Below, piece after piece: positions 1 through 64,000 of a stretch of 64,000 bases of DNA; the stretch's first letter is position 1; the number at the start of each line of letters is the position of its first letter. The notes beneath the pieces were generated by a model that saw nothing but the letters and a program-made list of their open reading frames with translations, was not told the origin of the DNA and did not search any database. Source of the DNA: Oscillatoria princeps RMCB-10 (GTDB taxonomy: Bacteria > Cyanobacteriota > Cyanobacteriia > Cyanobacteriales > Oscillatoriaceae). The stretch is from assembly GCA_019359235.1 (NCBI GenBank), contig JAHHHT010000012.1, forward strand, positions 131,648 through 195,647, written 5' to 3'. The position numbers were made by a program, and so were the translations under genes.

Positions 1-2932
1 TATGCCCTCTGAGAGTTTGGAGTTCTGTCCCATCCAAACTCCAGAGTTTGACGGTTTTGTCCTCACTGACAGTGGCAATCATTTTACCGTCAGGGCTGAA
101 ACCCACTCCGCAGACCGCAGCTCCATGTCTTTCCAATCGATTGCGCTCTCTAATTTTATAGACAGTTTCCTGTATTAAACTATCAACTTTATTCTGGAGA
201 GCGGCTGTTTTCTCAAAGTTGTGAAACCCAGGCCGATCTATTATATTCAGTTGGGTCGAGGCTCTTAAACTTGGTATCAGCGCATCAAACTCTCGATTCG
301 ATGTCAAGAGCGCTTCTGAGGATGCACGGAGAGCTTCGATTTCCCTGATGGCGGAATTTTGCGACTGCCACCAAGCGACCCCAGCCAGAATGGAGGTGAG
401 CAGCAAACCGCCGACAAGCCCTGAGATAATAAGTTGCCACCGGCGCTTCTGTTTGTTTATCTCGCGGGAGCGAAGTTCCAAACTCAGCCCAATGAAACCT
501 CTCTCGCCATCGCTCAGTTCATCAAGGCGTTGCTTCTGCCAATATTCCGCATCTGCTAGGGGCTTTCTTCGCAACAGATCCCCTTCATCGCAGCCGCTAT
601 TCTCCCACTGGCGCACTGCGGCTCTCAGCTGCTCTTGCCACCGGCGAAAGTCACCGTCAGCTTCCATCCACTTGTGCAAACGCCCCCAACTTCTAATCAG
701 CGCCTCATGGACGATTTCCACTGTTTCAAAGCCGGCAGACTCGGTGCGGTCAGTCACCACTAAACGGGCGTCAGCCAAGCGCGTCACCAGATCCCAATTT
801 TCACTGCGCACCTCATCGCGAGTCGCCAACCGGCGAGTGGCTTCTGTCTCTTCTCCCAAACGCACCAGCTGCAGGAACACCCGCTGCGCCCGCTGTCTGT
901 CGGCTTCAGAAAGCTGGGCGTAAACCGCTTCGGCGTGGTTAGCGAGAGCTTCTTCTACGCCGCCAATTTCCTCGTAAGCTTCAAGAGTCAGCCACCCATC
1001 TTTTTGTTTTGACCACAGCTGAGTCAGGGCAAACTCCAGCAAGGGTAAATGTCCTGGATGCCCCCAGGTTGCTTCAGTGAGTTTATTGGTCAGCCCATCT
1101 TCCAGATTCACCTGCATTTGCGCCGCCGGCTTTTCTATTGCTGACTGCAATTCCTCGCGGTTCATTGGCCCGAGGTTGTGGACTGCCCCCTGCAAGGCAT
1201 CGCTAAAGGGGCGGTAAGAAAGGGCGTAGCCGTAAAAATCAGCCCGCAGAGTGAGGGCGAGAGTAAATGCCGGTGCTAATCTGACTGCAGTTAGCAATGC
1301 ATCCAAGAAAGGCTGGCGTTCTGACTCTGGATTTTGGGTGTAGAGTTCCTCAAACTGGTCGGCGATTAAGATTAGGCGAGTGCCCGGGTTTTGCCGCACG
1401 AGGCTTTCGATGATTTTGTATAAGGCTCGGGGATCTTGCTTCAGTGAGATGGCCAATTCCAGTTCAATTAACCGGCGGGCATTTTCACCGTCACCGCTTT
1501 CCCCCTGCTGCTGCAGGTGCTCCCAGCTAGGGGCGAGCGCCACCGCCAAGGCATCAAAAGGATTTTTCCCCGGACGAAAAGAGACAATCTGCCAGCGAAC
1601 AAGAGTGTCTTTTCGCAATTTGGGAACGGTGCCGGCAAACAGCACGCTAGACTTGCCACTCCCACTGGCACCGATGGCAGCCACCAGCGGCTTTGTTTTT
1701 ACCGCCGCCACCAAATCCTCGGCGAACTGCTCCCGCCCAAAGAAGAGGTGGGCGTCTTCTTCTCGGAAAGCAAATAAACCCCGATAGGGACAGGGGGGAA
1801 TCCCGCCCAACTGCAGCCAAGTTGCCGGTTCTACTGCTGGATTTTGGCAAATGACAGGCAGCCAAGAAGCGCCAGGGAAGTCATCTTCTAAACCTTGTAA
1901 CTTTCTTCGCGCTTGCTGCGCAGCGAGATATAAAGGAAGTCGCTTTTGTGCGAAGGCTTGCAGAAAATGCTTGAAAAATTCCTGCGCCACGCGATTCGGC
2001 ACCGGCTCCCGCATGACAATCACTGCGGGAAGGTTCAATTTCTCCAGAGCGAGAGCCAGTCCCAGCCCGTCGCAGGAGTTGAAAATCGCCAGCTTTAAAC
2101 CGTTTTCAATGGCTTGTGTGAGAGCTTCTTCTAACTGTCCGACGGTCAGGCTGTTGTTGGTTTTGTTTTCATTGATATAAAGTCTGCCGGTTTCGCCCTC
2201 GGTTTGGCTGTGACCGGCAAAAAAGAGGATGTCCCACCCCCGGTCGTTCCAAAGCTGGGTGTTGAGTTGCTGGCGCGAGGGCTTGACAAGAAATTCGACT
2301 TCTGCATCTGGCAAGTTTTTCAGAAACCGGCTCTCTGCCTCCAGATTGATGCCAGAGCTATTGCCGAGAACGGCCAAGATCCTGACTTTTTCGCGGGTGG
2401 CTTTTGGCTGTGAGGGTTGGGTGCGTTTGTACTCGGATCTGCTCAGAGCCATTTCTGCTTTGGGATAATCGCTAAAGAAATCCCAGCAATGCCAGGGGAA
2501 TCGCCGCAGCAATTCATCGCCGGTTTCGACAATGACCCGAATTTCTTCTGCTGTGTTGAGTTGCGCTCTCAGTTGCTGTTCAATATTGATAAAGCCTTTA
2601 GACTTGAGCCAAGCATTGAGGCTCTCTTCTAACTGTTGGCAGACCTCCTCGAAACCGAGCTGAGAGACGTTGGTTATTCCCCCTTCGTCGATTTCCAGGT
2701 CATCGTCATCTTCCTCGCGAGCCGGTGGGGAAAGCAGCTCTTTGCGAGCGCTGAGACTCATATAAACTAACTGCCAGTTCCTGTACAGTTCAGCCAGAAC
2801 CGGCGCTGGGGGCAAACTGCCGGTGAATTGCTGCGGCAGGGGGTGGCCCGCTTCTCGCAGCTGAGCGGTAACTCTGGGAAATCCGCTGTTTAAATCGCCG
2901 GCTCCCAGATTAATGACAACTGACTTGCTCAT
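1..2932 (-). CDS. CHAT-domain (caspase-like) peptidase fused to P-loop STAND-type NTPase, one predicted TM helix and WD40 repeats; C-terminal part runs off the window
   Basis: Minus-strand ATG is the complement of 2930-2932. Hand translation of the reverse complement is open to position 1. CHAT-like His at FFAGHSQTEGETG (complement of about 2190-2230) and Cys at LAIFNSCDGLG (about 2060-2090). Walker A GASGSGKSS is the complement of 1645-1680. Hydrophobic segment LIISGLVGGLLLTSILAGVAWW. WD40 unit VCGVGFSPDGKMIATVSEDKTVKLW is the complement of 1-110. Not in the ORF track because it is truncated by the window edge. Confidence 0.8.
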   Translation of the reverse strand, partial: MSKSVVINLGAGDLNSGFPRVTAQLREAGHPLPQQFTGSLPPAPVLAELYRNWQLVYMSLSARKELLSPPAREEDDDDLEIDEGGITNVSQLGFEEVCQQLEESLNAWLKSKGFINIEQQLRAQLNTAEEIRVIVETGDELLRRFPWHCWDFFSDYPKAEMALSRSEYKRTQPSQPKATREKVRILAVLGNSSGINLEAESRFLKNLPDAEVEFLVKPSRQQLNTQLWNDRGWDILFFAGHSQTEGETGRLYINENKTNNSLTVGQLEEALTQAIENGLKLAIFNSCDGLGLALALEKLNLPAVIVMREPVPNRVAQEFFKHFLQAFAQKRLPLYLAAQQARRKLQGLEDDFPGASWLPVICQNPAVEPATWLQLGGIPPCPYRGLFAFREEDAHLFFGREQFAEDLVAAVKTKPLVAAIGASGSGKSSVLFAGTVPKLRKDTLVRWQIVSFRPGKNPFDALAVALAPSWEHLQQQGESGDGENARRLIELELAISLKQDPRALYKIIESLVRQNPGTRLILIADQFEELYTQNPESERQPFLDALLTAVRLAPAFTLALTLRADFYGYALSYRPFSDALQGAVHNLGPMNREELQSAIEKPAAQMQVNLEDGLTNKLTEATWGHPGHLPLLEFALTQLWSKQKDGWLTLEAYEEIGGVEEALANHAEAVYAQLSEADRQRAQRVFLQLVRLGEETEATRRLATRDEVRSENWDLVTRLADARLVVTDRTESAGFETVEIVHEALIRSWGRLHKWMEADGDFRRWQEQLRAAVRQWENSGCDEGDLLRRKPLADAEYWQKQRLDELSDGERGFIGLSLELRSREINKQKRRWQLIISGLVGGLLLTSILAGVAWWQSQNSAIREIEALRASSEALLTSNREFDALIPSLRASTQLNIIDRPGFHNFEKTAALQNKVDSLIQETVYKIRERNRLERHGAAVCGVGFSPDGKMIATVSEDKTVKLWSLDGTELQTLRGH

Positions 2933-2933
2933 T

Positions 2934-4019
2934 TCAGAGTTCAAAATCTTCCTTAACGCTGACATCACTTAGACTGACTTCAAGACTGAAGCGGGTTACC
3001 GGTTTAGCTTTAAAGGATTTCAGCTGAATGTAGTTATCTTGACTTCGGGAAGTGACTTCCTGGAGAGTTTTCCCCCCTTTCGACAGCAAGGTCAATTTGA
3101 GATTGGCCGGCAAATACTTTTTCCCGCCCGCCGGATGCAACTGTGCCAAGACACCCAATTTATCCTCAGCCTCTTCTGTGACAGTCACCAGCAGCGCCAC
3201 GGTTTGACTGCCCAGTTGCATTCCCAGGTTAATGAGTTTACCTCGCTTCGCACCCGACTCAGCATTGCTGGATCTCAGAGCTAAATTGGCTTCTGGGCTT
3301 ATCAGTGCGTCAATCGCCTGCCAGCTTTGCTCAAAAACGCCCTGCAACCACTGGCTCAACTTGGTTCTGGTTTCTTCCAGGTATTCCTGTAAGTTTTCTG
3401 CAGCCTCTGTCACGGATGTCATGGCTTGACCCTCGGCTGCCGGGCAGAGAGGGATAGCAGCCGGTTCCAAGAAGCGACAGTAGAACAGCAGGTGATTTGG
3501 CTCCGCATCAAATTCTGATAGCGGCAGCCGGTAACAGCCATCCCGTGAGGGCTTTAAATTAGCTCTACTTAGATAATTAAGCAGCTGGTCGCAACGCTGA
3601 AAGCCTCTCACAAGAACTTGTTCCTGCTCGTCCAATACCTCAAGCAACACATAAAAATGAGCTGCCAAGTCCGGTCTGTCGATGGCATCTGCCGGCAGGC
3701 TCACCACTTCATCAAGCAGGTGTTCTGTCGCAAGCAGATAGAACTTAAATTTGCCAACCATGAGATGGCAAACAGCCTCACTGACCTCAGGATCTCGATT
3801 TAATATTTTATCCGGCATGCGGTCACTTAGCCATTCTTCAAAGCCAAGAATCGCCAGTGCGTTCAGATAGGTTTGCCACTGCTCGGCTTCTCCTGTCACC
3901 CGCTCGCTAATCTCTCTCGCCCGCTCGAAATGTTCTGGTTCAAGGTCTACGGTTTCAGGCAGCCACACCCTCAAATCCGTTGAATCTACCGGGAAACTCG
4001 CCATAACTTTACTCCTCAT
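2934..4019 (-). CDS. DUF1822-like protein (cyanobacterial unknown-function family), middle gene of the three-gene locus
   Basis: 361-aa ORF. Its stop (2934-2936) lies 1 nt from the CHAT gene start, and its start overlaps the upstream gene stop (ATGA at 4016-4019). The DUF1822 call is from memory of this gene neighbourhood and is not verified. Confidence 0.55.
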   Translation of the reverse strand: MRSKVMASFPVDSTDLRVWLPETVDLEPEHFERAREISERVTGEAEQWQTYLNALAILGFEEWLSDRMPDKILNRDPEVSEAVCHLMVGKFKFYLLATEHLLDEVVSLPADAIDRPDLAAHFYVLLEVLDEQEQVLVRGFQRCDQLLNYLSRANLKPSRDGCYRLPLSEFDAEPNHLLFYCRFLEPAAIPLCPAAEGQAMTSVTEAAENLQEYLEETRTKLSQWLQGVFEQSWQAIDALISPEANLALRSSNAESGAKRGKLINLGMQLGSQTVALLVTVTEEAEDKLGVLAQLHPAGGKKYLPANLKLTLLSKGGKTLQEVTSRSQDNYIQLKSFKAKPVTRFSLEVSLSDVSVKEDFEL

Positions 4020-5587
4020 GTTCTTTTTTCAAAATAAAGCCGAAGTTGCTGGGCGTAAAAGCTGTTGATCGACCGGCTCTTCACCGCCCGGATTTCTTCT
4101 GCAGCTTCTTGGAAGATTTCTCGATCCGCAAAAGCTTCGATTTGCTCCGCCAGGGTTTTCAGATAGTCCGGTTCAGGGGGAATCTTGGTCAGACCCATAC
4201 CTTGAGCCTTTTCTAACGTCCTGTCGAGAAATTGCTGCACAGTTCGCTCCCGCACCTTGTTGAGAAGGTCCCCCGGATTTAACACCCGCCTGGCTTGATC
4301 CCAACTTGTCATTCCCAACAGGGTAGCAATCTCCCTAAGAGACATGCCCTGACCGTAATAGAGTTGCAAACCAGGAAGGAAGTTTGCTGCTATAGTAGCA
4401 TACCTTTTGCTTTTTTGCAAGTGGGTGAGGCGAGAGACAATCTCTCGTTCTATTGCTTGGGCCAAAGCTAAATTGAGTTGTTCGTGCAAGAACTCCTGAA
4501 GTTCCCGCTGTTCGACATGTTCGACATCGAGTTTACTAAGGGAATCGTGAGGTAAATCCGGTCTGGGTGCGGAATCTCCCGTCTCTGGGTCGTATATTTC
4601 CAGAGGTTCCCTGTAGCTCCAGATGTCATACTGTCGCAGCTGGGTTGCTACCTGTTTTAGTTCTTTTAGCAACTCCACCGGCGTGCTGGTGGCGACGCCT
4701 CGTTCCTGCAATCCGGCTAGCATTTCTTTAAGCTGAGCGGCTGAAGGATCGGGACATCTCCTCGCTCCCTTTTTCTGCTGGCGTCTGTCCCTACGGTAGA
4801 CGGCGTGAAAGATTTCGGCGAGGTGGCGCTGGCGCACAGAGAGAAGTTCCAGCTGTTTGGGTCTGGCTCTATTCAGGAGCGCCCAGTCGCTCAAATGTTT
4901 AAAGCCAAAGTTCGATAAAAAATCTTTGATCTCTTGATTTTGTTTGGTTAGCAAGTAGGCCCAGTTGGCCAAGCTCATGCTGGATTTGGAGTCCTGCTTA
5001 AAGGTTCGCAAAATCTCAACGGTAAAGAATTTATAAGCCGCTGGCTTCGCTTCACCACTGTCATCCAGAATGAGTTGAGTTTTCCCCTCCCTGTCCAGGA
5101 GGATGAGACTTTGACCGTCGTCATTGAGGACAAAGGGCAGCAAATCCCGGTAGCTGAAGGATTTTCCCCCATTGAAGAAACGGGCGATGTTTTTGCAGGC
5201 TATGAGGATGGGGTAAGACACTCTGCACCGCAGGCTAAGTCCAGCTAGAGCGCGAGTTGTGGCGTCAGCAGAAGACTTCTTGGCGTGAAAATAGGAGAGC
5301 AGGGCGGCTTGAATCTCCTTATCCCGATGATGAGTGTGCTGGTTCGAGAGCGCCTGTTTTGCCTCTCTTTGCAGAAATTGTTTCTGATAGAACTCCTGTG
5401 CCGGTGGGACTGCACAGTATTCGTATCCATCCCTTTCACTGGCCAGACTGATTCGGCAGATGTTCCCGTACCTGGATGGCGCTTCCATAACCACTGCGAT
5501 GACCTCACGTTGGCTGAGCTGCTCGTCTACTTGTATCAAAGAAATAGGTGCGCGTGTTTTGAGCTTATGCAGTTCCGGAGCCGCCAC
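4016..5587 (-). CDS. sigma-70 region-4-like HTH protein (sigma-factor-like regulator), first gene of the sigma-like/DUF1822/CHAT locus
   Basis: 523-aa ORF. The C-terminal segment LYYGQGMSLREIATLLGMTSWDQARRV resembles the sigma-70 region 4 / ECF HTH. The N-terminal 400 aa are unlike canonical sigma regions 2-3. Confidence 0.6.
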   Translation of the reverse strand: MAAPELHKLKTRAPISLIQVDEQLSQREVIAVVMEAPSRYGNICRISLASERDGYEYCAVPPAQEFYQKQFLQREAKQALSNQHTHHRDKEIQAALLSYFHAKKSSADATTRALAGLSLRCRVSYPILIACKNIARFFNGGKSFSYRDLLPFVLNDDGQSLILLDREGKTQLILDDSGEAKPAAYKFFTVEILRTFKQDSKSSMSLANWAYLLTKQNQEIKDFLSNFGFKHLSDWALLNRARPKQLELLSVRQRHLAEIFHAVYRRDRRQQKKGARRCPDPSAAQLKEMLAGLQERGVATSTPVELLKELKQVATQLRQYDIWSYREPLEIYDPETGDSAPRPDLPHDSLSKLDVEHVEQRELQEFLHEQLNLALAQAIEREIVSRLTHLQKSKRYATIAANFLPGLQLYYGQGMSLREIATLLGMTSWDQARRVLNPGDLLNKVRERTVQQFLDRTLEKAQGMGLTKIPPEPDYLKTLAEQIEAFADREIFQEAAEEIRAVKSRSINSFYAQQLRLYFEKRT

Positions 5588-6164
5588 CCCAGTGCAGCGG
5601 GCAGAAATCCAAGACCGGCCTGCCAGTGTGGCCCGCCGAAGCGAAACGAATCAGCGACAAACAGCTGTGCAAATTAGGTTTAACGGTAATTGCTAGCTGG
5701 GAAATTGTCAAGGGGGGTTGGTTCAGTATCCTGGTGAGTTGCTCAAACGCGCCGGTTTTAGCTCTGTTGCCCAGATAGGTCGTGGTTCAGGGAAGTGCTG
5801 GCCCCTTTATGGCGTCAGACCAAGTTCCCCAGAGATGACAGCCCGAATAGTAGTGGAGCCGTTCAAGGATGTGGCCGCCCCACCAGCGAGGAAGCCCTGT
5901 GGTCTAGCGCGCCGGGACATCTTGGACATGGGACGGCGCAAGTTCTGCCCCCCACACTTTGCCGGCGGGCACTGGGGCCAGCCGGCGAAAATCCTTGCGG
6001 TGTAAAGCTTTTGGGCTGCTTGTCACCCCAAAAGCCGGCGATAGTTCTCCCATTTGCATCTCCAAACTGCATAAGTTGATTTCAGTTCCCCCTATTAGGA
6101 CGCAGGAGGAGGACAAACAAGCTTAACCTCCTGTTCAACAAAACCTCGCCATGCCGGAGACTGT

Positions 6165-6902
6165 ATGAAAAAACTGCTTTCTTCAATCCTGATTGTAGGC
6201 AGCCTGACCGCTAGCAGCCAGCTCTTGGCCTACCAACCAGCCTCAGCCCGCGCTGGCAACGAATTAGACAGCACTATTACGGCACTCCAATTGCTAGTTG
6301 ATGCTCCATGTTTGAAGTTCAATAAGCTGCCTATTAGCCAGGGAGGTTTCCGAGATATGCTGGAAGCCCTTGGAAAGCGTGAAACAGGACTTCCACCAGG
6401 AGATCCCAATCAGTACAAAGTAGAAAACTCGCTGGGTTTCATCGGAAAATACCAATTTGGAGAAGCTCTGCTGATTGACCTGGGCTACTACAAAGCCGAT
6501 GTTTACTATAATGGAGGCCAAAATGGCGTCGATAAGAATTACTGGCGGGGTGCGTGGACAGGAAAAAATGGGGCCTATAGCAAACAAGATTTTCTGAATA
6601 ACCCTCAAATTCAAGAAACAGCGATCCGTGAGGCTTTCCGCCTGAATGTTGAGATTATAAAACGGTCTCTTAGCCAGCAAGGAAAGTCCCTAAATAATTA
6701 TTTGGGCAGCACCAAGACATTGCAGGGCCAACAAATCCAAATTACTCTGTCAGGTATTTTAGCCGGCGCACACCTGCGCGGCCCTGATGGGGTGGCCAAT
6801 TTTCTGCTCAAAGACGAAGTATCTTCCGATGAGTTTGGCACTTCTATTCTCCAGTATATGTCTGAATTTAGCGGCTTCAATGTGACTGAAGCCGATTTTT
6901 AA
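6165..6902 (+). CDS. secreted hypothetical protein (N-terminal signal peptide)
   Basis: 245-aa ORF. MKKLLSSILIVGSLTASSQLLA is a signal-like N-terminus. No family recognised. Confidence 0.6.
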   Translation: MKKLLSSILIVGSLTASSQLLAYQPASARAGNELDSTITALQLLVDAPCLKFNKLPISQGGFRDMLEALGKRETGLPPGDPNQYKVENSLGFIGKYQFGEALLIDLGYYKADVYYNGGQNGVDKNYWRGAWTGKNGAYSKQDFLNNPQIQETAIREAFRLNVEIIKRSLSQQGKSLNNYLGSTKTLQGQQIQITLSGILAGAHLRGPDGVANFLLKDEVSSDEFGTSILQYMSEFSGFNVTEADF

Positions 6903-6949
6903 AAGTCCCGATTATAATCGATGGCCTGTACCGATTCAGCCTGGTATAG

Positions 6950-6980
6950 AAGGGGCAGTAATGCCCCTTTTCCCTTTTCC
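6950..6980 (+). terminator. rho-independent terminator-like hairpin downstream of 6165..6902
   Basis: GGGGCAGTAATGCCCC stem-loop followed by a TTTTCCCTTTTCC run. Confidence 0.5.
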
Positions 6981-7480
6981 GTTAAGGTTAAAGTAACAGG
7001 ATTTACGCAAGTCTCAATAGCGACCGCTGACAGTGTGACACTTAGAGCAGGAGGCAGTCCTTAATACGCCCGGTCAAAAAAATGGCCGCATTCGGTTTTT
7101 GCTGGATGGCACGCCAGTTCTGGATGAAGGTAAATTGACTTTCCGAACCGCTGACACCCTGAAAATCGACGGGATATTCTTCTCAACTTTTTTTGGGGGG
7201 GACGATCCCTCTTGGGCTACACCGGCACATGGTGGACTTCGCCCAGTTCTCCGTCCTAGAGGTGAGCTGAAGGCAAGTCGCTGCACTCGGTTTTTCACGC
7301 TCCGCACCAGAAGTGTTCTAAAATTAGAAGAGCCATGTTTTTAACTGCCTGACCTAGCTGAGGCGTACCGGGCAAAGCTGCCGGCTTTTTCCCCTCCCCC
7401 AGCGATGCGAAGCTGGGTGGCGTGCCGGCTGCCGGCAAAACTGATAAACTCAAAACACAGAGTTTAGGGGAATAGTTGCC

Positions 7481-8044
7481 ATGCTACCTCAGGGAATCTT
7501 TGGCGAATTGCCGGCGCTCGAAACTGACCGGCTGCTGCTGCGAAAAATGACGATGGAGGATGCGGCAGACATGTTTGAATATGCCAGCAATCCAGATGTC
7601 GCAAAATTCACCACTTGGAGGGCGCACAAGTCTGTAGAAGATAGCGAACTATTCCTGAGGGCGGTGATGGATGAGTACAGGAAACATGAGCCGTCTTCTT
7701 GGGGGATAGAGGAAAAATTTGAGCGCAAGCTGATCGGCACCTGTGGGTTTGCCAATTGGAGTCCTTCTGACTTTCGTGGGGAAATTGGCTACGCCCTCTC
7801 CAGAAAATACTGGGGGAAAGGATATATGACTGAGGCAGTCCGGGCGGCGATTGACTTTGGCTTTCGCACTTTGCAGCTGAATCGCATTGAAGCCAGATGC
7901 GAGATTAAAAATATTGCTTCCGCCCGCGTCATGGAAAAAGCCGGCATGAGATTTGAAGGCATCTTGCGACAGCACGCCTTTTACAAGGGTGCCTTTCGCG
8001 ATTTGAAAATGTACTCCATTCTCCGAAAGGAATGGGTGGAGTAA
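7481..8044 (+). CDS. GNAT family N-acetyltransferase (RimJ/RimL-like)
   Basis: 187 aa. Motifs IGTCGF...GEIGYAL...WGKGYMTEA and RIEARCEIKNIASARVMEKAGM are typical GNAT/RimL. Confidence 0.85.
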   Translation: MLPQGIFGELPALETDRLLLRKMTMEDAADMFEYASNPDVAKFTTWRAHKSVEDSELFLRAVMDEYRKHEPSSWGIEEKFERKLIGTCGFANWSPSDFRGEIGYALSRKYWGKGYMTEAVRAAIDFGFRTLQLNRIEARCEIKNIASARVMEKAGMRFEGILRQHAFYKGAFRDLKMYSILRKEWVE

Positions 8045-8056
8045 AGAAAAAGTAGA

Positions 8057-8090
8057 AACCGGGTAACTTCTGCGAAACCCGGTTTCTGGC
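8057..8090. repeat. GAAACCGGGT...ACCCGGTTTC inverted-repeat element between convergent genes (likely bidirectional terminator)
   Basis: agaaaccgggt-aacttctgcga-aacccggtttct. Sits between the GNAT stop (8044) and the fasciclin stop (8112). Member of a dispersed palindromic family seen at six or more loci. Confidence 0.55.
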
Positions 8091-8111
8091 ACCCATTCAG
8101 TATCGATTGCC

Positions 8112-8705
8112 CTACATATTGGGCGGCAGAATCACCTTATCGATGACGTGGATGACGCCGTTGCTGGCTTCGATGTCCGCCGAAGTCACATTTGCCTGAT
8201 TCACCATCACCTTGCCGGCATCAACTTTAACCATGACGGAGCTGCCCTCAACCGTCGCCACGTCTCCCGACTGCAAGCTGCCAGACTTGACCGCACCGGG
8301 AACCACATGGTAGGTCAAAATCTTGACCAGTTTGTCTTTGTTCTCCGGCTTTAACAGCTCTTCCACAGTGCCCTTTGGCAAAGCGGCAAACGCTTCATCC
8401 GTGGGCGCAAAAACAGTGAACGGGCCTTTTCCTGCCAGGGTGTCCACCAAACCGGCAGCTTGCAAAGCCGCTGTCAGGGTCTTGAACGAGTCATTCTTGC
8501 TCGCGATATCCACAATGCTGGGGCTGGTCGCGGCTGCTGCAGGACCGGCGACCTCAACCTCGACGGCGGAGGTGGGGGACGCCGGCTTGCTGGCGCTGTT
8601 ACAGGACTTCGCCGAAACTGGCATGCTGAGCAAGAAACTGGCACCGGCAACTGCCACAAGGCCAGCTAGCTTTCCGCCCCAGGTTTTAACGTTCTTTACC
8701 TTCAT
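8112..8705 (-). CDS. fasciclin (FAS1) domain secreted protein
   Basis: Signal peptide. [17 protein letters not shown]...[11 protein letters not shown]...[13 protein letters not shown] are hallmark FAS1 motifs. Confidence 0.85.
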
Positions 8706-9055
8706 AGCTTCTGGTCTTCCTTGGCCCGAATTTTACAAATTGTAAACTTATGTTTCATTGTATATCATTTCCTGCCGTTCCGCACTGCCAACCGTGCCGG
8801 GAAAATTTTTCGCTTGCCTGAGTAGGAATACTTAGGCTGCCGGAGGGAACCCTTGTGCGGTTCGGATTCGGAGGAAGTGGGGGCTGGCGCATGCGGCGGC
8901 GGCGTGCGACCGCCGGCTGCCCCCTGAGGTGTTAAGCATTTAATTGTGCAGTTTCGACTGCTGTGGGGATGGGTTTAAGGTCAGAATGTTATAAAATTGA
9001 CTGTTTTTACTAAATAGGTTAAAGAGCAAGTTAAATGTGCATATCTCACCCCTGT

Positions 9056-9141
9056 CCCCTATACCCTAACCCCTAACCCCTAACCCCCAATCCCCAATCC
9101 CCAATCCCCAATCCCCAATCCCCAATCCCCAATCCCCAAAC
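9056..9141. repeat. STRR-like tandem heptamer array (CCCTAAC x3 then CCCCAAT x8)
   Basis: Direct tandem heptamers read in sequence. CCCCAAT matches the cyanobacterial STRR1 consensus CCCCA(A/G)T. Confidence 0.8.
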
Positions 9142-9294
9142 GCTGCTACAGCGTCAGGTTCTTCCTTATGGCAGATGGAACCCTAGAGGCAAATTGATAG
9201 GGTAGCAATGGGAACCAATACACTTCACATTGAAAGTGCGAGCGCCCCATTTATGTTTTAAGGGCAAAGTTATCAAAAGCAAGGAGAGAAAGTC

Positions 9295-9567
9295 ATGTGG
9301 GACATTATTGCTTGGATTGTCTTAGGTCTGATTGCTGGCGCAATTGCTAAAGCCATCTATCCCGGGAGCCAAGGTGGCGGTATGGTTGCCACCATCATTC
9401 TGGGTATTTTGGGCGCTGTGGTTGGGGGCTGGGTGGGCAGAATGCTGATAGGGACAAGCGCCGGCGCTTCCTACGGGGCGCTGACGCTGCCCAGCATTGC
9501 TTTGGCGGTGCTGGGTGCGATGATTGTCCTTTTCTTGTGGGGTTTGTTTACTCGCCGCGCCGCCTGA
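9295..9567 (+). CDS. GlsB/YeaQ/YmgE family (transglycosylase-associated) small membrane protein
   Basis: 90 aa, Gly-rich, two to three TM segments, motif GxxGAxxG. Good SD AAGGAGAG upstream. Confidence 0.8.
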   Translation: MWDIIAWIVLGLIAGAIAKAIYPGSQGGGMVATIILGILGAVVGGWVGRMLIGTSAGASYGALTLPSIALAVLGAMIVLFLWGLFTRRAA

Positions 9568-9662
9568 TAGCGACACTGTCCGTTCTGCGGGTTCGGATTT
9601 TTCACTCTCCCCCAGGCAGAGCGCTGGGGGAGCTTTCCGCTTGAGAATATGGAGGTAGTGCA

Positions 9663-9866
9663 ATGCCCTGGAGCGAAAACGACTATCCAGCCGCGCTCGA
9701 GAACCTCACCGAAGAGGTGAGGGACAAGGCCATTGAGATAGCAAATGCTTTACTGGAAGAAAAGGATTGCGATCGAGGTAGGGCGATTCCGATCGCTATC
9801 GCTCAAGCTGAGGAATGGGCCAGCCGGCGCGGCAAGCCGGTCAAACAGCGAGACTATACCGATTGA
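9663..9866 (+). CDS. small conserved hypothetical protein
   Basis: 67-aa ORF with a helical, charged, protein-like composition. No family assigned. Confidence 0.4.
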   Translation: MPWSENDYPAALENLTEEVRDKAIEIANALLEEKDCDRGRAIPIAIAQAEEWASRRGKPVKQRDYTD

Positions 9867-9926
9867 TGCTATTTTCTAATAAGTCAGCGTTCTGCGGCAA
9901 CCTCAACAAGCTTAAGGAAATAGAAA

Positions 9927-10718
9927 ATGCTGGAGCTATATCAATCTGAACTGTCCCCGCACAGCGAGAAAGTGCGGCTGATGCTGGACTACAAAGGGCT
10001 GGCGTACCGCAAAATTGAAGTGACACCGGGCGTGGGACAGCTAGAAGTCTACCGGCTCTCCGGTCAGCCCCAGGTGCCGGTGCTCAAGGACGGTAATGTA
10101 GTTGTAGCCGATTCTACAGAAATCGCCAAATATCTAGACCGGCAGTATCCAGACCGCCCCCTGATTCCCGCCGGTGACAAACAGCGGGGGCTGTGCCTGC
10201 TCATGGAAGAATGGGCGGACGAGTCGATTGGGGCGAAAAGTCAGACGCTGCTGTTTTCCGCCCTCAGCTCTGACGGGAGCTTCCGCAGCGCCCTCTTGCC
10301 ACCGGCAACCCCGGATTTCCTCAGAACCCTCGTGGAAGCCGTTCCGGGGGATCTGCTCAAGGCGCTCGGCACCGGCATCGGCGCGGGCTCTGACGCCGTG
10401 AGCGCCGCTATGGAAGCCATCAAGCAAGACTTGGAAGCCCTCTGCTTGCTGCTGCAAGACAGCCCCTATTTGGTGGGCTCCCAGCCGACTTTAGCAGATT
10501 TTGCCGTAGCTGGGCTGTCGATGTTCCTCAAGTTCCCAGAGGGACAGTATCTGGATATTCCAGAAAAGCTCAAAGGCAAAGGCGTGCCCGGAATTGCTGA
10601 CAATTCCCTCTACGCACCGTTTTTCTCCTGGCGAGATCGCCTTTATGACCAATATCGCCAACCCCTGATGCCCACCGGCACCACCGGCTCTGTGCCAACT
10701 TCGATTCAAATAGAATAG
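9927..10718 (+). CDS. glutathione S-transferase family protein
   Basis: N-terminal thioredoxin-like GST fold: LYQSELSPHSEKVRLML...VPVLKDGNVVVADSTEIAKYLD. Confidence 0.75.
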   Translation: MLELYQSELSPHSEKVRLMLDYKGLAYRKIEVTPGVGQLEVYRLSGQPQVPVLKDGNVVVADSTEIAKYLDRQYPDRPLIPAGDKQRGLCLLMEEWADESIGAKSQTLLFSALSSDGSFRSALLPPATPDFLRTLVEAVPGDLLKALGTGIGAGSDAVSAAMEAIKQDLEALCLLLQDSPYLVGSQPTLADFAVAGLSMFLKFPEGQYLDIPEKLKGKGVPGIADNSLYAPFFSWRDRLYDQYRQPLMPTGTTGSVPTSIQIE

Positions 10719-11153
10719 TGGGATTGGGGTGCGTGACGCCGGGGAAGCAACCTATTTCTGCGGGGAGATCGGGTGAGGCGCGCGCACCCTACCAGGGAGA
10801 ATAACAGGAGTGCGGTGCCAACCGAACCACGCGAACACACCTTATTGATGGGGTGCTTTGGGTGATGCAGAAGGCACCCAACCTCCGCAAGAGATCCCAC
10901 CGGCTGCAAAAAATGCCGGTGGGTTTTGAATTTTCAACCGCCTCCCCTGAAGCACCCCACGCCCTGACAAAGGGCGTTTCCCCTCGCTCCCCCGCTCCGT
11001 CAGGGAGCCAGCGAGGGGAGGAGCTGCCTCCCATTCTACCACAAGCCGGTTCAACCCCTGCTTCCTGTTTCCAGAGGGAAAAAACCTTACCTCTGCTAGC
11101 TAGAAAATCAAAATTGATCGTAAGATCAGCCAGAAGGTTGAGAGATTAGAGCG

Positions 11154-12884
11154 ATGAATCTAGACAAACCACTGGGCTCGGTTATTCAAGGTTCTCTCAG
11201 TGAAGGGGTGGAAGTCCGGCTGCATCCTGACATCTCCGTCGAAGAAATGCGGGTGGGCAAGTTTTTGGTGGTGCAAGGGGTGCGAGCGCAGTTTTTTTGC
11301 ATGCTCACCGATGTCATCCTGGGAACCTCTAGCCCCCGCATTCTCGCCGATCCCCCCCTCGCCAGCGACACTTTGCTGCAGGAAATTCTGGCGGGAAGCA
11401 GCACCTACGGCACCCTGCAGCTCGCCCTCATGCTGATGTTCACCCCACCAAACCCGGAAAAAGCCCTCCGCAACTCCGCCCTTCAGTCAAAAGCGAGCAA
11501 AGCAGCGAAATCGGGGCTGGCGTCGTTTGAGGCGCAAACCAGCAGTGACATCGAATTGCTGCCGGTGAAGACAATTCCCAGCCACTTCTCGCAGGTTTAT
11601 GAAGCCACCGAGGAAGACTTTCGCTGCGTTTTCGGTTGGGAAGACGATCCCTACCGGCGCAACTTCGCGATCGGAAAACCCCTTGACATGGACGTGCCGG
11701 TGTGTGTCGATCTCGACCGGTTCGTCGAGCGCAGTAACGGAGTTTTCGGCAAATCCGGCACCGGCAAGTCTTTTCTCACCCGCCTGCTGCTGTCTGGCAT
11801 TATCCGCAAGCAAGCGGCGGTGAATCTTATTTTTGACATGCACTCCGAGTATGGCTGGGAAGCCGTTTCGGAAGGCAAGCAGTGCAGCACTGTCAAAGGT
11901 TTGCGCCAGCTTTTTCCCGGTCAGGTTGAAATTTACACCCTCGACCCCATTTCTACAAAAAGTCGCGGCGTGCGCGACGCCCAAGAACTGTATCTGAGCT
12001 ACGACCAAATTGAGGTCGAAGATATCGCCCTGGTGCAGCGCGAGCTAAATCTTTCCGAAGTCGCCCTGGAAAATGCTTTGATTCTCCGCAACGAGCTTGG
12101 CAACTCCTGGATTAGAGAGCTGCTGCTGATGAGCAATGAGGAGATTCAGGAATTCTGCGAGACGAAGAAAGGAAACAAGGCTTCTATTGGGGCGCTGCAG
12201 CGCAAGCTCGTGCGTCTGGAGGATCTGAAATACATGCGCGAGAAGGGGTCTAAAAATTACATCAGCCAGATTTTGAACTCCCTGGATGCCGGCAAGCATG
12301 TTGTGATTGAGTTTGGCTCCCACGCGGATATGCTATCATACATGATGGTGACTAATATGATATCCCGCCGGATTCACGCTAGCTATGTGCGCAAGTCCGA
12401 GAAGTTTTTGCGCACGAAAAATCCCAACGAGCGCCCCCGACAGCTGGTGATTACTATCGAAGAAGCCCACCGCTTTCTCGACCCCACTATCGTCCGCTCC
12501 ACGATTTTTGGCACCATCGCTCGCGAGATGCGGAAATATTTTGTTACCCTTTTGATAGTCGATCAGCGCCCTTCGGGCATTGATAATGAGATTATGTCTC
12601 AGATTGGCACCCGCATCACCGCTTTGCTCAACGATCAAAAAGACATTGACGCCATTTTCACCGGCGTCTCCGGAGCCGCCGGTTTGCGCTCTGTTTTGGC
12701 CAAGCTGGATTCCAAGCAACAAGCACTGGTTCTCGGACACGCCGTACCGATGCCGGTGGTGGTGCAAACTCGCCCCTACGACGAAACCTTCTACAGGGAA
12801 ATTGGCGAGATGGATTGGGAAAATATGCCAACCGAACTTGTGATGGAAGAAAGTGAATCCGCTATGGCGGATCTGGGTTTCTAG
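11154..12884 (+). CDS. HerA/FtsK-like P-loop ATPase (DUF87-type), no partner nuclease nearby
   Basis: 576 aa. Walker A GKSGTGKSF. Walker B LVITIEEAHRF. Motif LIVDQRPSGID. N-terminal barrel-like domain. Confidence 0.7.
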   Translation: MNLDKPLGSVIQGSLSEGVEVRLHPDISVEEMRVGKFLVVQGVRAQFFCMLTDVILGTSSPRILADPPLASDTLLQEILAGSSTYGTLQLALMLMFTPPNPEKALRNSALQSKASKAAKSGLASFEAQTSSDIELLPVKTIPSHFSQVYEATEEDFRCVFGWEDDPYRRNFAIGKPLDMDVPVCVDLDRFVERSNGVFGKSGTGKSFLTRLLLSGIIRKQAAVNLIFDMHSEYGWEAVSEGKQCSTVKGLRQLFPGQVEIYTLDPISTKSRGVRDAQELYLSYDQIEVEDIALVQRELNLSEVALENALILRNELGNSWIRELLLMSNEEIQEFCETKKGNKASIGALQRKLVRLEDLKYMREKGSKNYISQILNSLDAGKHVVIEFGSHADMLSYMMVTNMISRRIHASYVRKSEKFLRTKNPNERPRQLVITIEEAHRFLDPTIVRSTIFGTIAREMRKYFVTLLIVDQRPSGIDNEIMSQIGTRITALLNDQKDIDAIFTGVSGAAGLRSVLAKLDSKQQALVLGHAVPMPVVVQTRPYDETFYREIGEMDWENMPTELVMEESESAMADLGF

Positions 12885-12900
12885 TAGGGGCGTGGGGTGT

Positions 12901-12995
12901 GGGCATCACGCAAAAGGGCATCACGCAAAAGGGCGATTGGGCATGGGTTGAATTATCAACTTTTCTTCTAAACCCTAACCCCTAAACCCTAAACT
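12901..12995. repeat. short tandem repeats: 17-mer GGGCATCACGCAAAAGG x2, then CCCTAA(A/C) heptamers
   Basis: gggcatcacgcaaaagggcatcacgcaaaagggcg at 12901-12935. aaaccctaacccctaaaccctaaac at 12961-12990. Confidence 0.6.
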
Positions 12996-13259
12996 CTGGC
13001 GTCCCACATTCGTGGGATGATAATGTATGTAGGGGCAGGCACAGGGGCGATCGGGGTCAACTTAAGAGCCGGGCGATGGAAAGAGATGCTGTTGGCGAAT
13101 CCGTGAGGGGTTAGGGAAGGGTTGGGGGCGGGTTTTTCGGCGTTGGGGCTGTGTGGGCACAGGTTGCCGGTGAGCCCCGCCCCTACATCCCTTTCCTGAT
13201 TTCCTCGTTCCGGGCTTCAGCTGGGAATGAGACAGAGTATTTCAACCGCCCAGTTCAAC

Positions 13260-14006
13260 TTAAGTTGACACTAATGGCACAGGGGCACTTTGGGAGCATC
13301 CCATTTTTGTAAGTGCAGCAGGCCGTATCCCTGTACGAATAAAGGTGCGCACCGAGAGACCTTCCCACAGCTGACCTGCATAGAAGGGCGAACTGTAGCT
13401 AAACGACGTGATATAGGGGCTATAAGCGGTCAGCTTACGCCCCGTATCGATCGCGGCTGCGGCTGACATATCTGCCAGAGCCAAATTGAGGTCGGGACCA
13501 TAGGTGAGCATCGCCACATGTTCCGTTTGGTATGTCGGGTCGTCGCGGCGCAGCTCCTGCTCATAATTATTGAGCGGCGGAGCGTAGATATATTTTGTCT
13601 GGTAGGGATTGAAGCTGGTCAGCACAGCAGTAAAGCCACATGCCTCAGCCAGCGCACGCAGACATGCAAAGTTATGCCTCAATTCTTCGACAGCCCCTTG
13701 AATACTTGGGTGAATCGTCGTGCGAATCTCAATGCCTTTGGGGTCAAAATGGAGCGGCGCACCAGTTTCAGAGAAGCGTTCGATACCCTCAATATACCAA
13801 CGTTTCTTGCGAATTACTGCATCTCCAACATAGAGCTGCGGGTAATCGCTGGGGTAAAGCGGCAATTGTGCAATAATGTGGTCGAGATCGGCAAAGGTAG
13901 CCGTCGTCCAATCAACAAATAGACCCGCACTATCGAGAAAAGCAACTTCGTGTTCAATTCCAAAAGTGAACATCATCAAATTCCGCTCGAAGTAACATCC
14001 AGGCAA
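13260..14006 (-). CDS. hypothetical protein, possibly GCS2-family carboxylate-amine ligase-like (C-terminally short)
   Basis: The N-terminus FTFGIEHEVAFLD resembles the YbdK/GCS2 motif FTLGIELE. At 248 aa it is shorter than typical and the C-terminal tail looks non-protein-like, so a frameshift or pseudogene is possible. Confidence 0.45.
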   Translation of the reverse strand: MPGCYFERNLMMFTFGIEHEVAFLDSAGLFVDWTTATFADLDHIIAQLPLYPSDYPQLYVGDAVIRKKRWYIEGIERFSETGAPLHFDPKGIEIRTTIHPSIQGAVEELRHNFACLRALAEACGFTAVLTSFNPYQTKYIYAPPLNNYEQELRRDDPTYQTEHVAMLTYGPDLNLALADMSAAAAIDTGRKLTAYSPYITSFSYSSPFYAGQLWEGLSVRTFIRTGIRPAALTKMGCSQSAPVPLVST

Positions 14007-14050
14007 GCGAATATGCGCTCTAGCGATTCTCTATAATTTGGATAAATATC

Positions 14051-14174
14051 AGAAACCAGGTTGGTTTGATAACCCGGGTTTCTGGGGGCTGACTTATTGT
14101 CCCATTCTTTTATACCGGCTCTCATATTAGTGAGGTACTTAGAAACCCGGTTTCTTTAAGAAACCGGGTTTCCC
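14051..14174. repeat. cluster of three GAAACC(C)GGGTTTC palindromic elements
   Basis: agaaaccaggttggtttgataacccgggtttct at 14051-14083. agaaacccggtttctttaagaaaccgggtttccc at 14141-14174. Confidence 0.6.
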
Positions 14175-15250
14175 GGACGTAGTTCATCCAACTGAGAACC
14201 GCTATATGTCGGCTTGCTTAACCGTAAGCCCGCAGATCTGCGGGCGCGAATTAGCAACAAATTTTATATCAAATGTGTCTCACTAGAAAATGCGACTGGT
14301 AACAAACTTCGCCGCCCGGATAATAATATAGCGCGGTATAAATCTGAGTGAGAGTCCACCGGCTCGCTGCCGGTGGGGTGCCGCCCTCTCAGCTGCCGGT
14401 ACCTGCCCCTTGGCAGAAATTTTTGCCAAAAATAGCATGCCGGCTGCCAATTGTCAATCCCCCCGCCCTCTGACAGCAGCGCCGCTTTTGCTGGCTGGCG
14501 CAACGAAACGTCGGGGAGCAGGTTGAGCAATCTCACCGTCTGGTTATCACCCTATTTCCAGCCGCCACAGGTTCGGCAATCGCGAGCCAGTGGGACTTCC
14601 CAGTTGCCGGTGGGTAGGTCATCATAGGAATAAGGAGGATTCTACAGTGTCAGTAGTTTGTCATACAGAAAGATTTTCCTGCCAACGTGGCTACACTCTC
14701 AGCTGCTATTAAGCCAGAATTGGACAGATGTTGCGTGTCAGGTCTGTAGAAGCCCCCATGTTACCCACAGCAGACTCGCCGCAAGCGAAGTGGCTGGCTG
14801 CCTCCGATCGGGGCGGCCAAAGCGGGAGGCAGCGGCCTTCAGAGTGCCTGCATGTCAGCGTTTCCTCATTTAGGAGACTGTCTGCAAATCTACCCTGCGG
14901 GGGATTCGCCCCAGAGCCTTTTCCAATTATATGTAGAAAAGCTTAATTTTACCGGCATTTTGGGGAAAGCTTAAGAATATAAGAGTTGAGGAGCAACCCC
15001 TGACTGTTTACAGGCGTCTAAATGTGGAATACTATAGAAGAAGGCAAACTCATACCGACTTCGAGTTTTAAGCACCTGTCACCCCGTACTGTCTGTTGCC
15101 GGTGTGGCGGCCAGGGGTGGCCGCCTGAGCGCTAAACCGACGCGAGCGAGCTTCTCACAGCTTCAACCGACTGAAACGCGCTCTCCTGCCCTGAGAGTGG
15201 GGCAGGTGAATGAACCTTTAATTTCTATTTAGGGAGTTCACGACTCACTC

Positions 15251-16255
15251 ATGCCCACAGCAAAGAACCGTACCATGACTGCCAACCCCACTTACATGGG
15301 CGCACGGCCCTCTGCACCGGCTGATATCGTGCGCACCTATCTGCACGAGATCGGACGGGTGCCGCTGCTGACCCACGAGCAAGAAATTGTCTTGGGCAAG
15401 CAGGTGCAGCAAATGATGGCGCTGATTGAAGCGAAAGAAGCGCTGGCGTCCGAGCTCGATCGCGAACCCACTCCGCAAGAGTGGGCAGCTCGCTTGGAGC
15501 TTTCGGAAGCCGAGCTGAACCGGCTCGTGCACCAGGGACAGCGTGCGAAGCAAAAGATGATTGAAGCCAACTTGCGCCTGGTGGTGGCGATCGCCAAGAA
15601 ATACCAGAAGCGCAATCTGGAGTTGCTCGACCTGATCCAAGAAGGCACACTCGGTTTGGAACGAGGGGTAGAAAAATTTGACCCCACGCGGGGTTACAAG
15701 TTTTCCACCTACGCCTACTGGTGGATTCGTCAAGCGATCACCCGCGCCATCGCCCAGCAGGCTCGCACGATTCGCCTGCCGATCCACATCACCGAAAAAC
15801 TTAACAAAATCAAAAAAGTCCAGCGAGAACTCACCCAGCAGCTGGGGCGGAGCGCTACCCCGGCTGAAATTGGCCAAGCCCTCGATTTAGAGCCGTCTCA
15901 GATCCGGGAGTATCTGACGATGGCCCGCCACCCGATTTCCCTGGACATCCGCGTCGGGGACAACCACGACACGGAACTGCAAGACCTGCTCGAAGATGAA
16001 GCCGCCTCGCCGGAGAACTTCACCACCCAGGAATTGCTGCGCCAAGACCTCGACAACCTGCTTGCCGAACTGACGCAGCAGCAGCGGGAAGTGATTACCC
16101 TGCGCTTTGGCCTCAAGGACGGTCGCGAGCTGTCCCTGGCCAAAGTCGGGGAGCGACTGAGCCTGAGCCGGGAGCGGGTGCGCCAGCTGGAACATCAAGC
16201 CCTGGCTCAGCTGCGCCGCCGGCAGGCCAACGTCCGGGAATATCTCGCCAGCTAG
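15251..16255 (+). CDS. RNA polymerase sigma factor, group 2 (RpoD/SigB-E-like)
   Basis: 334 aa with full regions 1.2, 2, 3 and 4: [56 protein letters not shown]. Confidence 0.9.
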
Positions 16256-16324
16256 TCGGGCGGTCAGTTTTTGAACTAGCCGCTTGGCCTTGCGCTCCTC
16301 ACCGAGCGCCGGAAAAAAATAGGG

Positions 16325-16358
16325 CTGGGAGCAGCAACTGCTCCCAGCTCGATTTTTT
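16325..16358 (+). terminator. rho-independent terminator of the sigma-factor gene
   Basis: CTGGGAGCAG-CAA-CTGCTCCCAG stem-loop followed by CTCGATTTTTTG. Confidence 0.7.
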
Positions 16359-16634
16359 GTTAATATTTGTAAACGAATTCGGCAATCAAAGGCGACGGGC
16401 GTGAAGGCAAAGCTGAAAACAGGGCGCAAATCCGCCCGGATTCTCAACTCATACCAATTTTGGATTTTGGATGCAAGGATTTTGGATTGGACAAGGCGGC
16501 AGTAAAGCCTTTCCAGCCCCAGGGGAAAATACTATCGATCCCAACTTGGGATCAGAACGTCTCACTGGAAAACCCAGAGGGAAAAAACCAGGGTGCACAA
16601 CCGGTTTGTCCGCTTTAGCTCACCGTGGCACAAA

Positions 16635-17162
16635 ATGCTAAACTGGTTTGATTGGCCTAGCTTAGCGCTCCTCCCAGCTTTGGGGCTAGCCGCGAATGGC
16701 CTCTGCACCGCACTCACTGCTTCCGACGCCCTTGCGGCTTTTGGGCTAGACACTGCCCAGCCGCCCCCAAAGCAAACGGTTCACCCCACTGCAGGCGGAC
16801 CGGTGCGGGACCCCGCAATGCCTGCTGAGGAACAAGCTTTAGCCGATGGGGTTTACCACTACGGCGAGTCCGCCGAGCCCGAACAGATAGGCAAAGTCTA
16901 TATGGTGTTTGAGGTGCGCCGGGGCTTGGCCATTGGAGCATTTTACATGCCCAGCTCCTCCTTTGACTGTTTTTACGGCAGCGCCTGGCCGCAGCGACTC
17001 GACCTCACCATTGTCAGCAGCTACGAACAAACGACCTATTCCTACTCCGTCCCCCTCGACGAGTTTCAGCCCGTCCCCACCGTCAGCGACAACGACGAGC
17101 GGATCTTGAGGGTGTGCACGGACACCTATCAAGAGCGGGTGTGGCAGCAGGAAACTCCCTAG
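16635..17162 (+). CDS. secreted hypothetical protein
   Basis: ORF 16593..17162 in the track. Likely start at MLNWFDW (16635) with a signal peptide. No family recognised. Confidence 0.4.
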   Translation: MLNWFDWPSLALLPALGLAANGLCTALTASDALAAFGLDTAQPPPKQTVHPTAGGPVRDPAMPAEEQALADGVYHYGESAEPEQIGKVYMVFEVRRGLAIGAFYMPSSSFDCFYGSAWPQRLDLTIVSSYEQTTYSYSVPLDEFQPVPTVSDNDERILRVCTDTYQERVWQQETP

Positions 17163-17167
17163 CCCCC

Positions 17168-17947
17168 TCAATACTCAATCCCCGGTTGCGCCTTGACGCC
17201 TTGCTCCCGAAAGGGATGCTTGATCAAAGTCATCTCAGTTACCAAGTCCGCCCGCTCAATTAGGGCTGCCGGTGCCCCCCTGCCGGTGAGGATCGCGTGG
17301 GTGTCAGCCGGCTTTTCTGCCAAACCGGCAATCACTTCCTGAACGTCCAAATACCCCAGCTTCATTGCTACATTGATTTCATCGAGCAGCACCAGCTTAA
17401 ACTCCGGGTTGCTCAGAAATGCCTTCCCCGTTTGCCAAGCGAGCTGGGCTTTCTCAGTATCCCGCTCCCTGTCTTGGGTTTCCCAGGTAAAGCCCTCTCC
17501 GAGGGCCCGGAACTCTATCTGGGAGCCCCACCGCTCCAGCACCGCTTTTTCCGCCGGCTCCCACGCCCCTTTGATGAATTGCACAATCGCCACGCGGTAG
17601 CCGTGTCCCAGAGAGCGCAGCACCATGCCCAGCGCCGCTGTGGTTTTGCCCTTGCCATTGCCGGTGTGGACAATAATTAACCCTTTTTCCAGACTTCGCT
17701 CCGCCAGTCGCTTCTCCTGCACCTGCTTGCGCCGCTGCATCTTCTGCCGGTGCTGCTCCTCTGTCAGCAATGCCGGTGCCAAGGGCGCTGGGGCATCCGC
17801 TTCCAAGTTTTCACCGCCGTCCAAATCTGTCTTCGCGTTCATACCCACCTGCCGCGCTCCCTTGTTTAGCCCGCACGCCACTCCCACACCTGCCAAGCAA
17901 CTCGCTCCCAGGTTCCCTCTTCTATATCTTGCGGAAGTGCCGGTCAC
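17168..17947 (-). CDS. cobO: cob(I)yrinic acid a,c-diamide adenosyltransferase (ATP:corrinoid adenosyltransferase)
   Basis: P-loop IVHTGNGKGKTTAALG. AIVQFIKG. LVLLDEINVA. N-terminal extension, so the true start may be an internal Met. Confidence 0.85.
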   Translation of the reverse strand: MTGTSARYRRGNLGASCLAGVGVACGLNKGARQVGMNAKTDLDGGENLEADAPAPLAPALLTEEQHRQKMQRRKQVQEKRLAERSLEKGLIIVHTGNGKGKTTAALGMVLRSLGHGYRVAIVQFIKGAWEPAEKAVLERWGSQIEFRALGEGFTWETQDRERDTEKAQLAWQTGKAFLSNPEFKLVLLDEINVAMKLGYLDVQEVIAGLAEKPADTHAILTGRGAPAALIERADLVTEMTLIKHPFREQGVKAQPGIEY

Positions 17948-18155
17948 AGTTAATGATAAACCGGTTAAGCTGAGATTAAGACTGAGTTAAGAAAAACAGG
18001 GCAGATGAAATCCGTTTAACCAGCTATCAGGGCCATTCGCATCAATCCCGTGGCCATCGCCGGCCCGGTGAAGGCCACCGGCGGCAGCAACCCCGACCGG
18101 CACGCTGTTGCCGGTGACTCAGTTACAATTAAAACGCATACATAATTATTATATA

Positions 18156-18431
18156 ATGGAGAGAGCTATGGCAGACACCAGAGATTTTCTATCTCCTCGC
18201 AGTCGCTACCACGGCAAATTCACGCCGCAAAACTTGGCTTTTGATGCGAATCTGCAGGAGTTCGCTCAAAAAGTGAGCATCATCTGCGCCTTAGAAACCG
18301 GTGGCAAGCTCTCCTCAGAACAAGCCTACGAGGAAATTCGCACCCTCTGGCACCGGCTGAAAACATCGAAAAAACATCTGGGAATTGGCGAGCCACCCCC
18401 TGAGGCCAGCGAGGATAAAAGTGAAGGATGA
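18156..18431 (+). CDS. small conserved hypothetical protein
   Basis: Track ORF 18108..18431. The likely start is MERAMADTRDF. No domain recognised. Confidence 0.4.
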   Translation: MERAMADTRDFLSPRSRYHGKFTPQNLAFDANLQEFAQKVSIICALETGGKLSSEQAYEEIRTLWHRLKTSKKHLGIGEPPPEASEDKSEG

Positions 18432-18473
18432 GCGGAGAAGGGAGAAAGCAGAAAGTAGGGGCACCCACAAGGG

Positions 18474-19778
18474 GTGCCCCTGCATCCTTTAAACTGGCAA
18501 GCAGCAGGTTATGAATCTGGGAAGAAGGCCATGTTGCCGGTATTAGAAGCGGAGTCAATCATTTTCAAGTTAGTGCAGCCTCTCGATGCCGGGCGGGATG
18601 TCGAGGTGGTGGACTTGCTTTCAGCAAACGGTCGCATTTTAGCCGTGCCGGTGAGCAGCGACCTCGATTTTCCCCACTGGGACAATTCCGCGATGGACGG
18701 GTATGCGGTGCGATATGATGATGTGGCCGGCTGCAGCGCTTCGCAACCGGCAACCCTGGATATTATAGAGGAAATTCCCGCAGGTGTCAAGCCCCGCTGG
18801 GAAATTCAGCCCGGGCAAGCGGCGCGAATCCTCACCGGCTCGATGATGCCGGCGGGTGCGGATACGGTGGTGATGCAGGAGGAGACGCGGCGGGAGGGCT
18901 CTCGCGTGTTTATCTTGGCCGCACCGGCACAGCGCGGGGCTTGCGTGCGCCACCGGGGGTGTTTCTACAAGGCGGGGACACCGCTGCTGCCCGAGGGCAT
19001 CGCCCTGGGGGCACCGGAAATAGCCGTGCTGGCTCAGGGGAGGTTAGCGATTGTGCCGGTGTGGCGGCGTCCGAGGGTGGCGATTCTCTCCACCGGCAAT
19101 GAGTTGGTGACGCCCGACCAGCCCCTGCAACCGGGCCAAATTGCCGACTCCAACCAGTACGCTCTGGCTGCTGCAGTGGCTAGTGCCGGCGGAGTGCCGG
19201 TGCCCCTGGGCATTGTTGAGGACGATCCGCAGGCGCTCGCAGAGGCAATTGCGCGAGCGGTGGCGGGCGCGGATATGGTGCTGTCCACCGGCGGCGTCTC
19301 TGTGGGGGATTACGATTACGTCGAGGAAATTCTCGCTCAGCTGGGAGCGGAAATTCACATCGGGTCTGTGGCGGTCAAACCGGGCAAACCCCTGACTGTA
19401 GCTAAATTTTCGCCGTCAGGCACCCAGCCCGCAGTCTTGTACTTTGGGCTGCCGGGAAATCCGGTTTCAACCTTGGTGACGTTTTGGCGGTTTGTCGGGC
19501 CGGCGCTGAAAAAGCTGGCCGGTCTGAAAGACGGTTGGGGGCCGGTATTTGTGCGGGCGCGTTCGCGACAGGAGTTGCGCTCGGATGGCAAGCGGGAATC
19601 TTACCTGTGGGGGAAGCTGCAATTAGTCGATGGCGCTTGGGAGTTTGAGCTTGCCGGTGGGAGTCACAGTTCTGGGAATTTGATTAATTTGGCGCTGTGT
19701 TCGGGTCTGGCGGTGGTGCCGGTGGGTGAAACGCTGATTCCGGCTGGAGAGCCGGTGCTGGTTATGCAGGTGGGATGA
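18474..19778 (+). CDS. moeA: molybdopterin molybdotransferase MoeA (gephyrin E-domain-like)
   Basis: MoeA motifs NSAMDGYAV, GADTVVMQE, LSTGGVSVGDYDYV, GLPGNPVS. The start may be at MLPVLE (18531). Confidence 0.85.
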   Translation: MPLHPLNWQAAGYESGKKAMLPVLEAESIIFKLVQPLDAGRDVEVVDLLSANGRILAVPVSSDLDFPHWDNSAMDGYAVRYDDVAGCSASQPATLDIIEEIPAGVKPRWEIQPGQAARILTGSMMPAGADTVVMQEETRREGSRVFILAAPAQRGACVRHRGCFYKAGTPLLPEGIALGAPEIAVLAQGRLAIVPVWRRPRVAILSTGNELVTPDQPLQPGQIADSNQYALAAAVASAGGVPVPLGIVEDDPQALAEAIARAVAGADMVLSTGGVSVGDYDYVEEILAQLGAEIHIGSVAVKPGKPLTVAKFSPSGTQPAVLYFGLPGNPVSTLVTFWRFVGPALKKLAGLKDGWGPVFVRARSRQELRSDGKRESYLWGKLQLVDGAWEFELAGGSHSSGNLINLALCSGLAVVPVGETLIPAGEPVLVMQVG

Positions 19779-19823
19779 GCCAAACAGCCAAAGGCTAAGA
19801 AATGGTGCTATTCTTAAATCGGG

Positions 19824-21422
19824 TTAAAACAAACCTCTTTTGCCGTTCGGCTTTACAGTCAGCCAGTTGGTTTTAGCCATAGCCAGCTGCTCGTCGGTGA
19901 CGCGGGCACCGGTGAGATTGGCTCCGCACAGATTCGCCCCCCGCAGGTTGGCATAACTGAGATAAGCCTCGGTGAGGTCGGCACCTCTGAGATCGGCTCC
20001 TTCCAAGGAGGCGTAGCTCATATAAGCTTTGGTCAAATTGGCGTCTCGCAGACTCGCCTGCTTTAAATTCGCCCTGCCAAAATTGGCATTGGAGAGGTCG
20101 GAATTCTGGAAGCTGGTTTTAGCCAAGTTAGCTTGGTGGAAAATGGTTTCCGCCAGACAGGTTCTCGACAAGTCCAGCAGGCTGAGGTCGCAGATGGCAA
20201 AATCCCGTCTGCCCTTGGTGTAGGCGGTTTTCACACTTAAGGCATCCCACGAGGTGGGAATTTTCGCCTTGCCCCCGGAAGCCCCTTTGCCGTCTACCGC
20301 CGTCGCCCCCTGATTGGGAGCCACACTCCGATTCCGCGTGCCCCCACTGGGCAGGCGGGTAGCGGCGGCGCGGGCTTTGCGGGCGCGAATTTCCTCCGCC
20401 AGCTTGGAGGCGGGCGACGCCCCAGAAGAACCGCCGGAATCGATTGCGGTGCGGTCTTCTGGCTGAACCGCAGGTTTGGGTTGAGTGATCATGCCTTGGC
20501 TGAGGCTGTGCCGGTGCAGCTCCACATCCATCGCTCTGAGGACTTCGCTGGCGGACTGGAAGCGATGGCGGACGGAAACTTCCAGCATTTTTTCCAGCAG
20601 GCGCAACAAACCGGCACTGACTGTGATACACTCACGCCAGCGGATTTCGCCGGTCACCGGATCGTGGCCAAGATGATTGGGAGATTTGCCGGTCAGCAGA
20701 TAAATGCAAGTCACGCCTAGGGCGTAGATATCACTGGCATAAACAGGGCGCAGCGACATCTGTTCCGGTGGCGCAAAACCGGGGGTGCCAATCGCAAAGG
20801 AGGTGAGTGCGGTATTTTCTGAGGTGGTGAGGATTGCTGTTTGGCTCACTTGGTCTTTGACGGCTCCAAAGTCAATCAGGACGAGCTTTTGGTCTATGTC
20901 GCGGCGAATGATATTGGCCGGTTTGATGTCCCGGTGAATCACCCGACGCTCGTGGAGGTATTGCACCACCGGCAGGAGCTCCGCCAGAAATTCTGTGACG
21001 CCAAATTCACTAAAAGGGCCGGTGCGCTTGACTTCCTGCTTGAGGGTCGAGCCGCCGACATACTCCTGAACGAGGTAAAATTGCTCGCTGGCTTCAAAGT
21101 AGTCTAGCAGCCGGGGCACCTGGGGGTGATCGACAAGCTTGCCGAGGGTTTTGGCTTCTCGCTCAAACAGCTGCCGCGCCATGTCAAATACCTGCGGCGA
21201 GGTGGTTGCGGGGCGCAGCTGCTTGATCACGCAGCTGGGAGTTCCGGGCAAGGAGAGGTCTTGGGCCACAAAGGTCGCCCCAAAGCCCCCTTGCGCCAAG
21301 GCTTGAATCACGCGATAGCGAGCCCGAAGCAGGAGAGTGGCCCCGCAGGCTTGACACCGGTGAGCGTGGTCTGGGTTCTCAGGATGGGGACAGGCAGGAT
21401 TTACACAGATACTCATATTCAC
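19824..21422 (-). CDS. Ser/Thr protein kinase with N-terminal zinc-ribbon and C-terminal pentapeptide repeats
   Basis: CVNPACPHP...CQACG. Kinase motifs GGFGATF, HRDIKPANI, DFG, APE. C-terminal repeats ANLSYANLRGANLCGANLTGA. Confidence 0.85.
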   Translation of the reverse strand: MNMSICVNPACPHPENPDHAHRCQACGATLLLRARYRVIQALAQGGFGATFVAQDLSLPGTPSCVIKQLRPATTSPQVFDMARQLFEREAKTLGKLVDHPQVPRLLDYFEASEQFYLVQEYVGGSTLKQEVKRTGPFSEFGVTEFLAELLPVVQYLHERRVIHRDIKPANIIRRDIDQKLVLIDFGAVKDQVSQTAILTTSENTALTSFAIGTPGFAPPEQMSLRPVYASDIYALGVTCIYLLTGKSPNHLGHDPVTGEIRWRECITVSAGLLRLLEKMLEVSVRHRFQSASEVLRAMDVELHRHSLSQGMITQPKPAVQPEDRTAIDSGGSSGASPASKLAEEIRARKARAAATRLPSGGTRNRSVAPNQGATAVDGKGASGGKAKIPTSWDALSVKTAYTKGRRDFAICDLSLLDLSRTCLAETIFHQANLAKTSFQNSDLSNANFGRANLKQASLRDANLTKAYMSYASLEGADLRGADLTEAYLSYANLRGANLCGANLTGARVTDEQLAMAKTNWLTVKPNGKRGLF

Positions 21423-21843
21423 CCGGATGTAGCTCTGCTGTTTGATAGCTTACTGGCGTCGCACAAGTAGATGCGTTTGCCCCGTCTGGCCTCAAGCATG
21501 CTTTCCTCGCTGCCGCTCAGTTTATACCCTACCTTAAATGATTTAAGGGTATTAACGGGATGTCCTGGGGCTTCCCCCAGGTTGCTCAAGTGACTCGGCT
21601 TGTGTGGACAGGAGTTTCAGGACTGCCCGCACCGGCCACAGCACCGGCAGCCTGTCCCAGATTCTTTACTCTTACATTCAGGTATTCTTCCTATCTTTAA
21701 AGTTCCTCAAAAATGGAGGCAACCAACGGTCTGGGGAATTTCTTTACAAAATTTTTACATAATTGTGTTGATTGTGTGAAGGCGGAGCGCCGGTGGGGCC
21801 TTGTGCCGGCGGGCCAGAGGGCTGCGGCTGCGGGGGGTTATAC

Positions 21844-21877
21844 AGAAACCCGGTTTCTTAAAGAAACCGGGTTTCTA
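21844..21877. repeat. tandem pair of GAAACCCGGTTTC palindromic elements
   Basis: agaaacccggtttcttaaagaaaccgggtttct. Confidence 0.6.
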
Positions 21878-22004
21878 GAAAATCCCGCCGGCTCTAGACA
21901 AAAACAAAGCCCAATGGTAAAATACACAGGATTTCCAGGAAGACTGGCATCCAGATCGGGACGCGCCGGCAATGCCGGTGAGCCAACATCCTGAGCCCCC
22001 AGCT

Positions 22005-22110
22005 CTTGGAGGGTGCCTTCCTCCTAGGAGGAAGGCACCCTACTTCTGCTTCAGCTGCAAGTATGGCTCTTGTAGTTCCCCCAAGGGGGAACGCACCCTA
22101 CTTATGCTCC
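22005..22110. repeat. two perfect hairpins, each followed by the GCACCCTACTT motif
   Basis: GGGTGCCTTCCTCC-TA-GGAGGAAGGCACCC at 22005-22036. GTTCCCCC-AA-GGGGGAAC at 22076-22093. Both are followed by gcaccctactt(c/a)tgc. Confidence 0.6.
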
Positions 22111-22184
22111 CGGCGAGCGCCAGCGATTGAGCTATATTTTACCGCACAATTAAATTTACTCTAAAATTAAATCCTTAACCCTGT

Positions 22185-23411
22185 TTGCGGTGTGAGATGA
22201 AACTTAGCTTTTGCATGATTGTCAAAAACGAGTCAGCCACCCTGCCCAAGTGCCTGAACAGTGTCAAAGACGTGGTGGATGAAATGGTGGTGCTGGACAC
22301 CGGCTCGACCGACCGCACTCCTGAAATTGCGCGAGAATTGGGCGCGAAAGTTTATCACTACCAGTGGTGCAACGATTTCTCAGCAGCTCGCAATGAATCC
22401 CTGAAGTACATCACCGGCGACTGGATTCTGGTGCTAGATGCGGATGAAGTGCTGAAACCTGAAATTGTGCCGCAGATGAAGGAGGCGATGCTCAACGAGC
22501 GCTATATCCTGATCAATCTCGTCCGCCACGAAGTTGGGGCGGCGCAATCTCCCTACTCGCTGGTGTCGCGGCTGTTCCGCAATCACCCAGATATCTATTT
22601 CTCGCACCCCTATCACGCAATGGTGGATGATAGTGTTGCGGAACTGTTGCGCCAAAAGCGCAATCAGTGGCAGGTGGCTGACTTGTCGCCGGTGGCGATT
22701 GAACACTATGGCTACCAGCCGGGAACGATCGCCGCGCTAGACAAGTTTAGCAGAGCGCGGCTGGCTATGGAAGCGTATCTGGCTGAGCACCCGTCTGACT
22801 CCTACACTTGCAGCAAGCTGGGAGCTCTGTATGTGGAAGCGGGCGAGGTGGAAAGGGGCATCCAGCTGCTGGAATTGGGATTGGCAGCGGTGCCGGCGCG
22901 GGGCAAGTCTAAACCTGTGTCAGCGCCGGTGCTCTACGAACTCCACTACCATTTAGGCATTGCTCACACTCGCCTTTCAAAGCTGTCTAAAGCGAAGTCG
23001 CACTATAAAGCGGCAATCGAGCAGGGTATCTTGCCGCAGCTGAAACTCGGCGCTTACAATAATTTGGGCAATTTGCTGCTGGAAACCGGCGACTTTACCG
23101 GCGCAATCGCTGTCTTTCAGACTGTTTTGCAGATTGACCAGAATCTGGCTCTCGGTCATTTCAATTTGGGGATTGCTCTGAAACAGAAGGGGCGTCTGAA
23201 GGAAGCGATTGATTCCTACCGGCAAGCGATTGAACTCGACCCTCATTATGCGGAGGCTTATCAAAATTTGGGTGTGGCTCTGCTGAAAGCCGGTAACGTG
23301 CTGGATAGTTTGGATACCTTTCGGGAGGCAATTGCGATCTACGAGCAGCGCCAGTCGCCTGCAGGCAGTCATCTGCGCCAAAGTTTGAAGGAAATGGGTT
23401 TGAGAGTTTGA
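22185..23411 (+). CDS. family-2 glycosyltransferase with C-terminal TPR repeats
   Basis: N-terminal GT2 motif FCMIVKNE...LDTGSTDRT...DADE. C-terminal TPR consensus (AYNNLGNLL, AIELDPHYAEAYQNLG). The start may be at 22197. Confidence 0.85.
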   Translation: MRCEMKLSFCMIVKNESATLPKCLNSVKDVVDEMVVLDTGSTDRTPEIARELGAKVYHYQWCNDFSAARNESLKYITGDWILVLDADEVLKPEIVPQMKEAMLNERYILINLVRHEVGAAQSPYSLVSRLFRNHPDIYFSHPYHAMVDDSVAELLRQKRNQWQVADLSPVAIEHYGYQPGTIAALDKFSRARLAMEAYLAEHPSDSYTCSKLGALYVEAGEVERGIQLLELGLAAVPARGKSKPVSAPVLYELHYHLGIAHTRLSKLSKAKSHYKAAIEQGILPQLKLGAYNNLGNLLLETGDFTGAIAVFQTVLQIDQNLALGHFNLGIALKQKGRLKEAIDSYRQAIELDPHYAEAYQNLGVALLKAGNVLDSLDTFREAIAIYEQRQSPAGSHLRQSLKEMGLRV

Positions 23412-23789
23412 ATTCTGTCAGAGGAAGTTGGGTGCGTTACCGACTGCGGAACCCACCCTACAAGTCCCCGGGTGGCTCATACAAATTTTTGATTTTGGAG
23501 GCATGGATTTTGGATTGAAAAAGGCGTCAGTAACGCCTTTTGAGCCCCTGGAAAAAAAGTGGGGGTTTGTGGCGTTGATTTCAATGGCTTTATCGCAGGA
23601 GGCGATGGCTAAGATGTGCCGGTGCGTTCTTGACTCGCTCGCTGCAGACATCCAGAAGCCAGCTTAACCCAACATCCGAGAAACGGAATGCGCTTTCCCC
23701 TTGACACTTCAAGGGTGGAGAAGGCAATCTTAAATTTGCGATCTCCGGATGTTTTTCCATCTGTGCTGTATCCTGGAAAGAAAAAATAC

Positions 23790-23818
23790 TTGACAAGTAG
23801 ACTGTTGGATGTTATAAT
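23790..23818 (+). promoter_or_regulatory. consensus sigma70-type promoter (TTGACA-17bp-TATAAT)
   Basis: ttgaca at 23790-23795, a 17-bp spacer, then tataat at 23813-23818. An AGGTGG SD and ATG at 23850 follow. Confidence 0.4.
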
Positions 23819-23849
23819 GGCGAGGCTTAGTTTATGGCAGGTGGCTTGC

Positions 23850-24161
23850 ATGCTAGCCGGTGCGGTAGCCGGCAGCATTCTCAGTTGCGATTTTTCGGCA
23901 TCTTCTCCCACACCCCCAAACATCCAAGACTCACCGGCACCGGTTGGGCGGAATTTTCAACCGCAACACGATCTCACCGACAAGTTGAGTGCCGGTGGGA
24001 AAGGGGTTGAGGTTCTCGCCACAGGCATTGGCGGAGCCGTAGCGGGACAGTCACCCGCTGGAATCTGGCCCCCCCGGAAGGGTGAGAGCCGGTTGGCTGA
24101 TATCGTTTCCGGTAACGCGGGGAAAGCGGTGAGGGCGCTCACCTTTGGCCCTGCCCAGTAA
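23850..24161 (+). CDS. small hypothetical protein (possible short lipoprotein-like N-terminus)
   Basis: In-frame part of track ORF 23688..24161, starting at the first ATG after the consensus promoter and SD. Weak composition; speculative. Confidence 0.3.
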   Translation: MLAGAVAGSILSCDFSASSPTPPNIQDSPAPVGRNFQPQHDLTDKLSAGGKGVEVLATGIGGAVAGQSPAGIWPPRKGESRLADIVSGNAGKAVRALTFGPAQ

Positions 24162-24250
24162 AAAATTGCCACCGCATACAAGAGAATGCAGCCGGATTTT
24201 ATATCAGCTGTTTTAAGGCCAGAGGGGTTCCTGTGTGCCGGTGGCGCAAG

Positions 24251-24970
24251 TCAGGCGATCGTCTCGACTTTACCACTATCTAAGTCGTAACGGGCCCCAA
24301 CGATTTTCAGCCTGCCCTCTTTGAGCAACTCAGTCAGGATGGGTTGAGAGGATTTTAATTGCTCCACAACCAGTTTGACATTGGCTTTGACGGCGTTGTC
24401 GAGCGGGTCGCCGGCTTGGCCTTTCGCCTTGGCCAGGGCGGGGTTGATGGCGGCCAGCAAGCTGCCAATGTGCCCGGGGACTGGCTTGCCTTCTAAGGCG
24501 GCTTTCACGGCACCGCATCCTTCATGGCCCAGCACCACAATCAGGGGGACGCCCAAATGCTCGGCGGCATATTCAATGCTGCCGAGTACCACGTCGTCGG
24601 TGATATTCCCAGCCACCCGGATGTCAAATATATCGCCGATTCCCTGGTCAAAAAGAATTTCCGCCGGCACCCGTGAGTCAGCGCAGCCAAGAACGATCGC
24701 AAACGGATGCTGGCCTTGGGCAACTTCTGCCAGACGCACCCGGTTCTGGTCGGGATAGGTTCGTTTTTCCTCAACAAACCGTTTATTGCCATCCATCAAT
24801 TTTTGCAGGGCTAGATCGGGGCTGGTGCCTGCAGGAGAATCCTCGTTTGTGGCGACACGTTGATGCCCAACCAGCTTGACTGCAAGCGCAGCCGCCAGGG
24901 CTCCCCCACCGGCAGCCGCGAGCATTTCCCGCCGGGAAAGCCGTCTCAAATGCTTTCTGTTGTCCATCAT
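24251..24970 (-). CDS. beta-class carbonic anhydrase with twin-arginine (Tat)-like signal (EcaB-like)
   Basis: Zinc-ligand motifs CADSRV and HEGCGAV. N-terminus RRLSRREMLAAAGGGALAAALA. Confidence 0.85.
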   Translation of the reverse strand: MMDNRKHLRRLSRREMLAAAGGGALAAALAVKLVGHQRVATNEDSPAGTSPDLALQKLMDGNKRFVEEKRTYPDQNRVRLAEVAQGQHPFAIVLGCADSRVPAEILFDQGIGDIFDIRVAGNITDDVVLGSIEYAAEHLGVPLIVVLGHEGCGAVKAALEGKPVPGHIGSLLAAINPALAKAKGQAGDPLDNAVKANVKLVVEQLKSSQPILTELLKEGRLKIVGARYDLDSGKVETIA

Positions 24971-25339
24971 TTGCTACCTTGCGCAAATGTTCAGTCAATA
25001 GGAGTTTAAACCTACTAGCTGGGAGGGAGCTGATTCTTAAGGTAGTCTTTGCAATTCGCTTTTCTGGGGATCTTCGCCCCAGTAGGTGCTGGCTTTATGC
25101 AATGTAGAATAAAAAACTGAGAGTGTTAAATATTATTTAACAAGTCTTTGTAAAAGTTTACATTTGGCGGTAGTAAGGTGAAGGGGGAAGGAAAGGGGGA
25201 GAGGTTCAATACAAAATTGAAATGCTTCCATGTCAGAGCGGGTCTATCCACATCTATTTTGCAGATTAATCGCTGTGGGGGCGGGCTCGCCAGCCGGTGC
25301 CACGCCCCCATAAAGAAAAGATTGCCAGGGATTTTTATG

Positions 25340-26830
25340 TCACTCGTTCATATTCCTGTAAGTTGCCACAGCAGAAGGCGAGATGCGACTCAGATAGCGG
25401 AATATCCAATACTTAAAGATGGTATCCAAAATCACCGGGAAAGTGGCAATAAACAAAAAGTTTAAGTCCCGACTTTCTGGCAGTCCAAGATGCCTGGATA
25501 TGCCTTCCAGAATCACTTCCCAGCCATGCGGTGAGTGGAACCCCACGAAAATATCTGTCAGCAGGATAATAATAAACGCTTTAGCGCTGTCGCTGAGGCC
25601 GTAAATAATCTCGTCCAGAAAAGATTTGAGAATGGCGATATCTCGCTTACTGTTGAAAACTACTGTGGCAAAAACAGCCGCCGAAATCAGGTCAGCAAAG
25701 ATATTTTTTAGGGCGCTATTACTTTCGGATCTGTACTCTTCAGCAATCTCTTCGGCTTTGTGTTTGACCCGCTCCTCTACCTCTTCTGCGGAAAGCTGAG
25801 GTGCCGCGCCTATTAACATTTTAAACTTCAGCTGCTCTTCAAACCGCGCCAAGTCTTCAAAAGCTTCTTTTTCCAAATCTTCGTTTATAAAAATCTCAGC
25901 TGAGCTTCCTTCTCGGAAGTGGTCAACTGCCGGCCCAACAAAGAAAGTTTTTGAGAGCTGCTGCGTCAGGAGGGGAATCAGGACAAGCAAGACAATAAAT
26001 CTCAGCGAAACAACTGTCTTATTTTTGGATTTGCGGAAGTTTTTAACAACTTCCTCTTCGGCTTTGGGGTCGAGGTCTTTTTTGAGTTTTTCAACAGTTC
26101 TCAAGATCGAGCGAGGCAAGAAACTGGTTTTATCAGAAATCGTTTCAGACATTTCTACCGAATCACCGACAGAATAAGGGGCGGGATTGTTTTTGACGAG
26201 GAGGCCAGATTTGAAAGGCTGTTCGCTCTGGCTGTAAGCCACCAATAAGGAGGGGGATGAGGGTGGATAAGTCACTGGCACTTCAGAAGTGTACTTAGCC
26301 AACACCCCATCAATAAACGTCAGCTTTTCTAAAGTAATAGAAGCTTTCTCTCTCAGGACTATATTGGTTGAATACTGAAAGGAATCGGAAGAAGCAATAG
26401 AAAATTCTTTCGGCTGGCCTAACTTGGTAGTGGCCAGAACTGAGCGGCTAATCTTGAAAGCGGACAAGTTGAGTCTAGCGATATTTAGGTACTTGGTTAA
26501 CTCCCCTTCAAAATACTGCATGACACTCTCACTATAGTGAGCTGTTTCTGCAGAAATTTTTTGGCTGTTAAAATGCTGGTCTTCGATTGATTTGATGGTC
26601 AGGGCTGCATTGTAAGCTTCCTCCAGGGATCTCTCCGGTGTCGCGGAAAACCACTTGTTGGCATCGCGGAAGTATCCTTGGAGGTTTTTGAACTGGGGTT
26701 TTTTCATGTCGCGGTTTGTCCTACTTAGGAATATAAGGCGTTGCAAGGGAGCCAAAGGAGCGAAGGCAGAGGGCGAAGAGGTAAGAGAAGAAGAGAGAGT
26801 GTTAGGGGGCGGTGACGACCTGTTTAGCAC
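25340..26830 (-). CDS. pxcA: PxcA/CemA-family proton-extrusion protein
   Basis: C-terminus LSDSAKAFIIILLTDIFVGFHSPHGWE...TFPVILDTIFKYWIFRYLSRISPSAVATYRNMNE is nearly identical to chloroplast CemA / cyanobacterial PxcA. Long N-terminal extension as in PxcA. Confidence 0.9.
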   Translation of the reverse strand: MLNRSSPPPNTLSSSLTSSPSAFAPLAPLQRLIFLSRTNRDMKKPQFKNLQGYFRDANKWFSATPERSLEEAYNAALTIKSIEDQHFNSQKISAETAHYSESVMQYFEGELTKYLNIARLNLSAFKISRSVLATTKLGQPKEFSIASSDSFQYSTNIVLREKASITLEKLTFIDGVLAKYTSEVPVTYPPSSPSLLVAYSQSEQPFKSGLLVKNNPAPYSVGDSVEMSETISDKTSFLPRSILRTVEKLKKDLDPKAEEEVVKNFRKSKNKTVVSLRFIVLLVLIPLLTQQLSKTFFVGPAVDHFREGSSAEIFINEDLEKEAFEDLARFEEQLKFKMLIGAAPQLSAEEVEERVKHKAEEIAEEYRSESNSALKNIFADLISAAVFATVVFNSKRDIAILKSFLDEIIYGLSDSAKAFIIILLTDIFVGFHSPHGWEVILEGISRHLGLPESRDLNFLFIATFPVILDTIFKYWIFRYLSRISPSAVATYRNMNE

Positions 26831-26861
26831 TACGATTTTCCCTTTTCTCTTAAGCGCTGTC

Positions 26862-27572
26862 TCAAGGAATCAGCTCTACTTGGCCGGTGGCTAAGTCGTA
26901 GCGAGCGCCAACAATTTTAACCTGGCCCATTTGCACCAAATCAGCCAGGATGGGTTGGGAAGATTTCAATTGCTCAACCACCATTGTAATGTTGGCTTTG
27001 ACTGCGTTGTCAAGGGCATCACCGGCTTTGCCTCTTGCCTTGTCCACGGCTGGTTTGATGGCATCGACAAAACTGAAAATGTGGCCCGGAACTGGGTTGC
27101 CTTCTAGCGCCGCCTTCACCGCACCGCATCGTTCGTGCCCCAGCACCATAATTAAGGACACACCCAATACCGCTGTGGCATATTCGATGCTGCCGAGAAT
27201 AGCGTCGTCCAGGATATTGCCCGCCACGCGAATCACAAACAAGTCCCCCAGTCCTTGGTCAAAGAGAATTTCCGGCGGAACTCGCGAATCCGCACAGCCC
27301 AGCAAGATCGCAAAAGGATGCTGACCTTTTGCAACCTCTGCGAGACGCATGGGCGTCTGGTCGGGATAGGTGCGTTTTTGCTCAACATACCGTTGATTCC
27401 CTTCTATCAGTTTGTGCAAAGCATCGTCACCCGTGAGTGGGGCGGCTTCTTGTGGTGTTGCTATTTCAGGAAGAACGAGTTCGTCACTCAGTTGATCTAC
27501 GAACCCACTGGCACCAGCCAGAGCCTTGAAATCGGCTTTAGATTTAACCTTTAACTGCTTTCGGTTTGCCAT
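26862..27572 (-). CDS. beta-class carbonic anhydrase, no signal peptide (paralogue of 24251..24970)
   Basis: CADSRV and HERCGAV motifs. About 70% identical to the Tat-signal copy over the catalytic domain. N-terminus MANRKQLKVKSKADFKALAGASGF is not signal-like. Confidence 0.85.
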   Translation of the reverse strand: MANRKQLKVKSKADFKALAGASGFVDQLSDELVLPEIATPQEAAPLTGDDALHKLIEGNQRYVEQKRTYPDQTPMRLAEVAKGQHPFAILLGCADSRVPPEILFDQGLGDLFVIRVAGNILDDAILGSIEYATAVLGVSLIMVLGHERCGAVKAALEGNPVPGHIFSFVDAIKPAVDKARGKAGDALDNAVKANITMVVEQLKSSQPILADLVQMGQVKIVGARYDLATGQVELIP

Positions 27573-27796
27573 CCTTTGCTGCGCGTTAAAATTTTGTTTG
27601 CCCTTGCTGCGATGGAATTTTTCCCAGGGTTTTTTCAGCCGAATCGAGCGGTATTCCGCAAAGTGGAGAGAAAGGGGGAAGCTTTTACGAACCTGTCAAA
27701 ACAGCCCCCGGGCTTTTGGTGGCTGCCCAGGGGCAGCCAGAGCGTGAGTTAAGTTGACGGGATCTAAGCTGAGGTTACCCCTGAAGCGAGAGCCGG

Positions 27797-28093
27797 TTAA
27801 TTGATGATCGACTGCACGTCAGAAAGCAGACACACACCGCCAAATTTTTTCAGTAAAGGTCTGATGATTTCCACAAATTCACTGGCTTGTTCTTCCGTGC
27901 AGATACTCATCACATACCCATTGCTGAACGCGCCGCCCATTTCTAAATCATTGGACACTATCCCTCGCTCGCCCTTGCCTGTAACCTCTCGAATGATGGT
28001 ATAGCCAGAAACGCCCACCTCTTCTAACGTTGACAGCACTTTGTCCAATTCCAATGATGTGATTATGATTTCTACCTTTTTCATCCGCTCCAC
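27797..28093 (-). CDS. sbtB: PII-like signalling protein SbtB
   Basis: 98-aa PII-fold-like protein, 4 bp downstream of sbtA. Lacks the CGPxGC redox tail. Confidence 0.75.
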   Translation of the reverse strand: MERMKKVEIIITSLELDKVLSTLEEVGVSGYTIIREVTGKGERGIVSNDLEMGGAFSNGYVMSICTEEQASEFVEIIRPLLKKFGGVCLLSDVQSIIN

Positions 28094-28097
28094 AGTG

Positions 28098-29135
28098 TCA
28101 CCCTCCCAGCGTTTTAATCATTTCCAGGTACACAGGAATTCCCACTATTATATTAAAGGGGAACGTGATGGCTAGAGCCATCGAAACGTAGAGACTTGGA
28201 TTGGCTTCGGGGACTGTCATCCGCATGGCTGCGGGAACCGCTATGTAAGATGCGCTCGCAGACAATACGGCAAACAAAAGAGAATTTCCCTCGGAAAGGC
28301 CCAGTAATTTTGCGATAACGATGCCGAGAAGAGCATTCAGCACGGGGATGAATACAGCAAAGCCAATCAGGAAAGAACCTGTTTTCTGAAGGTCTTTTAT
28401 CCTTCGTGCAGCGACCATTCCCATGTCCAGCAAAAAGAAAGTCAGGACTCCGTAAAATATTCCTTGGGTGAATGGCTGCATCTTCTCCCACCCTTTCCCC
28501 CCTGTCAGTGCCCCTATTAAGACGCTTCCAACCAAGAGAAAAACCGACCCATTCAGGAAAGCTTCTTTGAAAACTTCAGACCAAGAGAATTCAGAATCTT
28601 CTGTCTTTTTGCCAAAGATCCTGACTAGGAGAATGCCCACAATGATTGCCGGCGATTCCATGAGGGCCAGAGCGGCTACCATGTAGCCGTCAAAATGAAT
28701 GCTGAGTTTGTCCAGGAAAGAACTGGCACTGATAAAGGTGACGGCGCTGATTGACCCATAGGTGGCTGCAATAGCGGCAGCATTATAAGGGTCGAGTTTT
28801 ATTTTCAGGATGAAAAATGTGTAAACAGGTACAGCACAAGCCATGAGGATGGCTGCTGTGAGAGTTATTAAAATTTCCAGACTGATTCCACTCTCGTCAA
28901 GTTCATAGCCTCCCTTGAACCCTATAGCCAGAAGAAGATAAAGAGAGAAGAGTTTGGGCAAAGGCTGAGGGATTTCCAAGTCAGACTTAAGAAAAATCGC
29001 CGCCATGCCGAGAAAGAAGAAAAGAACCGGCGGGTTCAGAAAGTTGAACAGAATAAGGCTTGAATCCATGTAAGCTCCTAAGATTTGTAGCAAGAAACAC
29101 GGAAATAAATTGGCCAGATGAACAGAAGAACTCAC
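28098..29135 (-). CDS. sbtA: sodium-dependent bicarbonate transporter SbtA family (DUF897)
   Basis: Multi-TM protein. Motifs GGYELDESG and PEANPSLYVSMALAITFPFNIIVGIPVY match SbtA. The true start is probably MDSSLILFNF (29069). Confidence 0.8.
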   Translation of the reverse strand: MSSSVHLANLFPCFLLQILGAYMDSSLILFNFLNPPVLFFFLGMAAIFLKSDLEIPQPLPKLFSLYLLLAIGFKGGYELDESGISLEILITLTAAILMACAVPVYTFFILKIKLDPYNAAAIAATYGSISAVTFISASSFLDKLSIHFDGYMVAALALMESPAIIVGILLVRIFGKKTEDSEFSWSEVFKEAFLNGSVFLLVGSVLIGALTGGKGWEKMQPFTQGIFYGVLTFFLLDMGMVAARRIKDLQKTGSFLIGFAVFIPVLNALLGIVIAKLLGLSEGNSLLFAVLSASASYIAVPAAMRMTVPEANPSLYVSMALAITFPFNIIVGIPVYLEMIKTLGG

Positions 29136-30118
29136 CCCTCACTCAGTTATTACAAATATATAAGAGTTTGGCGTGTCGGAGGTATGTCAGTAATATGAAT
29201 ATGCTGTGACACCGGCGCTGGCCCAGATTGATATCAATTTGGGCCTTCGCCATCCTGGCCAGTTGCGGTGTACCACTTCCTGCCGGCGCTCGAGCCGGTG
29301 GGGCTGGCACCGGCGCAGAATATCCGCCTGTCCCTCCGCCCCACTCACCTGTGCGCCACCGCCCCTTGCGGGCGCAACGGGAGGCGACCGGCAAGCCCCT
29401 AGAAGTGGCCCAGTATTGGCTGATCGGGTTCTCATGCAAGCTGGGCAATGGGGATTAACAGTGGCCAGTGCGAGCGTGCCTAGTGCCCCTCTGAATCCGG
29501 CAGCGAATACTTAATCGCGTTGTCCAGTACATTCAGAAAAGCTGGCAACAGCCGTTCTGGATCGCCCTGCAGCTGAACGTCGGGAACGTCCAGGTGGATG
29601 CCAACACTCTAAGGCTCGTATGCGGGACTCCATCGCTAGCACGCAACGATTGAGCAACTGTTGCAGGCTGACCGGCTGCTGTTCCAGTGGCATTTTCCAA
29701 CGCTTCCCTGATTCCAGCAACAGCCAGCCAGTCGGCGACTTGCCCGTCTGTCTGGGGGGCGGAAGTGGCCTACAGGCGACCGTCTGGCGCAAAGACGCGC
29801 CATTGAGAAACTCTCCCGCTTTCCATGAATATATGTAAACTTTATGGGATCTGACAAAGCTTAATTATTTCTTTATTATTTAGCGACTTCCCTTGTGATA
29901 TGCGGCAGTCAAGCCGGGGGCGATCTGCGGGGATCGCCCTTCCTGCAGGCGATCCCGTTGACAGCCGGCACAATGTTGAGATACTGTAATACATAAGTGA
30001 GTCTCGGCTCGCCAAAAGGATACGTTTGGGTGCAGATTGTAAAAAACTGTAAAGTGGGAGACTTTCTGTCTCATTTTGTAGAGGCTTCGAGAAACAGGTT
30101 GAACTGAGAGGTTATAAT

Positions 30119-30298
30119 ATGCACGCAAAACAGGAAATCCGCTGCCCCAACTGCGGCAGTCATGCTGAGCGCCACTATTTTGCCAGCACTGAGCTGACCC
30201 GGACTCAATGTCCCACCTGCGACTACTTGATGATTACCTGCTCCCGCACCGGCAGAGTCAGAGAAGCATACGCTCCGGGCATCTACGCCCGCAAGTAA
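30119..30298 (+). CDS. small zinc-ribbon protein (59 aa, two CxxC pairs), absent from ORF track
   Basis: ATG at 30119 with GAGAGG 9 nt upstream. MHAKQEIRCPNCGSH...CPTCDY...ARK*, stop at 30296-30298. Hand-translated. Confidence 0.5.
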   Translation: MHAKQEIRCPNCGSHAERHYFASTELTRTQCPTCDYLMITCSRTGRVREAYAPGIYARK

Positions 30299-30555
30299 GG
30301 AAGCCGGCGCAAAACACCGCCTCTGTCACAAGAAACCGTCACAGCCCTTCCGGATCGGGCTTGGGGAGTGGGGGCGGGGCGGGGGCGGGTTTGTCAAGCT
30401 CCTTCCCTGCGCCACAAATATGCTGTTAGGCTTTTAATCTGCTTGTTGGAGAAAGGAGGCAGTCGCAAAGGAACTGCGCACACCGCCACCAATGAAAACT
30501 GGCAAGGGCGGCGGACGATCCGGTAGGGCTAAAGCCCTACTACAAACCTGTTGCC

Positions 30556-31587
30556 TTAAGCCCGCGAAGCCCGCAATTGCCCGCAGGCGGCGTCAGCTTC
30601 CAAGCCGCGAGAATAGCGCACGCTCACAGCAACGCGGTGCTTCTTCAAGGCGGTGACAAAGGCTTCAATCCGCTCGCGGCTGGGGCGCTGGTAGTCAGCT
30701 TCGCTGATGGGATTGTAGGGAATCAGATTGACGTGACTCTGGAAACCCCGCACCAGAGCGGCGAGTTCTACTGCGTGTTGCGGGAGATCGCTCACACCGG
30801 CAAGCAGAATATATTCAAACGTCAGCCGGCGACCGGTTAGCTTGACATATTCCCGACATTCTGCTATTAACTCGTTTAAGGGATAAGCGCTGGCGCTGGG
30901 AATCAGCTTTTCCCGCAGCGCCTGATTGGAGGCGTGCAGGCTGACGGCTAGGGTGAATTGCAGTTTGTGTTGTGCCAGCTTGCGGATGCGATTGCGAATT
31001 CCCACCGTGGAAATGGTGATATTTCGCTGCCCAATTCCGATATCTTCGTTGATAGAGCGAACAGCTGCTAGAACACTTTCTGCATTGAGCAAAGGTTCGC
31101 CCATGCCCATGAAGACAATGTGGCTGACGCGCCGGCCAAAGTCTTCTTGAACCGTCAGCACCTGATCGACAATTTCATGGGCAGCCAGATTGCGCTTGAA
31201 GCCACCCTTGCCGGTGGCGCAGAAGTCGCACGCCATCGGGCAGCCAACCTGGGAAGACACGCACACCGTGAGGCGCTTGTCTGTGGGGATGCCGACGGTT
31301 TCCACAATCATACCATCTGCCAGCTTGAGGAGATATTTGACAGTGCCGTCTGGGGCAACTGAGCGGTAGTGTGTGGCTGACCGGCCAATAGGGACACCGG
31401 CCAGAGTTTCCCGCCACTGTTTGGGGAAAACGGTAATATCCGCCAGCGAGCGAGCGCCTTTTTCATAGATCCACTGGTACAGCTGCTGACCCCGGTAAGC
31501 CGGTTGCCCCTGCTGCTGCGCCCATTCGGTTAATTCTGCCAGAGTTGCCCCCAAGAGCGGGGTCGAAGATGTTTGAACTGCTAACAT
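30556..31587 (-). CDS. rlmN: 23S rRNA (adenine2503-C2)/tRNA methyltransferase RlmN, radical SAM
   Basis: [11 protein letters not shown] radical-SAM motif. GMGEPLLN. C-terminal catalytic Cys. Confidence 0.9.
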
Positions 31588-31658
31588 AGAAGTTTGCCGG
31601 CTAGTGCTTCATTTACATGATGGCATTTTCAGCCAAAAGCCGGTCAATTAACCCCACT

Positions 31659-34600
31659 TCAGACTTTCTTAACTGTTTGCCTAATGGGAATCTCAATCCA
31701 AAACTCCGCACCTTGTCCGGGCTCAGACACACACTTGAGCCGTCCGCCGTGCTTGTCGGCGACAATTTGATAGCTGATGGACAGTCCCAAGCCGGTGCCC
31801 TCACCCACAGGTTTAGTGGTGAAAAAGGGGTCAAATATCCGCAATCTTGCTGATTCGGGAATGCCTGGCCCATTGTCCTCGATCGCGATTGCCACCCAAT
31901 TATTCTCCACAGCCCGTTGGGTGCGAATGGTGATGGTACTGGGATTCTTTTTCAGCTCTTCTCGAGAGCGCTCCCTGTCGCGCTCCTGAAGAGCGTCAAT
32001 GGAATTGTTCAGGAGATTCATAAACACCTGATTCAGCTGGCCGGCATAGCACTCAACTTCTGGCAAATCGCCGTATTCCCTGACGATTTGAATGCCCGGC
32101 TGGTCTGGCTTAGCCTTGAGCCGGTTCTGCAAAATCAGCAGACTGCTCTCAATTCCCTCATGAATATTCACCGGCTTCATTTCCGCTTCGTCAAGCCGGG
32201 AGAAATTGCGCAGCGTCAGGACAATCTGGCGGATGCGCTCAGCCCCAACTTTCATCGAAGACAGCGTTTTGGGTAAATCCTCAACCAGGAAATCCAGTTC
32301 AATCTCTTCAATCAAGTCTTGAATTTCCGGGTCTGGGTTGGGATAGCGCTCCTGGTAGAGGTTGATTAAAGCCAGCAAGTCCTGAGCGTAGTCATCGGCG
32401 TGAGTGATGTTGCCATAGATAAAATTAACGGGGTTATTAATCTCGTGGGCGACACCGGCAACCAGCTGTCCGAGACTGGACATTTTCTCAGTCTGAATCA
32501 GTTGAGTTTGGGTTTGCTGGATCTGTTGCAGCGCTTGTTCCAGTTGCTTGGCTTGAGCCGCAGCCGCTTCAGCAGCAGACTGGCTCTGCTGGTAGAGCTC
32601 TGCTTGCTGAATGGCGATTGCAGCTTGGTTCGCTAATTGTTGCAATAGTTCAATTTCTGCCGGCTGCCAAACCCTGGGAGCAGAGCACTCGTGAGCGATC
32701 AGCAGCCCCCAGAGGAGATAATCGATGCGAACCGGCACGACAAGATTGGCTTGAATTCCCAGGTTCAGCAAAAACTTTTTGTGACAGGGATGCAAATCTG
32801 ACTCAGCGATGCTGTCAACCGCTTTCACTCGCCCGTAGCTGTAAAGGCGGGCGTACTCTGTCGGGAAGCACTCATCCGCATACACGTCTCCCTGAAGTAA
32901 TTTCCAGCGCCCATTTACCGCTTCCACCACCACTTCGCCTTGCCAGTCTCGCGTGAACTGGTAAATCACCACCCGATCAGTGTTAAGTAGGGCGAGGACT
33001 TCTCGCACGATAGTTTGCAGGATAGTCTTTAAATCTAAAGTCCTGCGGATTTGGTCTGTAATTTGTGTGAGAACCCGGTCAGATTCCACAGACTGCATCA
33101 ATTGCGCCTGAGCCTGCCGCAGTTCCTGAAGCGTTTTCTCTAATTCTAGAGCTTGCGCTGTGGCCGTAGCCGCCAGTTGCTCTTTAAGCTGCAATGCTTG
33201 CCAGAGTTCGGCTTCCGCTCGCACGCGCCCGGTGATGTCGCGCAGGATAGCAACATATTCTTGCTGCTTTCGATTCCTTCTGTGCGAGAGCGTTATTTCA
33301 ATGATGCGATCCGGGCTAAATGTCCGCTCGCTCCGCTTTGGCCATTGCTCAATATCCACCGGCAACTCAGAAAAGAAATGGTTCAGGCGACTCCCAATCA
33401 GTTGAGGGATGTCTGTGCGGAAAAGTGTTTCAGCCGCCCGGTTGGCTTGCTGGATCGCACCGCTTGCATCGAGCACGAGGACGGTATCCGGAACGGTGTC
33501 GAGGGCCGCAATAAACAGACTTTCAGCCCGCTCTCGCGCTTCGGCAATCGCCGCAACTTGGGGCAAGCTCGTCCAGCAGGCGATGGCGATGGCAACAAAG
33601 GCAATCGTTAGGAGAACAACGACCAGCAGATCGCTGCGGGGGGGTAGAGAGGATCTGTCTAATAGAGCTCTGAGAACCCAGCCTGCGGTGGCAGCGCTGC
33701 AGACCAATACAATCAGAACGACCACCTGCAGCACCAAAAAATCTTTGAACTTGCCGGTGGTTGGCGCAACTGTTCTCCGCACCCACCATGCTGGGTGGAA
33801 GGGTGGGAAGGAAATGCGGCGAATTGCGGCATCAAAAGCCAAAAAAGCGAGAGGGAAAAGCAGCCCTGCAGCTAAGTCTTGCCAGCTCCAGCCCAAGCCT
33901 ACCATGACTAGAAGTGTGGCATCGACTGCGAACAAGCCAAGGGACAGCCACCCCCACCGCACTTCTTGTGAGCGCCGGCGCAGCCAAAGTCCCAGATGAA
34001 ATGCCATCAGAGCTGCCATGTAGCCGGCACCGCTGATGGTGGCGAACCGGGTCACATCTCCCGAAACCAGAGCGAGCAGATTGATGCAAAGTCCGAGTGC
34101 GAGCGCCGGTTGCAGTGCGCCCTGTGGGGAGACAATCTGGAATAGGGGTGAAACGTATCCGTCTAGGGAGAGTTGGTACAAAATGCGCGGAGCGTTGGCA
34201 ACCGAAGTGGCGGCAATCAGCAGGCAGCTTGAGGCTAGCAGGAGGGTGACGGGCAGTGTGGCTGAGGTGCCCCAGAACGGTGCCGCAGCGGCTACTAGGT
34301 GGAAGTAGGGGTTGTCGCCCAGTCCGGGGGAGGTGGCTAGCCGCGCCAGCACCCAGGAGCTACCGAGAAACACCGGCGGAATTAGCCAGGCTACTGAGGA
34401 AAGAATTCGCAATGTTTCGCCCGGTTGCCTGCTGTCGGCGACAAAAGAAGAAGCCGTCTCGCAGGCGCAGGTGGTGTAAATCGCGAAGAAAAACCACTTC
34501 AGCCACTCACGAAAGGTTAAGGGCGGTAAACTGGTGGGGAAAAATCCGGGGCTGTCCGGAGAGAAGGCTAGCCAGCCCAAGCCTTGAATGCAAAACACCA

Positions 34601-35129
34601 GCAGGAATCCAACTGCCGGTAACATGAAAAAGGCGTGCAGGATGCCTAAGGTGCGGGTGCCGCTAAACGCTACAATATAAGCGATTGAGGCGAAGCCAAT
34701 TTTTAGAACCGTTTCGGGACAGTAGACGCCCCAGGGCTCCAGGTTGGCTTTGACGATATCTGTGAGGATGAAGGCGGTGGCTGACGGATAGGCTGCCCAG
34801 GCGAGGAAGTAGGCGATCGCTGCGTAGCGCCCCAGACTGGGATGGTCGCTCAGCAATCGGGTGATATAGTTTGGCGTTCCTCCTGACATCTCTGGCCACT
34901 GCTCCCCCAAGCGTTTCACTTGCAGGTTGAGCAGCACGCCGGCGATTACTGCCGGCAGCCACACGAAAATAGCACTTGCTCCCAGCGCCGCGTGGATTGC
35001 CGGTGCGGTGGTTACCCATCCCAGAAGGCCGGTGAGTCCGAATCCCCAGGTTTCCAGGGCGCTCAGGCTGCGGGGGAGGCGGATTGTCCCCGGCTGACTG
35101 CCCACACCCATTACAGGCTGACTAAGCAT
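31659..35129 (-). CDS. sensor histidine kinase: APC-permease-like 12-TM domain + PAS + GAF + HisKA + HATPase
   Basis: N-terminal membrane domain with TWGFGLTG and [14 protein letters not shown] (APC-like E...P..GG..Y). PAS, GAF, H-box [19 protein letters not shown]-boxes [11 protein letters not shown]. Confidence 0.8.
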
Positions 35130-35378
35130 TTTAACTTAATATGGATTAAAAGCTTGATTAGTAGCTACTTTATCTTTTTCTGCTGCAAGATATTTATAAT
35201 TTTCTAACAAAGTTGAGCGTGCCGCAGACAAAGGGCAGCGTTTTCTCCCCCGCTGCCGGCTGCGCAAATCACTGACGCGCCTGTAATGCAAGTGACAGCG
35301 CTGCGCCCCAATTTGGAGAGCGCACCTGTCCGACTCCCGCAGGCGAGTAACCCAGACCTGGATCTGCCCAACAGCCAA

Positions 35379-36743
35379 TTAACTCGCCTTCAGCGCTGCG
35401 CGATCGCTCTGCACGATGGGAATATCAATCACAAACTCTACCCCCTGTCCGGGTTCCGAGCAACACCTCAACTGCCCGCCGTGCTTTTGCACAACAATAT
35501 CATAGCTGATGAACAGTCCCAAGCCGGTGCCTTCACCCACCGGCTTAGTGGTGAAATCAGGAGGGGTAAACAGGTGTCCCATGACATCCATATCCAACCC
35601 CGGCCCATTATCTTTGATACTGATTCTCACCCAATCCAGGTTCAGAACTTGGGTGCGAACAGTAATAACACTGGGCTGGTTTTTAATCTCGTCTGGGGAG
35701 CGTTTATTATTGTGCGGGTTCAGGGCGTCAATCGCATGGCTGAGGATATTCATAAATACCTGATTCAAAGCTCCGGCATAGCATTCGACTGGCGGCAAAT
35801 CACCGTATTCTTTGACAATTTGAATAGCGGGGCGGTCTGGTTTTGCCTTGAGACGGTTTTGCAAAATCACTAGGGTGCTGTCGATGCCCTCATGAATGCT
35901 GACCTGCTTCATTTCGGCTTCGTCAACCCGCGAGAAGGTGCGCAACGTGATCACAATCTGGCGGATGCGCTCAGCTCCCACTTTCATAGAGGACAGCATT
36001 TTGGGGAGATCCTCTATGATAAAATCAAGGTCAGTGTCCTCAATTAAAGCTTGGATTTTAGGGTCAGGGTTGGGATAGCACTGCTGGTACAGGTCGATTA
36101 AATCCAGGAGCTCCTGAGTGTAGTCACCCACATAGGTGAGGTTGCCGTAGATAAAGTTAACCGGGTTGTTAATTTCGTGGGCGACACCGGCAACCAGCTG
36201 CCCTAAGCTGGACATTTTCTCGGCCTGAATCAGCTGAGCTTGGGTGCGCTGCAAATCTTGCAAAACTCGTTGCAGCTGAATCGCTTTTTCTCGCTCTCGC
36301 GCTTCCGATTGCCGCAACTCCTCCTCTTTTTCTTGCCGCAGGCGCAGGTTTTCTTTCAGCTGTCGCACGCACTGCAGGGTTTTGTTGATAGTAATTTCTA
36401 AATCCTGAAAATCGATGGGCTTAGTCAGGAAGTCAAAAGCCCCGCAGTTCATCGCCTTTCTGATATTTGCCATGTCGCTATAGGCGGAGACTACCACTGT
36501 TTTGATCAGCGGATCTATCTCATTCAGTTTAGCCAGCAAAGTCAAACCATCCATAACCGGCATATTCAGGTCGGTCAGCACCATGTCCAGGTCGGGGTTA
36601 TCTCGCACCTTTTCCAGCGCTTCTGCGCCATTCCGCGCAAAAACCAGCTCCAATTCGCCGGTGCGAATCTTTTTTCTATATTTTTGGGAAATCAGAACTT
36701 CTAAATCCGGCTCGTCATCCACAAAGAGTATTTTAGCCGCCAC
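35379..36743 (-). CDS. hybrid response-regulator/histidine kinase (N-terminal REC + HisKA + HATPase)
   Basis: REC domain [13 protein letters not shown]...[10 protein letters not shown]-box [22 protein letters not shown]. Kinase core about 75% identical to that of 31659..35129. Confidence 0.85.
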
Positions 36744-36884
36744 AGCCCGCCTCCTGTTTTCTATTTTATTAAAAAGTTAGCCGATCGGCGGGCCATTTAA
36801 ACCCGTAAAACTACCGAAGTTTTATGAATAATTCCGAACTGAACGGGACGAGCGAGGCCCGAAAAAGTCGGCGTATATTGGGGG

Positions 36885-37253
36885 CTACAAACTGAATATT
36901 TTTTGTTTCAGGCCCAAAAAGTTAACCGGCTTGGTAATATAGTCATCAGCCCCCAAAGCCATTGCTGTTTGGTAGTTTTGAGGGTCTTCGTAAGCGGTAA
37001 TCATAAAGATTTTTAAACTGGCGAACTCTTTTTTAATGATTTTGAGAAGTTCTAGCCCATTCATTCCCGGCATGTTAATGTCGGAGAGAATCAGCACAGC
37101 GGACGCTTCTCCCCGCTCGTGCAGGTAGTCTAGCGCCGCCTCCGCCGATAAGAAGAAAATAAATTCTACTTGACCGGCTTTGATTTCCTTTCTAAATCTT
37201 TGCTTGAACAGGAGTTGCATATCTTCCTCGTCGTCAACCACTATGACTTTCAT
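36885..37253 (-). CDS. single-domain CheY-like response regulator
   Basis: 122 aa. MKVIVVDDEED...DINMPGMNGLELL...ITKP. Confidence 0.85.
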   Translation of the reverse strand: MKVIVVDDEEDMQLLFKQRFRKEIKAGQVEFIFFLSAEAALDYLHERGEASAVLILSDINMPGMNGLELLKIIKKEFASLKIFMITAYEDPQNYQTAMALGADDYITKPVNFLGLKQKIFSL

Positions 37254-37355
37254 TTATTTCTCCCTCATATCGAGTTGAAATTGACAGGATTTTTACCGGA
37301 CAGCGAAAACTCCTGTCCGGAGAAAAAATCCACAATCCAAAATCCAAAATTCGGA

Positions 37356-40283
37356 TCACTCACGGGCTTGCTTTTTTGGTAAGATGATAATAAACTCTGC
37401 ATAACTGCCAGCTTCCGTTTCCACATTGAGTTCTCCTCTGTGCTGCTGCACGACAATATCGTGACTGATAGACAGACCCAAACCCGTCCCTTCTCCGGCT
37501 GGCTTTGTAGTAAAAAAGGGAGTGAAAAGTTTATCGCGCACCTCTGGCGTCATACCGGAGCCATTATCGCGAATGCGGATTTCAACGCGATCGCCCAGAT
37601 TTTTAGTCCGCACGCTCAGGAGCGGGGAAAATCCACCGCCCATTTCTTCTTTCCTTTTATGGGCTGCATAGCAAGCGTTGTTGATAATGTTCAGAAAAAC
37701 TCGGCCCATGTCTTGCGGGACGACTTCTACAGAGCCAATAGACTCGTCACAGCCGGTTTCTATGGTAATATTAAAGGAAGCCTCCTTGGCCCGCATCCCG
37801 TGATAGGCGAGATTGACATACTCCGCCAATAAACTGTTGATATCCGTCGCCTCCCACTGACCGCTTTTTCCGCGAGAGTGCAGCAGCATATTGCTGACGA
37901 TCCTGTCCGCTCTTTGACCGTGATGGTTGATTTTTTGCAGATTTTGTTTCAGGTCGTTTAAAATGTCGGCGATCAACTCACTTGTTTCGGTATCTAGCCG
38001 GTCGGCTTGATTTTCAATTTCTTCAAACAGTTCTTGGGCTAATTCAGCGGAAAGCTCGGAGAAATTGTTAACAAAGTTTAAGGGGTTCCTGATTTCGTGG
38101 GCGATGCCAGCTGTCAAACTTCCCAGAGAAGCCAGCTTTTCTTGCACGATAATCTGGTTTTGCATGGCTCGCAGATTCTCTTCGACCCGCCGGCGCTCTG
38201 TTATCTCCACCTGCAACTGCTCGACAGTCTGCCTGAGTTCAGATGTGCGCTCCTCAACTTTGATTTCTAGCTGCTCGTTAGCTTTTTGCAGCGCCTCCTG
38301 GGCTCGCACGCGCTCGGTAATGTCCCGCAGAATCACAACATATTCTTGCAGATCCCGATTGGTTTCCGAAGCGTTTTGGGAGAATCGGTCTGAGATGGCA
38401 ACTTCCAGGACAAGCGGATTTGACCCGTGCGGGTTGAGGGTTTGCTCGCACCGGCCCGGCCACTCATCGGGTTGATTTGCCAGTCCGGGCAGCAGTTGGT
38501 TCAGGTGACGCCCGGCCAGCTGGCCGGCGCTCACCCCGAAAAGGCGCTCAGCTGCAGGGTTAACCTGACGAATCATGCCATTTTCATCGAGTACGGCAAT
38601 CGCATCCAAGGCGATCTTAAATAGCTGCTCAGCCGCCTCTCGCGCTTCGTCCATCGAGACAACCTGAGGCAAGCTCGTCCAGCAGGCGATCGCCACCCCG
38701 ACAAATGCCACACCATGAATCAGCACCAGCAATAAATTATAGTTAACGCTGGGGACCGCATTGAATTTGAGGCCCAAAACCCAGCCGGCAGTAACGGCGC
38801 TGCAGACCAGCAAGATCAGAACTGTCACCTGAAGGGCCACAAAATCTTCTATCGGTTTCTTGGGCCTTTGCCGGTAGCCCTGAATCCACCAAGCTGCATG
38901 AAAGGGCGCAAAGGGAAGGCGGCGCATCGCCGCATCCGCCGCCAAAATAGCGAGGGGAAACAGGAACCCTGTGAGAAAGTTTTTCCAGCCCCAAGCAAAG
39001 CCCCCAACGAACAGGACAGCCACCTCCACCAAAAAGAAGCCCAAGGACAGCCAAGGCCACCGCACCTCTGGCCTGCCCCGGCGCAGCCACAGTCCCAAAT
39101 GGAGGGCCATGAAAGACACCAGCCAGCAAGTATTGGTTATTGCCACGATTTGCGAGACATTTCCCCAAATCAGACAGATCAGATTCAGGCACAAGGTAAA
39201 CACCAGGGCCGGTCCGAGTACGCCCCGTCGCGACACAACGGCGAACACGGATGACAGGTGTCCGTCAAGGCTGAGTTGGTACAAAATGCGGGGGCAATTG
39301 GAAACTGCGGTGGCGCAACTGAGAAGGAAACTGGCAGAGAGCAGGAATGTGACAGTTGAGGAAGCTGACTTGCCCCAGAACGGTTTAGAGGCTGCTAGCA
39401 GATTTAAGAACGTGTCCTCCCCCAGTCCAGGCTCGGTAGCTAAACGCATCAGCACCCAAGATCCGCCGAGAAACACCGGCGGAATCAGCCAAGCGGCAAC
39501 AGTCAGAAAGCGCAGGGTTTCAGCAGGGCGTTTGCTGTCGCCGACAAACGAGGAAGCGGTTTCGCCAGCGTAGGTAGCGTAGGTAACAAAGAAAAACCAC
39601 TTGGCCCACTCCACAAAGGTGAGAGGCGATGAACTGCTGGGAAAAAAGCCCGGGCTAGATGGGGAGAAAGCTAACCAGCCCAAACCTTGCAGGCAAAACA
39701 GCAGCAGGAGTCCGAACGCCGGGATGACGAAACATAAATGCAGGATGCTCAAAGCGCGGGTGCCGCTAAACGCCACAATAAAGACGACTGCCACAAAGCC
39801 AATTTTCATCAGCGTATCGGGACAGGCGACACCCAAAGGCTCCAGGTTCCTCTGAATCAGCTTGGTCAGGATGATGGCGGCCACCGGCACATTCGATATC
39901 CAGCTAATGTAATATCCCAGAGCCGCATAGCGGGCAAGCCCTGGAGAGCTCTTCAGCAACCGCGCGGCATAGTTGGGCGTTCCCCCGGCCATTTCGGGCC
40001 AATTTTCGCCCAGGCGTTTCACTTGCAGGTTTAGCAAGATGCCGACGATCGCCCCAGGCAACCAGACGAATACGGCATTAGGCCCAAGAGCGGCGTGGAT
40101 CGCTGGAGCGATACTGGGCCATATAACGTGACCGGTTAGACCAAAGCCCCAGGTTTCCAGGGGAGTGAGGGTTCGCTGCAGGCGCATCAGCGACCTCTCC
40201 TTGAGATTCCTGCCCGGGAAAGGTTGAGACTGTTGTGAGTGGGAGCCGGCTGCCGGCTCGTGTCGGGTTTCTGGCACCATCAC
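37356..40283 (-). CDS. sensor histidine kinase: APC-permease-like membrane domain + PAS + HisKA + HATPase (paralogue of 31659..35129)
   Basis: [10 protein letters not shown]...GENWPEMAGGTPNY in the N-terminal membrane domain. H-box [24 protein letters not shown]. The start is probably MRLQRTL. Confidence 0.8.
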   Translation of the reverse strand: MMVPETRHEPAAGSHSQQSQPFPGRNLKERSLMRLQRTLTPLETWGFGLTGHVIWPSIAPAIHAALGPNAVFVWLPGAIVGILLNLQVKRLGENWPEMAGGTPNYAARLLKSSPGLARYAALGYYISWISNVPVAAIILTKLIQRNLEPLGVACPDTLMKIGFVAVVFIVAFSGTRALSILHLCFVIPAFGLLLLFCLQGLGWLAFSPSSPGFFPSSSSPLTFVEWAKWFFFVTYATYAGETASSFVGDSKRPAETLRFLTVAAWLIPPVFLGGSWVLMRLATEPGLGEDTFLNLLAASKPFWGKSASSTVTFLLSASFLLSCATAVSNCPRILYQLSLDGHLSSVFAVVSRRGVLGPALVFTLCLNLICLIWGNVSQIVAITNTCWLVSFMALHLGLWLRRGRPEVRWPWLSLGFFLVEVAVLFVGGFAWGWKNFLTGFLFPLAILAADAAMRRLPFAPFHAAWWIQGYRQRPKKPIEDFVALQVTVLILLVCSAVTAGWVLGLKFNAVPSVNYNLLLVLIHGVAFVGVAIACWTSLPQVVSMDEAREAAEQLFKIALDAIAVLDENGMIRQVNPAAERLFGVSAGQLAGRHLNQLLPGLANQPDEWPGRCEQTLNPHGSNPLVLEVAISDRFSQNASETNRDLQEYVVILRDITERVRAQEALQKANEQLEIKVEERTSELRQTVEQLQVEITERRRVEENLRAMQNQIIVQEKLASLGSLTAGIAHEIRNPLNFVNNFSELSAELAQELFEEIENQADRLDTETSELIADILNDLKQNLQKINHHGQRADRIVSNMLLHSRGKSGQWEATDINSLLAEYVNLAYHGMRAKEASFNITIETGCDESIGSVEVVPQDMGRVFLNIINNACYAAHKRKEEMGGGFSPLLSVRTKNLGDRVEIRIRDNGSGMTPEVRDKLFTPFFTTKPAGEGTGLGLSISHDIVVQQHRGELNVETEAGSYAEFIIILPKKQARE

Positions 40284-40542
40284 TTTTATATCCCGTGTTC
40301 AGTGGTTCGCAGCTCGCACCCAGGCGGGGAAACAGACGGCTTCAACCTCTCAAGGGTTAAGATGCCGGTTGCTGTTAGCATCTGCTCTCTGGCACAGGCG
40401 GGACGCTTGTGCGGTTCGGTGGCAGCGTCAGGATTCATTTTTGAGGTTTAGAATTCCCTCTCGCTGTTTCCTGCGTAACAGTTCAATCCCTATTTTGGCT
40501 GCCGGCACAACTTTAAAAAAAAAATTAACATTTTTTTAGCAT

Positions 40543-40780
40543 GTCTTCTTCTCGTTTGAACAACAAACTTAATAATGGGCATTAGCCCAACTACAAACCG
40601 AGCCCCGAGAGCTGGCCATATCCCCGCTCTTTGGATTGCAAAAGGGCCGGCCTGCGGGCTTGTCTTCTTCTCGTTTGAGCAACAAACTTAATAATGGGCT
40701 AAAGCCCAACTACAAACAGCTTGTCTTCTTCTCGTTTGAGCAACAAACTTAATAATGGGCTAAAGCCCAACTACAAACGG
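40543..40780. repeat. three copies of a 58-bp direct repeat upstream of lgt (copies 2 and 3 abutting)
   Basis: tgtcttcttctcgtttga(a/g)caacaaacttaataatgggc(at/ta)agcccaactacaaac at 40543-40600, 40662-40720 and 40722-40780. Confidence 0.8.
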
Positions 40781-40891
40781 CACGACGGCAGCAGCCAGCC
40801 GGTAAACTGTGAGAAGCTAGCCGCTTTTGTTGCCCCATCCGCGATTCGCCGGGAGCGCACGCGCACCCGAAGCCGTTTAAAATCAACATTT

Positions 40892-41791
40892 ATGGATATT
40901 CCCACCCTACCGTTAGCGTTTCAATTCGCCTCCCCAGGGCCAATAATCTTCAACCTGGGGCCACTGGTCATCCGCTGGTATGGCCTCTTGATTGCCTCAG
41001 CGGTGCTGCTTGGCATCACCCTTTCCCAGTACCTGGCGTCCCGCCGGCACCTGAAGCCAGAACTGCTGGGCGACTTGGCCATCTGGCTAGTCTTGGCCGC
41101 CATTCCTTGCGCCCGAATCTACTATGTGCTGTTTCAGTGGGCCGACTACGCCAAAAACCCGGGCGACATCATTGCGATTTGGAAAGGCGGCATTGCCATT
41201 CACGGTGCCATTCTCGGCGGCACCGCCGCCACCTTAATATTTGCCCGCATCCAGAAAATTGCCTTCTGGCAATTAGCAGATTTAGTCGCCCCCTCCGTGA
41301 TTTTGGGTCAAGCCATTGGCCGGTGGGGAAATTTCTTCAATTCAGAAGCCTTTGGGGGTCCCACGAATCTGCCGTGGAAACTCTATATCCCCCCCAGCAA
41401 CCGCCCCCTTGAGTACATCAATTTCGACTACTTCCATCCCACTTTTCTCTACGAATCCCTGTGGGATTTGATGGTGTTTGGCTTGCTGCTCGCCCTATTC
41501 TTTCGCGATTTGAAGGGGAAGCTGCGCCTGAAAACCGGCACCTTGTTTCTAGTTTACATGGCGGCTTACAGCTCAGGTCGATTTTGGATTGAAGGATTGA
41601 GAACCGACAGCTTGATGCTCGGGCCGCTGCGCATGGCCCAGACGGTCAGCCTAGCCGGCATTGTTTTGGGGTTAGCCGGTTTGGTGTGGCTTTACCTCCT
41701 CCACCGGCCTCTGCCAGATGTTGTCCCAGCCGACCGGCAGCAGCAGGATTATCGCTCCGAGTCTGCCGGTCCGCCCAACAATTCTCCGTAA
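40892..41791 (+). CDS. lgt: prolipoprotein diacylglyceryl transferase
   Basis: Lgt motifs [27 protein letters not shown]. Track ORF start 40721 only translates the upstream repeat; the in-frame ATG at 40892 ([10 protein letters not shown]) fits the Lgt N-terminus. Confidence 0.85.
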
Positions 41792-41869
41792 AGGCATTTT
41801 AGATTTTAGAGTTTAGATTTTAGATTTTAGATTAAATTTACTTTTTAGGCTCTGAAATCTAAAATCTGA

Positions 41870-42640
41870 CTAGGCTACTTGTGGGCGCAACAGCGAAACC
41901 AATTGCTCAATCCCCTTTTGAATCCGCCGCGTCACCGTCATCGGGCTGACGCCAATCCTCTCAGCTACTTCCTTGCGGGAGATATCATTCAAAAACACAA
42001 ACTCAATCACTTCTCGGGTTTTTTCTTCCAGCTGGCCCAAAGCCCCTTGCAGTTGCTGGCGTTCCTCTTCAGCGTTTTGCAGCGCTTGGTAGTGCGCGTC
42101 GAGCAAAGTATCTCCCAGCGTCACCGGCATGTCCACTTGCAGGCCAATCGTGGCATCCAGACTCAGGGGGGTAGAATTTTGGGTGGCCAACTGGCTTTCC
42201 CGCCACTCTTCCACAGATACCCCCAGCTTCCGGGCGATTTCAGCCTCGCTGGGAGAGTAACCGAGAGACGCTGTTAATCGCTCTCGAACTTTCTGGCCTT
42301 CTTTTTGCAACTCTTGCCAGCGGCGCGGAATTCTCACCGGATTGCCCTTATCGCGCAAGAAGTGCAGCATCTCGCCGCGAATGTAAGGAACGGCAAAGGA
42401 GCTAAAGGCGCATCCCTGGCTGGGGTCGAAGCGCTCAATGGCGCGTATCAAGCCGAGATAGCCGATTTGTTCCAGGTCTTCGTAAGGTTCAGCGCACTGG
42501 TGGCTGACTCTGTGAGCAATCTTGCGCACCAAGCCTGCATTCAAGCGCACGAGCTGATTGCGAACTTCGACAGAGCGGTTGTGGTGATAGGAAACCAGCA
42601 GCTCCATACCACGGGAGCGGACAGAGGATTGAATTGCCAT
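41870..42640 (-). CDS. group-3 sigma factor (SigF/SigB-type)
   Basis: 256 aa. Region 2 YLGLIRAIERFDP...FSSFAVPYIRGEM. Region 4 LNDISRKEVAERIGVSPMTVTR. Confidence 0.85.
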   Translation of the reverse strand: MAIQSSVRSRGMELLVSYHHNRSVEVRNQLVRLNAGLVRKIAHRVSHQCAEPYEDLEQIGYLGLIRAIERFDPSQGCAFSSFAVPYIRGEMLHFLRDKGNPVRIPRRWQELQKEGQKVRERLTASLGYSPSEAEIARKLGVSVEEWRESQLATQNSTPLSLDATIGLQVDMPVTLGDTLLDAHYQALQNAEEERQQLQGALGQLEEKTREVIEFVFLNDISRKEVAERIGVSPMTVTRRIQKGIEQLVSLLRPQVA

Positions 42641-42892
42641 CCTTAAAAAGTCCTCAACGGTAGAAACCCCTTTGCTTCAGGGAGTTGGGCTCGTTAACTA
42701 ATCAGACCGGACGCACCCGACGCTGACTTGCAGCTGTACCTATTGTCTGTGCCTCCCCCAAGCGGCAACTATGGTTGTTATACGGAATTGACTGGGGTGT
42801 TCCTGCCGCGTCTCCGCACAAACACGCAAATTTTTACCCGAAACCGCGACTCGCTTTTAGCTTTTCTTAAGGATTAAAGGCTGGCACCGGCG

Positions 42893-42990
42893 GGCCGCCC
42901 ACGCAGGGCCGGCGAAACATAGGTGAAAATAAGCAGCCCCCAGCAATGTCTTGCCTTGCCAATCCGAGGAAAAAGGTAGGGTGCGCTACC
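42893..42990. repeat. copy A of an about-70-bp duplicated upstream module (CGAAAYATAGGTGAAAATAAGCA...TTGCCTTGCCAATC)
   Basis: Aligns with 43445-43515, directly upstream of the BI-1 ATG. Confidence 0.6.
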
Positions 42991-43012
42991 GAAATGTCTG
43001 GGCAGTCTCCGC

Positions 43013-43155
43013 CGGTGGCCGGTGAGGGTGGCCACGGGGGGCCGGTGAGCCACTCTTTGCCGGTGAGGGCGGCCACTCTTTGCCGGTGAGGGCGGCCACT
43101 CTTTGCCGGTGAGGGCGGCCACTCTTTGCCGGTGAGGGCGGCCACGGGGGGCCGC
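43013..43155. repeat. tandem array of about six 23-bp units (CCGGTGAGGGCGGCCACTCTTTG)
   Basis: Four perfect units at 43060-43150 plus variants. ORFs 42867..43145 and 42874..43122 only translate this array. Confidence 0.8.
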
Positions 43156-43444
43156 CCCTACAGCTTCTGGCTCTGGTTGCGAGACCGCCGGCGAAAGATT
43201 ACGTTGGATTAATTGCTTAAATTTAAAACCGCCAAGACGCGCCTGTTCGCCAATGAGGAAAAAGAAAGAGGGAGAGGGACATAAAAATTAATAGGGGCAA
43301 TTGACCGGAATAGATAGTTTGAGAGGCTGGCGAGGGGAGAAGCGTGCCGGCTGTCACCCAAGAGGATTGACCGGCACCCCCGGACTGAATCAGCCGGTCG
43401 CACCTGGGTCACGCACCCTTTGACTGCGGGCTGTCCCCTGCGGG

Positions 43445-43515
43445 CCGCCGAAATATAGGTGAAAATAAGCATAGCCAGCAATCTTTTGCCTTGCCAATCG
43501 GATGAAACAATATGA
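43445..43515. repeat. copy B of the about-70-bp duplicated upstream module
   Basis: ccgaaatataggtgaaaataagcatagccagcaatcttttgccttgccaatcggatgaaacaat, immediately before the ATG at 43512. Confidence 0.6.
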
Positions 43516-44240
43516 GCAATACGAGTAATTTCCGCCAAGCCATGCGGGAGGCCAAATACCAGCCGCTGGTCGGCCCGAATGTGATTGCCAACGCCCTGCC
43601 CTACCTGGGGGGCGGACTTGTCCTAACCGCTGCCGGCACCTACGGCGGGCTGAGGGTTTTAAGTGCCAACCCGGCACTGTTCATGCCCACTTTCTGGGTG
43701 GCCCTCGTTTTAAACTTAGTCCTGTTCTTTGTGGCCCAGAGGGTGGCCGCACAGGCCAGCAACAGCGCCGCTCTGCCCCTGCTGGCCACTTACAGCCTGC
43801 TGACCGGCTACACCCTCACCGGCTTGGTGTTCCTGGCCTTGCGGACAGCGGGAGTTGGCCTGCCTGGAGTGGGGTTTGCCGCCTTGGGGTGCGGCGTCAC
43901 CTTTATCGCCGCCCGCCAAATTGGCTCCAACCTGTCGGAAGAAGACGGCATGGCTGTCACCCGAACGGTACAGCTCGGCATCATTGCCCTGCTGGTCGTG
44001 CTACTTGGTCAATTATTGCTTTCCGTGTTTGGGGTTTACACGCCCACCTGGCTGGAAGTTGCCATCTCCGGCGTGGGGGTGTTTCTGTTTGCCGGTGCGG
44101 CGGTGGTTGACTTTTTTGTCCTTCCTCGCACCTATGGCAACGATCAGTATCTGAGCGCCGCCCTGTCGATGTATCTGACATACATCAACCTGTTTATTTT
44201 CATCTTGCGGTTGCTGATCGCCCTCAATAGCAGGGATTAA
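43512..44240 (+). CDS. Bax inhibitor-1/YccA family membrane protein
   Basis: 242 aa, 7-TM. N-terminal motif and overall hydrophobic pattern typical of BI-1/YccA. Confidence 0.65.
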   Translation: MSNTSNFRQAMREAKYQPLVGPNVIANALPYLGGGLVLTAAGTYGGLRVLSANPALFMPTFWVALVLNLVLFFVAQRVAAQASNSAALPLLATYSLLTGYTLTGLVFLALRTAGVGLPGVGFAALGCGVTFIAARQIGSNLSEEDGMAVTRTVQLGIIALLVVLLGQLLLSVFGVYTPTWLEVAISGVGVFLFAGAAVVDFFVLPRTYGNDQYLSAALSMYLTYINLFIFILRLLIALNSRD

Positions 44241-44308
44241 TCCCACAGGGGCGGGGCAGGCAGCAGATTCGGGCCGAATCTTGCACAACGCCTGCGATCC
44301 CCCCCTTA

Positions 44309-44372
44309 CCCCCCCCTTAAAAAGGGGGGGAATAAGAAAATAGCCCCCCTTTTTAAGGGGGGTTGGGGGGAT
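44309..44372 (+). terminator. two G/C-homopolymer hairpins downstream of the BI-1 gene
   Basis: CCCCCCCCTTAAAAAGGGGGGG at 44309-44330. CCCCCCTTTTTTAAGGGGGG-TTGGGGGGAT at 44345-44372, the same family as the element inside copA. Confidence 0.55.
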
Positions 44373-44493
44373 AGAAAGCAAGTAGTGCCGGTTGCGCGGT
44401 TGAGCTCAACCCACCAAAATATCCAGGAAATGTGCTATAATGCTGATTGCGGTCAGGTCCTTAGTGTGACTCCCTATCAGGGATTGAAAGGCA

Positions 44494-45616
44494 ATGGAAG
44501 TCCTAGACATCAAACGCGAAATCGAAACGCTGTCGTATCGCCTGGGGAAAACCCAGGACTATCTTTGACATCCCCGCACTGACAGCCCAAATTCAAGACC
44601 TGGAGCAGCTGGCGGCTCAACCGGCCTTTTGGGACGAGCAAGCCGCCGCCCAACAGACGCTGCAAAAACTTGACGAACTGAAATCCCACTTGCAGCAATA
44701 CGACCGCTGGCGAACCAGTCTGGAAGACGCAATGGCTGTTTTGGAACTGCTGGAGGTCGAACCCGATCAGGCGCTGCTGCTTGAGGCGGAAACTAATATA
44801 ACCCAGCTCAACCGCGAACTCGACCAGTGGGAGCTGCAACAGCTGCTGTCCGGGACATACGACGAAAAAGGTGCGCTGCTGACCGTAAATGCCGGTGCCG
44901 GCGGCACAGACGCTCAAGACTGGGCAGAGATGCTGGTGCGGATGTACACCCGCTGGGGGGAAAGTCGCGGTTACAAGGTGCACCTGACCGAAATTTCGGA
45001 GGGGGATGAAGCGGGAATTAAGTCCGCTACCCTGGAAATCGCCGGTCGGTACGCCTACGGCTACCTGAAGGCAGAGAAAGGAACCCACCGGCTGGTGCGG
45101 ATTTCCCCGTTTAATGCCAACGGCAAGCGGCAAACCAGTTTTGCCGGCGTGGAAGTGATGCCGGCAATCGACACCTCGGTGCATCTGGACATTCCAGAGA
45201 AGGATTTGGAAATTACCACCTCCCGCGCCGGCGGTAAGGGCGGGCAGAATGTCAACAAGGTGGAAACCGCTGTGCGGATTGTTCACATCCCCACCGGCAT
45301 TGCGGTGCGCTGTACCGAGGAGCGCAGCCAGCTGCAAAATAAAGAAAAAGCCCTGGCTATCCTGAAAGCCAAATTGCTGATTATCGCTGTTGAGCAGCGG
45401 GCCAAGGAAATTGCCCAGATCCGCGGGGACATAGTGGAAGCGGCTTGGGGCAACCAGATCCGCAACTATGTGTTCCATCCTTACCAATTGGTTAAGGATC
45501 TGCGCACCGGCGTGGAAACCACCGCAGTCACCGACGTGATGAACGGCGAACTCGACCCGTTTATCGAAGCTTATCTGCGCCAGGAAAACCAGATTGCCCA
45601 AAGCCAGCCGGCATAA
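44494..45616 (+). CDS. prfB: peptide chain release factor 2, with programmed +1 ribosomal frameshift
   Basis: ORF0 [24 protein letters not shown] ends at CTT TGA C (44563-44569), the classic RF2 shift site. The +1 frame continues into track ORF 44690..45616. SPF and GGQ motifs are present. Confidence 0.9.
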
Positions 45617-45861
45617 TACCCTCGTTTGAGCTAAATACCCTAAATGCTGCAACCCTCTTGACAAAGAGGGTTGCTCTGTTATATAAATAGCGCAAAATTT
45701 AATGATTCTTTAGCGGTGGCAGAGCAGATACAGCAAGGGTTGTCAAGACTTTTTACAGTATCGCTCACACTGCAAATGGGTATCAGATTTAACCGAAGTT
45801 ACCGGGATCGCTCCCGGGAGCTAGGTTTGGAAGCTTCGCTTTTGGAACAAGGTGTTTTGCC

Positions 45862-46842
45862 GTGACTCATCCTCGTGTTATCTGCCTCGGTGAAATTTTG
45901 TTTGATTATCTGGCTGACCAGCCCGGGCACTCCCTAAAGCAGGTTGAGTCTTGGACACCCTATCCGGGAGGCGCACCGGCCAATGTGGCCTGCGCTCTAG
46001 CCAAGTTGGGGACGGCGGCGGGATTTATCGGCTGTGTGGGCCAAGATGACCCCGGGGACTCCCTGGTGCGGGTGCTGTCTCAAGCCGGTGTGGATGTCAC
46101 CGGCATCCAGCGCCACAAAACAGCACCCACAAGGGCAATTTACGTCGTGCGCTCACACACCGGCGAGCGGGAGTTTGCCGGTTTTGGCGAGCGGGACACC
46201 GGAGAATTTGCCGATACCTATCTCCAGAGCGACCAGTTGCCAGAGGAACTGTTTGAAAATGCTGAATTTCTGGTTTTGGGCACTCTGGAACTGGCTTATC
46301 CCCACAGCCGCAAGGCGATCTACCACGCCCTGCATCTAGCCGAGCAGCACTACGTCAAAATTGTGCTAGATGTTAATTGGCGACCGGTGTTTTGGCCCGA
46401 CCCCGCCGATGCTCCCCAGCTGATTCTGGATCTGCTGCCTCACGTCGATTTCCTCAAGCTTTCCGAAGACGAAGCTGAATGGCTCTTGGGCGCGACAGAT
46501 GCCAGTTCCATCTCCCACAAGCTCGACTCAGTGGAGGGTGTGCTGATCACCGCCGGCGAGCACGGTTGCTCCTACTGTCTGGGAGACACCTGCTCGCAGG
46601 TGCCGGCTTTCCCTGTTAAGGTGGCAGACACCACCGGCGCAGGGGATGGCTTTGTTGCCGGTTTTATCCACATGCTGTGCCAGCATGGGATTGGGATTCT
46701 GGAAGACGAGCAGATGGCGAAAAAGGTCGTCACCTATGCCAGTGCGGTGGGGGCGCTGACGGCGACTAAACCGGGTGCCATCGCCGGTGCACCTGATGCC
46801 GGTGAGGTGGAAGCTTTCTTGCACAGCAGCGCAGTTCACTAG
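45862..46842 (+). CDS. PfkB-family carbohydrate kinase (fructokinase-like)
   Basis: N-terminal ICLGEILFDY...GGAPANVA. C-terminal TTGAGDGFVAGF motif. Confidence 0.8.
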   Translation: MTHPRVICLGEILFDYLADQPGHSLKQVESWTPYPGGAPANVACALAKLGTAAGFIGCVGQDDPGDSLVRVLSQAGVDVTGIQRHKTAPTRAIYVVRSHTGEREFAGFGERDTGEFADTYLQSDQLPEELFENAEFLVLGTLELAYPHSRKAIYHALHLAEQHYVKIVLDVNWRPVFWPDPADAPQLILDLLPHVDFLKLSEDEAEWLLGATDASSISHKLDSVEGVLITAGEHGCSYCLGDTCSQVPAFPVKVADTTGAGDGFVAGFIHMLCQHGIGILEDEQMAKKVVTYASAVGALTATKPGAIAGAPDAGEVEAFLHSSAVH

Positions 46843-46853
46843 CTGAAGCGGTA

Positions 46854-46889
46854 AGAAACCGGGTTTCTTTGGGAAAAACCCGGTTTCTA
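46854..46889. repeat. tandem pair of GAAACCGGGTTTC palindromic elements after the fructokinase gene
   Basis: agaaaccgggtttctttgggaaaaacccggtttct. Confidence 0.6.
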
Positions 46890-46963
46890 GTATGACTGCG
46901 ATCCGCCACCGCCTTTGAGCGGTTTTAAATTTTGTTAAATCGTTCAGTGAGAAAAATAGGAGA

Positions 46964-47045
46964 CTGATGGCGACTCAACCGGGTGCTATCGCCGCCGCAA
47001 CTAATGCCGGTGATTTGCAAGCTTTCCCGCAGCGCGATTCACTAG
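46964..47045 (+). pseudogene. duplicated fragment of the fructokinase 3' end (about 82 bp, about 80% identical to 46758-46842)
   Basis: ctgatggcgactcaaccgggtgctatcgccgc...cactag aligns with ctgacggcgactaaaccgggtgccatcgccgg...cactag. Followed at 47066-47080 by another agaaaccgggtttct element. Confidence 0.55.
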
Positions 47046-47423
47046 AGCGCCAGTCTTGAAATCTCAGAAACCGGGTTTCTTTTGGCAATTACGACGTAAA
47101 ATCGGTCTTGAAAGGGAGAGAAACCCGTTTTCTTAACCCCAGACAAAATCGATGCAACCGGCTTGATATAACCGGCTCCCTGAAATGCCAAACTCGGGTA
47201 TTTTTATCGCCAATCGACTCTTATATAGCAGTTCTAAATGATTTGTGAAATCCTCTCTCTTTTCTTGACTTGGCGCTCTACCCTGCGGGAAGCCGCTTGC
47301 GCGTCTATGGCGTCTTGGCGGTAAAAAAATTCACAAATCAATTCTAACCGCTACAGCTCAAAATTACAAATTCCAATGGGCTCCCGCCGGCCAGTGGGGT
47401 GCGCCGCAGCGCACCCTGCTGTA

Positions 47424-48743
47424 TCACAGGAATTCGCGGGGGTCGGTGACGAAGCCGGTGAGCGCCGAAGCTGCTGCAGTATACGGCGAGGCGAGATAAA
47501 TTTGCGCTTCCTTATTTCCCATCCGCCCTGGGAAATTGCGGTTGGTGGTGGAAACACAAACCTCTGGCTCATTCAGACGCCCAAAAGTATCCTTGGGTCC
47601 GCCCAAACAAGCGGCGCAAGAAGGTGCAGCCGGCTCAATGCACCCAGCAGCTAGGAAAATTTCCGACAGAGTTTGCCCCTCGTATTTCTGTGCGAACAAA
47701 TCTTCGTAGACTTTTTGGGTTGCCGGCACCAGATAAGTGGGCACCTTCACCTGACGCCCCTTCAGAATGCGGGCGGCGTTAATAAAGTCAGAAGTTTTGC
47801 CGCCGGTGCAAGAACCGATATACACTCGGTTTATCTTGACATCGCGGCATTCTCGTGCTAAGGCGCGATTGTCCGGAGAGTGGGGCTTGGCGACCACCGG
47901 CTCCAATGTGGAGACATCGCAGTGCCACGAACTGTAGAACTTGGCGTCCGCATCGGTGTACACCGGCTCAAACGGCTTGTCAGTGCGGGCGCGGACATAT
48001 TCAAAAGTCGTTTCATCCGGGGCGATGGTGCCATTTTTGCCGCCGGCTTCTATAACCATATTGCACAGCGTCATCCGCTCTTCCATCGACATGCGCCGCA
48101 CAGCTTCGCCGGCAAACTCTATCGTCCGGTAGTTGGCACCGGACACCGTAATATCCCCGATAATTTGCAAAATCAGGTCTTTCGCCAGCAGGTAAGGAGG
48201 CATTTCGCCGTCGAGGACAAAGCGCATCGTCGCCGGCACCTTAATCAGCAGCTTGCCGGTGCCGAGGATAAAGGCGGCGTCGGTATTGCCGATGCCGGTG
48301 GCGAACTCGCCGAACGCACCGGCATTGCAAGTGTGCGAATCGGTGCCAAACAGCACTTCTCCCGGACGGGTGTGACCCTCTTGTGCCAGGGCGATGTGAC
48401 AGACGCCCTTATAATCCGGGTTAGCCTTAAAGTTCGACCGGTCTGTGATGTCGTAGAAATATTTGATCCCCTGCTCTCGGGCAAAATCGCGCAGAATATC
48501 GACATTGCGGTTAGCCCGCTCGTCGGCGGTGAAGATATAGTGGTCGGGAATCAGAACAATCTTCTCCGGGTCCCAGACTTTGGCGTCCGAGCCAAATTCC
48601 CGCTTGAACACCCCGATCGTGCCCGGACCGCAGACATCGTGGGTCATCAGAAGATCCACGTTCACCCAGATATTCTCACCCGGTTCCACAGCAGACCGGC
48701 CCGCAGCTCTGGCCAATATTTTTTCGGTGAGGGTCATCCCCAT
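47424..48743 (-). CDS. leuC: aconitase-family dehydratase large subunit (LeuC/HacA-like, short archaeal-type)
   Basis: 439 aa. MTLTEKIL...MTHDV N-terminus. Fe-S Cys motifs SCTGG and TTNRNFPGRMG. Confidence 0.75.
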   Translation of the reverse strand: MGMTLTEKILARAAGRSAVEPGENIWVNVDLLMTHDVCGPGTIGVFKREFGSDAKVWDPEKIVLIPDHYIFTADERANRNVDILRDFAREQGIKYFYDITDRSNFKANPDYKGVCHIALAQEGHTRPGEVLFGTDSHTCNAGAFGEFATGIGNTDAAFILGTGKLLIKVPATMRFVLDGEMPPYLLAKDLILQIIGDITVSGANYRTIEFAGEAVRRMSMEERMTLCNMVIEAGGKNGTIAPDETTFEYVRARTDKPFEPVYTDADAKFYSSWHCDVSTLEPVVAKPHSPDNRALARECRDVKINRVYIGSCTGGKTSDFINAARILKGRQVKVPTYLVPATQKVYEDLFAQKYEGQTLSEIFLAAGCIEPAAPSCAACLGGPKDTFGRLNEPEVCVSTTNRNFPGRMGNKEAQIYLASPYTAAASALTGFVTDPREFL

Positions 48744-49062
48744 AGCACAACTCCAGCGCAGACGCTCCGCGCATTCCTTTAATGAAACAGCACACTATCT
48801 ATAGTAGTGGTGGCGTCGAGCCTCTGCTTGAAGCCCGGGATTGCCGGTGAAAATCAGCGCCCCTACGCCGGCGGGCAGGAAATTGCACGACTTGCGCACG
48901 ACTTGCACACGACTTGCGCATTTTAACCATCCCCCGGTCGGGGAGTTCTGGAGCCGGCGATCTTAGCGAGATCAGGAGCGGGGGGACAGCATTTCTTCCT
49001 TGTTGTTTGTTCCAAGCTGTTTGTTGCTTGTTCCTTCTGAGAGGGACGCCCAACCCGGGATT

Positions 49063-50724
49063 TTAAGGAGCAATGGTGAGTTGACCGGCAGCGAGATTGC
49101 TGACAGCGCGTTGCATGGCAGCCAGAGCCCGATTGTAGCCCAGAATCGCCTGCACCCGGTTGCCTTCGGAGCGGCTCAGCTCGTTTTCTGCAGAGATCAC
49201 GTCGCTCTGGGTGCCCACACCGGCCTGAAATCGCAACCGCGCCAAACGCAGGGCTTCCGTAGACTGCCGCACCTCCACAGAAGCGGTTTGAATATTTTCA
49301 AAATTAGCTCGCAAGTTGTAATAGGCTTGTTCCACGTCGAAGCGAACCTGGTTGCGCTGGGAAGCAAACTGAGTTTCCGCGATGTCCTTGTTTCTTTCCT
49401 CCTGGGTAGCTCTGGCTCTGGCAGCTCCGCCATCGAACAAATTCCACCTCAACCGGGCTCCCACTGCGTAGCCACCGGCAAAGCCCACGCTATCGTCCAA
49501 GTTATTGACCAGATCGTATCGGCCAAAGACACTGACTTGCGGGCCGGTATTGGCCAGAGCCGCCTGTCGCTGGGCGTCGCTAACTTCCCGCTGAACCAAC
49601 TGCTGTTCCAGCTCGGAGCGGTTCTTAAACGCCTGCACGATGCTGTCTTCCAGGGAGAGGTTCCAAAAACCGGCGACTTCCACGGGGTCTGCGGCTGAGA
49701 GATCCACCGACTGGGACAAACTGAGCAGCTGAGCCAGCCGGCGGCGTCTGATTCGCTGATCGCCCCGGCCTTGAGTGAGATTTTGCAGCTCGTTGGCCAG
49801 CTGAACCTGGGAGCGCAGCACGTCAAATCGGGTTCCCACACCGGCTCGTTCCAGGGATTCGGCATCCTTCAAGCTCTGCTGGGCGTTTCTCACAGAAGAC
49901 TCGCTGATGCGGACTTGCTCGTCGGCTTCCTGCAGGTCGTAGTAAGCGTTGGAGACATCCAGCCGCAACTGCTCGTCGATGCGCTCGAGTTCTAGCTGGT
50001 TGAGCCGCACCTGTTTTTCTGCAGCCCGGATGGTAGCAGACCTGCGTCCGGAGGTGTAGACGTCGTAACTCAGTTCCAGCTGGCCATTAAGGCTTCTGCT
50101 GACGGTATCTCCTTGCGGCACCCCTTCTGGCGCATTCAGATTTTGCAGCCGCCCTTGGGCGGAATCCGTGCGGGTGAGGTCGCTGGCCAGATTCAGGGAG
50201 GGATATTCAGCGGCGACGGCTTCTCGCAGGGCGGCGCGAGACCGCTCCACTTGCAGGTAGGCCACCTGGAAGTCTCGATTGTTGCGCCGCGCCAGTTCGA
50301 GCGCCTGTTTCAAGGTGATTGGCTGGGTGCCCTGGATCTGGACTTCCTGCGGTTGGGTGGGAAACTGGAGGGGATTGGGGCTGGGGTTGAGGTAGCCCGG
50401 AGCCGGTGTTTCCTGAAGCTTGTCTGCAGGCTTGGGTGAGGGAGTCTGCGGGGGGGCTGGAGGCACCGCTTCACGCTGAGTTTGGCTGCCACTGCCGCCG
50501 GCGGGTTGCTTGTCAATGCTTGGCAAGGTGTCGGCTGCAGCCGGTGAGGGTGGGGCGGATGGGGCGGACCCGGCGGGTTGGAAATCTTTGCCCGCTGGGG
50601 GTGGGGCTCCTGCAGGTGAACCGGCTGGGGAGGTGGGTGCTGTCTGGGAAGCACCGGGCTGCATATTGCTTAGGGCGATTATTACTCCGGTGCCGGCAGC
50701 TATCAGGTGACGAAAGGTTAGCAT
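49063..50724 (-). CDS. TolC-family outer-membrane efflux protein with Pro-rich N-terminal linker
   Basis: Two TolC-like repeat halves (LTLKQALELA..., LSLEDSIVQAFKNRSELEQ...). Track ORF to 50772; the probable start is MLTFRHL (50724). Confidence 0.8.
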   Translation of the reverse strand: MLTFRHLIAAGTGVIIALSNMQPGASQTAPTSPAGSPAGAPPPAGKDFQPAGSAPSAPPSPAAADTLPSIDKQPAGGSGSQTQREAVPPAPPQTPSPKPADKLQETPAPGYLNPSPNPLQFPTQPQEVQIQGTQPITLKQALELARRNNRDFQVAYLQVERSRAALREAVAAEYPSLNLASDLTRTDSAQGRLQNLNAPEGVPQGDTVSRSLNGQLELSYDVYTSGRRSATIRAAEKQVRLNQLELERIDEQLRLDVSNAYYDLQEADEQVRISESSVRNAQQSLKDAESLERAGVGTRFDVLRSQVQLANELQNLTQGRGDQRIRRRRLAQLLSLSQSVDLSAADPVEVAGFWNLSLEDSIVQAFKNRSELEQQLVQREVSDAQRQAALANTGPQVSVFGRYDLVNNLDDSVGFAGGYAVGARLRWNLFDGGAARARATQEERNKDIAETQFASQRNQVRFDVEQAYYNLRANFENIQTASVEVRQSTEALRLARLRFQAGVGTQSDVISAENELSRSEGNRVQAILGYNRALAAMQRAVSNLAAGQLTIAP

Positions 50725-50842
50725 AGGTTTTTGATTCGCTCTGCAGTGTAAGACACATCCAGGTTCGGGCAAACCACCTTAAGCAGAATAGCAGTTCCTA
50801 CCTAGCCACTGGCTTACTGGGGCTACCGGCTCAATCCGGGAC

Positions 50843-51055
50843 AGAAACCAGATTTCTTTGAGAAACTTGGTTTCTAGTGGCCACTCAGGCGCGGAGTTGG
50901 CCACAGGGCGTCTCCAGGCGGAGGCGGGAGAGAAATCAGATTTCTTTGAGAAACTTGGTTTCTAGTGGCCACCCAGGCGCGGAGTTTCCCACAGGGCGTC
51001 TCCAGGCGGAGGCGGGACAGAAACCAGGTTTCTTTGAGAAACCCGGTTTCTTGTT
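50843..51055. repeat. 2.4 tandem copies of an 88-bp unit built from GAAACCnGnTTTC palindromes
   Basis: Units at 50843-50930, 50931-51018 and partial 51019-51055. Confidence 0.8.
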
Positions 51056-51206
51056 ACCCAGTGGCTGTCCCATCTTAAGTGAATAGCCCTTACTGGCAAG
51101 TAGGGAGTAAGGATTAAGGGTCAATGGTCTTGGTTCCTGGTTTGATAGCCCCTGACAGTAACGATCCTACACAGAATTTTTTGAGACTTGTGACTTGCCC
51201 CAGGTG

Positions 51207-52544
51207 CTAGTGGGATGGCAATTGAATTGTAAATAGGCTGCCTTTGCCCTTTTCGCTAGCAACTGCGATGCTGCCGCCGTGGGCAGTGGCAATGGCTTGG
51301 GCGATGGGCAGTCCCAGTCCGGCTCCGCCGGTGTGCCGGGAGCGATCGCTGCTGACTCGGTAGAAGCGGTCAAAAATTCGCGCTTGTTCGGAGGGGTCAA
51401 TGCCGGTGCCGGTGTCTTGGACTTGAATGAGGGCGTGACCGGCTGCGCTGTCCAGGATAACCGCAACTCGCCCACCGGCTCTTGTGTGCTGGATGGCGTT
51501 GACGACGATATTCAAAACCAGGCGATATAGCTGCTCAAAGTCACCGCTCACGCACAGGGGTTTTGGCGCTCGGATGTCTGGGATTAGCTCAACGCCGGCG
51601 GCTAGCGCCAAAGACGCCAATTCTTCAGTAAGATCGCTGACGAGATCGTTGAGGCAGCAGGGCCGGTATTTTATGGGGGATGACAGCTGGTCGATGCGGG
51701 AGAGGAGCAATAAATCCTGAACCAGCACTGAGAGCCGGTGATTTTGGCGCTCGATCACTCTCAGGGTGTCTCGCGCTTCGGCTAGCTCGAGCTGATTCAC
51801 CCGCAGTGCCGATTCCAGTGTGGCTCGGATGGCGGCTAGGGGTGTGCGCAATTCGTGGGCGGCGTCTGAGGTGAATTGCTGGATTTGCCGGTATGAGCGG
51901 TACACCGGCTGCATCGCCAGCCCCGCCAGCCACCAGCCGGCACCGGCAACTAGCAGCATGGCCACCGGCAGCCCCAGCAGGAGTATCCACCTCACTGCTG
52001 CGAGATAGTCGTCAAAGTCTTTCAGCGAGCGCCCGACTTGCATGTACCCCCAAAGGCGGCTGTCCCGGGTGTGCAGGACTCGGGAAATTTGGTCGTACCG
52101 GCTGCCGGTGGCGTCAGTCAGGGTTTGCCACGCTTGCTGTGGGGGGGTTGCGGGCAATCCTTGCGGCTGAATGCCGGCAGCTGCGATCGGGCGTCCCGCA
52201 ACGTCGAGCAACCGCAGGTAGTAGGCTCCTTGGTGAAGGGCACCGGCGGTGTGTCGCTGGGAATTGACCGGCTGTGTCGAGCATGGTTTGCCATTATAGC
52301 ACAGTTCTGGTAAAATGTCAAATGATGCTTTTTCCAGGCGTCCGGGCTGCTTGAGGGTGGGTTCTATGCTGTCGTGCAGGGTGCCGGCAACGGATTCTAG
52401 CTCTCGGGCTGCAGTGACCCAGTGGGCGTGGGAGATCGCTTCGTAGACGCCAAACCCGCACAGGCTGAGAATTAGGCCCATGACGCCGGCATACCAGCTT
52501 GCCAGTCGCCAGCGGGTCTGCTGGAAGAGTGTGTTTTGGTTCAT
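51207..52544 (-). CDS. sensor histidine kinase, CopS/RppB-like, partner of the OmpR-type regulator
   Basis: H-box AAHELRTPLAAI. G-boxes. Two TM segments. Track ORF to 52667; the likely start is MNQNTLFQQ (52544). Confidence 0.8.
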   Translation of the reverse strand: MNQNTLFQQTRWRLASWYAGVMGLILSLCGFGVYEAISHAHWVTAARELESVAGTLHDSIEPTLKQPGRLEKASFDILPELCYNGKPCSTQPVNSQRHTAGALHQGAYYLRLLDVAGRPIAAAGIQPQGLPATPPQQAWQTLTDATGSRYDQISRVLHTRDSRLWGYMQVGRSLKDFDDYLAAVRWILLLGLPVAMLLVAGAGWWLAGLAMQPVYRSYRQIQQFTSDAAHELRTPLAAIRATLESALRVNQLELAEARDTLRVIERQNHRLSVLVQDLLLLSRIDQLSSPIKYRPCCLNDLVSDLTEELASLALAAGVELIPDIRAPKPLCVSGDFEQLYRLVLNIVVNAIQHTRAGGRVAVILDSAAGHALIQVQDTGTGIDPSEQARIFDRFYRVSSDRSRHTGGAGLGLPIAQAIATAHGGSIAVASEKGKGSLFTIQLPSH

Positions 52545-52602
52545 GGGGGGTGGGGATTGGAACCGCCAAGACGCGCCTGTTCGCCAAGAAAGAAAAAGGA
52601 GA

Positions 52603-53304
52603 TTATTTAGGCGGATTTGGGAGGAGGCGATATCCAAGTCCGTAGACTGTTTCAATGATATCCTCACGCCCTATTTCGGCAAGTTTGCGCCGCAGCAGGC
52701 GCATCTGTGCCGCTACGACGTTGCTGGCGGGTTCTGCGCCCAACTCCCAGAGTTGGTTGAGCAGTTGGTCGCGGGTGACAATTTGGTTGGGGTGCCGCAT
52801 GAAATATTCGAGAAGCTGGTATTCTTTGTTGGTGAGGGAAATCAGTTGTTGGTTGCCGGTGGGGTGTTGAAAAGAAAGGGTGCGGGTGCTGTAATCCAGG
52901 GTGAGGTTGCCGGCGTGCAGTTGCTGGGGTTGAATTTGGGGCGACCGGCGCTGCAGTGCTCGCAATCGGGCTAGCAATTCTGCCATGCCAAAGGGTTTGA
53001 CGAGATAGTCATCGGCACCGGCATCTAAGCCTGCAACTTTATCTTGCATGCTGTCTTTTGCGGTGAGCATCAGCACCGGCAGCGGGTTGCGCTTTGCTCG
53101 CAGGCGCTTGCACAGTTCCAGTCCGGACAGTTTGGGCAGCAGCCAGTCGAAGATGGCCAGGGTGTATTCCGTCCACTGGCTGTCTAAATAGTACCAGGCT
53201 TCCAGACCATCTTGCGCCCAGTCTACTATGTAGGCTTCTTGAGTTAGGGTGCGCTTGATGGCGGCACCCAAATCTGGCTCGTCTTCAACTAGCAGGACTC
53301 TCAT
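52603..53304 (-). CDS. OmpR-family response regulator (CopR/RppA-like)
   Basis: REC MRVLLVEDEPDL...FDWLLPKLSGLEL. Winged-helix C-terminus VYGLGYRL. Confidence 0.85.
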   Translation of the reverse strand: MRVLLVEDEPDLGAAIKRTLTQEAYIVDWAQDGLEAWYYLDSQWTEYTLAIFDWLLPKLSGLELCKRLRAKRNPLPVLMLTAKDSMQDKVAGLDAGADDYLVKPFGMAELLARLRALQRRSPQIQPQQLHAGNLTLDYSTRTLSFQHPTGNQQLISLTNKEYQLLEYFMRHPNQIVTRDQLLNQLWELGAEPASNVVAAQMRLLRRKLAEIGREDIIETVYGLGYRLLPNPPK

Positions 53305-53326
53305 GGGAAATCAGCTGTAACTGCGA

Positions 53327-53668
53327 TTACTGCCCTGTGGTGGGGTTGGGGGTGCCTTGCTGGTGCTGCTGGTGGTTGGTGCCGGCGGGCATGTCGCTGC
53401 TGCCGGCTGCGCCGTGACCCATCATGGTCTTGCACTTTTCCTTCATCTGGCTCATCTGGGCGTTCATCTGCTCCATCTGGGCCTTCATTTGGCCCATCTG
53501 TTCCATCATTTGTTGGTGGTGTTCGGGCGTCATCGCCGGGTAGGGGGAAGGTGCGGTGGGGGCGGAGGGTGGGTTCTGGGCGAAAAGTGGCGCAGCGGCG
53601 AGCGTCAGGGCTGCTAGACCGGCGGCGGCGGCGGTGGTCAGGGAAGGGCTGCGCAGATCATGGTTCAT
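53327..53668 (-). CDS. Met/His-rich periplasmic metal-binding protein (PcoE/SilE-like composition)
   Basis: Signal peptide, then MxxQM repeats: MTPEHHQQMMEQMGQMKAQMEQMNAQMSQM. Confidence 0.6.
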   Translation of the reverse strand: MNHDLRSPSLTTAAAAGLAALTLAAAPLFAQNPPSAPTAPSPYPAMTPEHHQQMMEQMGQMKAQMEQMNAQMSQMKEKCKTMMGHGAAGSSDMPAGTNHQQHQQGTPNPTTGQ

Positions 53669-53856
53669 AGTATCCTCGTTCGGTCGAAACTCTTTAAGCT
53701 TTCTTACTTATTAGCTTGGCAGGGGATTGTGAAATCAGGATGAAATACTTACTGCTTCCAGAACACTGACGGAGAACTGCTCGCCCATGCAGCGCAGGAG
53801 CGAATTATACCGTGAAAAGGTTCGCACTGTCTAGAGGTTGTAACAAAAATTGAGAT

Positions 53857-54333
53857 TCAGTTGTAAGTTTGAATCCTGCCGGTGCCGAAGGGAATATCAG
53901 CTCTCATGCCAACCAGGCGACCGGAGATTGGATAGAGCCAAGTGCGACCCAGGTAGTCGGAAGTCTTAATGCCGTTGAGGGAAATGGACAGAACGGTTCC
54001 CGAAGGCACAGGTCGAGAGAAAGAGATGGTGTGTTTTCTGCCAGTGACAGAAACAGTGGCATCAATTGTTTGCCCCGACCGGTCGTCTGCGACAGCAATA
54101 CCCTCGCGCAGGCTCAAACCCTCTGGGAACTCAATCGAGAGTTGAGAGAGAGCACCCCCCGCAATTTGTAGCTCAAAATGATGGACGGGCGTGAGAGCGC
54201 CGGTGGGATGTCCCGAGCTGTGGATGAGGTGGGGAGTTTTGATATCACCTGCGAGTTCTTCCGCACCGGCAGCTGGGATGCAGGAAGCGAGCGCACTCAG
54301 TAGCGCAGCAAAGTAAATGAGCTTTTTCATCAT
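53857..54333 (-). CDS. secreted hypothetical protein
   Basis: 158 aa with a signal peptide. No family assigned. Confidence 0.5.
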   Translation of the reverse strand: MMKKLIYFAALLSALASCIPAAGAEELAGDIKTPHLIHSSGHPTGALTPVHHFELQIAGGALSQLSIEFPEGLSLREGIAVADDRSGQTIDATVSVTGRKHTISFSRPVPSGTVLSISLNGIKTSDYLGRTWLYPISGRLVGMRADIPFGTGRIQTYN

Positions 54334-54521
54334 AGAAATCCTAAAGGTGAAATCAATTCGCTAGTTAATAGCTTTACACCCCTTTGTGAAATCAAGATGA
54401 AATCGCAGCCGGATAAGGATGAGATGGCTGGGACTCCTGCCAAAGGAATGAGTGTCAAGCAACTGGAAACGTCCGGGCGGTTTCCATTGAGTGGCATTCT
54501 TCTCAATCCGAAAGTCTGAGA

Positions 54522-55319
54522 TCACGCCTGATGGACTAACTTCCAGCCTACCATCACTAAGATTGTGTAAATGACTAGCCGGAGGGCGGATTGAGGAGTC
54601 CTCTTGCAGAGCTTAGCGCCCACCAGCACTCCGGGCACCGTGCCCAGCCATATCGGCAGTACCAAACTCCAGTTGACTGTGCCGAGACTGAGATGTCCGA
54701 GGGAGGTAAAAATAAGCAAAATCGCTGCCTGTGCGATATTTGTGCCCACCAACTTGCGAGAGTCAAGGCGGAAAAAGGCAATCAGCACGAGTGCGAACAT
54801 GGAACCGGAAGACACGCTCGTCAGTGCCACCACACAGCCTAAAATCGATCCCACACTGACAGTTCGGAGGCGACCAAACTTAGTTTTTAAGTCAAACTCG
54901 GGCGGCGAGGGTAACTTCAACTTTGGCAGAAAAGTCTTGAGAAACAATTGTGCGAGCGCCGACAAGGTGACAAGCAGTGTCACGGCTCCAATGGAGCGGA
55001 TCAGGAGGGAATCTAAGTTAACAGCGCCAGTATACTTGATGAGGTGCAAAATGCCGACTCCAGTCAGGGAGCCGGGAACACTCCCCAAGGCCAGCCATTT
55101 GACAATTTGCGGGTCAAGGGTTTGCTGCTGCCAGTGCTTGATGCCGCCGATAACCTTCATCAATGTAGCAGCAACCACGTCAGAGCTAACAGCAACCGCC
55201 GGCGGGACTTGGAACATAAAAATCAACATCGGGGTGATGAGAGAGGCTCCGCCAATTGCCGTTAAACCCACGATGATGCCTGCGAAGAAGCTGAGGGGCG
55301 CTAGTAATAAATAGTTCAT
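54522..55319 (-). CDS. TauE/SafE (TSUP) family membrane transporter
   Basis: Eight TM, Gly-rich. LTAIGGASLITPMLIFMF motif. Track ORF to 55490; the likely start is MNYLLLAP (55319). Confidence 0.7.
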   Translation of the reverse strand: MNYLLLAPLSFFAGIIVGLTAIGGASLITPMLIFMFQVPPAVAVSSDVVAATLMKVIGGIKHWQQQTLDPQIVKWLALGSVPGSLTGVGILHLIKYTGAVNLDSLLIRSIGAVTLLVTLSALAQLFLKTFLPKLKLPSPPEFDLKTKFGRLRTVSVGSILGCVVALTSVSSGSMFALVLIAFFRLDSRKLVGTNIAQAAILLIFTSLGHLSLGTVNWSLVLPIWLGTVPGVLVGAKLCKRTPQSALRLVIYTILVMVGWKLVHQA

Positions 55320-55793
55320 AAGACTGTTCTGATAGAGGGGGTTGCGGTCGGGGCTGCCGGTGGGTTGCGAAGGCTCGCTGGCGTGTGCTGCTACACCGGC
55401 GGCTCGCCATGCGGTACGCGCACCCTCCTGCTGAACTGCTGGATAAGCTTTATTACTTATCAGTTTGGCAGGTGTTTGTGAAATCAGCATGAAAAAATAC
55501 CTACTCGTTGCGGGAAGTTGGGTTATTGCGTAATTAAGCTTTTTGCATTACGCATAAGCGGGGCGGGCGTAAAAAAAATAGGGTGCGACGAGCTCCCCTA
55601 TTTCAGCAATCAGCAAGGAGTGGGGTGCGTTAAGCTGTTACGCTTTTAATATGCTTATGGGAAAAAGGAGACAGAGCCTCCAGAGGCGCGTTCCCAGGCT
55701 CCGCCTGGGAACGAGGGATAGAGATGAATAGCACAAATTAAATGCGCAATAGCTTAGTAAGGCACCCTAAAGTGTCTTGGAGTTTGAGCCTGC

Positions 55794-56717
55794 CTAAAGA
55801 ACATTTACCCAAAAATCAGCGGTGACAATCTGACCGTTGCGGTTAAATTGCCCCCAGAGTTTATATTTCCCCGGTTGGGGGAAGTGAGTCATAAAATGCA
55901 CCTCGCCGGCGGGAGTGCCTCCGTGGGGGTGGGCGTGAATGTAGTCGGATGCTTTCAAATCTGCTGACTGGCGGATAATGACTAAATGGCCGGTTTCGCC
56001 CAGGTAGGTCTGCAAATCAGTTACCTTTTGACCGGTGGCGGTGTCCCGCACGTTAAAGACGAGCATGACTTCTTTGCCGGCTTTGACGGTTGCCTCCGGT
56101 AACGCAAGCTGTACTTTTGTATTGCCAAAGGTCTGGGTGAGATTAATATCAGCAGCGGGTGCCGGTGAGGCGGTGCCGGTTACAGCTGTTTTCAGCACAG
56201 AAACTCGCTCGATCTGTCCGGCTGGTTTGTAGTCGCTGAAAAGCGTGTAACCGCCTGATTTGGGAAAGCTCGCCTCGACTTCAAACCGGCCATTTCCCTT
56301 GTAGGTGGGGTGAATGTGGCTGAAAAACTCGAGGTCATCGCTGACGGCAATCAGGTGCATCAGCTTTTCCTGAAAGGTGTCAAAATTGGTGATGGCTTTG
56401 CCTGCTGAGTCGCGAATGTCAATGACCAGAGAAACGGGTTTGTTTGGGGCAATATTTGATGAAACTGTGAGTTTGGCTAGGCTGGTTGCCGGTGTTCCGG
56501 AATTGCCGTGGGAGGGATCGTTATGTTCGCCTCCGGAAGAACCCCCATGATTCATGGGCTGCGGGGGTTCCATGTGGCCATCCATTTGAGCCATCGATGG
56601 CTGTCCGGGAGTTTCTTGTGTTTGAGCCGGCGCTTCCCCAGATTTCACGGGGAATGAACACCCCTGAGCCGATAATAAGGTGGACAGGACTGCAAACGCA
56701 CTGACAAAGCGATTCAT
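55794..56717 (-). CDS. lipoprotein with His/Met-rich N-terminal region, possible metal-binding
   Basis: Lipobox LLSAQGC. MAQMDGHMEPPQPMNHGGSSGGEHNDPSHGNSG. The likely start is MNRFVSAF (56717). Confidence 0.5.
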   Translation of the reverse strand: MNRFVSAFAVLSTLLSAQGCSFPVKSGEAPAQTQETPGQPSMAQMDGHMEPPQPMNHGGSSGGEHNDPSHGNSGTPATSLAKLTVSSNIAPNKPVSLVIDIRDSAGKAITNFDTFQEKLMHLIAVSDDLEFFSHIHPTYKGNGRFEVEASFPKSGGYTLFSDYKPAGQIERVSVLKTAVTGTASPAPAADINLTQTFGNTKVQLALPEATVKAGKEVMLVFNVRDTATGQKVTDLQTYLGETGHLVIIRQSADLKASDYIHAHPHGGTPAGEVHFMTHFPQPGKYKLWGQFNRNGQIVTADFWVNVL

Positions 56718-56897
56718 TGAGTGTTCTCCCAGGTAGTCGGTTTTATATTTCAGGTAAAAAATAGAGAAGGCGGGCAGTAATCTGCCGGCATTCCGCCGCA
56801 GAGCGCTTTGTTTAAACAATAAAACACGAAAATGAAATCAGGATGAAATCGCCTGGGCGGTTAGGCCCACTTACATACGGCCCGGCTGATTGCAGCA

Positions 56898-57272
56898 CTA
56901 TTTCATCATTCCGCCACACATGGCAGACATTCCGTCCGAGACAAAACCGTCGATCTCGTGAGCGTGTTCGCGAATAACAGCTACCATATCGGGAGCCTGG
57001 GAAGTTTCAGTGACAGCGACTCCCTTGGGCGTTTTTTCCAATTTGCGCTGATAGCGGTTTGCGTTGCGAAACATAACCGGCAGGGTGCGGCTCATCATCG
57101 ACAGCTCTCGCCCTTCGTCAATGCGCTTGTACATACTGGGAACGTGCTGTTGAATCAGGGCAGCAATTTCAGGGCTGTCCGATTCTGTCGTTGAGCGAAT
57201 ACCGCCCGGAATTTCCTCAACGGTGCGCCGAATTTGGTTGTGATTGGCAAACAGCTGATGAATGGTACGCAT
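56898..57272 (-). CDS. hypothetical protein (C-terminal MCGGMM motif)
   Basis: 124-aa ORF inside the metal island. Confidence 0.35.
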   Translation of the reverse strand: MRTIHQLFANHNQIRRTVEEIPGGIRSTTESDSPEIAALIQQHVPSMYKRIDEGRELSMMSRTLPVMFRNANRYQRKLEKTPKGVAVTETSQAPDMVAVIREHAHEIDGFVSDGMSAMCGGMMK

Positions 57273-57428
57273 ATCACAATAAAGCTGATGGCTGTTAGGG
57301 CAGGCGTCTCGCCTGCCCTACGCATATACCTCGTAGGACAGGCATCTTGCCTGTCCCTGTCCCTAAGAGCAAGCGTTCCGGCCTTGTCCTAAACTGACTG
57401 TCCATTGCTATATCAGGCAAGATGCAAC

Positions 57429-58172
57429 CTATCGATACCAAGCCTGATACCATTGCCGCATCCGCTCGATTTCATCACTTTGAGTCTGGAGAATGGATTT
57501 CGCCAGAGTGCGCATTTCTGGGCGGTCGCTGTCCACCACCATCCCCGCCATCATCACTGCCATTTTGTGATGCGGAATCATCTGCTGAATGAACGCTTTG
57601 TCAAAGTCAGGAGCATTTTTCAGGGCTTCTAGATCCCCAGTCATCATGTTCATCATGCCCCCGCCCATCATTCCCATACCGGAATTCATGGACATTCTCT
57701 GGTTTCCTGTCTGACTGGTGCCGGTGCCAGAAGGCGCGGACATCCCCATCCCGCGAGCCGGTGCTGCCGGCACCGCAGTGGCGTACCACTGTTTGTACCA
57801 GGCTTTCATCTGACCGATTTCTCGGTTTTGGTCTTTTATGATGGATTCAGCAAGCTTTTTGATTTCAGGATGCTTGGCCCGGGTGAGGCCAAGCTTTGCC
57901 ATGTCCACCGCTCCCTGATGGTGAGGAATCATCATCTCGATAAAGTGCCGGTCTGGTTGTTGGGAATTCATCATCCCCATGCAGCCAGTCCCCGCGGGGG
58001 AGCCGGTGGGATTGTTGGGAGCTTGTCCTTGCGGCTGAGCTTGTGTCTGGGTGGGGGGATTTTGTGCGGTGACGGACCGCTGAGCTTGCGTCTGGTTGAG
58101 CGTCAGCCACCCCAGAAAGGCGGTACTGCCTCCCAGTAAAGCGAGCCCGTAAATCAAAGATTTTTTGTCCAT
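57429..58172 (-). CDS. DUF305-domain periplasmic protein (CopM-like)
   Basis: Signal peptide. Two DUF305 half-motifs MMIPHHQGAVDMA and QMIPHHKMAVMMA. Confidence 0.7.
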   Translation of the reverse strand: MDKKSLIYGLALLGGSTAFLGWLTLNQTQAQRSVTAQNPPTQTQAQPQGQAPNNPTGSPAGTGCMGMMNSQQPDRHFIEMMIPHHQGAVDMAKLGLTRAKHPEIKKLAESIIKDQNREIGQMKAWYKQWYATAVPAAPARGMGMSAPSGTGTSQTGNQRMSMNSGMGMMGGGMMNMMTGDLEALKNAPDFDKAFIQQMIPHHKMAVMMAGMVVDSDRPEMRTLAKSILQTQSDEIERMRQWYQAWYR

Positions 58173-58187
58173 AGGTCTACCTCATTC

Positions 58188-58709
58188 CTATTCGAGCGCA
58201 GGAACTGACGGTGCCACTTCTATTATACCGCGAAACATTCTCATGCCGCAAGTGAAATGGTATTCTCCCGGCTTGTCAGGGGTAAATTCCACCGGCACTG
58301 TTTTGTTCACCGGCAAGTGGGCGTCGATGCCAAAATCTGGCAGCAGGACTTCTTCTAAGCAGCTACTGTCGTCTTTTCGCAAAAAGTTGAGCCGCACCGG
58401 CTCCCCGGCTCGCACCACAATATAATCGGGCTGGTAGCCGCCATCGACAGTGATCTCGATTTCCTGAACACCCTGCTGGGTTTCGGCTTGCTGCGCTTTG
58501 GGCTTTTTGTATAAAAACCACCAAAGTTCCGCTCCTATCAGCGCCAAGCCGCCCAAAGTTACGCCCACCTTTAGACCTAAAGGTTGCTCGATGCGGCGAA
58601 ATTGATTGGTGTGGCTCGCCGGCATTTCTGCGGCTGTTGCGCCGGCGGGTATTGCCGCCAGCAGCCCCAGACTGATTATACCGCTCCAAAGTTTCCTTTT
58701 CGTTTTCAT
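58188..58709 (-). CDS. cupredoxin-like copper-binding periplasmic protein
   Basis: Signal peptide after MKTKRKL (58709). C-terminal GEYHFTCGMRMFRG is cupredoxin-like. Confidence 0.6.
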   Translation of the reverse strand: MKTKRKLWSGIISLGLLAAIPAGATAAEMPASHTNQFRRIEQPLGLKVGVTLGGLALIGAELWWFLYKKPKAQQAETQQGVQEIEITVDGGYQPDYIVVRAGEPVRLNFLRKDDSSCLEEVLLPDFGIDAHLPVNKTVPVEFTPDKPGEYHFTCGMRMFRGIIEVAPSVPALE

Positions 58710-58798
58710 TTTTGAGGTAAGAATCTGTAATGAACCGCCAAGACGCCAAGGACGCCAAGAGAATTTAAGAGGAGAGAGAGGGAGTGAGGTGGGGGTAT

Positions 58799-61117
58799 TC
58801 ATGGCTGGAACCGGCGCAAGCGCAAGGCGTTGGTGACGACTGAGACGGAGCTAAATGCCATTGCGGCACCGGCAATAATCGGATTGAGCAGCCAGCCAAA
58901 CAGGGGAAATAAAATCCCGGCGGCTACTGGAATGCCGGCAGCGTTGTAACCGAAGGCGAACAAGAGATTTTGGCGAATATTCCGCAGGGTGGCGCGGCTG
59001 AGGCGGATGGCGGTGACGATGGCTTGCAAGTCTCCAGAAATTAAGGTGATGTCGCTGGCGGCGATTGCCACATCTGTGCCGGTGCCGATGGCTATGCCAA
59101 CATCTGCCTGAGCTAAAGCGGGGGCGTCGTTGATGCCATCTCCCACCATCGCCACAATTCGATTTTGGATGTGGTATTTGGGATTTTGGATTGAAGGGTT
59201 TACCCCGGTTTGGAGAGATTGAATAACGGCTGCTTTTTGGTCGGGGCGGACTTCGGCAAAGACTCGCTCAATCCCGACTTGCTGCGCGATTGCTTCCGCT
59301 GTGCGCCGGTTGTCTCCGGTGAGCATTACGACTTCTAAGCCCATTCTTTGCAGGGCTCTCACAGCTTCAGCGGAAGAAGGTTTGAGGGTGTCTGCAATTG
59401 CGATAATTCCCTCTAATTCTCCGTCAACGGCTAGGAAGACAACTGTTTTGCCTGAATCTTCCCAGGCTACTTTGTGCCCGTGCAGTTGCAGGGTGTCAAT
59501 CCCCAATTCGTCCATCCAGCGCTGCGTTCCGATTTGCACGAGTCTGTCTGAAACAATTCCCCGGACGCCACTGCCGGCAATTGCCTGAAATTTTTCGCAT
59601 TCTGGTAGCGCTACCTCTTTGCCCCCCTTATTAAGGGGGGTTGGGGGGATCTGTTGTTCCTCGGTGTACTTGACGACTGCTTCTGCTAGAGGGTGTTCTG
59701 AGTGGCGCTCAACGGCTGCTGCTAGCCGCAATAGTTTTAGCTCATTCTGATGGGCGGTTCCCCCAAGGGTTACAAAGTCTGTAACGCCGGGTTTGCCTTG
59801 GGTGAGTGTGCCGGTTTTATCGAGGACAACGGTCTGAATTCTATGGGCGAGTTCCAGACTGCCGGCTCCTTTTATAAGAATGCCGTTTTCTGCGCCTTTA
59901 CCGATGCCAACTGTGACGGAGGTGGGGGTGGCTAATCCGAGGGCGCAGGGACAAGCGATAATCAGAACGCTGACGGTGGCAATGGTGGCTAGGCTGAGGT
60001 TGCCGGTGAAGTTAAACCAAAGGATAAAGGTGGCGGTGGCGATCGCGATTACTGCCGGCACGAACCATGCGGTCACCCGATCGGCGAGTCGCTGAATCGG
60101 GGCTTTGGAACCTTGAGCTTGCTGCACCAATTTGACAATCTGAGCTAGGGCTGTGTCTTTCCCCACTCGCATCGCCCGGAACCGGAAGCTGCCGGTTTTG
60201 TTGATAGTGGCTCCAATCACTTCATCCCCCGGCTGCTTGCTGGCGGGAATACTTTCGCCGGTAATCATTGATTCATCTACTGTTGAGGTGCCGGCAATCA
60301 CTTCGCCATCTACGGGGATTTTTTCGCCGGGGCGCACCTGCACGATATCTCCGACGGCGACTTCTGCTATGGGGATATCCAGCTCTCTCCCATTTCTAAT
60401 AATGCGAGCGGTTTTCGGCTGCAAGCCCATCAATTTGCGGATGGCTTCTGAGGTTTGACCTCGCGCCCGGTTTTCCAAAAAGCGACCGAGCATTGTCAGG
60501 GTTATAATTACGGCTGAGGCTTCATAGTAAACCTCTGGCATGAGCCCTTGGGACAGGAAAAAACCGGGGCTGACGGTCGCCCAAAGGGAGTAGAAGTAAG
60601 CCGCACTGGTTCCTAAGGTGATTAGGGTGTTCATGTCTGCGGTGCGGTGCCGAAATGCTTTCCAGGCTCCCCGGTAAAAGGGCAAGCCGGCCCAAAATTG
60701 AACCGGGGATGCGAGTAATAGCTGCACCCAGGAATTGTGCAGCCAATTCAGAATTGGGTGCGAACTCAATCCTGTCATGGCGGGGATAGCGCCGGCAACC
60801 AGAAGCAGGCTCAGCGCGCTGCTGACTGCGAGCTTGCGCAAAAGCTGTTGCTCTTCTGCTTTCCGACCGGCTTTTTCGGCATCGTCTTCTTCCTCCCCCG
60901 CTTCCTGAATGGGATGGGCGGAATATCCCGCATCACTCACTGCGCGGGCTATGTCGCTAGAATTTGTTTGCTTGGCATTGTAGTTGACGGTGGCTTGCTC
61001 TGCGCCGAAGTTGACGCTGCACTCAACCACGCCGGGAACGGATTGGATGGCTCGCTCGATTTTGCCGGCGCAAGACGCGCAACCCATGCCTTTCACGCGC
61101 AGATGGACTGTTTCCAT
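58799..61117 (-). CDS. copA: copper-translocating P-type ATPase (CopA/PacS/CtaA-type)
   Basis: N-terminal [33 protein letters not shown]. Contains two in-frame repeat-element insertions. Confidence 0.9.
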
Positions 61118-61328
61118 AATGGACTCCTGCTCGCTGTACCTCTACGCTTACGCTAAACCCTCCAGTCAACTGGAGAGTCAAGGGGGAGTTTGTAAAGTTT
61201 TGTTGCGCCGGCTGGCGGGCTTGGATCTAACGTCCTAAGCAATTTGGCATTGATGAGGATGATTTGGATTAATTTTGAGTGAGAAGTAGGGTGCGTTACG
61301 CAGTAACGCACCCACTCCTTTATCGCTT

Positions 61329-61817
61329 TTATCGCTTAAAGCTAAACCGACCGTTTACTTTTTCACCCTTAATATCGGTAAGGATGACAACTTTATACTC
61401 ACCGGCAGCCTTTTCAGGCAGGAAAGTGGCGTAGTGTTTGCCGGCGGCGTCATAGGCGAGGTCGAGCGTTTTTTGCTCGCCGGCTGGCGACTGAACTTGC
61501 GCCGTCACCTTGGCGTCCGGAATGGCTTCGTGACTGTCCCCTTTTTGCAGGAAAAAATCGATGTGAGTGCCATCATTTTCCGGCACCGGCACCAACTCCA
61601 AATGATAGGGGCCAGATTCGATAACTTGACCGCCTTGAGATGTTTTGGGATGGTCAGTTTTCGCTGCCGGTTGTGCGCTAGAGGCAGGAGTCGCCGCACT
61701 GGTTGCCGGTGAGCCGCCTTTATCTGCATTCGTCGCCGGCGTCTCACTACCACAAGCCGCCAAAAACACCAGCCCCACACTCCCCAAAACAATTAAACTT
61801 ACCTTCACTAACTTCAT
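61329..61817 (-). CDS. lipoprotein of unknown function, adjacent to the RND pump
   Basis: The likely start is MKLVKVSLIVLGSVGLVFLAACGS (lipobox). C-terminal beta-rich domain. Confidence 0.5.
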   Translation of the reverse strand: MKLVKVSLIVLGSVGLVFLAACGSETPATNADKGGSPATSAATPASSAQPAAKTDHPKTSQGGQVIESGPYHLELVPVPENDGTHIDFFLQKGDSHEAIPDAKVTAQVQSPAGEQKTLDLAYDAAGKHYATFLPEKAAGEYKVVILTDIKGEKVNGRFSFKR

Positions 61818-61917
61818 GTCATTTCCTCCTATTCTCATATTTTCACCGGCACTGGAGGCGGAGCCTCCTGAGCTGCGCTCCCAGGCGGAGCCTGGGAACG
61901 AGATATACGAGATATAT

Positions 61918-64000
61918 TCACCCTTCTCCCACCCCCAGCTTGGGAAACAAAATCTTGCCAAACTGAGCGTACAAAGCTGGCAGCACCAGCAGCGTTAAAG
62001 CGGTCGAAGTAAACAGTCCGCCGAGCACCACCACCGCTAGCGGTTGCAGGATTTCCTTGCCGGCACCGCCCCCAACCACCAGAGGGCCCAACCCCAAAGC
62101 AGAAGTAAAAGCTGTCATCAGGATAGCATTGAGCCGCTCCATTGAACCTTCAACGATTACTTCCCGCAAAGGCATCCCGCTGGCAAACTTAGCATTGTAA
62201 TTGTCAACCAGTAACAGCCCGTTGCGAGTGGCAACCCCGAATAGGGTGATGAACCCAACTAGGGAGGCGACGGAAAGAATGCCGCCGGCAAGTGCTACGG
62301 ATATCACTCCCCCCACCAGTGACAGGGGCAGATTAATCACAATCATTGCAGTTGAGGGGATGGACTTGACAGACAAGTACATCAACACTGCAATCATAGC
62401 AAAGGATATAATACTGAATACCAGCATGTTCTGGGTGGCTCGCTGTTCCGACTCGAACTGACCGCCGTACTGGATAAAGTAGCCGGCGGGCAATTGCACC
62501 TGCTGCTTGACTTTGGCGCGAATTTCATCGACGACGGATCGCAAGTCTCGCCCGGTGGCATTGGAGGAGACAACTATCAGGCGAGAGACATTCTCGCGGT
62601 TGATGGTATTGGGACCAGTTCCGTAGTCGATTTTGGCAACTTGAGCGAGGGGAATTTTTTGCCCAGCTGGGGTATCGACTAACAGGTTGCGGAGGGTGTC
62701 GGGGTTGCGGCGGGCGTCTTCTTTTAACCACACAAGGAGGTCAAAGGTTTGCTGCTGTTCCAAGACTTGAGAGACAACTCGCCCGTTGAGCGCGGTTTGA
62801 ATAATATCTGATAGGGACTGCACGGTTAAGCCATAACGAGCGGCTTGCTGCCGGTCGAAGTGGATTTGAATCTGTTTCACCGGCACTTGGGGTTCGAGTT
62901 GCAAGTCTACCACACCTTCAACCGTTTTCGCAATCTCCTCGACTTGCTTGCCGAGGGCGCGGAGTTGCTCCAAGTCCGGGCCAAATATTTTGACAGCAAT
63001 CGCGCTCCTCACGCCTGAGAGTACCTCATCCATGCGGTGGGAGATGAAGCCGCCAATATTAGGCGCGACTCCCGGCAATTTGGCAAATTCCTCCCGCAGT
63101 TTTTCAATACTCCCCTGCCGGTCTTTTATGCCTGACTCACTCAATTCTACATCCAAGTGCGCTAAGTTGACACCGGCAGCATCGGCATCTCCGGGTGCCC
63201 TTCCCGACCGCAACTGGATAAAATCAAAGCGGGGGTCATCTTTGAGGGCTTCTTCTAGGGCGTAGCCGGCGCGATTTGTAGCCTCCAGGGAGACGCCGGG
63301 ATAGAGCGTCAGGGTGTTGACGAGGGAGCGCTCTTGGAACTCCGGTAAAAACACCCGCCCCAAGGAGGGAACGATCGTAATTGCCGCGACGAGACTGGCA
63401 CCGGCTAGCAGCAAAATTAGCTTAGAATTGCGCATGGCAAAGATTAAGAGGGGGCGGTAAAGCCCTTTAAAAAATCTCGCCACCCAGGTTTCTTCTTCTG
63501 GCAAGGAACCGCTTGGCAGTAAGATGGCGCAGAGAGCCGGTGTGACGGTTAGGGCGGTAATGCCGGAAGCCACAACGACGACTAAATAGGCGACGCCCAT
63601 CGGTGTGAAGATGCGACCTTCGACGCCGGCTAAGGCAAAAACTGGGGAAAAAACAACCCCGGTAATTAAGCTAGCGCCAAACAGGGAGTCGCGCACTTCC
63701 TGGCAGCCTTCAAAGACGACCTCTAGCGGAGGCTTTGGGCTGCCGGCGAGTTTGTTTTCTCGCAGGCAGCGGTAGACATTTTCTGCGTCTACAATAGCAT
63801 CATCGACCGCATTGCCAATGGCAACAGCCAGCCCTCCCAAGGTCATCGTGTTGAGTCCCTGTCCCAGCCAATTTAGCCCCAGCACGCTTAACAGCAAAGA
63901 GAGGGGGAGTGCGGTGAGGCTGACAGCCAGCGCCCGCCAGTTCATCAAAAAGGGGATGAGGATTATAGCAACGATCGCGCCGCCTTCAACGAGCGCTTCC
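61918..64000 (-). CDS. CusA/CzcA-family heavy-metal efflux RND transporter, N-terminal part outside the window
   Basis: VDDAIVDAENVYR and the TM pattern of HME-RND. The frame stays open upstream of track start 63948 to the window end. Confidence 0.85.
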   Translation of the reverse strand, partial: EALVEGGAIVAIILIPFLMNWRALAVSLTALPLSLLLSVLGLNWLGQGLNTMTLGGLAVAIGNAVDDAIVDAENVYRCLRENKLAGSPKPPLEVVFEGCQEVRDSLFGASLITGVVFSPVFALAGVEGRIFTPMGVAYLVVVVASGITALTVTPALCAILLPSGSLPEEETWVARFFKGLYRPLLIFAMRNSKLILLLAGASLVAAITIVPSLGRVFLPEFQERSLVNTLTLYPGVSLEATNRAGYALEEALKDDPRFDFIQLRSGRAPGDADAAGVNLAHLDVELSESGIKDRQGSIEKLREEFAKLPGVAPNIGGFISHRMDEVLSGVRSAIAVKIFGPDLEQLRALGKQVEEIAKTVEGVVDLQLEPQVPVKQIQIHFDRQQAARYGLTVQSLSDIIQTALNGRVVSQVLEQQQTFDLLVWLKEDARRNPDTLRNLLVDTPAGQKIPLAQVAKIDYGTGPNTINRENVSRLIVVSSNATGRDLRSVVDEIRAKVKQQVQLPAGYFIQYGGQFESEQRATQNMLVFSIISFAMIAVLMYLSVKSIPSTAMIVINLPLSLVGGVISVALAGGILSVASLVGFITLFGVATRNGLLLVDNYNAKFASGMPLREVIVEGSMERLNAILMTAFTSALGLGPLVVGGGAGKEILQPLAVVVLGGLFTSTALTLLVLPALYAQFGKILFPKLGVGEG

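Follow-up and report, generated by a model that had tools for sequence, protein, structure and literature searches.

A decayed second copy of the fructokinase 3′ end as the probable flank of an ancient, largely deleted insertion in Oscillatoria princeps RMCB-10

A partial second copy of the 3′ end of the fructokinase gene frk lies downstream of that gene in the window, the 64,000-nucleotide stretch of Oscillatoria princeps RMCB-10 DNA analysed here. Comparison with related genomes suggests that this copy (A′) is a functionless pseudogene relic: the right-hand flank of an ancient insertion that was accompanied by a target duplication and whose insert was later deleted, a reading to which we assign a probability of about 0.72. 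The locus offers a clean natural series of empty, filled and decayed site, in which an accessory gene would have been gained between two convergent genes, with neither harmed, and then lost within a narrow clade. Four genomes are informative, three of them metagenome assemblies. The features of the region are collected in Table 1.

Table 1. Features between frk and the leuC-like gene, in window coordinates. L003 is Oscillatoria sp. PCC 10802; L085 is a metagenome contig with the empty site.
Feature	Position	Strand	Basis or remark
frk, PfkB-family carbohydrate kinase (fructokinase), intact, 326 aa	45862..46842	+	ORF
A, last 87 nt of frk, 29 codons including the stop	46756..46842	+	functional copy of the duplicated segment
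Rest of unit copy 1: 11-nt spacer, palindrome doublet B (46854-46888), AGTAT	46843..46893	.	comparison with L085 and L003
C, 47 nt from the start of the insert (L003 7033-7079)	46894..46940	+	collinear, ~95% identity
Last 23 nt of ORF345 (..RSVRKIGD) and stop TGA at 46965-46967	46941..46967	+	L003 8296-8322
A′, decaying duplicate of the frk 3′ end, probable pseudogene fragment, with 5-nt deletion	46964..47045	+	
Incidental 30-aa ORF over A′	46967..47059	+	ATG 46967 to TGA 47057-47059
Copy 2 spacer (20 nt) and B′, half-palindromes at 47066-47080 and 47119-47133, 38 nt apart	47046..47133	.	
Deletion scar	47134..47150	.	L003 has ~2.7 kb here (about 8690-11343)
Large subunit of an aconitase-family dehydratase (leuC-like), conserved downstream anchor	47424..48743	-	ORF

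The frk product is identical to MBW4494624.1 (Oscillatoria princeps RMCB-10); homologues of the gene carry PF00294, some of them named fructokinase, and PF00330 is recorded on orthologues of the leuC-like gene in three related loci (L082, L086 and L090). The 581 nt between the two genes can be read as stacked scars, comprising the target duplication, both ends of a lost foreign gene, the gluconokinase deletion and some small repeats. A search of 46600-47500 for known RNA families gave one miRNA match, on the palindrome and at chance level (E 0.83).

A′ matches A at 69 of 87 positions (79.3%) with one 5-nt gap, and at 82% over the first 68 nt without gaps. The repeat that the first-pass annotation had placed at 46964-47045 with about 80% identity, subject to its significance on self-comparison, is real: BLASTN against the whole 64-kb window gave E = 3e-16. 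Nor is the duplication an assembly artefact: Logan assembly L081, produced independently, has exactly the window sequence over 46843-47088, and the arrangement recurs in a MAG of a different study (L001). The copies do not form a simple tandem duplication with a single head-to-tail joint; 70 nt (46894-46963) separate them in the window, and TRF reported no tandem array at the frk-end duplication. Two details of the earlier description need correction. The window copy was credited with an in-frame stop of its own (...QRDSLE*), but there the TAG of 'cactag' has lost its frame through the 5-nt deletion and is in frame only in L001, whose A′ lacks the deletion. The copies were also said to be bracketed by palindromes, which is not simply so, as the left edge of each (CTGA) has none: that of copy 1 lies inside the frk coding sequence and that of copy 2 adjoins the last codons of the deleted foreign gene.

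The functional 3′ end shares 92–96% identity with its counterparts in L001, L002 and L003. A′ differs from a reconstructed ancestral A at 12 positions in 82 nt, nine of them at codon positions 1–2, and its V>L, E>Q and L>P changes turn the EVEAFL motif, invariant in about 85 frk genes, into DLQAFP or ELQAFP. Between the window and L001, A′ is 87% identical, compared with 94–96% for its flanks. These two genomes have the copy at full length, L003 has 35 nt of it, and L085, L002, L082 and L086 have none. This patchy presence, and a frame that differs between relatives, are not those of an independent ORF conserved in all relatives, the alternative that had been named at the outset. Homology, lost constraint and patchy presence, the three marks of a gene relic, are all found in A′. 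We infer that A′ is free of purifying selection, given that all codon positions have changed, the frame is unstable and conserved residues are lost.

Counting against the preferred reading, the divergence of A′ from the ancestral A (12.6–14.6%) is 1.5–2.5 times the per-lineage four-fold-site divergence, with the cluster of window, L001, L003 and L085 as reference (pairwise values 0.09–0.115). Either the event is older than the radiation of this cluster or the relic mutates faster. An older event would mean that L085 either branched earlier or lost the insert by repeat recombination. A role for A′ as gene-conversion donor of the AAAPN or APNAAE alleles of frk was considered and rejected: these alleles occur without A′ (L082, L084 and L085) and, because they match the outgroup consensus, are evidently ancestral polymorphism.

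At the empty site, in L085, frk is followed by an 86-nt spacer with a palindrome pair and by a convergent gluconokinase gene, and AGTAT directly adjoins the gluconokinase stop codon. This convergent pair is probably ancestral, because it is present at more than 20 distant cyanobacterial loci. At the filled site, in PCC 10802, a 1,286-nt insert (7033-8318) sits between two copies of a unit made of the frk 3′ end, spacer and palindrome (copy 1, 6895-7032; copy 2, 8319-8690), and copy 2 ends at the gluconokinase stop. Copy 1 of the window follows the empty site closely: A and the rest of the unit are 92.8% identical to L085 over 125 nt, and TCTAGTAT is common to window copy 1, L085 and L003 copy 2. 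The unit measures 138 nt in window copy 1 versus 173 nt in L085, with a 35-nt deletion within B, between two half-palindromes. Demonstrable homology between the two window copies is confined to the 87-nt frk part; the copy 2 spacer is 9 nt longer and agrees with that of copy 1 at about 5 of 11 positions, and the interior of B′ is about 50% like that of the L085 palindrome pair. The layout of B′ resembles the uncompacted pair of the empty site, and its L001 counterpart is 70% identical to the L085 pair over 70 nt (E 6e-5). Because of L003 and L085 we extend the unit to the palindrome and AGTAT; as members of a repeated family, the palindromes at the two copies could be independent copies.

The insert of PCC 10802 is AT-rich (GC 43.6% versus 58.1% and 58.6% in the flanking genes) and carries one ORF (ORF345), for a 345-aa secreted hypothetical protein without a Pfam match. 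Among 80 loci, ORF345 lies beside frk only in PCC 10802, its nearest other homologues (48–49% identity) stand in unrelated accessory contexts, and the Logan contigs with ORF345 are identical to PCC 10802. Low GC, the restriction to a single frk locus and the unrelated contexts of its homologues mark the insert as being, in all likelihood, of foreign origin. Among plasmids and phages, the donor search gave distant N-terminal matches on two cyanobacterial plasmids and nothing else; as no donor sequence was found, junction microhomology, and hence the molecular mechanism, is not readable. The insert also differs from a transposon or MITE with its target-site duplication: it lacks terminal inverted repeats, occurs once among the loci examined and is flanked by a duplication of 138–173 nt. 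At the right junction, the last 2–3 codons of ORF345 are removed and the stop codon is borrowed from frk, the TGA forming part of CTGA, the four bases with which A′ opens. The 3′ end of the 345-aa ORF (L003 8296-8322) reads cgttcagtgagaaacataggaaaCTGA, and the ORF345 C-terminus aligns with those of family members.

Of the insert, the window and L001 retain no more than 47 nt at the start and 23 nt at the end, and 1,216 nt (L003 7080-8295) are missing; window 46894-46963 is collinear with both insert ends. Because both ends remain, including codons of the ORF345 C-terminus, the window state would derive from deletion. Within C, a terminator-like hairpin (46908-46923) is followed by TTTTAAATTTT. 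C was also considered as a relic of the gluconokinase 3′ end, LKGGGGSQSY* resembling LRAGGSEHSS* by eye, and rejected, local and left-anchored alignments being no better than those of shuffles (p = 0.19–0.57). At the deletion scar, PCC 10802 has the gluconokinase gene, a repeat-protein gene and non-coding DNA, and beyond it window 47151-47205 matches L003 11344-11398 and window 47380-47423 matches L003 11470-11513. The gluconokinase gene is lost in L001 and in the window, where no gluconokinase was found, and the window deletion starts 0–7 nt from another palindrome. Besides PCC 10802's own gene, a gluconokinase of at least 95% identity was found in L085 only (next best, 73%), and the junction of ORF345 with A′ had 0 matches in metagenome contigs.

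A palindromic element follows each frk-end copy, as first noted (AGAAACCGGGTTTCT at 46854-46868 and 47066-47080). Its family has 31 matches (up to two mismatches, both strands) versus 0.05 expected. The elements usually form doublets, 18–20 nt apart and of opposite orientation by their central G or C, and the clear copies are all intergenic. Doublets fold as a 13–15-bp hairpin and also bound longer units of 60–90 nt; the B hairpin (46854-46888) reaches -21.6 kcal/mol on the minus strand (z = -6.1) and the fold of B′ -26.7 kcal/mol. Element content at the frk site varies among close relatives: L002, L082 and L086 have 2–3 MITE-like copies, and in L003 the copies are nested. A three-doublet array with an 88-nt period and 2.4 copies occupies 50837-51051, where L082 has a single doublet. 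No target-site duplications were seen at the palindromes and a literature search for their sequence found no paper; the family is widespread and apparently undescribed.

That this family copies its flanks, as had been suggested, is unsupported. The pair already stands once in the empty site, the frk-end copies bracket a 1,286-nt insert, and the inner boundary between the ORF345 end and A′ is palindrome-free, all of which points to the palindrome being a passenger within the duplicated unit rather than an agent of flank copying. The further suggestion of mobility or local recombination is compatible with the copy-number variation and with breakpoints near palindromes, the insert's left junction lying 5 nt from one. 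The family may thus be, or once have been, mobile, and its palindromes may promote recombination, several breakpoints adjoining them.

The 30-aa ORF over A′ (MATQPGAIAAATNAGDLQAFPQRDSLERQS*) should not be annotated as a gene. It is hardly credible that the fragment encodes a functional peptide of 27–30 aa, even though the frame stays open for 30 aa in the window (27 aa in L001) and the ATG is preceded at 3 nt by an apparent Shine–Dalgarno sequence (AGGAGA). This sequence is a remnant of ORF345 codons (..IGD), and the ATG at 46967 is a lineage-specific C>T change that is missing in L003 (CTGAAGACG). A 5-nt indel gives the window and L001 different frames and C-termini. Four relatives lack the fragment, which is less conserved than neighbouring non-coding DNA and has no Pfam or other family match.

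Duplication and insertion might instead have been separate. In this alternative, which we consider unlikely, palindrome-associated slippage or unequal exchange made a tandem unit, and the ORF345 fragment later entered exactly at the joint, a hot spot. The local tandem array of doublets at 50837-51051, set against the single doublet of L082, speaks for it, as do the closeness of the insert's left junction to a palindrome and the other breakpoints that adjoin palindromes. The price is a second event precisely at the joint, with no base lost or gained, and a unit whose frk-side edge has no palindrome or repeat to drive unequal exchange. No relative is in the insert-free tandem state (L085, L002, L082 and L086 are single-copy), and the predicted joint had 0 matches in a scan of metagenome contigs. 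Quite improbable, in our judgement, is that A′ represents the original end of the resident frk, or of a second paralogue, and that A was imported by homology-facilitated illegitimate recombination (HFIR), the crossover in frk being homologous and the join at the ORF345 end illegitimate. HFIR is established among transformable bacteria (PMC3240628), the insert has a foreign composition, and A′ lies farther from A than the synonymous divergence of the cluster predicts while retaining outgroup-allele states (AIAA, N and AAE). However, A, spacer and palindrome are clade-standard sequence that is contiguous with gluconokinase in L085, and the GC-rich composition of A is that of the host, not of the insert. 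The frk genes of the window, L001 and L003 are, moreover, no farther from L085 than from each other, and the three substitutions in an invariant motif suggest a decayed copy, not a working foreign allele.

Site-specific integration fares worse still. The copies could represent the attL and attR sites of a small islet, mobilised by an integrase, that targeted and restored the frk 3′ end and was then mostly deleted; direct repeats that include the target 3′ end flank foreign DNA in PCC 10802, the 3′ end of the target gene is reconstituted and the GC content of the insert is foreign. Yet ORF345 is the sole gene of that insert, which has no tyrosine or serine recombinase gene or other integrase ORF, and the cut through the final ORF345 codons points to an imprecise join. 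The repeat spans 138–173 nt and ends at the stop codon of the neighbouring gene, and among the loci and metagenome contigs examined no other genome has an insertion at the frk site. We therefore rate an islet as very improbable, although a larger island, since decayed, could in principle have been present.

Under the preferred reading, an insertion with target duplication, the comparison suggests the following course. The ancestor would have had frk, the 86-nt spacer with its palindrome pair and the convergent gluconokinase gene. In the common ancestor of the window lineage, L001 and PCC 10802, an AT-rich foreign fragment of ~1.29 kb with ORF345 would have inserted at the gluconokinase stop codon, accompanied by a direct duplication from 87 nt inside frk to that stop (173 nt in the empty site). 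Such a duplication of the whole unit would leave frk intact on the left and gluconokinase intact on the right. The redundant right-hand frk end would then have decayed unconstrained; the ancestor of the window and L001 would have lost 1,216 nt and with them all but the last 23 nt of ORF345; gluconokinase and its neighbour would have gone in a further deletion that began at palindrome B′; and A′ in the window would finally have lost 5 nt.

Insertion and duplication probably arose in one illegitimate event, which two routes would fit. Replication may have stalled just past the palindrome hairpin and switched template onto a taken-up foreign fragment, copying to the fragment's end inside the last ORF345 codons before re-priming 173 nt upstream. 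Alternatively, the foreign fragment may have bridged two sister chromosome copies at staggered positions; cyanobacteria are naturally transformable and polyploid. The palindrome would possibly have served as a break-promoting site. A broader proposal, which we hold to be doubtful, is that the AGAAACCSGGTTTCT doublets are an undescribed REPIN-like family whose hairpins stall replication, so that template switching captures foreign DNA between convergent genes. If this were true, captures would carry target duplications of 100–200 nt with both genes intact, and the frk relic would be one trace of a general way, seeded by palindromes, in which genes are gained and lost. As it stands, the finding is an ordinary genomic scar that leaves the current view of bacterial genome dynamics unchanged, and its main value lies in annotation and reconstruction.

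Several known systems resemble parts of this locus. Like REP/REPIN elements (PMC3116915, PMC3733652) and cyanobacterial MITEs, the AGAAACCSGGTTTCT palindromes are short, extragenic and over-represented, form inverted hairpin doublets and differ in copy number between close relatives. In REP sequences, however, one end bears a tetranucleotide tag, GTAG or CGTC (Di Nocera et al. 2013, PMC3733652). By inspection, one of nine copies here has such a tag (GTAG, at 8054) and the others start with aAG, cAG or taG, so that the palindromes lack the tag as a family feature, as they lack target-site duplications. Duplications at att sites in the 3′ ends of tRNA or protein genes likewise produce direct repeats that include the target 3′ end and leave the gene intact, but the frk locus has no integrase, its junction in the cargo gene is imprecise, the site has not been reused and the repeat is much longer than typical att core identity segments.

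Closer to the proposed event, transforming DNA that integrates between sister chromosomes creates duplications in Streptococcus pneumoniae (Johnston et al. 2013, PMC3784515). There, and in HFIR (PMC3240628), foreign DNA comes to be flanked by a direct duplication of the recipient through an imprecise join, without transposase or integrase. The pneumococcal duplications span 100–900 kb and their pairing sites are IS-derived repeats (PMC3784515), whereas the frk duplication spans 138–173 nt, has no pairing repeat at its frk-side edge and would owe its mechanism to one of the routes suggested above. Finally, A′ shares with the gene relics found beside insertions in bacteria its nature as a 3′ fragment of a neighbouring functional gene, its unconstrained frame and codon positions, its patchy occurrence among close relatives and its place beside remnants of foreign DNA. 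It differs from them in that frk itself is intact, A′ being, on the reading we favour, the redundant half of a target duplication and not the remainder of a disrupted gene.

The final 87 nt of the fructokinase gene frk (A) recur downstream as a degraded copy (A′) that matches at 69 of 87 positions and has a single 5-nt gap; the first 68 nt align gap-free at 82% identity. This repeat, which the first-pass annotation had pointed out, is real, as a BLASTN search of the whole window detects it at E = 3e-16, positions 46843-47088 are identical in an independent Logan assembly, and L001, an uncultured Oscillatoria MAG from a separate study, has the same layout. Also confirmed was a palindrome (AGAAACCGGGTTTCT) 3′ of both A and A′. 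The in-frame stop ascribed to A′ is wrong for the window, where the 5-nt deletion shifts the TAG within 'cactag' to another frame; it is in frame in L001 only. The ORF over A′ in the window runs from ATG 46967 to TGA 47057-47059 (30 aa). The observation thus stood with corrections, and its interpretation was supported only in part.

Close relatives were gathered by genome scan and exact-protein look-ups; the window frk protein is MBW4494624.1 (MAG Oscillatoria princeps RMCB-10). Judged by four-fold-site divergence of frk, the window, L001, L003 (Oscillatoria sp. PCC 10802, alias Kamptonema formosum) and the Logan contig L085 form a star-like cluster (0.09-0.115), with 0.13-0.22 to the Prado101-type group (L002, L082, L084 and L086). 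L085 presents an empty site, in which frk is followed after 86 nt, holding two half-palindromes 42 nt apart, by a convergent gluconokinase gene (168 aa; PF01202/PF13671). This convergent arrangement is ancestral, because over 20 distant loci in cyanobacteria share it, frequently with a gap of only 10-20 nt.

In PCC 10802, a unit made up of the last 87 nt of frk, a spacer, the palindrome and AGTAT is present twice, on either side of a foreign insert (43.6% GC, versus 58.1% for frk and 58.6% for gluconokinase). The insert encodes a 345-aa protein (ORF345) with a signal-peptide-like N terminus, in which no Pfam domain was found. ORF345 adjoined frk at none of 79 loci other than L003, and its nearest other homologues (48-49% identity) lie in unrelated accessory neighbourhoods with Uma2 and PemK genes; no donor was found among ORF345 homologues, plasmids and phages or in a metagenome junction scan. 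The left junction falls directly after AGTAT, at most 3 nt from the empty-site position of the gluconokinase stop codon. At the right junction, the C terminus (..ILRSVRNIGN) aligns with family C termini, ending 2-3 residues short, and the stop TGA sits within CTGA, the start of A′, which indicates an imprecise join at the extreme end of ORF345. A′ is shortened to 35 nt here by nested inverted repeats at L003 8354-8601 (three concentric arm pairs, including an AGAAACC-type MITE); Elhai et al. reportedly described a similar arrangement of nested small mobile repeats in Nostocales in 2008.

Coordinates of the frk 3′-end repeat and associated features
Feature	Sequence	Coordinates	Strand	Remark
frk	window	45862..46842	+	PfkB family
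A	window	46756-46842	+	final 87 nt of frk
A′	window	46964-47045		recurrence of A
Spacer after A′	window			20 nt
B′	window	47066-47133		split palindrome pair
Unit copy 1	L003	6895-7032
Insert between unit copies	L003	7033-8318		1,286 nt
Unit copy 2	L003	8319-8690		ends at gluconokinase stop codon
Gluconokinase region, present in L003 and missing from window and L082	window; L003; L082	47134-47150; 8690-11343; 6982-7183
70-85-nt element copies	L002; L082; L086	7003-7170; 7024-7176; 2438-2590

The window retains both ends of this insert, collinear with L003: 46894-46940 match its first 47 nt (~95% identity) and 46941-46963 its last 23 nt (~91%), encoding ..RSVRKIGD. The window and L001 therefore derive from the filled state and then lost 1,216 nt (L003 7080-8295), a direction that is secure because inserting the first 97% cannot rebuild an in-frame ORF. 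A terminator-like hairpin in the kept left end (46908-46933; ACCGC-CTTTGA-GCGGT, then TTTTAAATTTT) may now help to end frk transcription. The unit measures 138 nt here versus 173 nt in L085, owing to a 35-nt deletion between the half-sites of copy 1.

Right after B′, 47151-47205 correspond to L003 11344-11398, ~2.7 kb further along that contig, so gluconokinase and its neighbour were deleted from the window. Present in most cyanobacteria, the convergent gene is also absent here from L001 and, through an independent loss with different breakpoints, from the Prado101-type genomes. Among 5.8 billion proteins, gluconokinase at ≥95% identity is retained only in PCC 10802 and L085 (next best, 73%), which suggests that the other lineages lost it outright, and at least twice independently within the clade. 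A second MITE-like element lies at 47222-47357, with 24-nt inverted repeats (47226-47249 and 47330-47353) around 80 nt and a predicted fold of -37.6 kcal/mol (z = -3.2). It occurs in L001 and is not at the same place in L003 or L002. The 29-43 nt at its ends have matching loci in Nostoc, Coleofasciculus and a Leptolyngbyaceae MAG.

The palindrome family is strongly over-represented, with 31 matches (≤2 mismatches) versus 0.05 expected. Its elements are inverted doublets predicted to form 13-15-bp hairpins (z = -6.1), all clear copies are intergenic, and other filamentous cyanobacteria, including Symploca and Microseira, also carry them. The proposal that the family copied its flank in transposon style fails, because the palindrome pair already exists in the empty site, inside the duplicated unit, whose frk-side edge lacks a palindrome. 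The other suggestion, that palindromes mediate local recombination, is plausible from the coincidence of breakpoints with palindromes, one lying 5 nt from the left insert junction and the gluconokinase deletion starting 0-7 nt from B′. The 35-nt deletion between the half-sites of copy 1 and a doublet array downstream are further such coincidences.

Elsewhere in the window, 50837-51051 form a tandem array (88-nt period, 2.4 copies, 92% matches) with a doublet per unit and three doublets in total; the orthologous site in L082, between OEP and HisKA genes, has a single doublet. In Prado101-type genomes, the spacer between frk and the aconitase-family gene leuC consists almost entirely of 2-3 tandem, MITE-like copies of a 70-85-nt element (AGAAACCGGGTTTCTTAAT..(about 30 nt)..ATTCCAGAAACCCGGTTTCT), showing that the 15-nt palindromes also serve as ends of a longer unit. 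One metagenomic frk allele (L084 5930-5962; compare L082 6970-7020) encodes 332 aa ending ...AVGARNRVS*: a ~41-nt deletion into a palindrome-ended element removed the last two codons (FH) and the stop, and the frame runs on into the repeat. This allele could be an assembly artefact.

A functional micro-ORF over A′ might be read from its ATG and the seeming Shine-Dalgarno AGGAGA before it. AGGAGA is inherited from the ORF345 codons for IGD, and the start codon is lineage-specific, with CTGAAG at that point in L003. Measured against the reconstructed ancestral A, A′ carries changes at 12 of 82 sites (window), 11 of 87 (L001) and 5 of 35 (L003); for the functional frk-end copies the figure is 2-7%. 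The changes fall mostly at codon positions 1-2 and include V>L, E>Q and L>P in EVEAFL, a motif invariant in ~85 frk genes; when the window is compared with L001, identity is 87% within A′ and 94-96% in its flanks. On these comparisons, A′ is a relic under no constraint, and its 30-aa ORF is incidental.

Comparison of the sites shows the order of events, from empty, to filled with the duplication, to decayed. Most economically, we infer, insert and duplication arose in one illegitimate event. Rival readings place the duplication first and the insertion later, derive A′ from HFIR or a frk paralogue, or invoke an integrase-mobilised islet. The weak points of the reconstruction are that A′ divergence is 1.5-2.5 times the four-fold-site prediction for an event at the cluster base, that the spacers after A and A′ align poorly, that the B′ interior is only ~50% like that of the L085 pair, and that the searches found no donor. 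Such a single event could have proceeded by template switching after replication stalled at a hairpin, or by a piece of foreign DNA that bridged two copies of the chromosome at offset positions.

The frk-end repeat is thus an ordinary genomic scar, useful for annotation, and the locus offers a worked example of an accessory gene gained, then lost, between convergent genes. The scar adds one more case to a class already known, and the bridging route would resemble the transformation-induced interchromatid integration described previously (PMC3784515).

Follow-up and report, generated by a model that had tools for sequence, protein, structure and literature searches.

The copA gene of Oscillatoria princeps RMCB-10 contains two stretches of coding sequence that look like repeats dispersed in the neighboring DNA, and the question is how such DNA came to lie inside the reading frame of an essential enzyme. 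The window analyzed here is the whole 64,000-nt stretch of contig JAHHHT010000012.1 in which the gene is found. The original prediction was that two different dispersed repeats are inserted in-frame in copA. Its statements on the sequence hold, the corresponding peptides being located at residues 490–499 (element B below) and 639–652 (element A). copA carries two types of repeat, one a hairpin unit of 30 bases, the other a 7-base repeat extending over about 32 bases, both in-frame and very probably tolerated as extra loops.

The gene and its diagnostic motifs are:

58799–61117, minus strand: coding sequence of copA/pacS-type P1B Cu(I)-ATPase, open reading frame of 772 aa
61070–61081, minus strand: CxxC motif (N-terminal HMA domain)
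60254–60262, minus strand: TGE motif
59945–59953, minus strand: transmembrane CPC motif
59807–59821, minus strand: DKTGT motif (phosphorylation site)
59687–59701, minus strand: SEHPL motif
59120–59143, minus strand: GDGINDAP motif

Every motif diagnostic of the P1B-type Cu(I) ATPases (CopA/PacS) is present and intact. The top matches of the protein in the PDB are AfCopA 3j09 (E 1e-188) and 3rfu, and the orthologues are annotated with the Pfam domains HMA, E1-E2_ATPase and Hydrolase. The dN/dS values against close relatives are 0.17–0.22, and copA is under purifying selection (dN/dS ~0.2). Judged from the intact motifs together with dN/dS, copA appears to be a working gene of a copper-exporting P1B-ATPase, and from the reading frame both loops are predicted to be part of the CopA protein. 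The RND gene at 61918–63948 was suspected of being truncated or interrupted, but its frame is open up to the end of the window and this candidate was rejected.

Element B is represented in the window by the following features:

59621–59650, minus strand: single unit of element B, coding strand ATCCCCCCAACCCCCCTTAATAAGGGGGGC, encoding the 10 residues I490–G499
59622–59640: hairpin core of this unit, stem CCCCCCTT/AAGGGGGG of 8 bp, loop of 3 nt
44297–44372: REPIN/MITE-like inverted doublet of element B in intergenic DNA, predicted to form a single long hairpin (−56.7 kcal/mol)

Comparison with other family members suggests that the unit in copA probably extends to 59617–59652 (AGATC...GGGGGGCAAAG). 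The 30-mer folds with a minimum free energy of −14.7 kcal/mol, and the hairpin core is present at three sites of the window (44311, 44344 and 59622) with 0.02 expected. The segment 59621–59650 is identical in 29 of 30 bases to the intergenic sequence 44343–44372, in agreement with the G/C-hairpin copy predicted to follow the BI-1 gene; a gene of the Bax1-I/BI-1 family does lie upstream of 44343. This intergenic copy has an inverted partner at 44297–44330; the doublet is situated between two convergent genes, at a distance of 57 nt downstream from BI-1.

In the protein, element B occupies the loop of the N domain leading from the SEHPL helix to the GxG strand. The segment corresponds to a gap in the alignment to the solved CopA structures 3j09 and 3rfu, and residues 490–501 are coil with pLDDT <50 in an AlphaFold model whose overall quality is modest (mean pLDDT 63, shallow alignment). 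In the codon alignment, element B appears as 30 additional nucleotides relative to the gene of Kamptonema formosum (93% protein identity). Only 6 of the 120 CopA orthologues contain it, and it is absent from the remaining ~114, K. formosum included; across the four closest filled alleles its sequence is nearly unchanged. As the K. formosum gene, with its 93% identity, lacks element B, a recent gain in copA is indicated.

The filled alleles belong to three separate clades (the window group, P0006 and P0012) and share derived flanks, GKE/K-x-A in place of GV-x-K-P. Within 120 nt around element B there are 19 sites at which the window agrees with P0001 and not with K. formosum, versus 2 of the opposite kind. 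This clustering (maximum chi-square 26.8) was matched in none of 300 permutations and links element B to a locally divergent patch of ~100 nt. The shared flanks would fit one origin followed by recombination; a site-specific mechanism acting three times could be envisaged as well. No recent donor of the patch was found, the flanks in the window being no nearer to P0012 or P0006 than elsewhere (71–77% identity). The copA copy aside, no additional element B was detected in the sequence flanking copA in K. formosum (22 kb) or in P0002 (14.6 kb), and therefore the local density of the element is uneven.

The family consensus is (G)ATC-C5(C/T)AA-C6TT-NNN-AAG6, its stem of 8 bp enclosing a triloop that varies. 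The genomic search used a pattern of 23 specified bases that fixes the stem sequence; among the 133 copies obtained in this way the stem is constant and the triloop differs. The pattern or its 27-nt core was found in at least 120 genomic stretches from Nostoc, Microcoleus, Laspinema, Calothrix, Crocosphaera, Moorena, Halothece and others. The family occurs across Cyanobacteria, including Oscillatoriales and Chroococcales. Inverted doublets are present at no fewer than 9 of the 120 loci (the 17 forward-to-reverse matches include overlapping duplicates), and the architecture seen in the window is found in other cyanobacterial genomes as well. The hairpin in copA is a singlet, that is, one half of such a REPIN/MITE-like doublet. 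Fourteen of the 133 sampled copies (~10%) lie in long open reading frames with Pfam domains spanning the insert; the hosts are NRPS, CobN, NACHT, porin (OprB) and RND (AcrB) proteins, and the element is read in three different frame/strand combinations. In one NRPS host the hairpin unit adjoins a heptamer array.

REP/REPIN elements are mobilized by RAYT transposases and bear an end tag, GTAG or CGTC (PMC3116915; PMC3733652). Element B resembles them as a dispersed palindromic unit of 20–40 nt with a conserved unpaired 5' tag, present in many, mostly extragenic copies, often between convergent genes, and frequently arranged in inverted doublets that give one long hairpin (the copy in copA being a singlet). 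It differs in the tag, since the unpaired end is (G)ATC-CCCCC(C/T)AA in 133 of 133 copies (partly fixed by the search), and in the ~10% of sampled copies that are intragenic and in-frame. With cyanobacterial MITEs, such as Nezha and others (PMC10969869), the doublets share a length of 74–90 nt, terminal inverted repeats of ~30 nt and the lack of coding capacity, whereas the copy in copA consists of one terminal unit only and is much shorter than a MITE (70–300 bp). No consistent target-site duplication was found at the flanks of element B, nor was a parent IS of the doublets.

Rickettsia palindromic elements (RPE; Ogata et al. 2000) are ~100–150 bp long and encode a conserved peptide of 30–50 aa (PMC10969869). 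They too are palindromic repeat DNA residing in-frame in unrelated housekeeping genes, giving a fold-compatible peptide and occurring in non-coding DNA as well. In copA, and likewise in the NRPS, CobN, NACHT, OprB and AcrB hosts, element B is an in-frame repeat in a loop of a conserved gene with the function kept. Its size (30–36 nt, 10 aa) and unrelated sequence, its three frame/strand combinations, its occurrence in a different phylum and the half-doublet nature of the copA unit distinguish it from RPE. In 2008, Elhai et al. (Genome Res 18:1484) reportedly described SDR1-8, hairpin-forming dispersed repeats of Nostocaceae with a length of 21–27 nt, which are said to be embedded in heptamer arrays and mini-transposons and were proposed to be mobile. 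Passages on SDRs in papers citing that work (PMC5861425, PMC4390886) include one in which SDRs are reported as restricted to Nostocaceae (PMC5861425). By description only, element B is similar to SDRs as a cyanobacterial hairpin repeat with an NRPS host adjoining a heptamer array, and differs from them in being present also in Oscillatoriales, Chroococcales and others. Literature searches with the repeats and the peptides as text strings yielded nothing relevant.

Element A and the related heptamer sequences of the window are:

59161–59192, minus strand: element A, decayed heptanucleotide array (TRF: period 7, 4.6 copies, 76% matches)
16448–16529, plus strand: copy 1 of a dispersed repeat of 82 nt, in which a small hairpin follows an interrupted (GATTTTG)n array
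23476–23557, plus strand: copy 2 of the 82-nt dispersed repeat, (GATTTTG)n array
37325–37350, minus strand: intergenic (AAAATCC)x3.7 array of the element A heptamer family (TRF)
61255–61272, plus strand: weak remnant of the heptamer family, GATGATTTGGATTAA, upstream of copA, with no exact match to the 10-mer

The coding strand of element A reads ATC CAA AAT CCC AAA TAC CAC ATC CAA AAT C. The loop as a whole is formed by T637–R653 (nt 59159–59209) and replaces the four residues xEGK of the minimal form; residues 639–652 correspond to nt 59162–59203 and directly precede the segment with the GDGxND motif. This is a loop of the P domain just before the GDGxND strand. It is again a gap with respect to 3j09 and 3rfu, and residues 643–652 are coil with pLDDT <50, both CopA inserts being flanked by a confident helix and strand in the model. 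The expectation of extra loops in a P-type ATPase is borne out by the structural gaps and the coil; as to their location, the loops belong to the N and P domains, so that the P domain was predicted correctly and the A domain was not. The same gaps and low-confidence coil, together with purifying selection on the gene, agree with the claim that the insertions are tolerated.

In orthologues P0001 and P0005 the codons of element A form a perfect (ATCCAAA)x4.5 array encoding IQNPKSKIQN. The A-derived peptide varies within the window group (Q/P, S/Y, K/H/Q), P0006 has lost 21 nt (three units) at this site, and the decayed array of the window retains only two perfect GATTTTGG units. At the same loop the element is found in K. 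formosum and, among cyanobacterial CopA/PacS proteins, in many others. Of the 120 orthologues, about one in two has the minimal xEGK loop; in the others this length-variable loop is longer, the longest insert being 45 aa (P0099, Nostoc sp. MG11). At least two registers of the array occur among orthologues, the second one in Nostoc. Lineage specificity, which had been claimed for both inserts, is thus retained for the hairpin as a recent gain and not for element A, which appears to be the older of the two. Orthologues carry these peptides together with the repeat nucleotides, in P0001 and P0005 as perfect heptamers, and not as similar peptides encoded by unrelated DNA.

The 10-mer GATTTTGGAT has 8 exact matches in the window with 0.20 expected, and none of 100 shuffles reached 8. 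Two of the matches, at 59161 and 59182, are the copies predicted within copA at 59159–59196. The exact 10-mers at 41580 (inside the Lgt Pfam domain, reading RFWIEGLR) and 25424 (within the CemA Pfam domain) are ordinary coding sequence and were rejected as repeat copies. The copies at 16457–16488 and 23485–23518 are parts of the 82-nt repeat (family D16), whose two copies are 84% identical. From the intergenic copies listed in the original prediction those at 16456, 23485 and 37326 were recovered, and 61255–61272 turned out to be only the weak remnant. TRF reports 11 period-7 rows in the window, some of them overlapping. The window also holds a (CCCCAAT)x8 array, exactly of the Nostoc GGGGATT type. 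Motif counts, the 29/30 identity and TRF confirm that both copA segments are members of repeat families at the nucleotide level. The MITE/NSE-like nature once proposed for both applies to the hairpin, as half of a REPIN/MITE-like doublet; the GATTTTGGAT element is no MITE but belongs to the heptanucleotide tandem arrays (STRR/SSR type), with dispersed and mainly intergenic copies (16457–16488, 23485–23518 and 37325–37350).

Outside the window, a metagenome sample of 127 perfect heptamer arrays, selected for a length of at least 28 nt, was considered. The length is 31–33 nt in 89 of the 127 arrays of this sample, 75 start at AATCC, and the arrays have exactly four GG tracts. Forty-eight are located in open frames, 39 of them read as IQNPKSK and 9 as FWILDFG; the hosts scanned with Pfam include UvrB, UvrD, MurD, CheA, an NRPS A domain and PSCyt2/PSD1. 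Such in-frame arrays of ~32 nt are found on contigs of 32–68% GC without shared flanks. Heptanucleotide tandem repeats of cyanobacteria (STRR) were reportedly described by Mazel et al. in 1990. [quoted passage not shown] 2015; PMC4692102). The metagenome arrays (again for the sample of ≥28 nt) display the same preference, and element A shares with these repeats the genome-wide dispersal of tandem heptamers with about four units and four G tracts. It differs in the GGATTTT unit, with GG rather than GGG/GGGG tracts, and in that identical arrays occur in-frame well outside cyanobacteria. Moreover, the arrays of Rehm et al. are depleted in coding regions, whereas that of element A lies in-frame inside an essential domain.

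It could be supposed that nothing was inserted at site A and that the array grew in place by slippage, which amplified a native CAAAAT/GCAAAAT seed (codons GGC AAA ATT; GGCAAAAT). The Nostoc-register array does continue seamlessly into native AAA ATT GT, minimal-form orthologues have GGC AAA ATT/GTT at this site, and the loss in P0006 is exactly three units, as slippage would give. However, slippage predicts a broad range of array lengths, which is not what is observed, and a heptamer run of fixed length (31–33 nt) and phase (AATCC...AAAATC) is found also in intergenic DNA of the window and in-frame in unrelated genes. Because of this fixed length and phase, the spread over contigs of 32–68% GC and the lack of shared flanks, the heptamer resembles a discrete module and not many slippage products, and growth in place seems unlikely. 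We give distinctly less weight to a role of the repeats at the level of nucleic acid, where an mRNA hairpin or the four GG tracts of the template strand (a possible two-tetrad G-quadruplex) would influence how the copper operon is transcribed or translated, or how stable its mRNA is. The stability of the hairpin (−14.7 kcal/mol), the presence of exactly four GG tracts, with a four-unit preference reported for related G-rich heptamers (PMC4692102), and the intragenic strand bias of 39:9, which is also compatible with avoidance of G-rich mRNA, would suit such a role. It is at odds with the differences in presence and absence among close relatives having the same operon, with the decay of the window array and with the result for Rfam, where a scan at gathering thresholds covering all of the window gave no match, neither element being a curated RNA family.

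It is very improbable that both segments are cyanobacterial CopA loops selected for a function (e.g. in interaction or regulation) with a merely coincidental likeness to repeats. Coincidence is hard to reconcile with the 29/30 identity to a non-coding copy, with perfect heptamers in relatives and with the occurrence of the same DNA in unrelated proteins, where it is read in other frames and from the opposite strand; within the window group the A-derived peptide is free to vary, and neither segment is present in solved CopA structures. What speaks for selection is that about every second one of the 120 orthologues has a P-domain loop longer than the minimal one and that element B is almost invariant in the four closest filled alleles. 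Finally, repeats are a frequent cause of misassembly, and chimeric or mis-assembled repeat reads might have placed both segments in copA. The probability of this is negligible: the filled gene with both inserts in-frame is found in three independent assemblies (P0001–P0003, from JGI, ENA and NCBI), element A is also present in the genome of a K. formosum isolate, and the reading frames are preserved.

The preferred explanation is that two surface loops of CopA were lengthened by genomic repeat DNA rather than by ordinary protein evolution, an insertion event being suggested by the presence and absence of the segments among orthologues. Element B is a single 30–36-nt unit of a dispersed hairpin repeat, consisting of a GATC-led C-rich tag followed by C6TT-NNN-AAG6, and its complete form is the inverted doublet, as at 44297–44372. 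It probably entered the N-domain loop recently, and its haplotype would now segregate by recombination among close relatives. Element A, (ATCCAAA)x4.5 of ~32 nt, probably entered the P-domain loop much earlier, and the copy of this lineage now decays through point mutation. The net insert lengths are multiples of three (+30 nt for element B and +39 nt for element A), neither element has a stop in the frame used, the peptides are hydrophilic or Pro/Gly-rich (the C-rich strand of the heptamer array reads as hydrophilic IQNPKSK in every frame), and each insert occupies a loop that connects a helix with a strand; most probably, this is why selection tolerates them. We assume that the extra loops are neutral passengers having no function of their own. 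As for the route by which the repeat DNA entered copA, ssDNA hairpin transposition of the REP/RAYT type and microhomology-guided copying are the candidates. At site B the junctions of the insert coincide in part with a native GG run, at site A with native CAAAAT.

A broader possibility, which we put forward only tentatively, is that two very short DNA modules of defined sequence serve quite generally as a source of loops in bacterial proteins: the GATC-tagged C6/G6 hairpin unit (27–36 nt, phylum-wide) and the AATCC(AAAATCC)3AAAATC array (~32 nt, of the same length and phase on contigs of 32%–68% GC). They might be laid down as discrete units by a template- or microhomology-guided mechanism rather than by slippage, reach the same loop in orthologues again and again, and afterwards pass from one lineage to another by short-patch recombination. 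If so, the heptamer module would be a cross-phylum mini-insertion smaller than any recognized mobile element.

Insertion of repeats is a known and little-documented route of loop gain, and copA is a clear example of it, demonstrating base by base how non-coding repeat DNA turns into protein sequence. One essential enzyme holds both a recent gain of 10 residues (element B) and an older gain of 13 residues (element A), and close relatives still hold filled and empty copA alleles. For annotators and structural modellers this is a warning that Pro/Gly-rich segments (PPxPLxKGG, PPQPPLxRGE) and those of the IQNPKSK type, in proteins of cyanobacteria and of other bacteria, are repeat-derived and are not conserved motifs. 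The hairpin unit kept across the phylum and the stereotyped 32-nt heptamer module make the copying of short units testable, and the contribution of short repeat units to the evolution of loop length becomes a question that can be tested directly.

The copA gene of the window encodes a P1B copper-ATPase aligning end to end with the solved copper P1B-ATPases (Archaeoglobus CopA 3j09, E 1e-188; Legionella CopA 3rfu, E 3.5e-183), and its defining motifs (CxxC, TGE, CPC, DKTGT, SEHPL and GDGINDAP) are complete. A cupredoxin-like gene and a DUF305 gene lie downstream and an RND pump gene upstream, a copper-resistance neighbourhood with the same arrangement at the copA loci of relatives. The nearest database proteins (93–94% identity) belong to Kamptonema formosum and three metagenome/MAG sequences. 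The dN/dS of 0.17–0.22 against the closest relatives indicates that copA is under purifying selection with both inserts present. The two copA segments, whose peptide coordinates are exactly those of the original prediction, are repeat-family copies whose presence varies among orthologues; they lie in loops of a gene that is still constrained. The features are:

58799..61117, minus strand: copA ORF, 772-aa product
59621-59650, in copA: element B, GC-rich hairpin unit, residues 490–499
59161-59192, in copA: element A, decayed heptanucleotide array, loop residues 639–652
44297-44372, intergenic: element-B doublet, two inverted units forming one long hairpin (-56.7 kcal/mol)

Both elements are clean gaps in the alignments with 3j09 and 3rfu. 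In the AlphaFold model obtained from a 34-sequence alignment (mean pLDDT 63, moderate overall; 70–90 in the N and P domains), the inserts are the only low-confidence stretches within these two domains. Residues 490–501 of element B are found between helix 476–488, following SEHPL, and strand 507–513 (the GxG strand); residues 643–652 of element A are found between helix 625–637 and strand 654–659 (the GDGxND strand). Both inserts are thus helix-to-strand connections of the N and P domains; mapping onto CopA structures retains the P domain of the A/P-domain location expected earlier and replaces the A domain by the N domain. Catalytic residues of Rossmann/HAD folds are located at the C-terminal ends of strands. 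Since the modelled P-domain insert is at the N-terminal end of its strand, it should be directed away from the phosphorylation site.

The coding strand of element B, ATCCCCCCAACCCCCCTTAATAAGGGGGGC, consists of a C-rich tag and an 8-bp stem (CCCCCCTT/AAGGGGGG) with a 3-nt loop, the folding energy of the hairpin being -14.7 kcal/mol. Its sharing with the BI-1-adjacent site is borne out: the core occurs at three places versus 0.02 expected, and 59621-59650 differs from 44343-44372 by one mismatch in the 30-mer. The doublet is positioned 57 nt downstream of the BI-1 family gene, with convergent genes on either side. A scan of one genome per bacterial species with the pattern CCCCCNAACCCCCCTTNNNAAGGGGGG gave at least 120 stretches; with 23 specified bases, essentially no chance matches are expected. 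The named matches listed are nearly all cyanobacteria of many orders (Nostoc, Calothrix, Microcoleus, Tychonema, Laspinema, Moorena, Okeania, Symploca, Coleofasciculus, Crocosphaera, Halothece, Chamaesiphon, Leptolyngbyaceae), along with a few other MAGs, e.g. Patescibacteria and Sericytochromatia. In the 133 copies among the matches listed, (G)AT(C) is conserved directly 5' of the tag and the triloop varies; the copies fall into two subfamilies, ...CCCCCTAA... with a second hairpin after it and ...CCCCCCAA.... Inverted doublets (GATCCCCCCAACCCCCCTTnnnAAGGGGGG - spacer - CCCCCCTTnnnAAGGGGGGTTrGGGGGGATC) are frequent among these matches, so the complete unit resembles a REPIN or a tiny MITE, of which the copA copy would be one half. 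The MITE-like nature proposed for both inserts may hold for element B but does not for element A, which is a heptamer array and not a MITE. At Nostoc loci (L011, L016, L022, L023, L052, L053, L070, L077, L094, L099, L118) a conserved flank of ~25 nt (GCTGTGATTTTAGGCACTT...GATC) precedes the hairpin unit and a second hairpin follows it; at Microcoleus loci (L014, L100, L111, L122) the unit is preceded by CAATACGGTTCACTTAAG. These flanks indicate that the unit is embedded in larger, lineage-specific composite repeats.

In the 34-sequence alignment the 10-residue peptide of element B is present in the window CopA and its three closest relatives and missing from K. formosum (93% protein identity). 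Among the 120 nearest homologues only the orthologues P0001–P0003, P0012 and P0006 have it; P0012 carries the unit at the identical site with another triloop (CTT CAA AAG) and an intact stem, and the P0006 copy is decayed, with a 9-nt deletion. The net gain of 30 nt in the codon alignment agrees with the claim that the frame is kept. Judging from this distribution, element B in copA is a recent gain. The expected lineage specificity does not extend to element A, whose heptamer array also occurs in K. formosum, Nostoc and a distant clade.

The copA nucleotides of the window and K. formosum are ~95% identical over most of the gene versus 81–83% in ~100 nt around element B. In the triplet window/P0001/K. 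formosum, sites at which the window groups with P0001 number 19 versus 2 of the opposite kind in one 120-nt block around element B, a clustering (maximum chi-square 26.8) reached in 0 of 300 permutations. Hence, copA is a recombination mosaic, and the filled state (with element B) is carried on a distinct, older haplotype. A site-specific mechanism inserting element B repeatedly at one copA site is possible. Filled alleles of three clades, however, have common derived flanks (G-K-E/K-x-A-LPE), versus (G)V-x-K/F-P-LPE in empty alleles and all outgroups, which favours a single origin followed by short-patch exchange. The sequence is CAA GGT GGA AAG AAA CCG in P0010, the nearest empty relative of P0012, and CAG-(27 nt)-GGG GGC AAG AAG GGA GCG in P0012; the 3' hairpin arm thus coincides with the native GG run, which hints at microhomology at the junction.

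The GATTTTGGAT family to which element A had been assigned was recovered, with 8 occurrences per 64 kb versus 0.2 expected, 2 of them within copA. As a repeat marker, the 10-mer alone is not diagnostic, since two of the eight exact matches lie in lgt (41580) and cemA (25424) as normal coding sequence; period-7 arrays are diagnostic, and TRF detects one at 59161-59192. At these codons P0001 and P0005 have a perfect ATC CAA AAT CCA AAA TCC AAA ATC CAA AAT, i.e. (ATCCAAA)x4.3, encoding IQNPKSKIQN; point-mutated versions are found in the window, K. formosum (IQNPKYQIQN) and P0002/P0003 (IPNPKSQIPN). Whatever the frame, a 7-nt unit read in threes encodes one and the same peptide of seven residues, and the arrays are therefore never internally frame-breaking; P0006 has lost three units, exactly 7 codons. 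About half of 120 orthologues have a minimal four-residue xEGK loop, as in the archaeal and Legionella proteins, and the rest have inserts of 8–45 residues. There are at least two registers of the IQNPKSK array in this loop. The window group and the distant clade (local nucleotide identity 78–80% versus 57–70% elsewhere) have one; Nostoc has another, in which the array continues into the native AAA ATT. The loop was therefore hit or expanded more than once, and recombination again shuffled it.

Equivalent in-frame copies of both families are common elsewhere. Among the matches listed, 14 of 133 element-B copies are located in long ORFs and are read in three combinations of frame and strand (IPPTPLxKGG, PPQPPLxRGE, xPLxKGGWGD). 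The scanned hosts are real genes, in which Pfam domains either flank the insert on both sides or span it: an NRPS condensation and adenylation module, CobN, a NACHT-HEAT protein, an AcrB-type pump and an OprB porin that belongs to the P0003 MAG. This ~10% intragenic share of the matches listed is much lower than coding density, the pattern to be expected where most insertions into genes are eliminated.

A metagenome scan with (ATCCAAA)x4 gave at least 127 perfect arrays (loci L132-L251, e.g. L247:~3050-3083, L144:884-914, L239, L134). Among the matches listed, 89 of 127 are 31–33 nt long and 75 of 127 start with AATCC; most end in AAAATC or AAAAT, no flanks are shared, and the contigs span a GC content of 0.32 to 0.68. 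Of the 127 listed, 48 have 60 or more open codons on each side, and in ~27 the open frame extends for at least 150 codons each way; the coding-strand translation is IQNPKSK for 39 in-frame arrays and hydrophobic FWILDFG for 9. The in-frame hosts recognised by Pfam include UvrB, two UvrD-type helicases, MurD, CheA, an SLT transglycosylase, an NRPS adenylation domain, a vWA protein and a PSCyt2/PSD1 protein, the last an architecture known mainly from Planctomycetes. The opposite strand of every array contains four GG tracts. In appearance, the ~32-nt array is a discrete cross-phylum module and not a set of microsatellites grown by slippage.

The two families co-occur in the NRPS ORF of L028 (Cyanobacteriota MAG099; ...SDPPLSPLTKGGIQNPKSSRLYKTGD...), where a hairpin-type unit (PLTKGG) adjoins an IQNPKS heptamer remnant in-frame, just before the A8 motif of the adenylation domain; the ORF has a second hairpin unit (APLFKGGWGD) as well. 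Co-occurrence of SDRs (small dispersed repeats) and heptamers has reportedly been noted before.

We infer that repeat DNA was copied into copA and that an addition survived only if its length was a multiple of three, it had no stop codon and it added a hydrophilic or Pro/Gly-rich peptide to a permissive loop. After fixation element A would drift, and both elements would pass between lineages via recombination. The copying may resemble the REP/REPIN route, in which RAYT transposases move the elements (PMC3116915, PMC3733652): hairpin-plus-tag architecture and inverted doublets are alike, but the tag of element B is different. Microhomology-guided template switching would be equally compatible, given the junction overlaps with native GG and CAAAAT. 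TnpB-type (OrfB_IS605/Cas12f-like) genes directly upstream of orthologous copA (L004:70-1113 for P0006; L006:4440-5630 for P0005) are a possible source of hairpin-repeat mobility; IS200/IS605-family elements transpose via ssDNA hairpins. Conceivably, the hairpin in the mRNA or a G-quadruplex on the template strand plays a role, for which the results give no support; both loops are treated as neutral passengers.

Other repeats are found in the window. A 25-nt hairpin, CGTTCCCAGGCTCCGCCTGGGAACG, has two copies (55689-55713 and 61876-61900, 96% complementary), the latter separating the RND gene from the small gene upstream of copA; the translations of this hairpin in spurious ORFs are PGSAWER/SQAEPGNE. 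The array (CTAAACC)x3.9 at 12968-12994 has a unit identical to the plant-type telomere unit CCCTAAA. A 61-nt repeat at 40539-40779 (3 copies, 90–100% identical) overlaps the lgt ORF at its mechanical start, the Lgt Pfam match starting only at residue 74; (ATTTTAG)x5.4 directly follows lgt (41796-41865; 75% complementary inverted partner 41834-41865). A perfect 23-nt tandem repeat (x4.2, 43049-43145) lies upstream of the BI-1 gene. The second palindromic family, AGAAACCCGGTTTCTTTAAGAAACCGGGTTTC, has 7 copies (14051-14172, 21844-21877, 46854-46885, 50843-51050), three of them inside an 88-nt tandem repeat (x2.4, 50837-51051). Paralogous gene-sized segments, 68–80% identical (31684-36191 vs 35416-39504; 24251-24550 vs 26862-27161), point to large genes duplicated in tandem (ORFs 31659-35129, 35379-36743, 37356-40283) and a duplicated ~240-aa gene. 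At 9048-9139, (CCCCTAA)x3-4 is followed by perfect (CCCCAAT)x7.9; the complement of this unit, GGGGATT, corresponds to the Nostoc heptamer type that forms G-quadruplexes (Rehm et al. 2015, PMC4692102).

The classic case of palindromic repeats colonising genes in-frame is that of the Rickettsia RPEs (PMC10969869); the copA units are far shorter. Heptamer arrays (STRR) are known and were reported to be depleted from coding regions (Rehm 2015, PMC4692102); the four GG tracts per (ATCCAAA)n array parallel the four-unit preference of GGGNATC-type heptamers in Xanthomonas and Nostoc (PMC4692102). The element and peptide strings were not found in any paper of the literature searched. The SDRs of Nostocaceae (Elhai, 2008) are said to be very small hairpin repeats associated with heptamer arrays and reportedly belong to this one cyanobacterial family, whereas the element-B hairpin family extends over the whole phylum. 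New in copA are two unrelated repeat families within one enzyme and a clear division into filled and empty alleles that are linked to haplotypes. The most unexpected by-product is the stereotyped 32-nt heptamer module occurring across phyla, which merits separate study.
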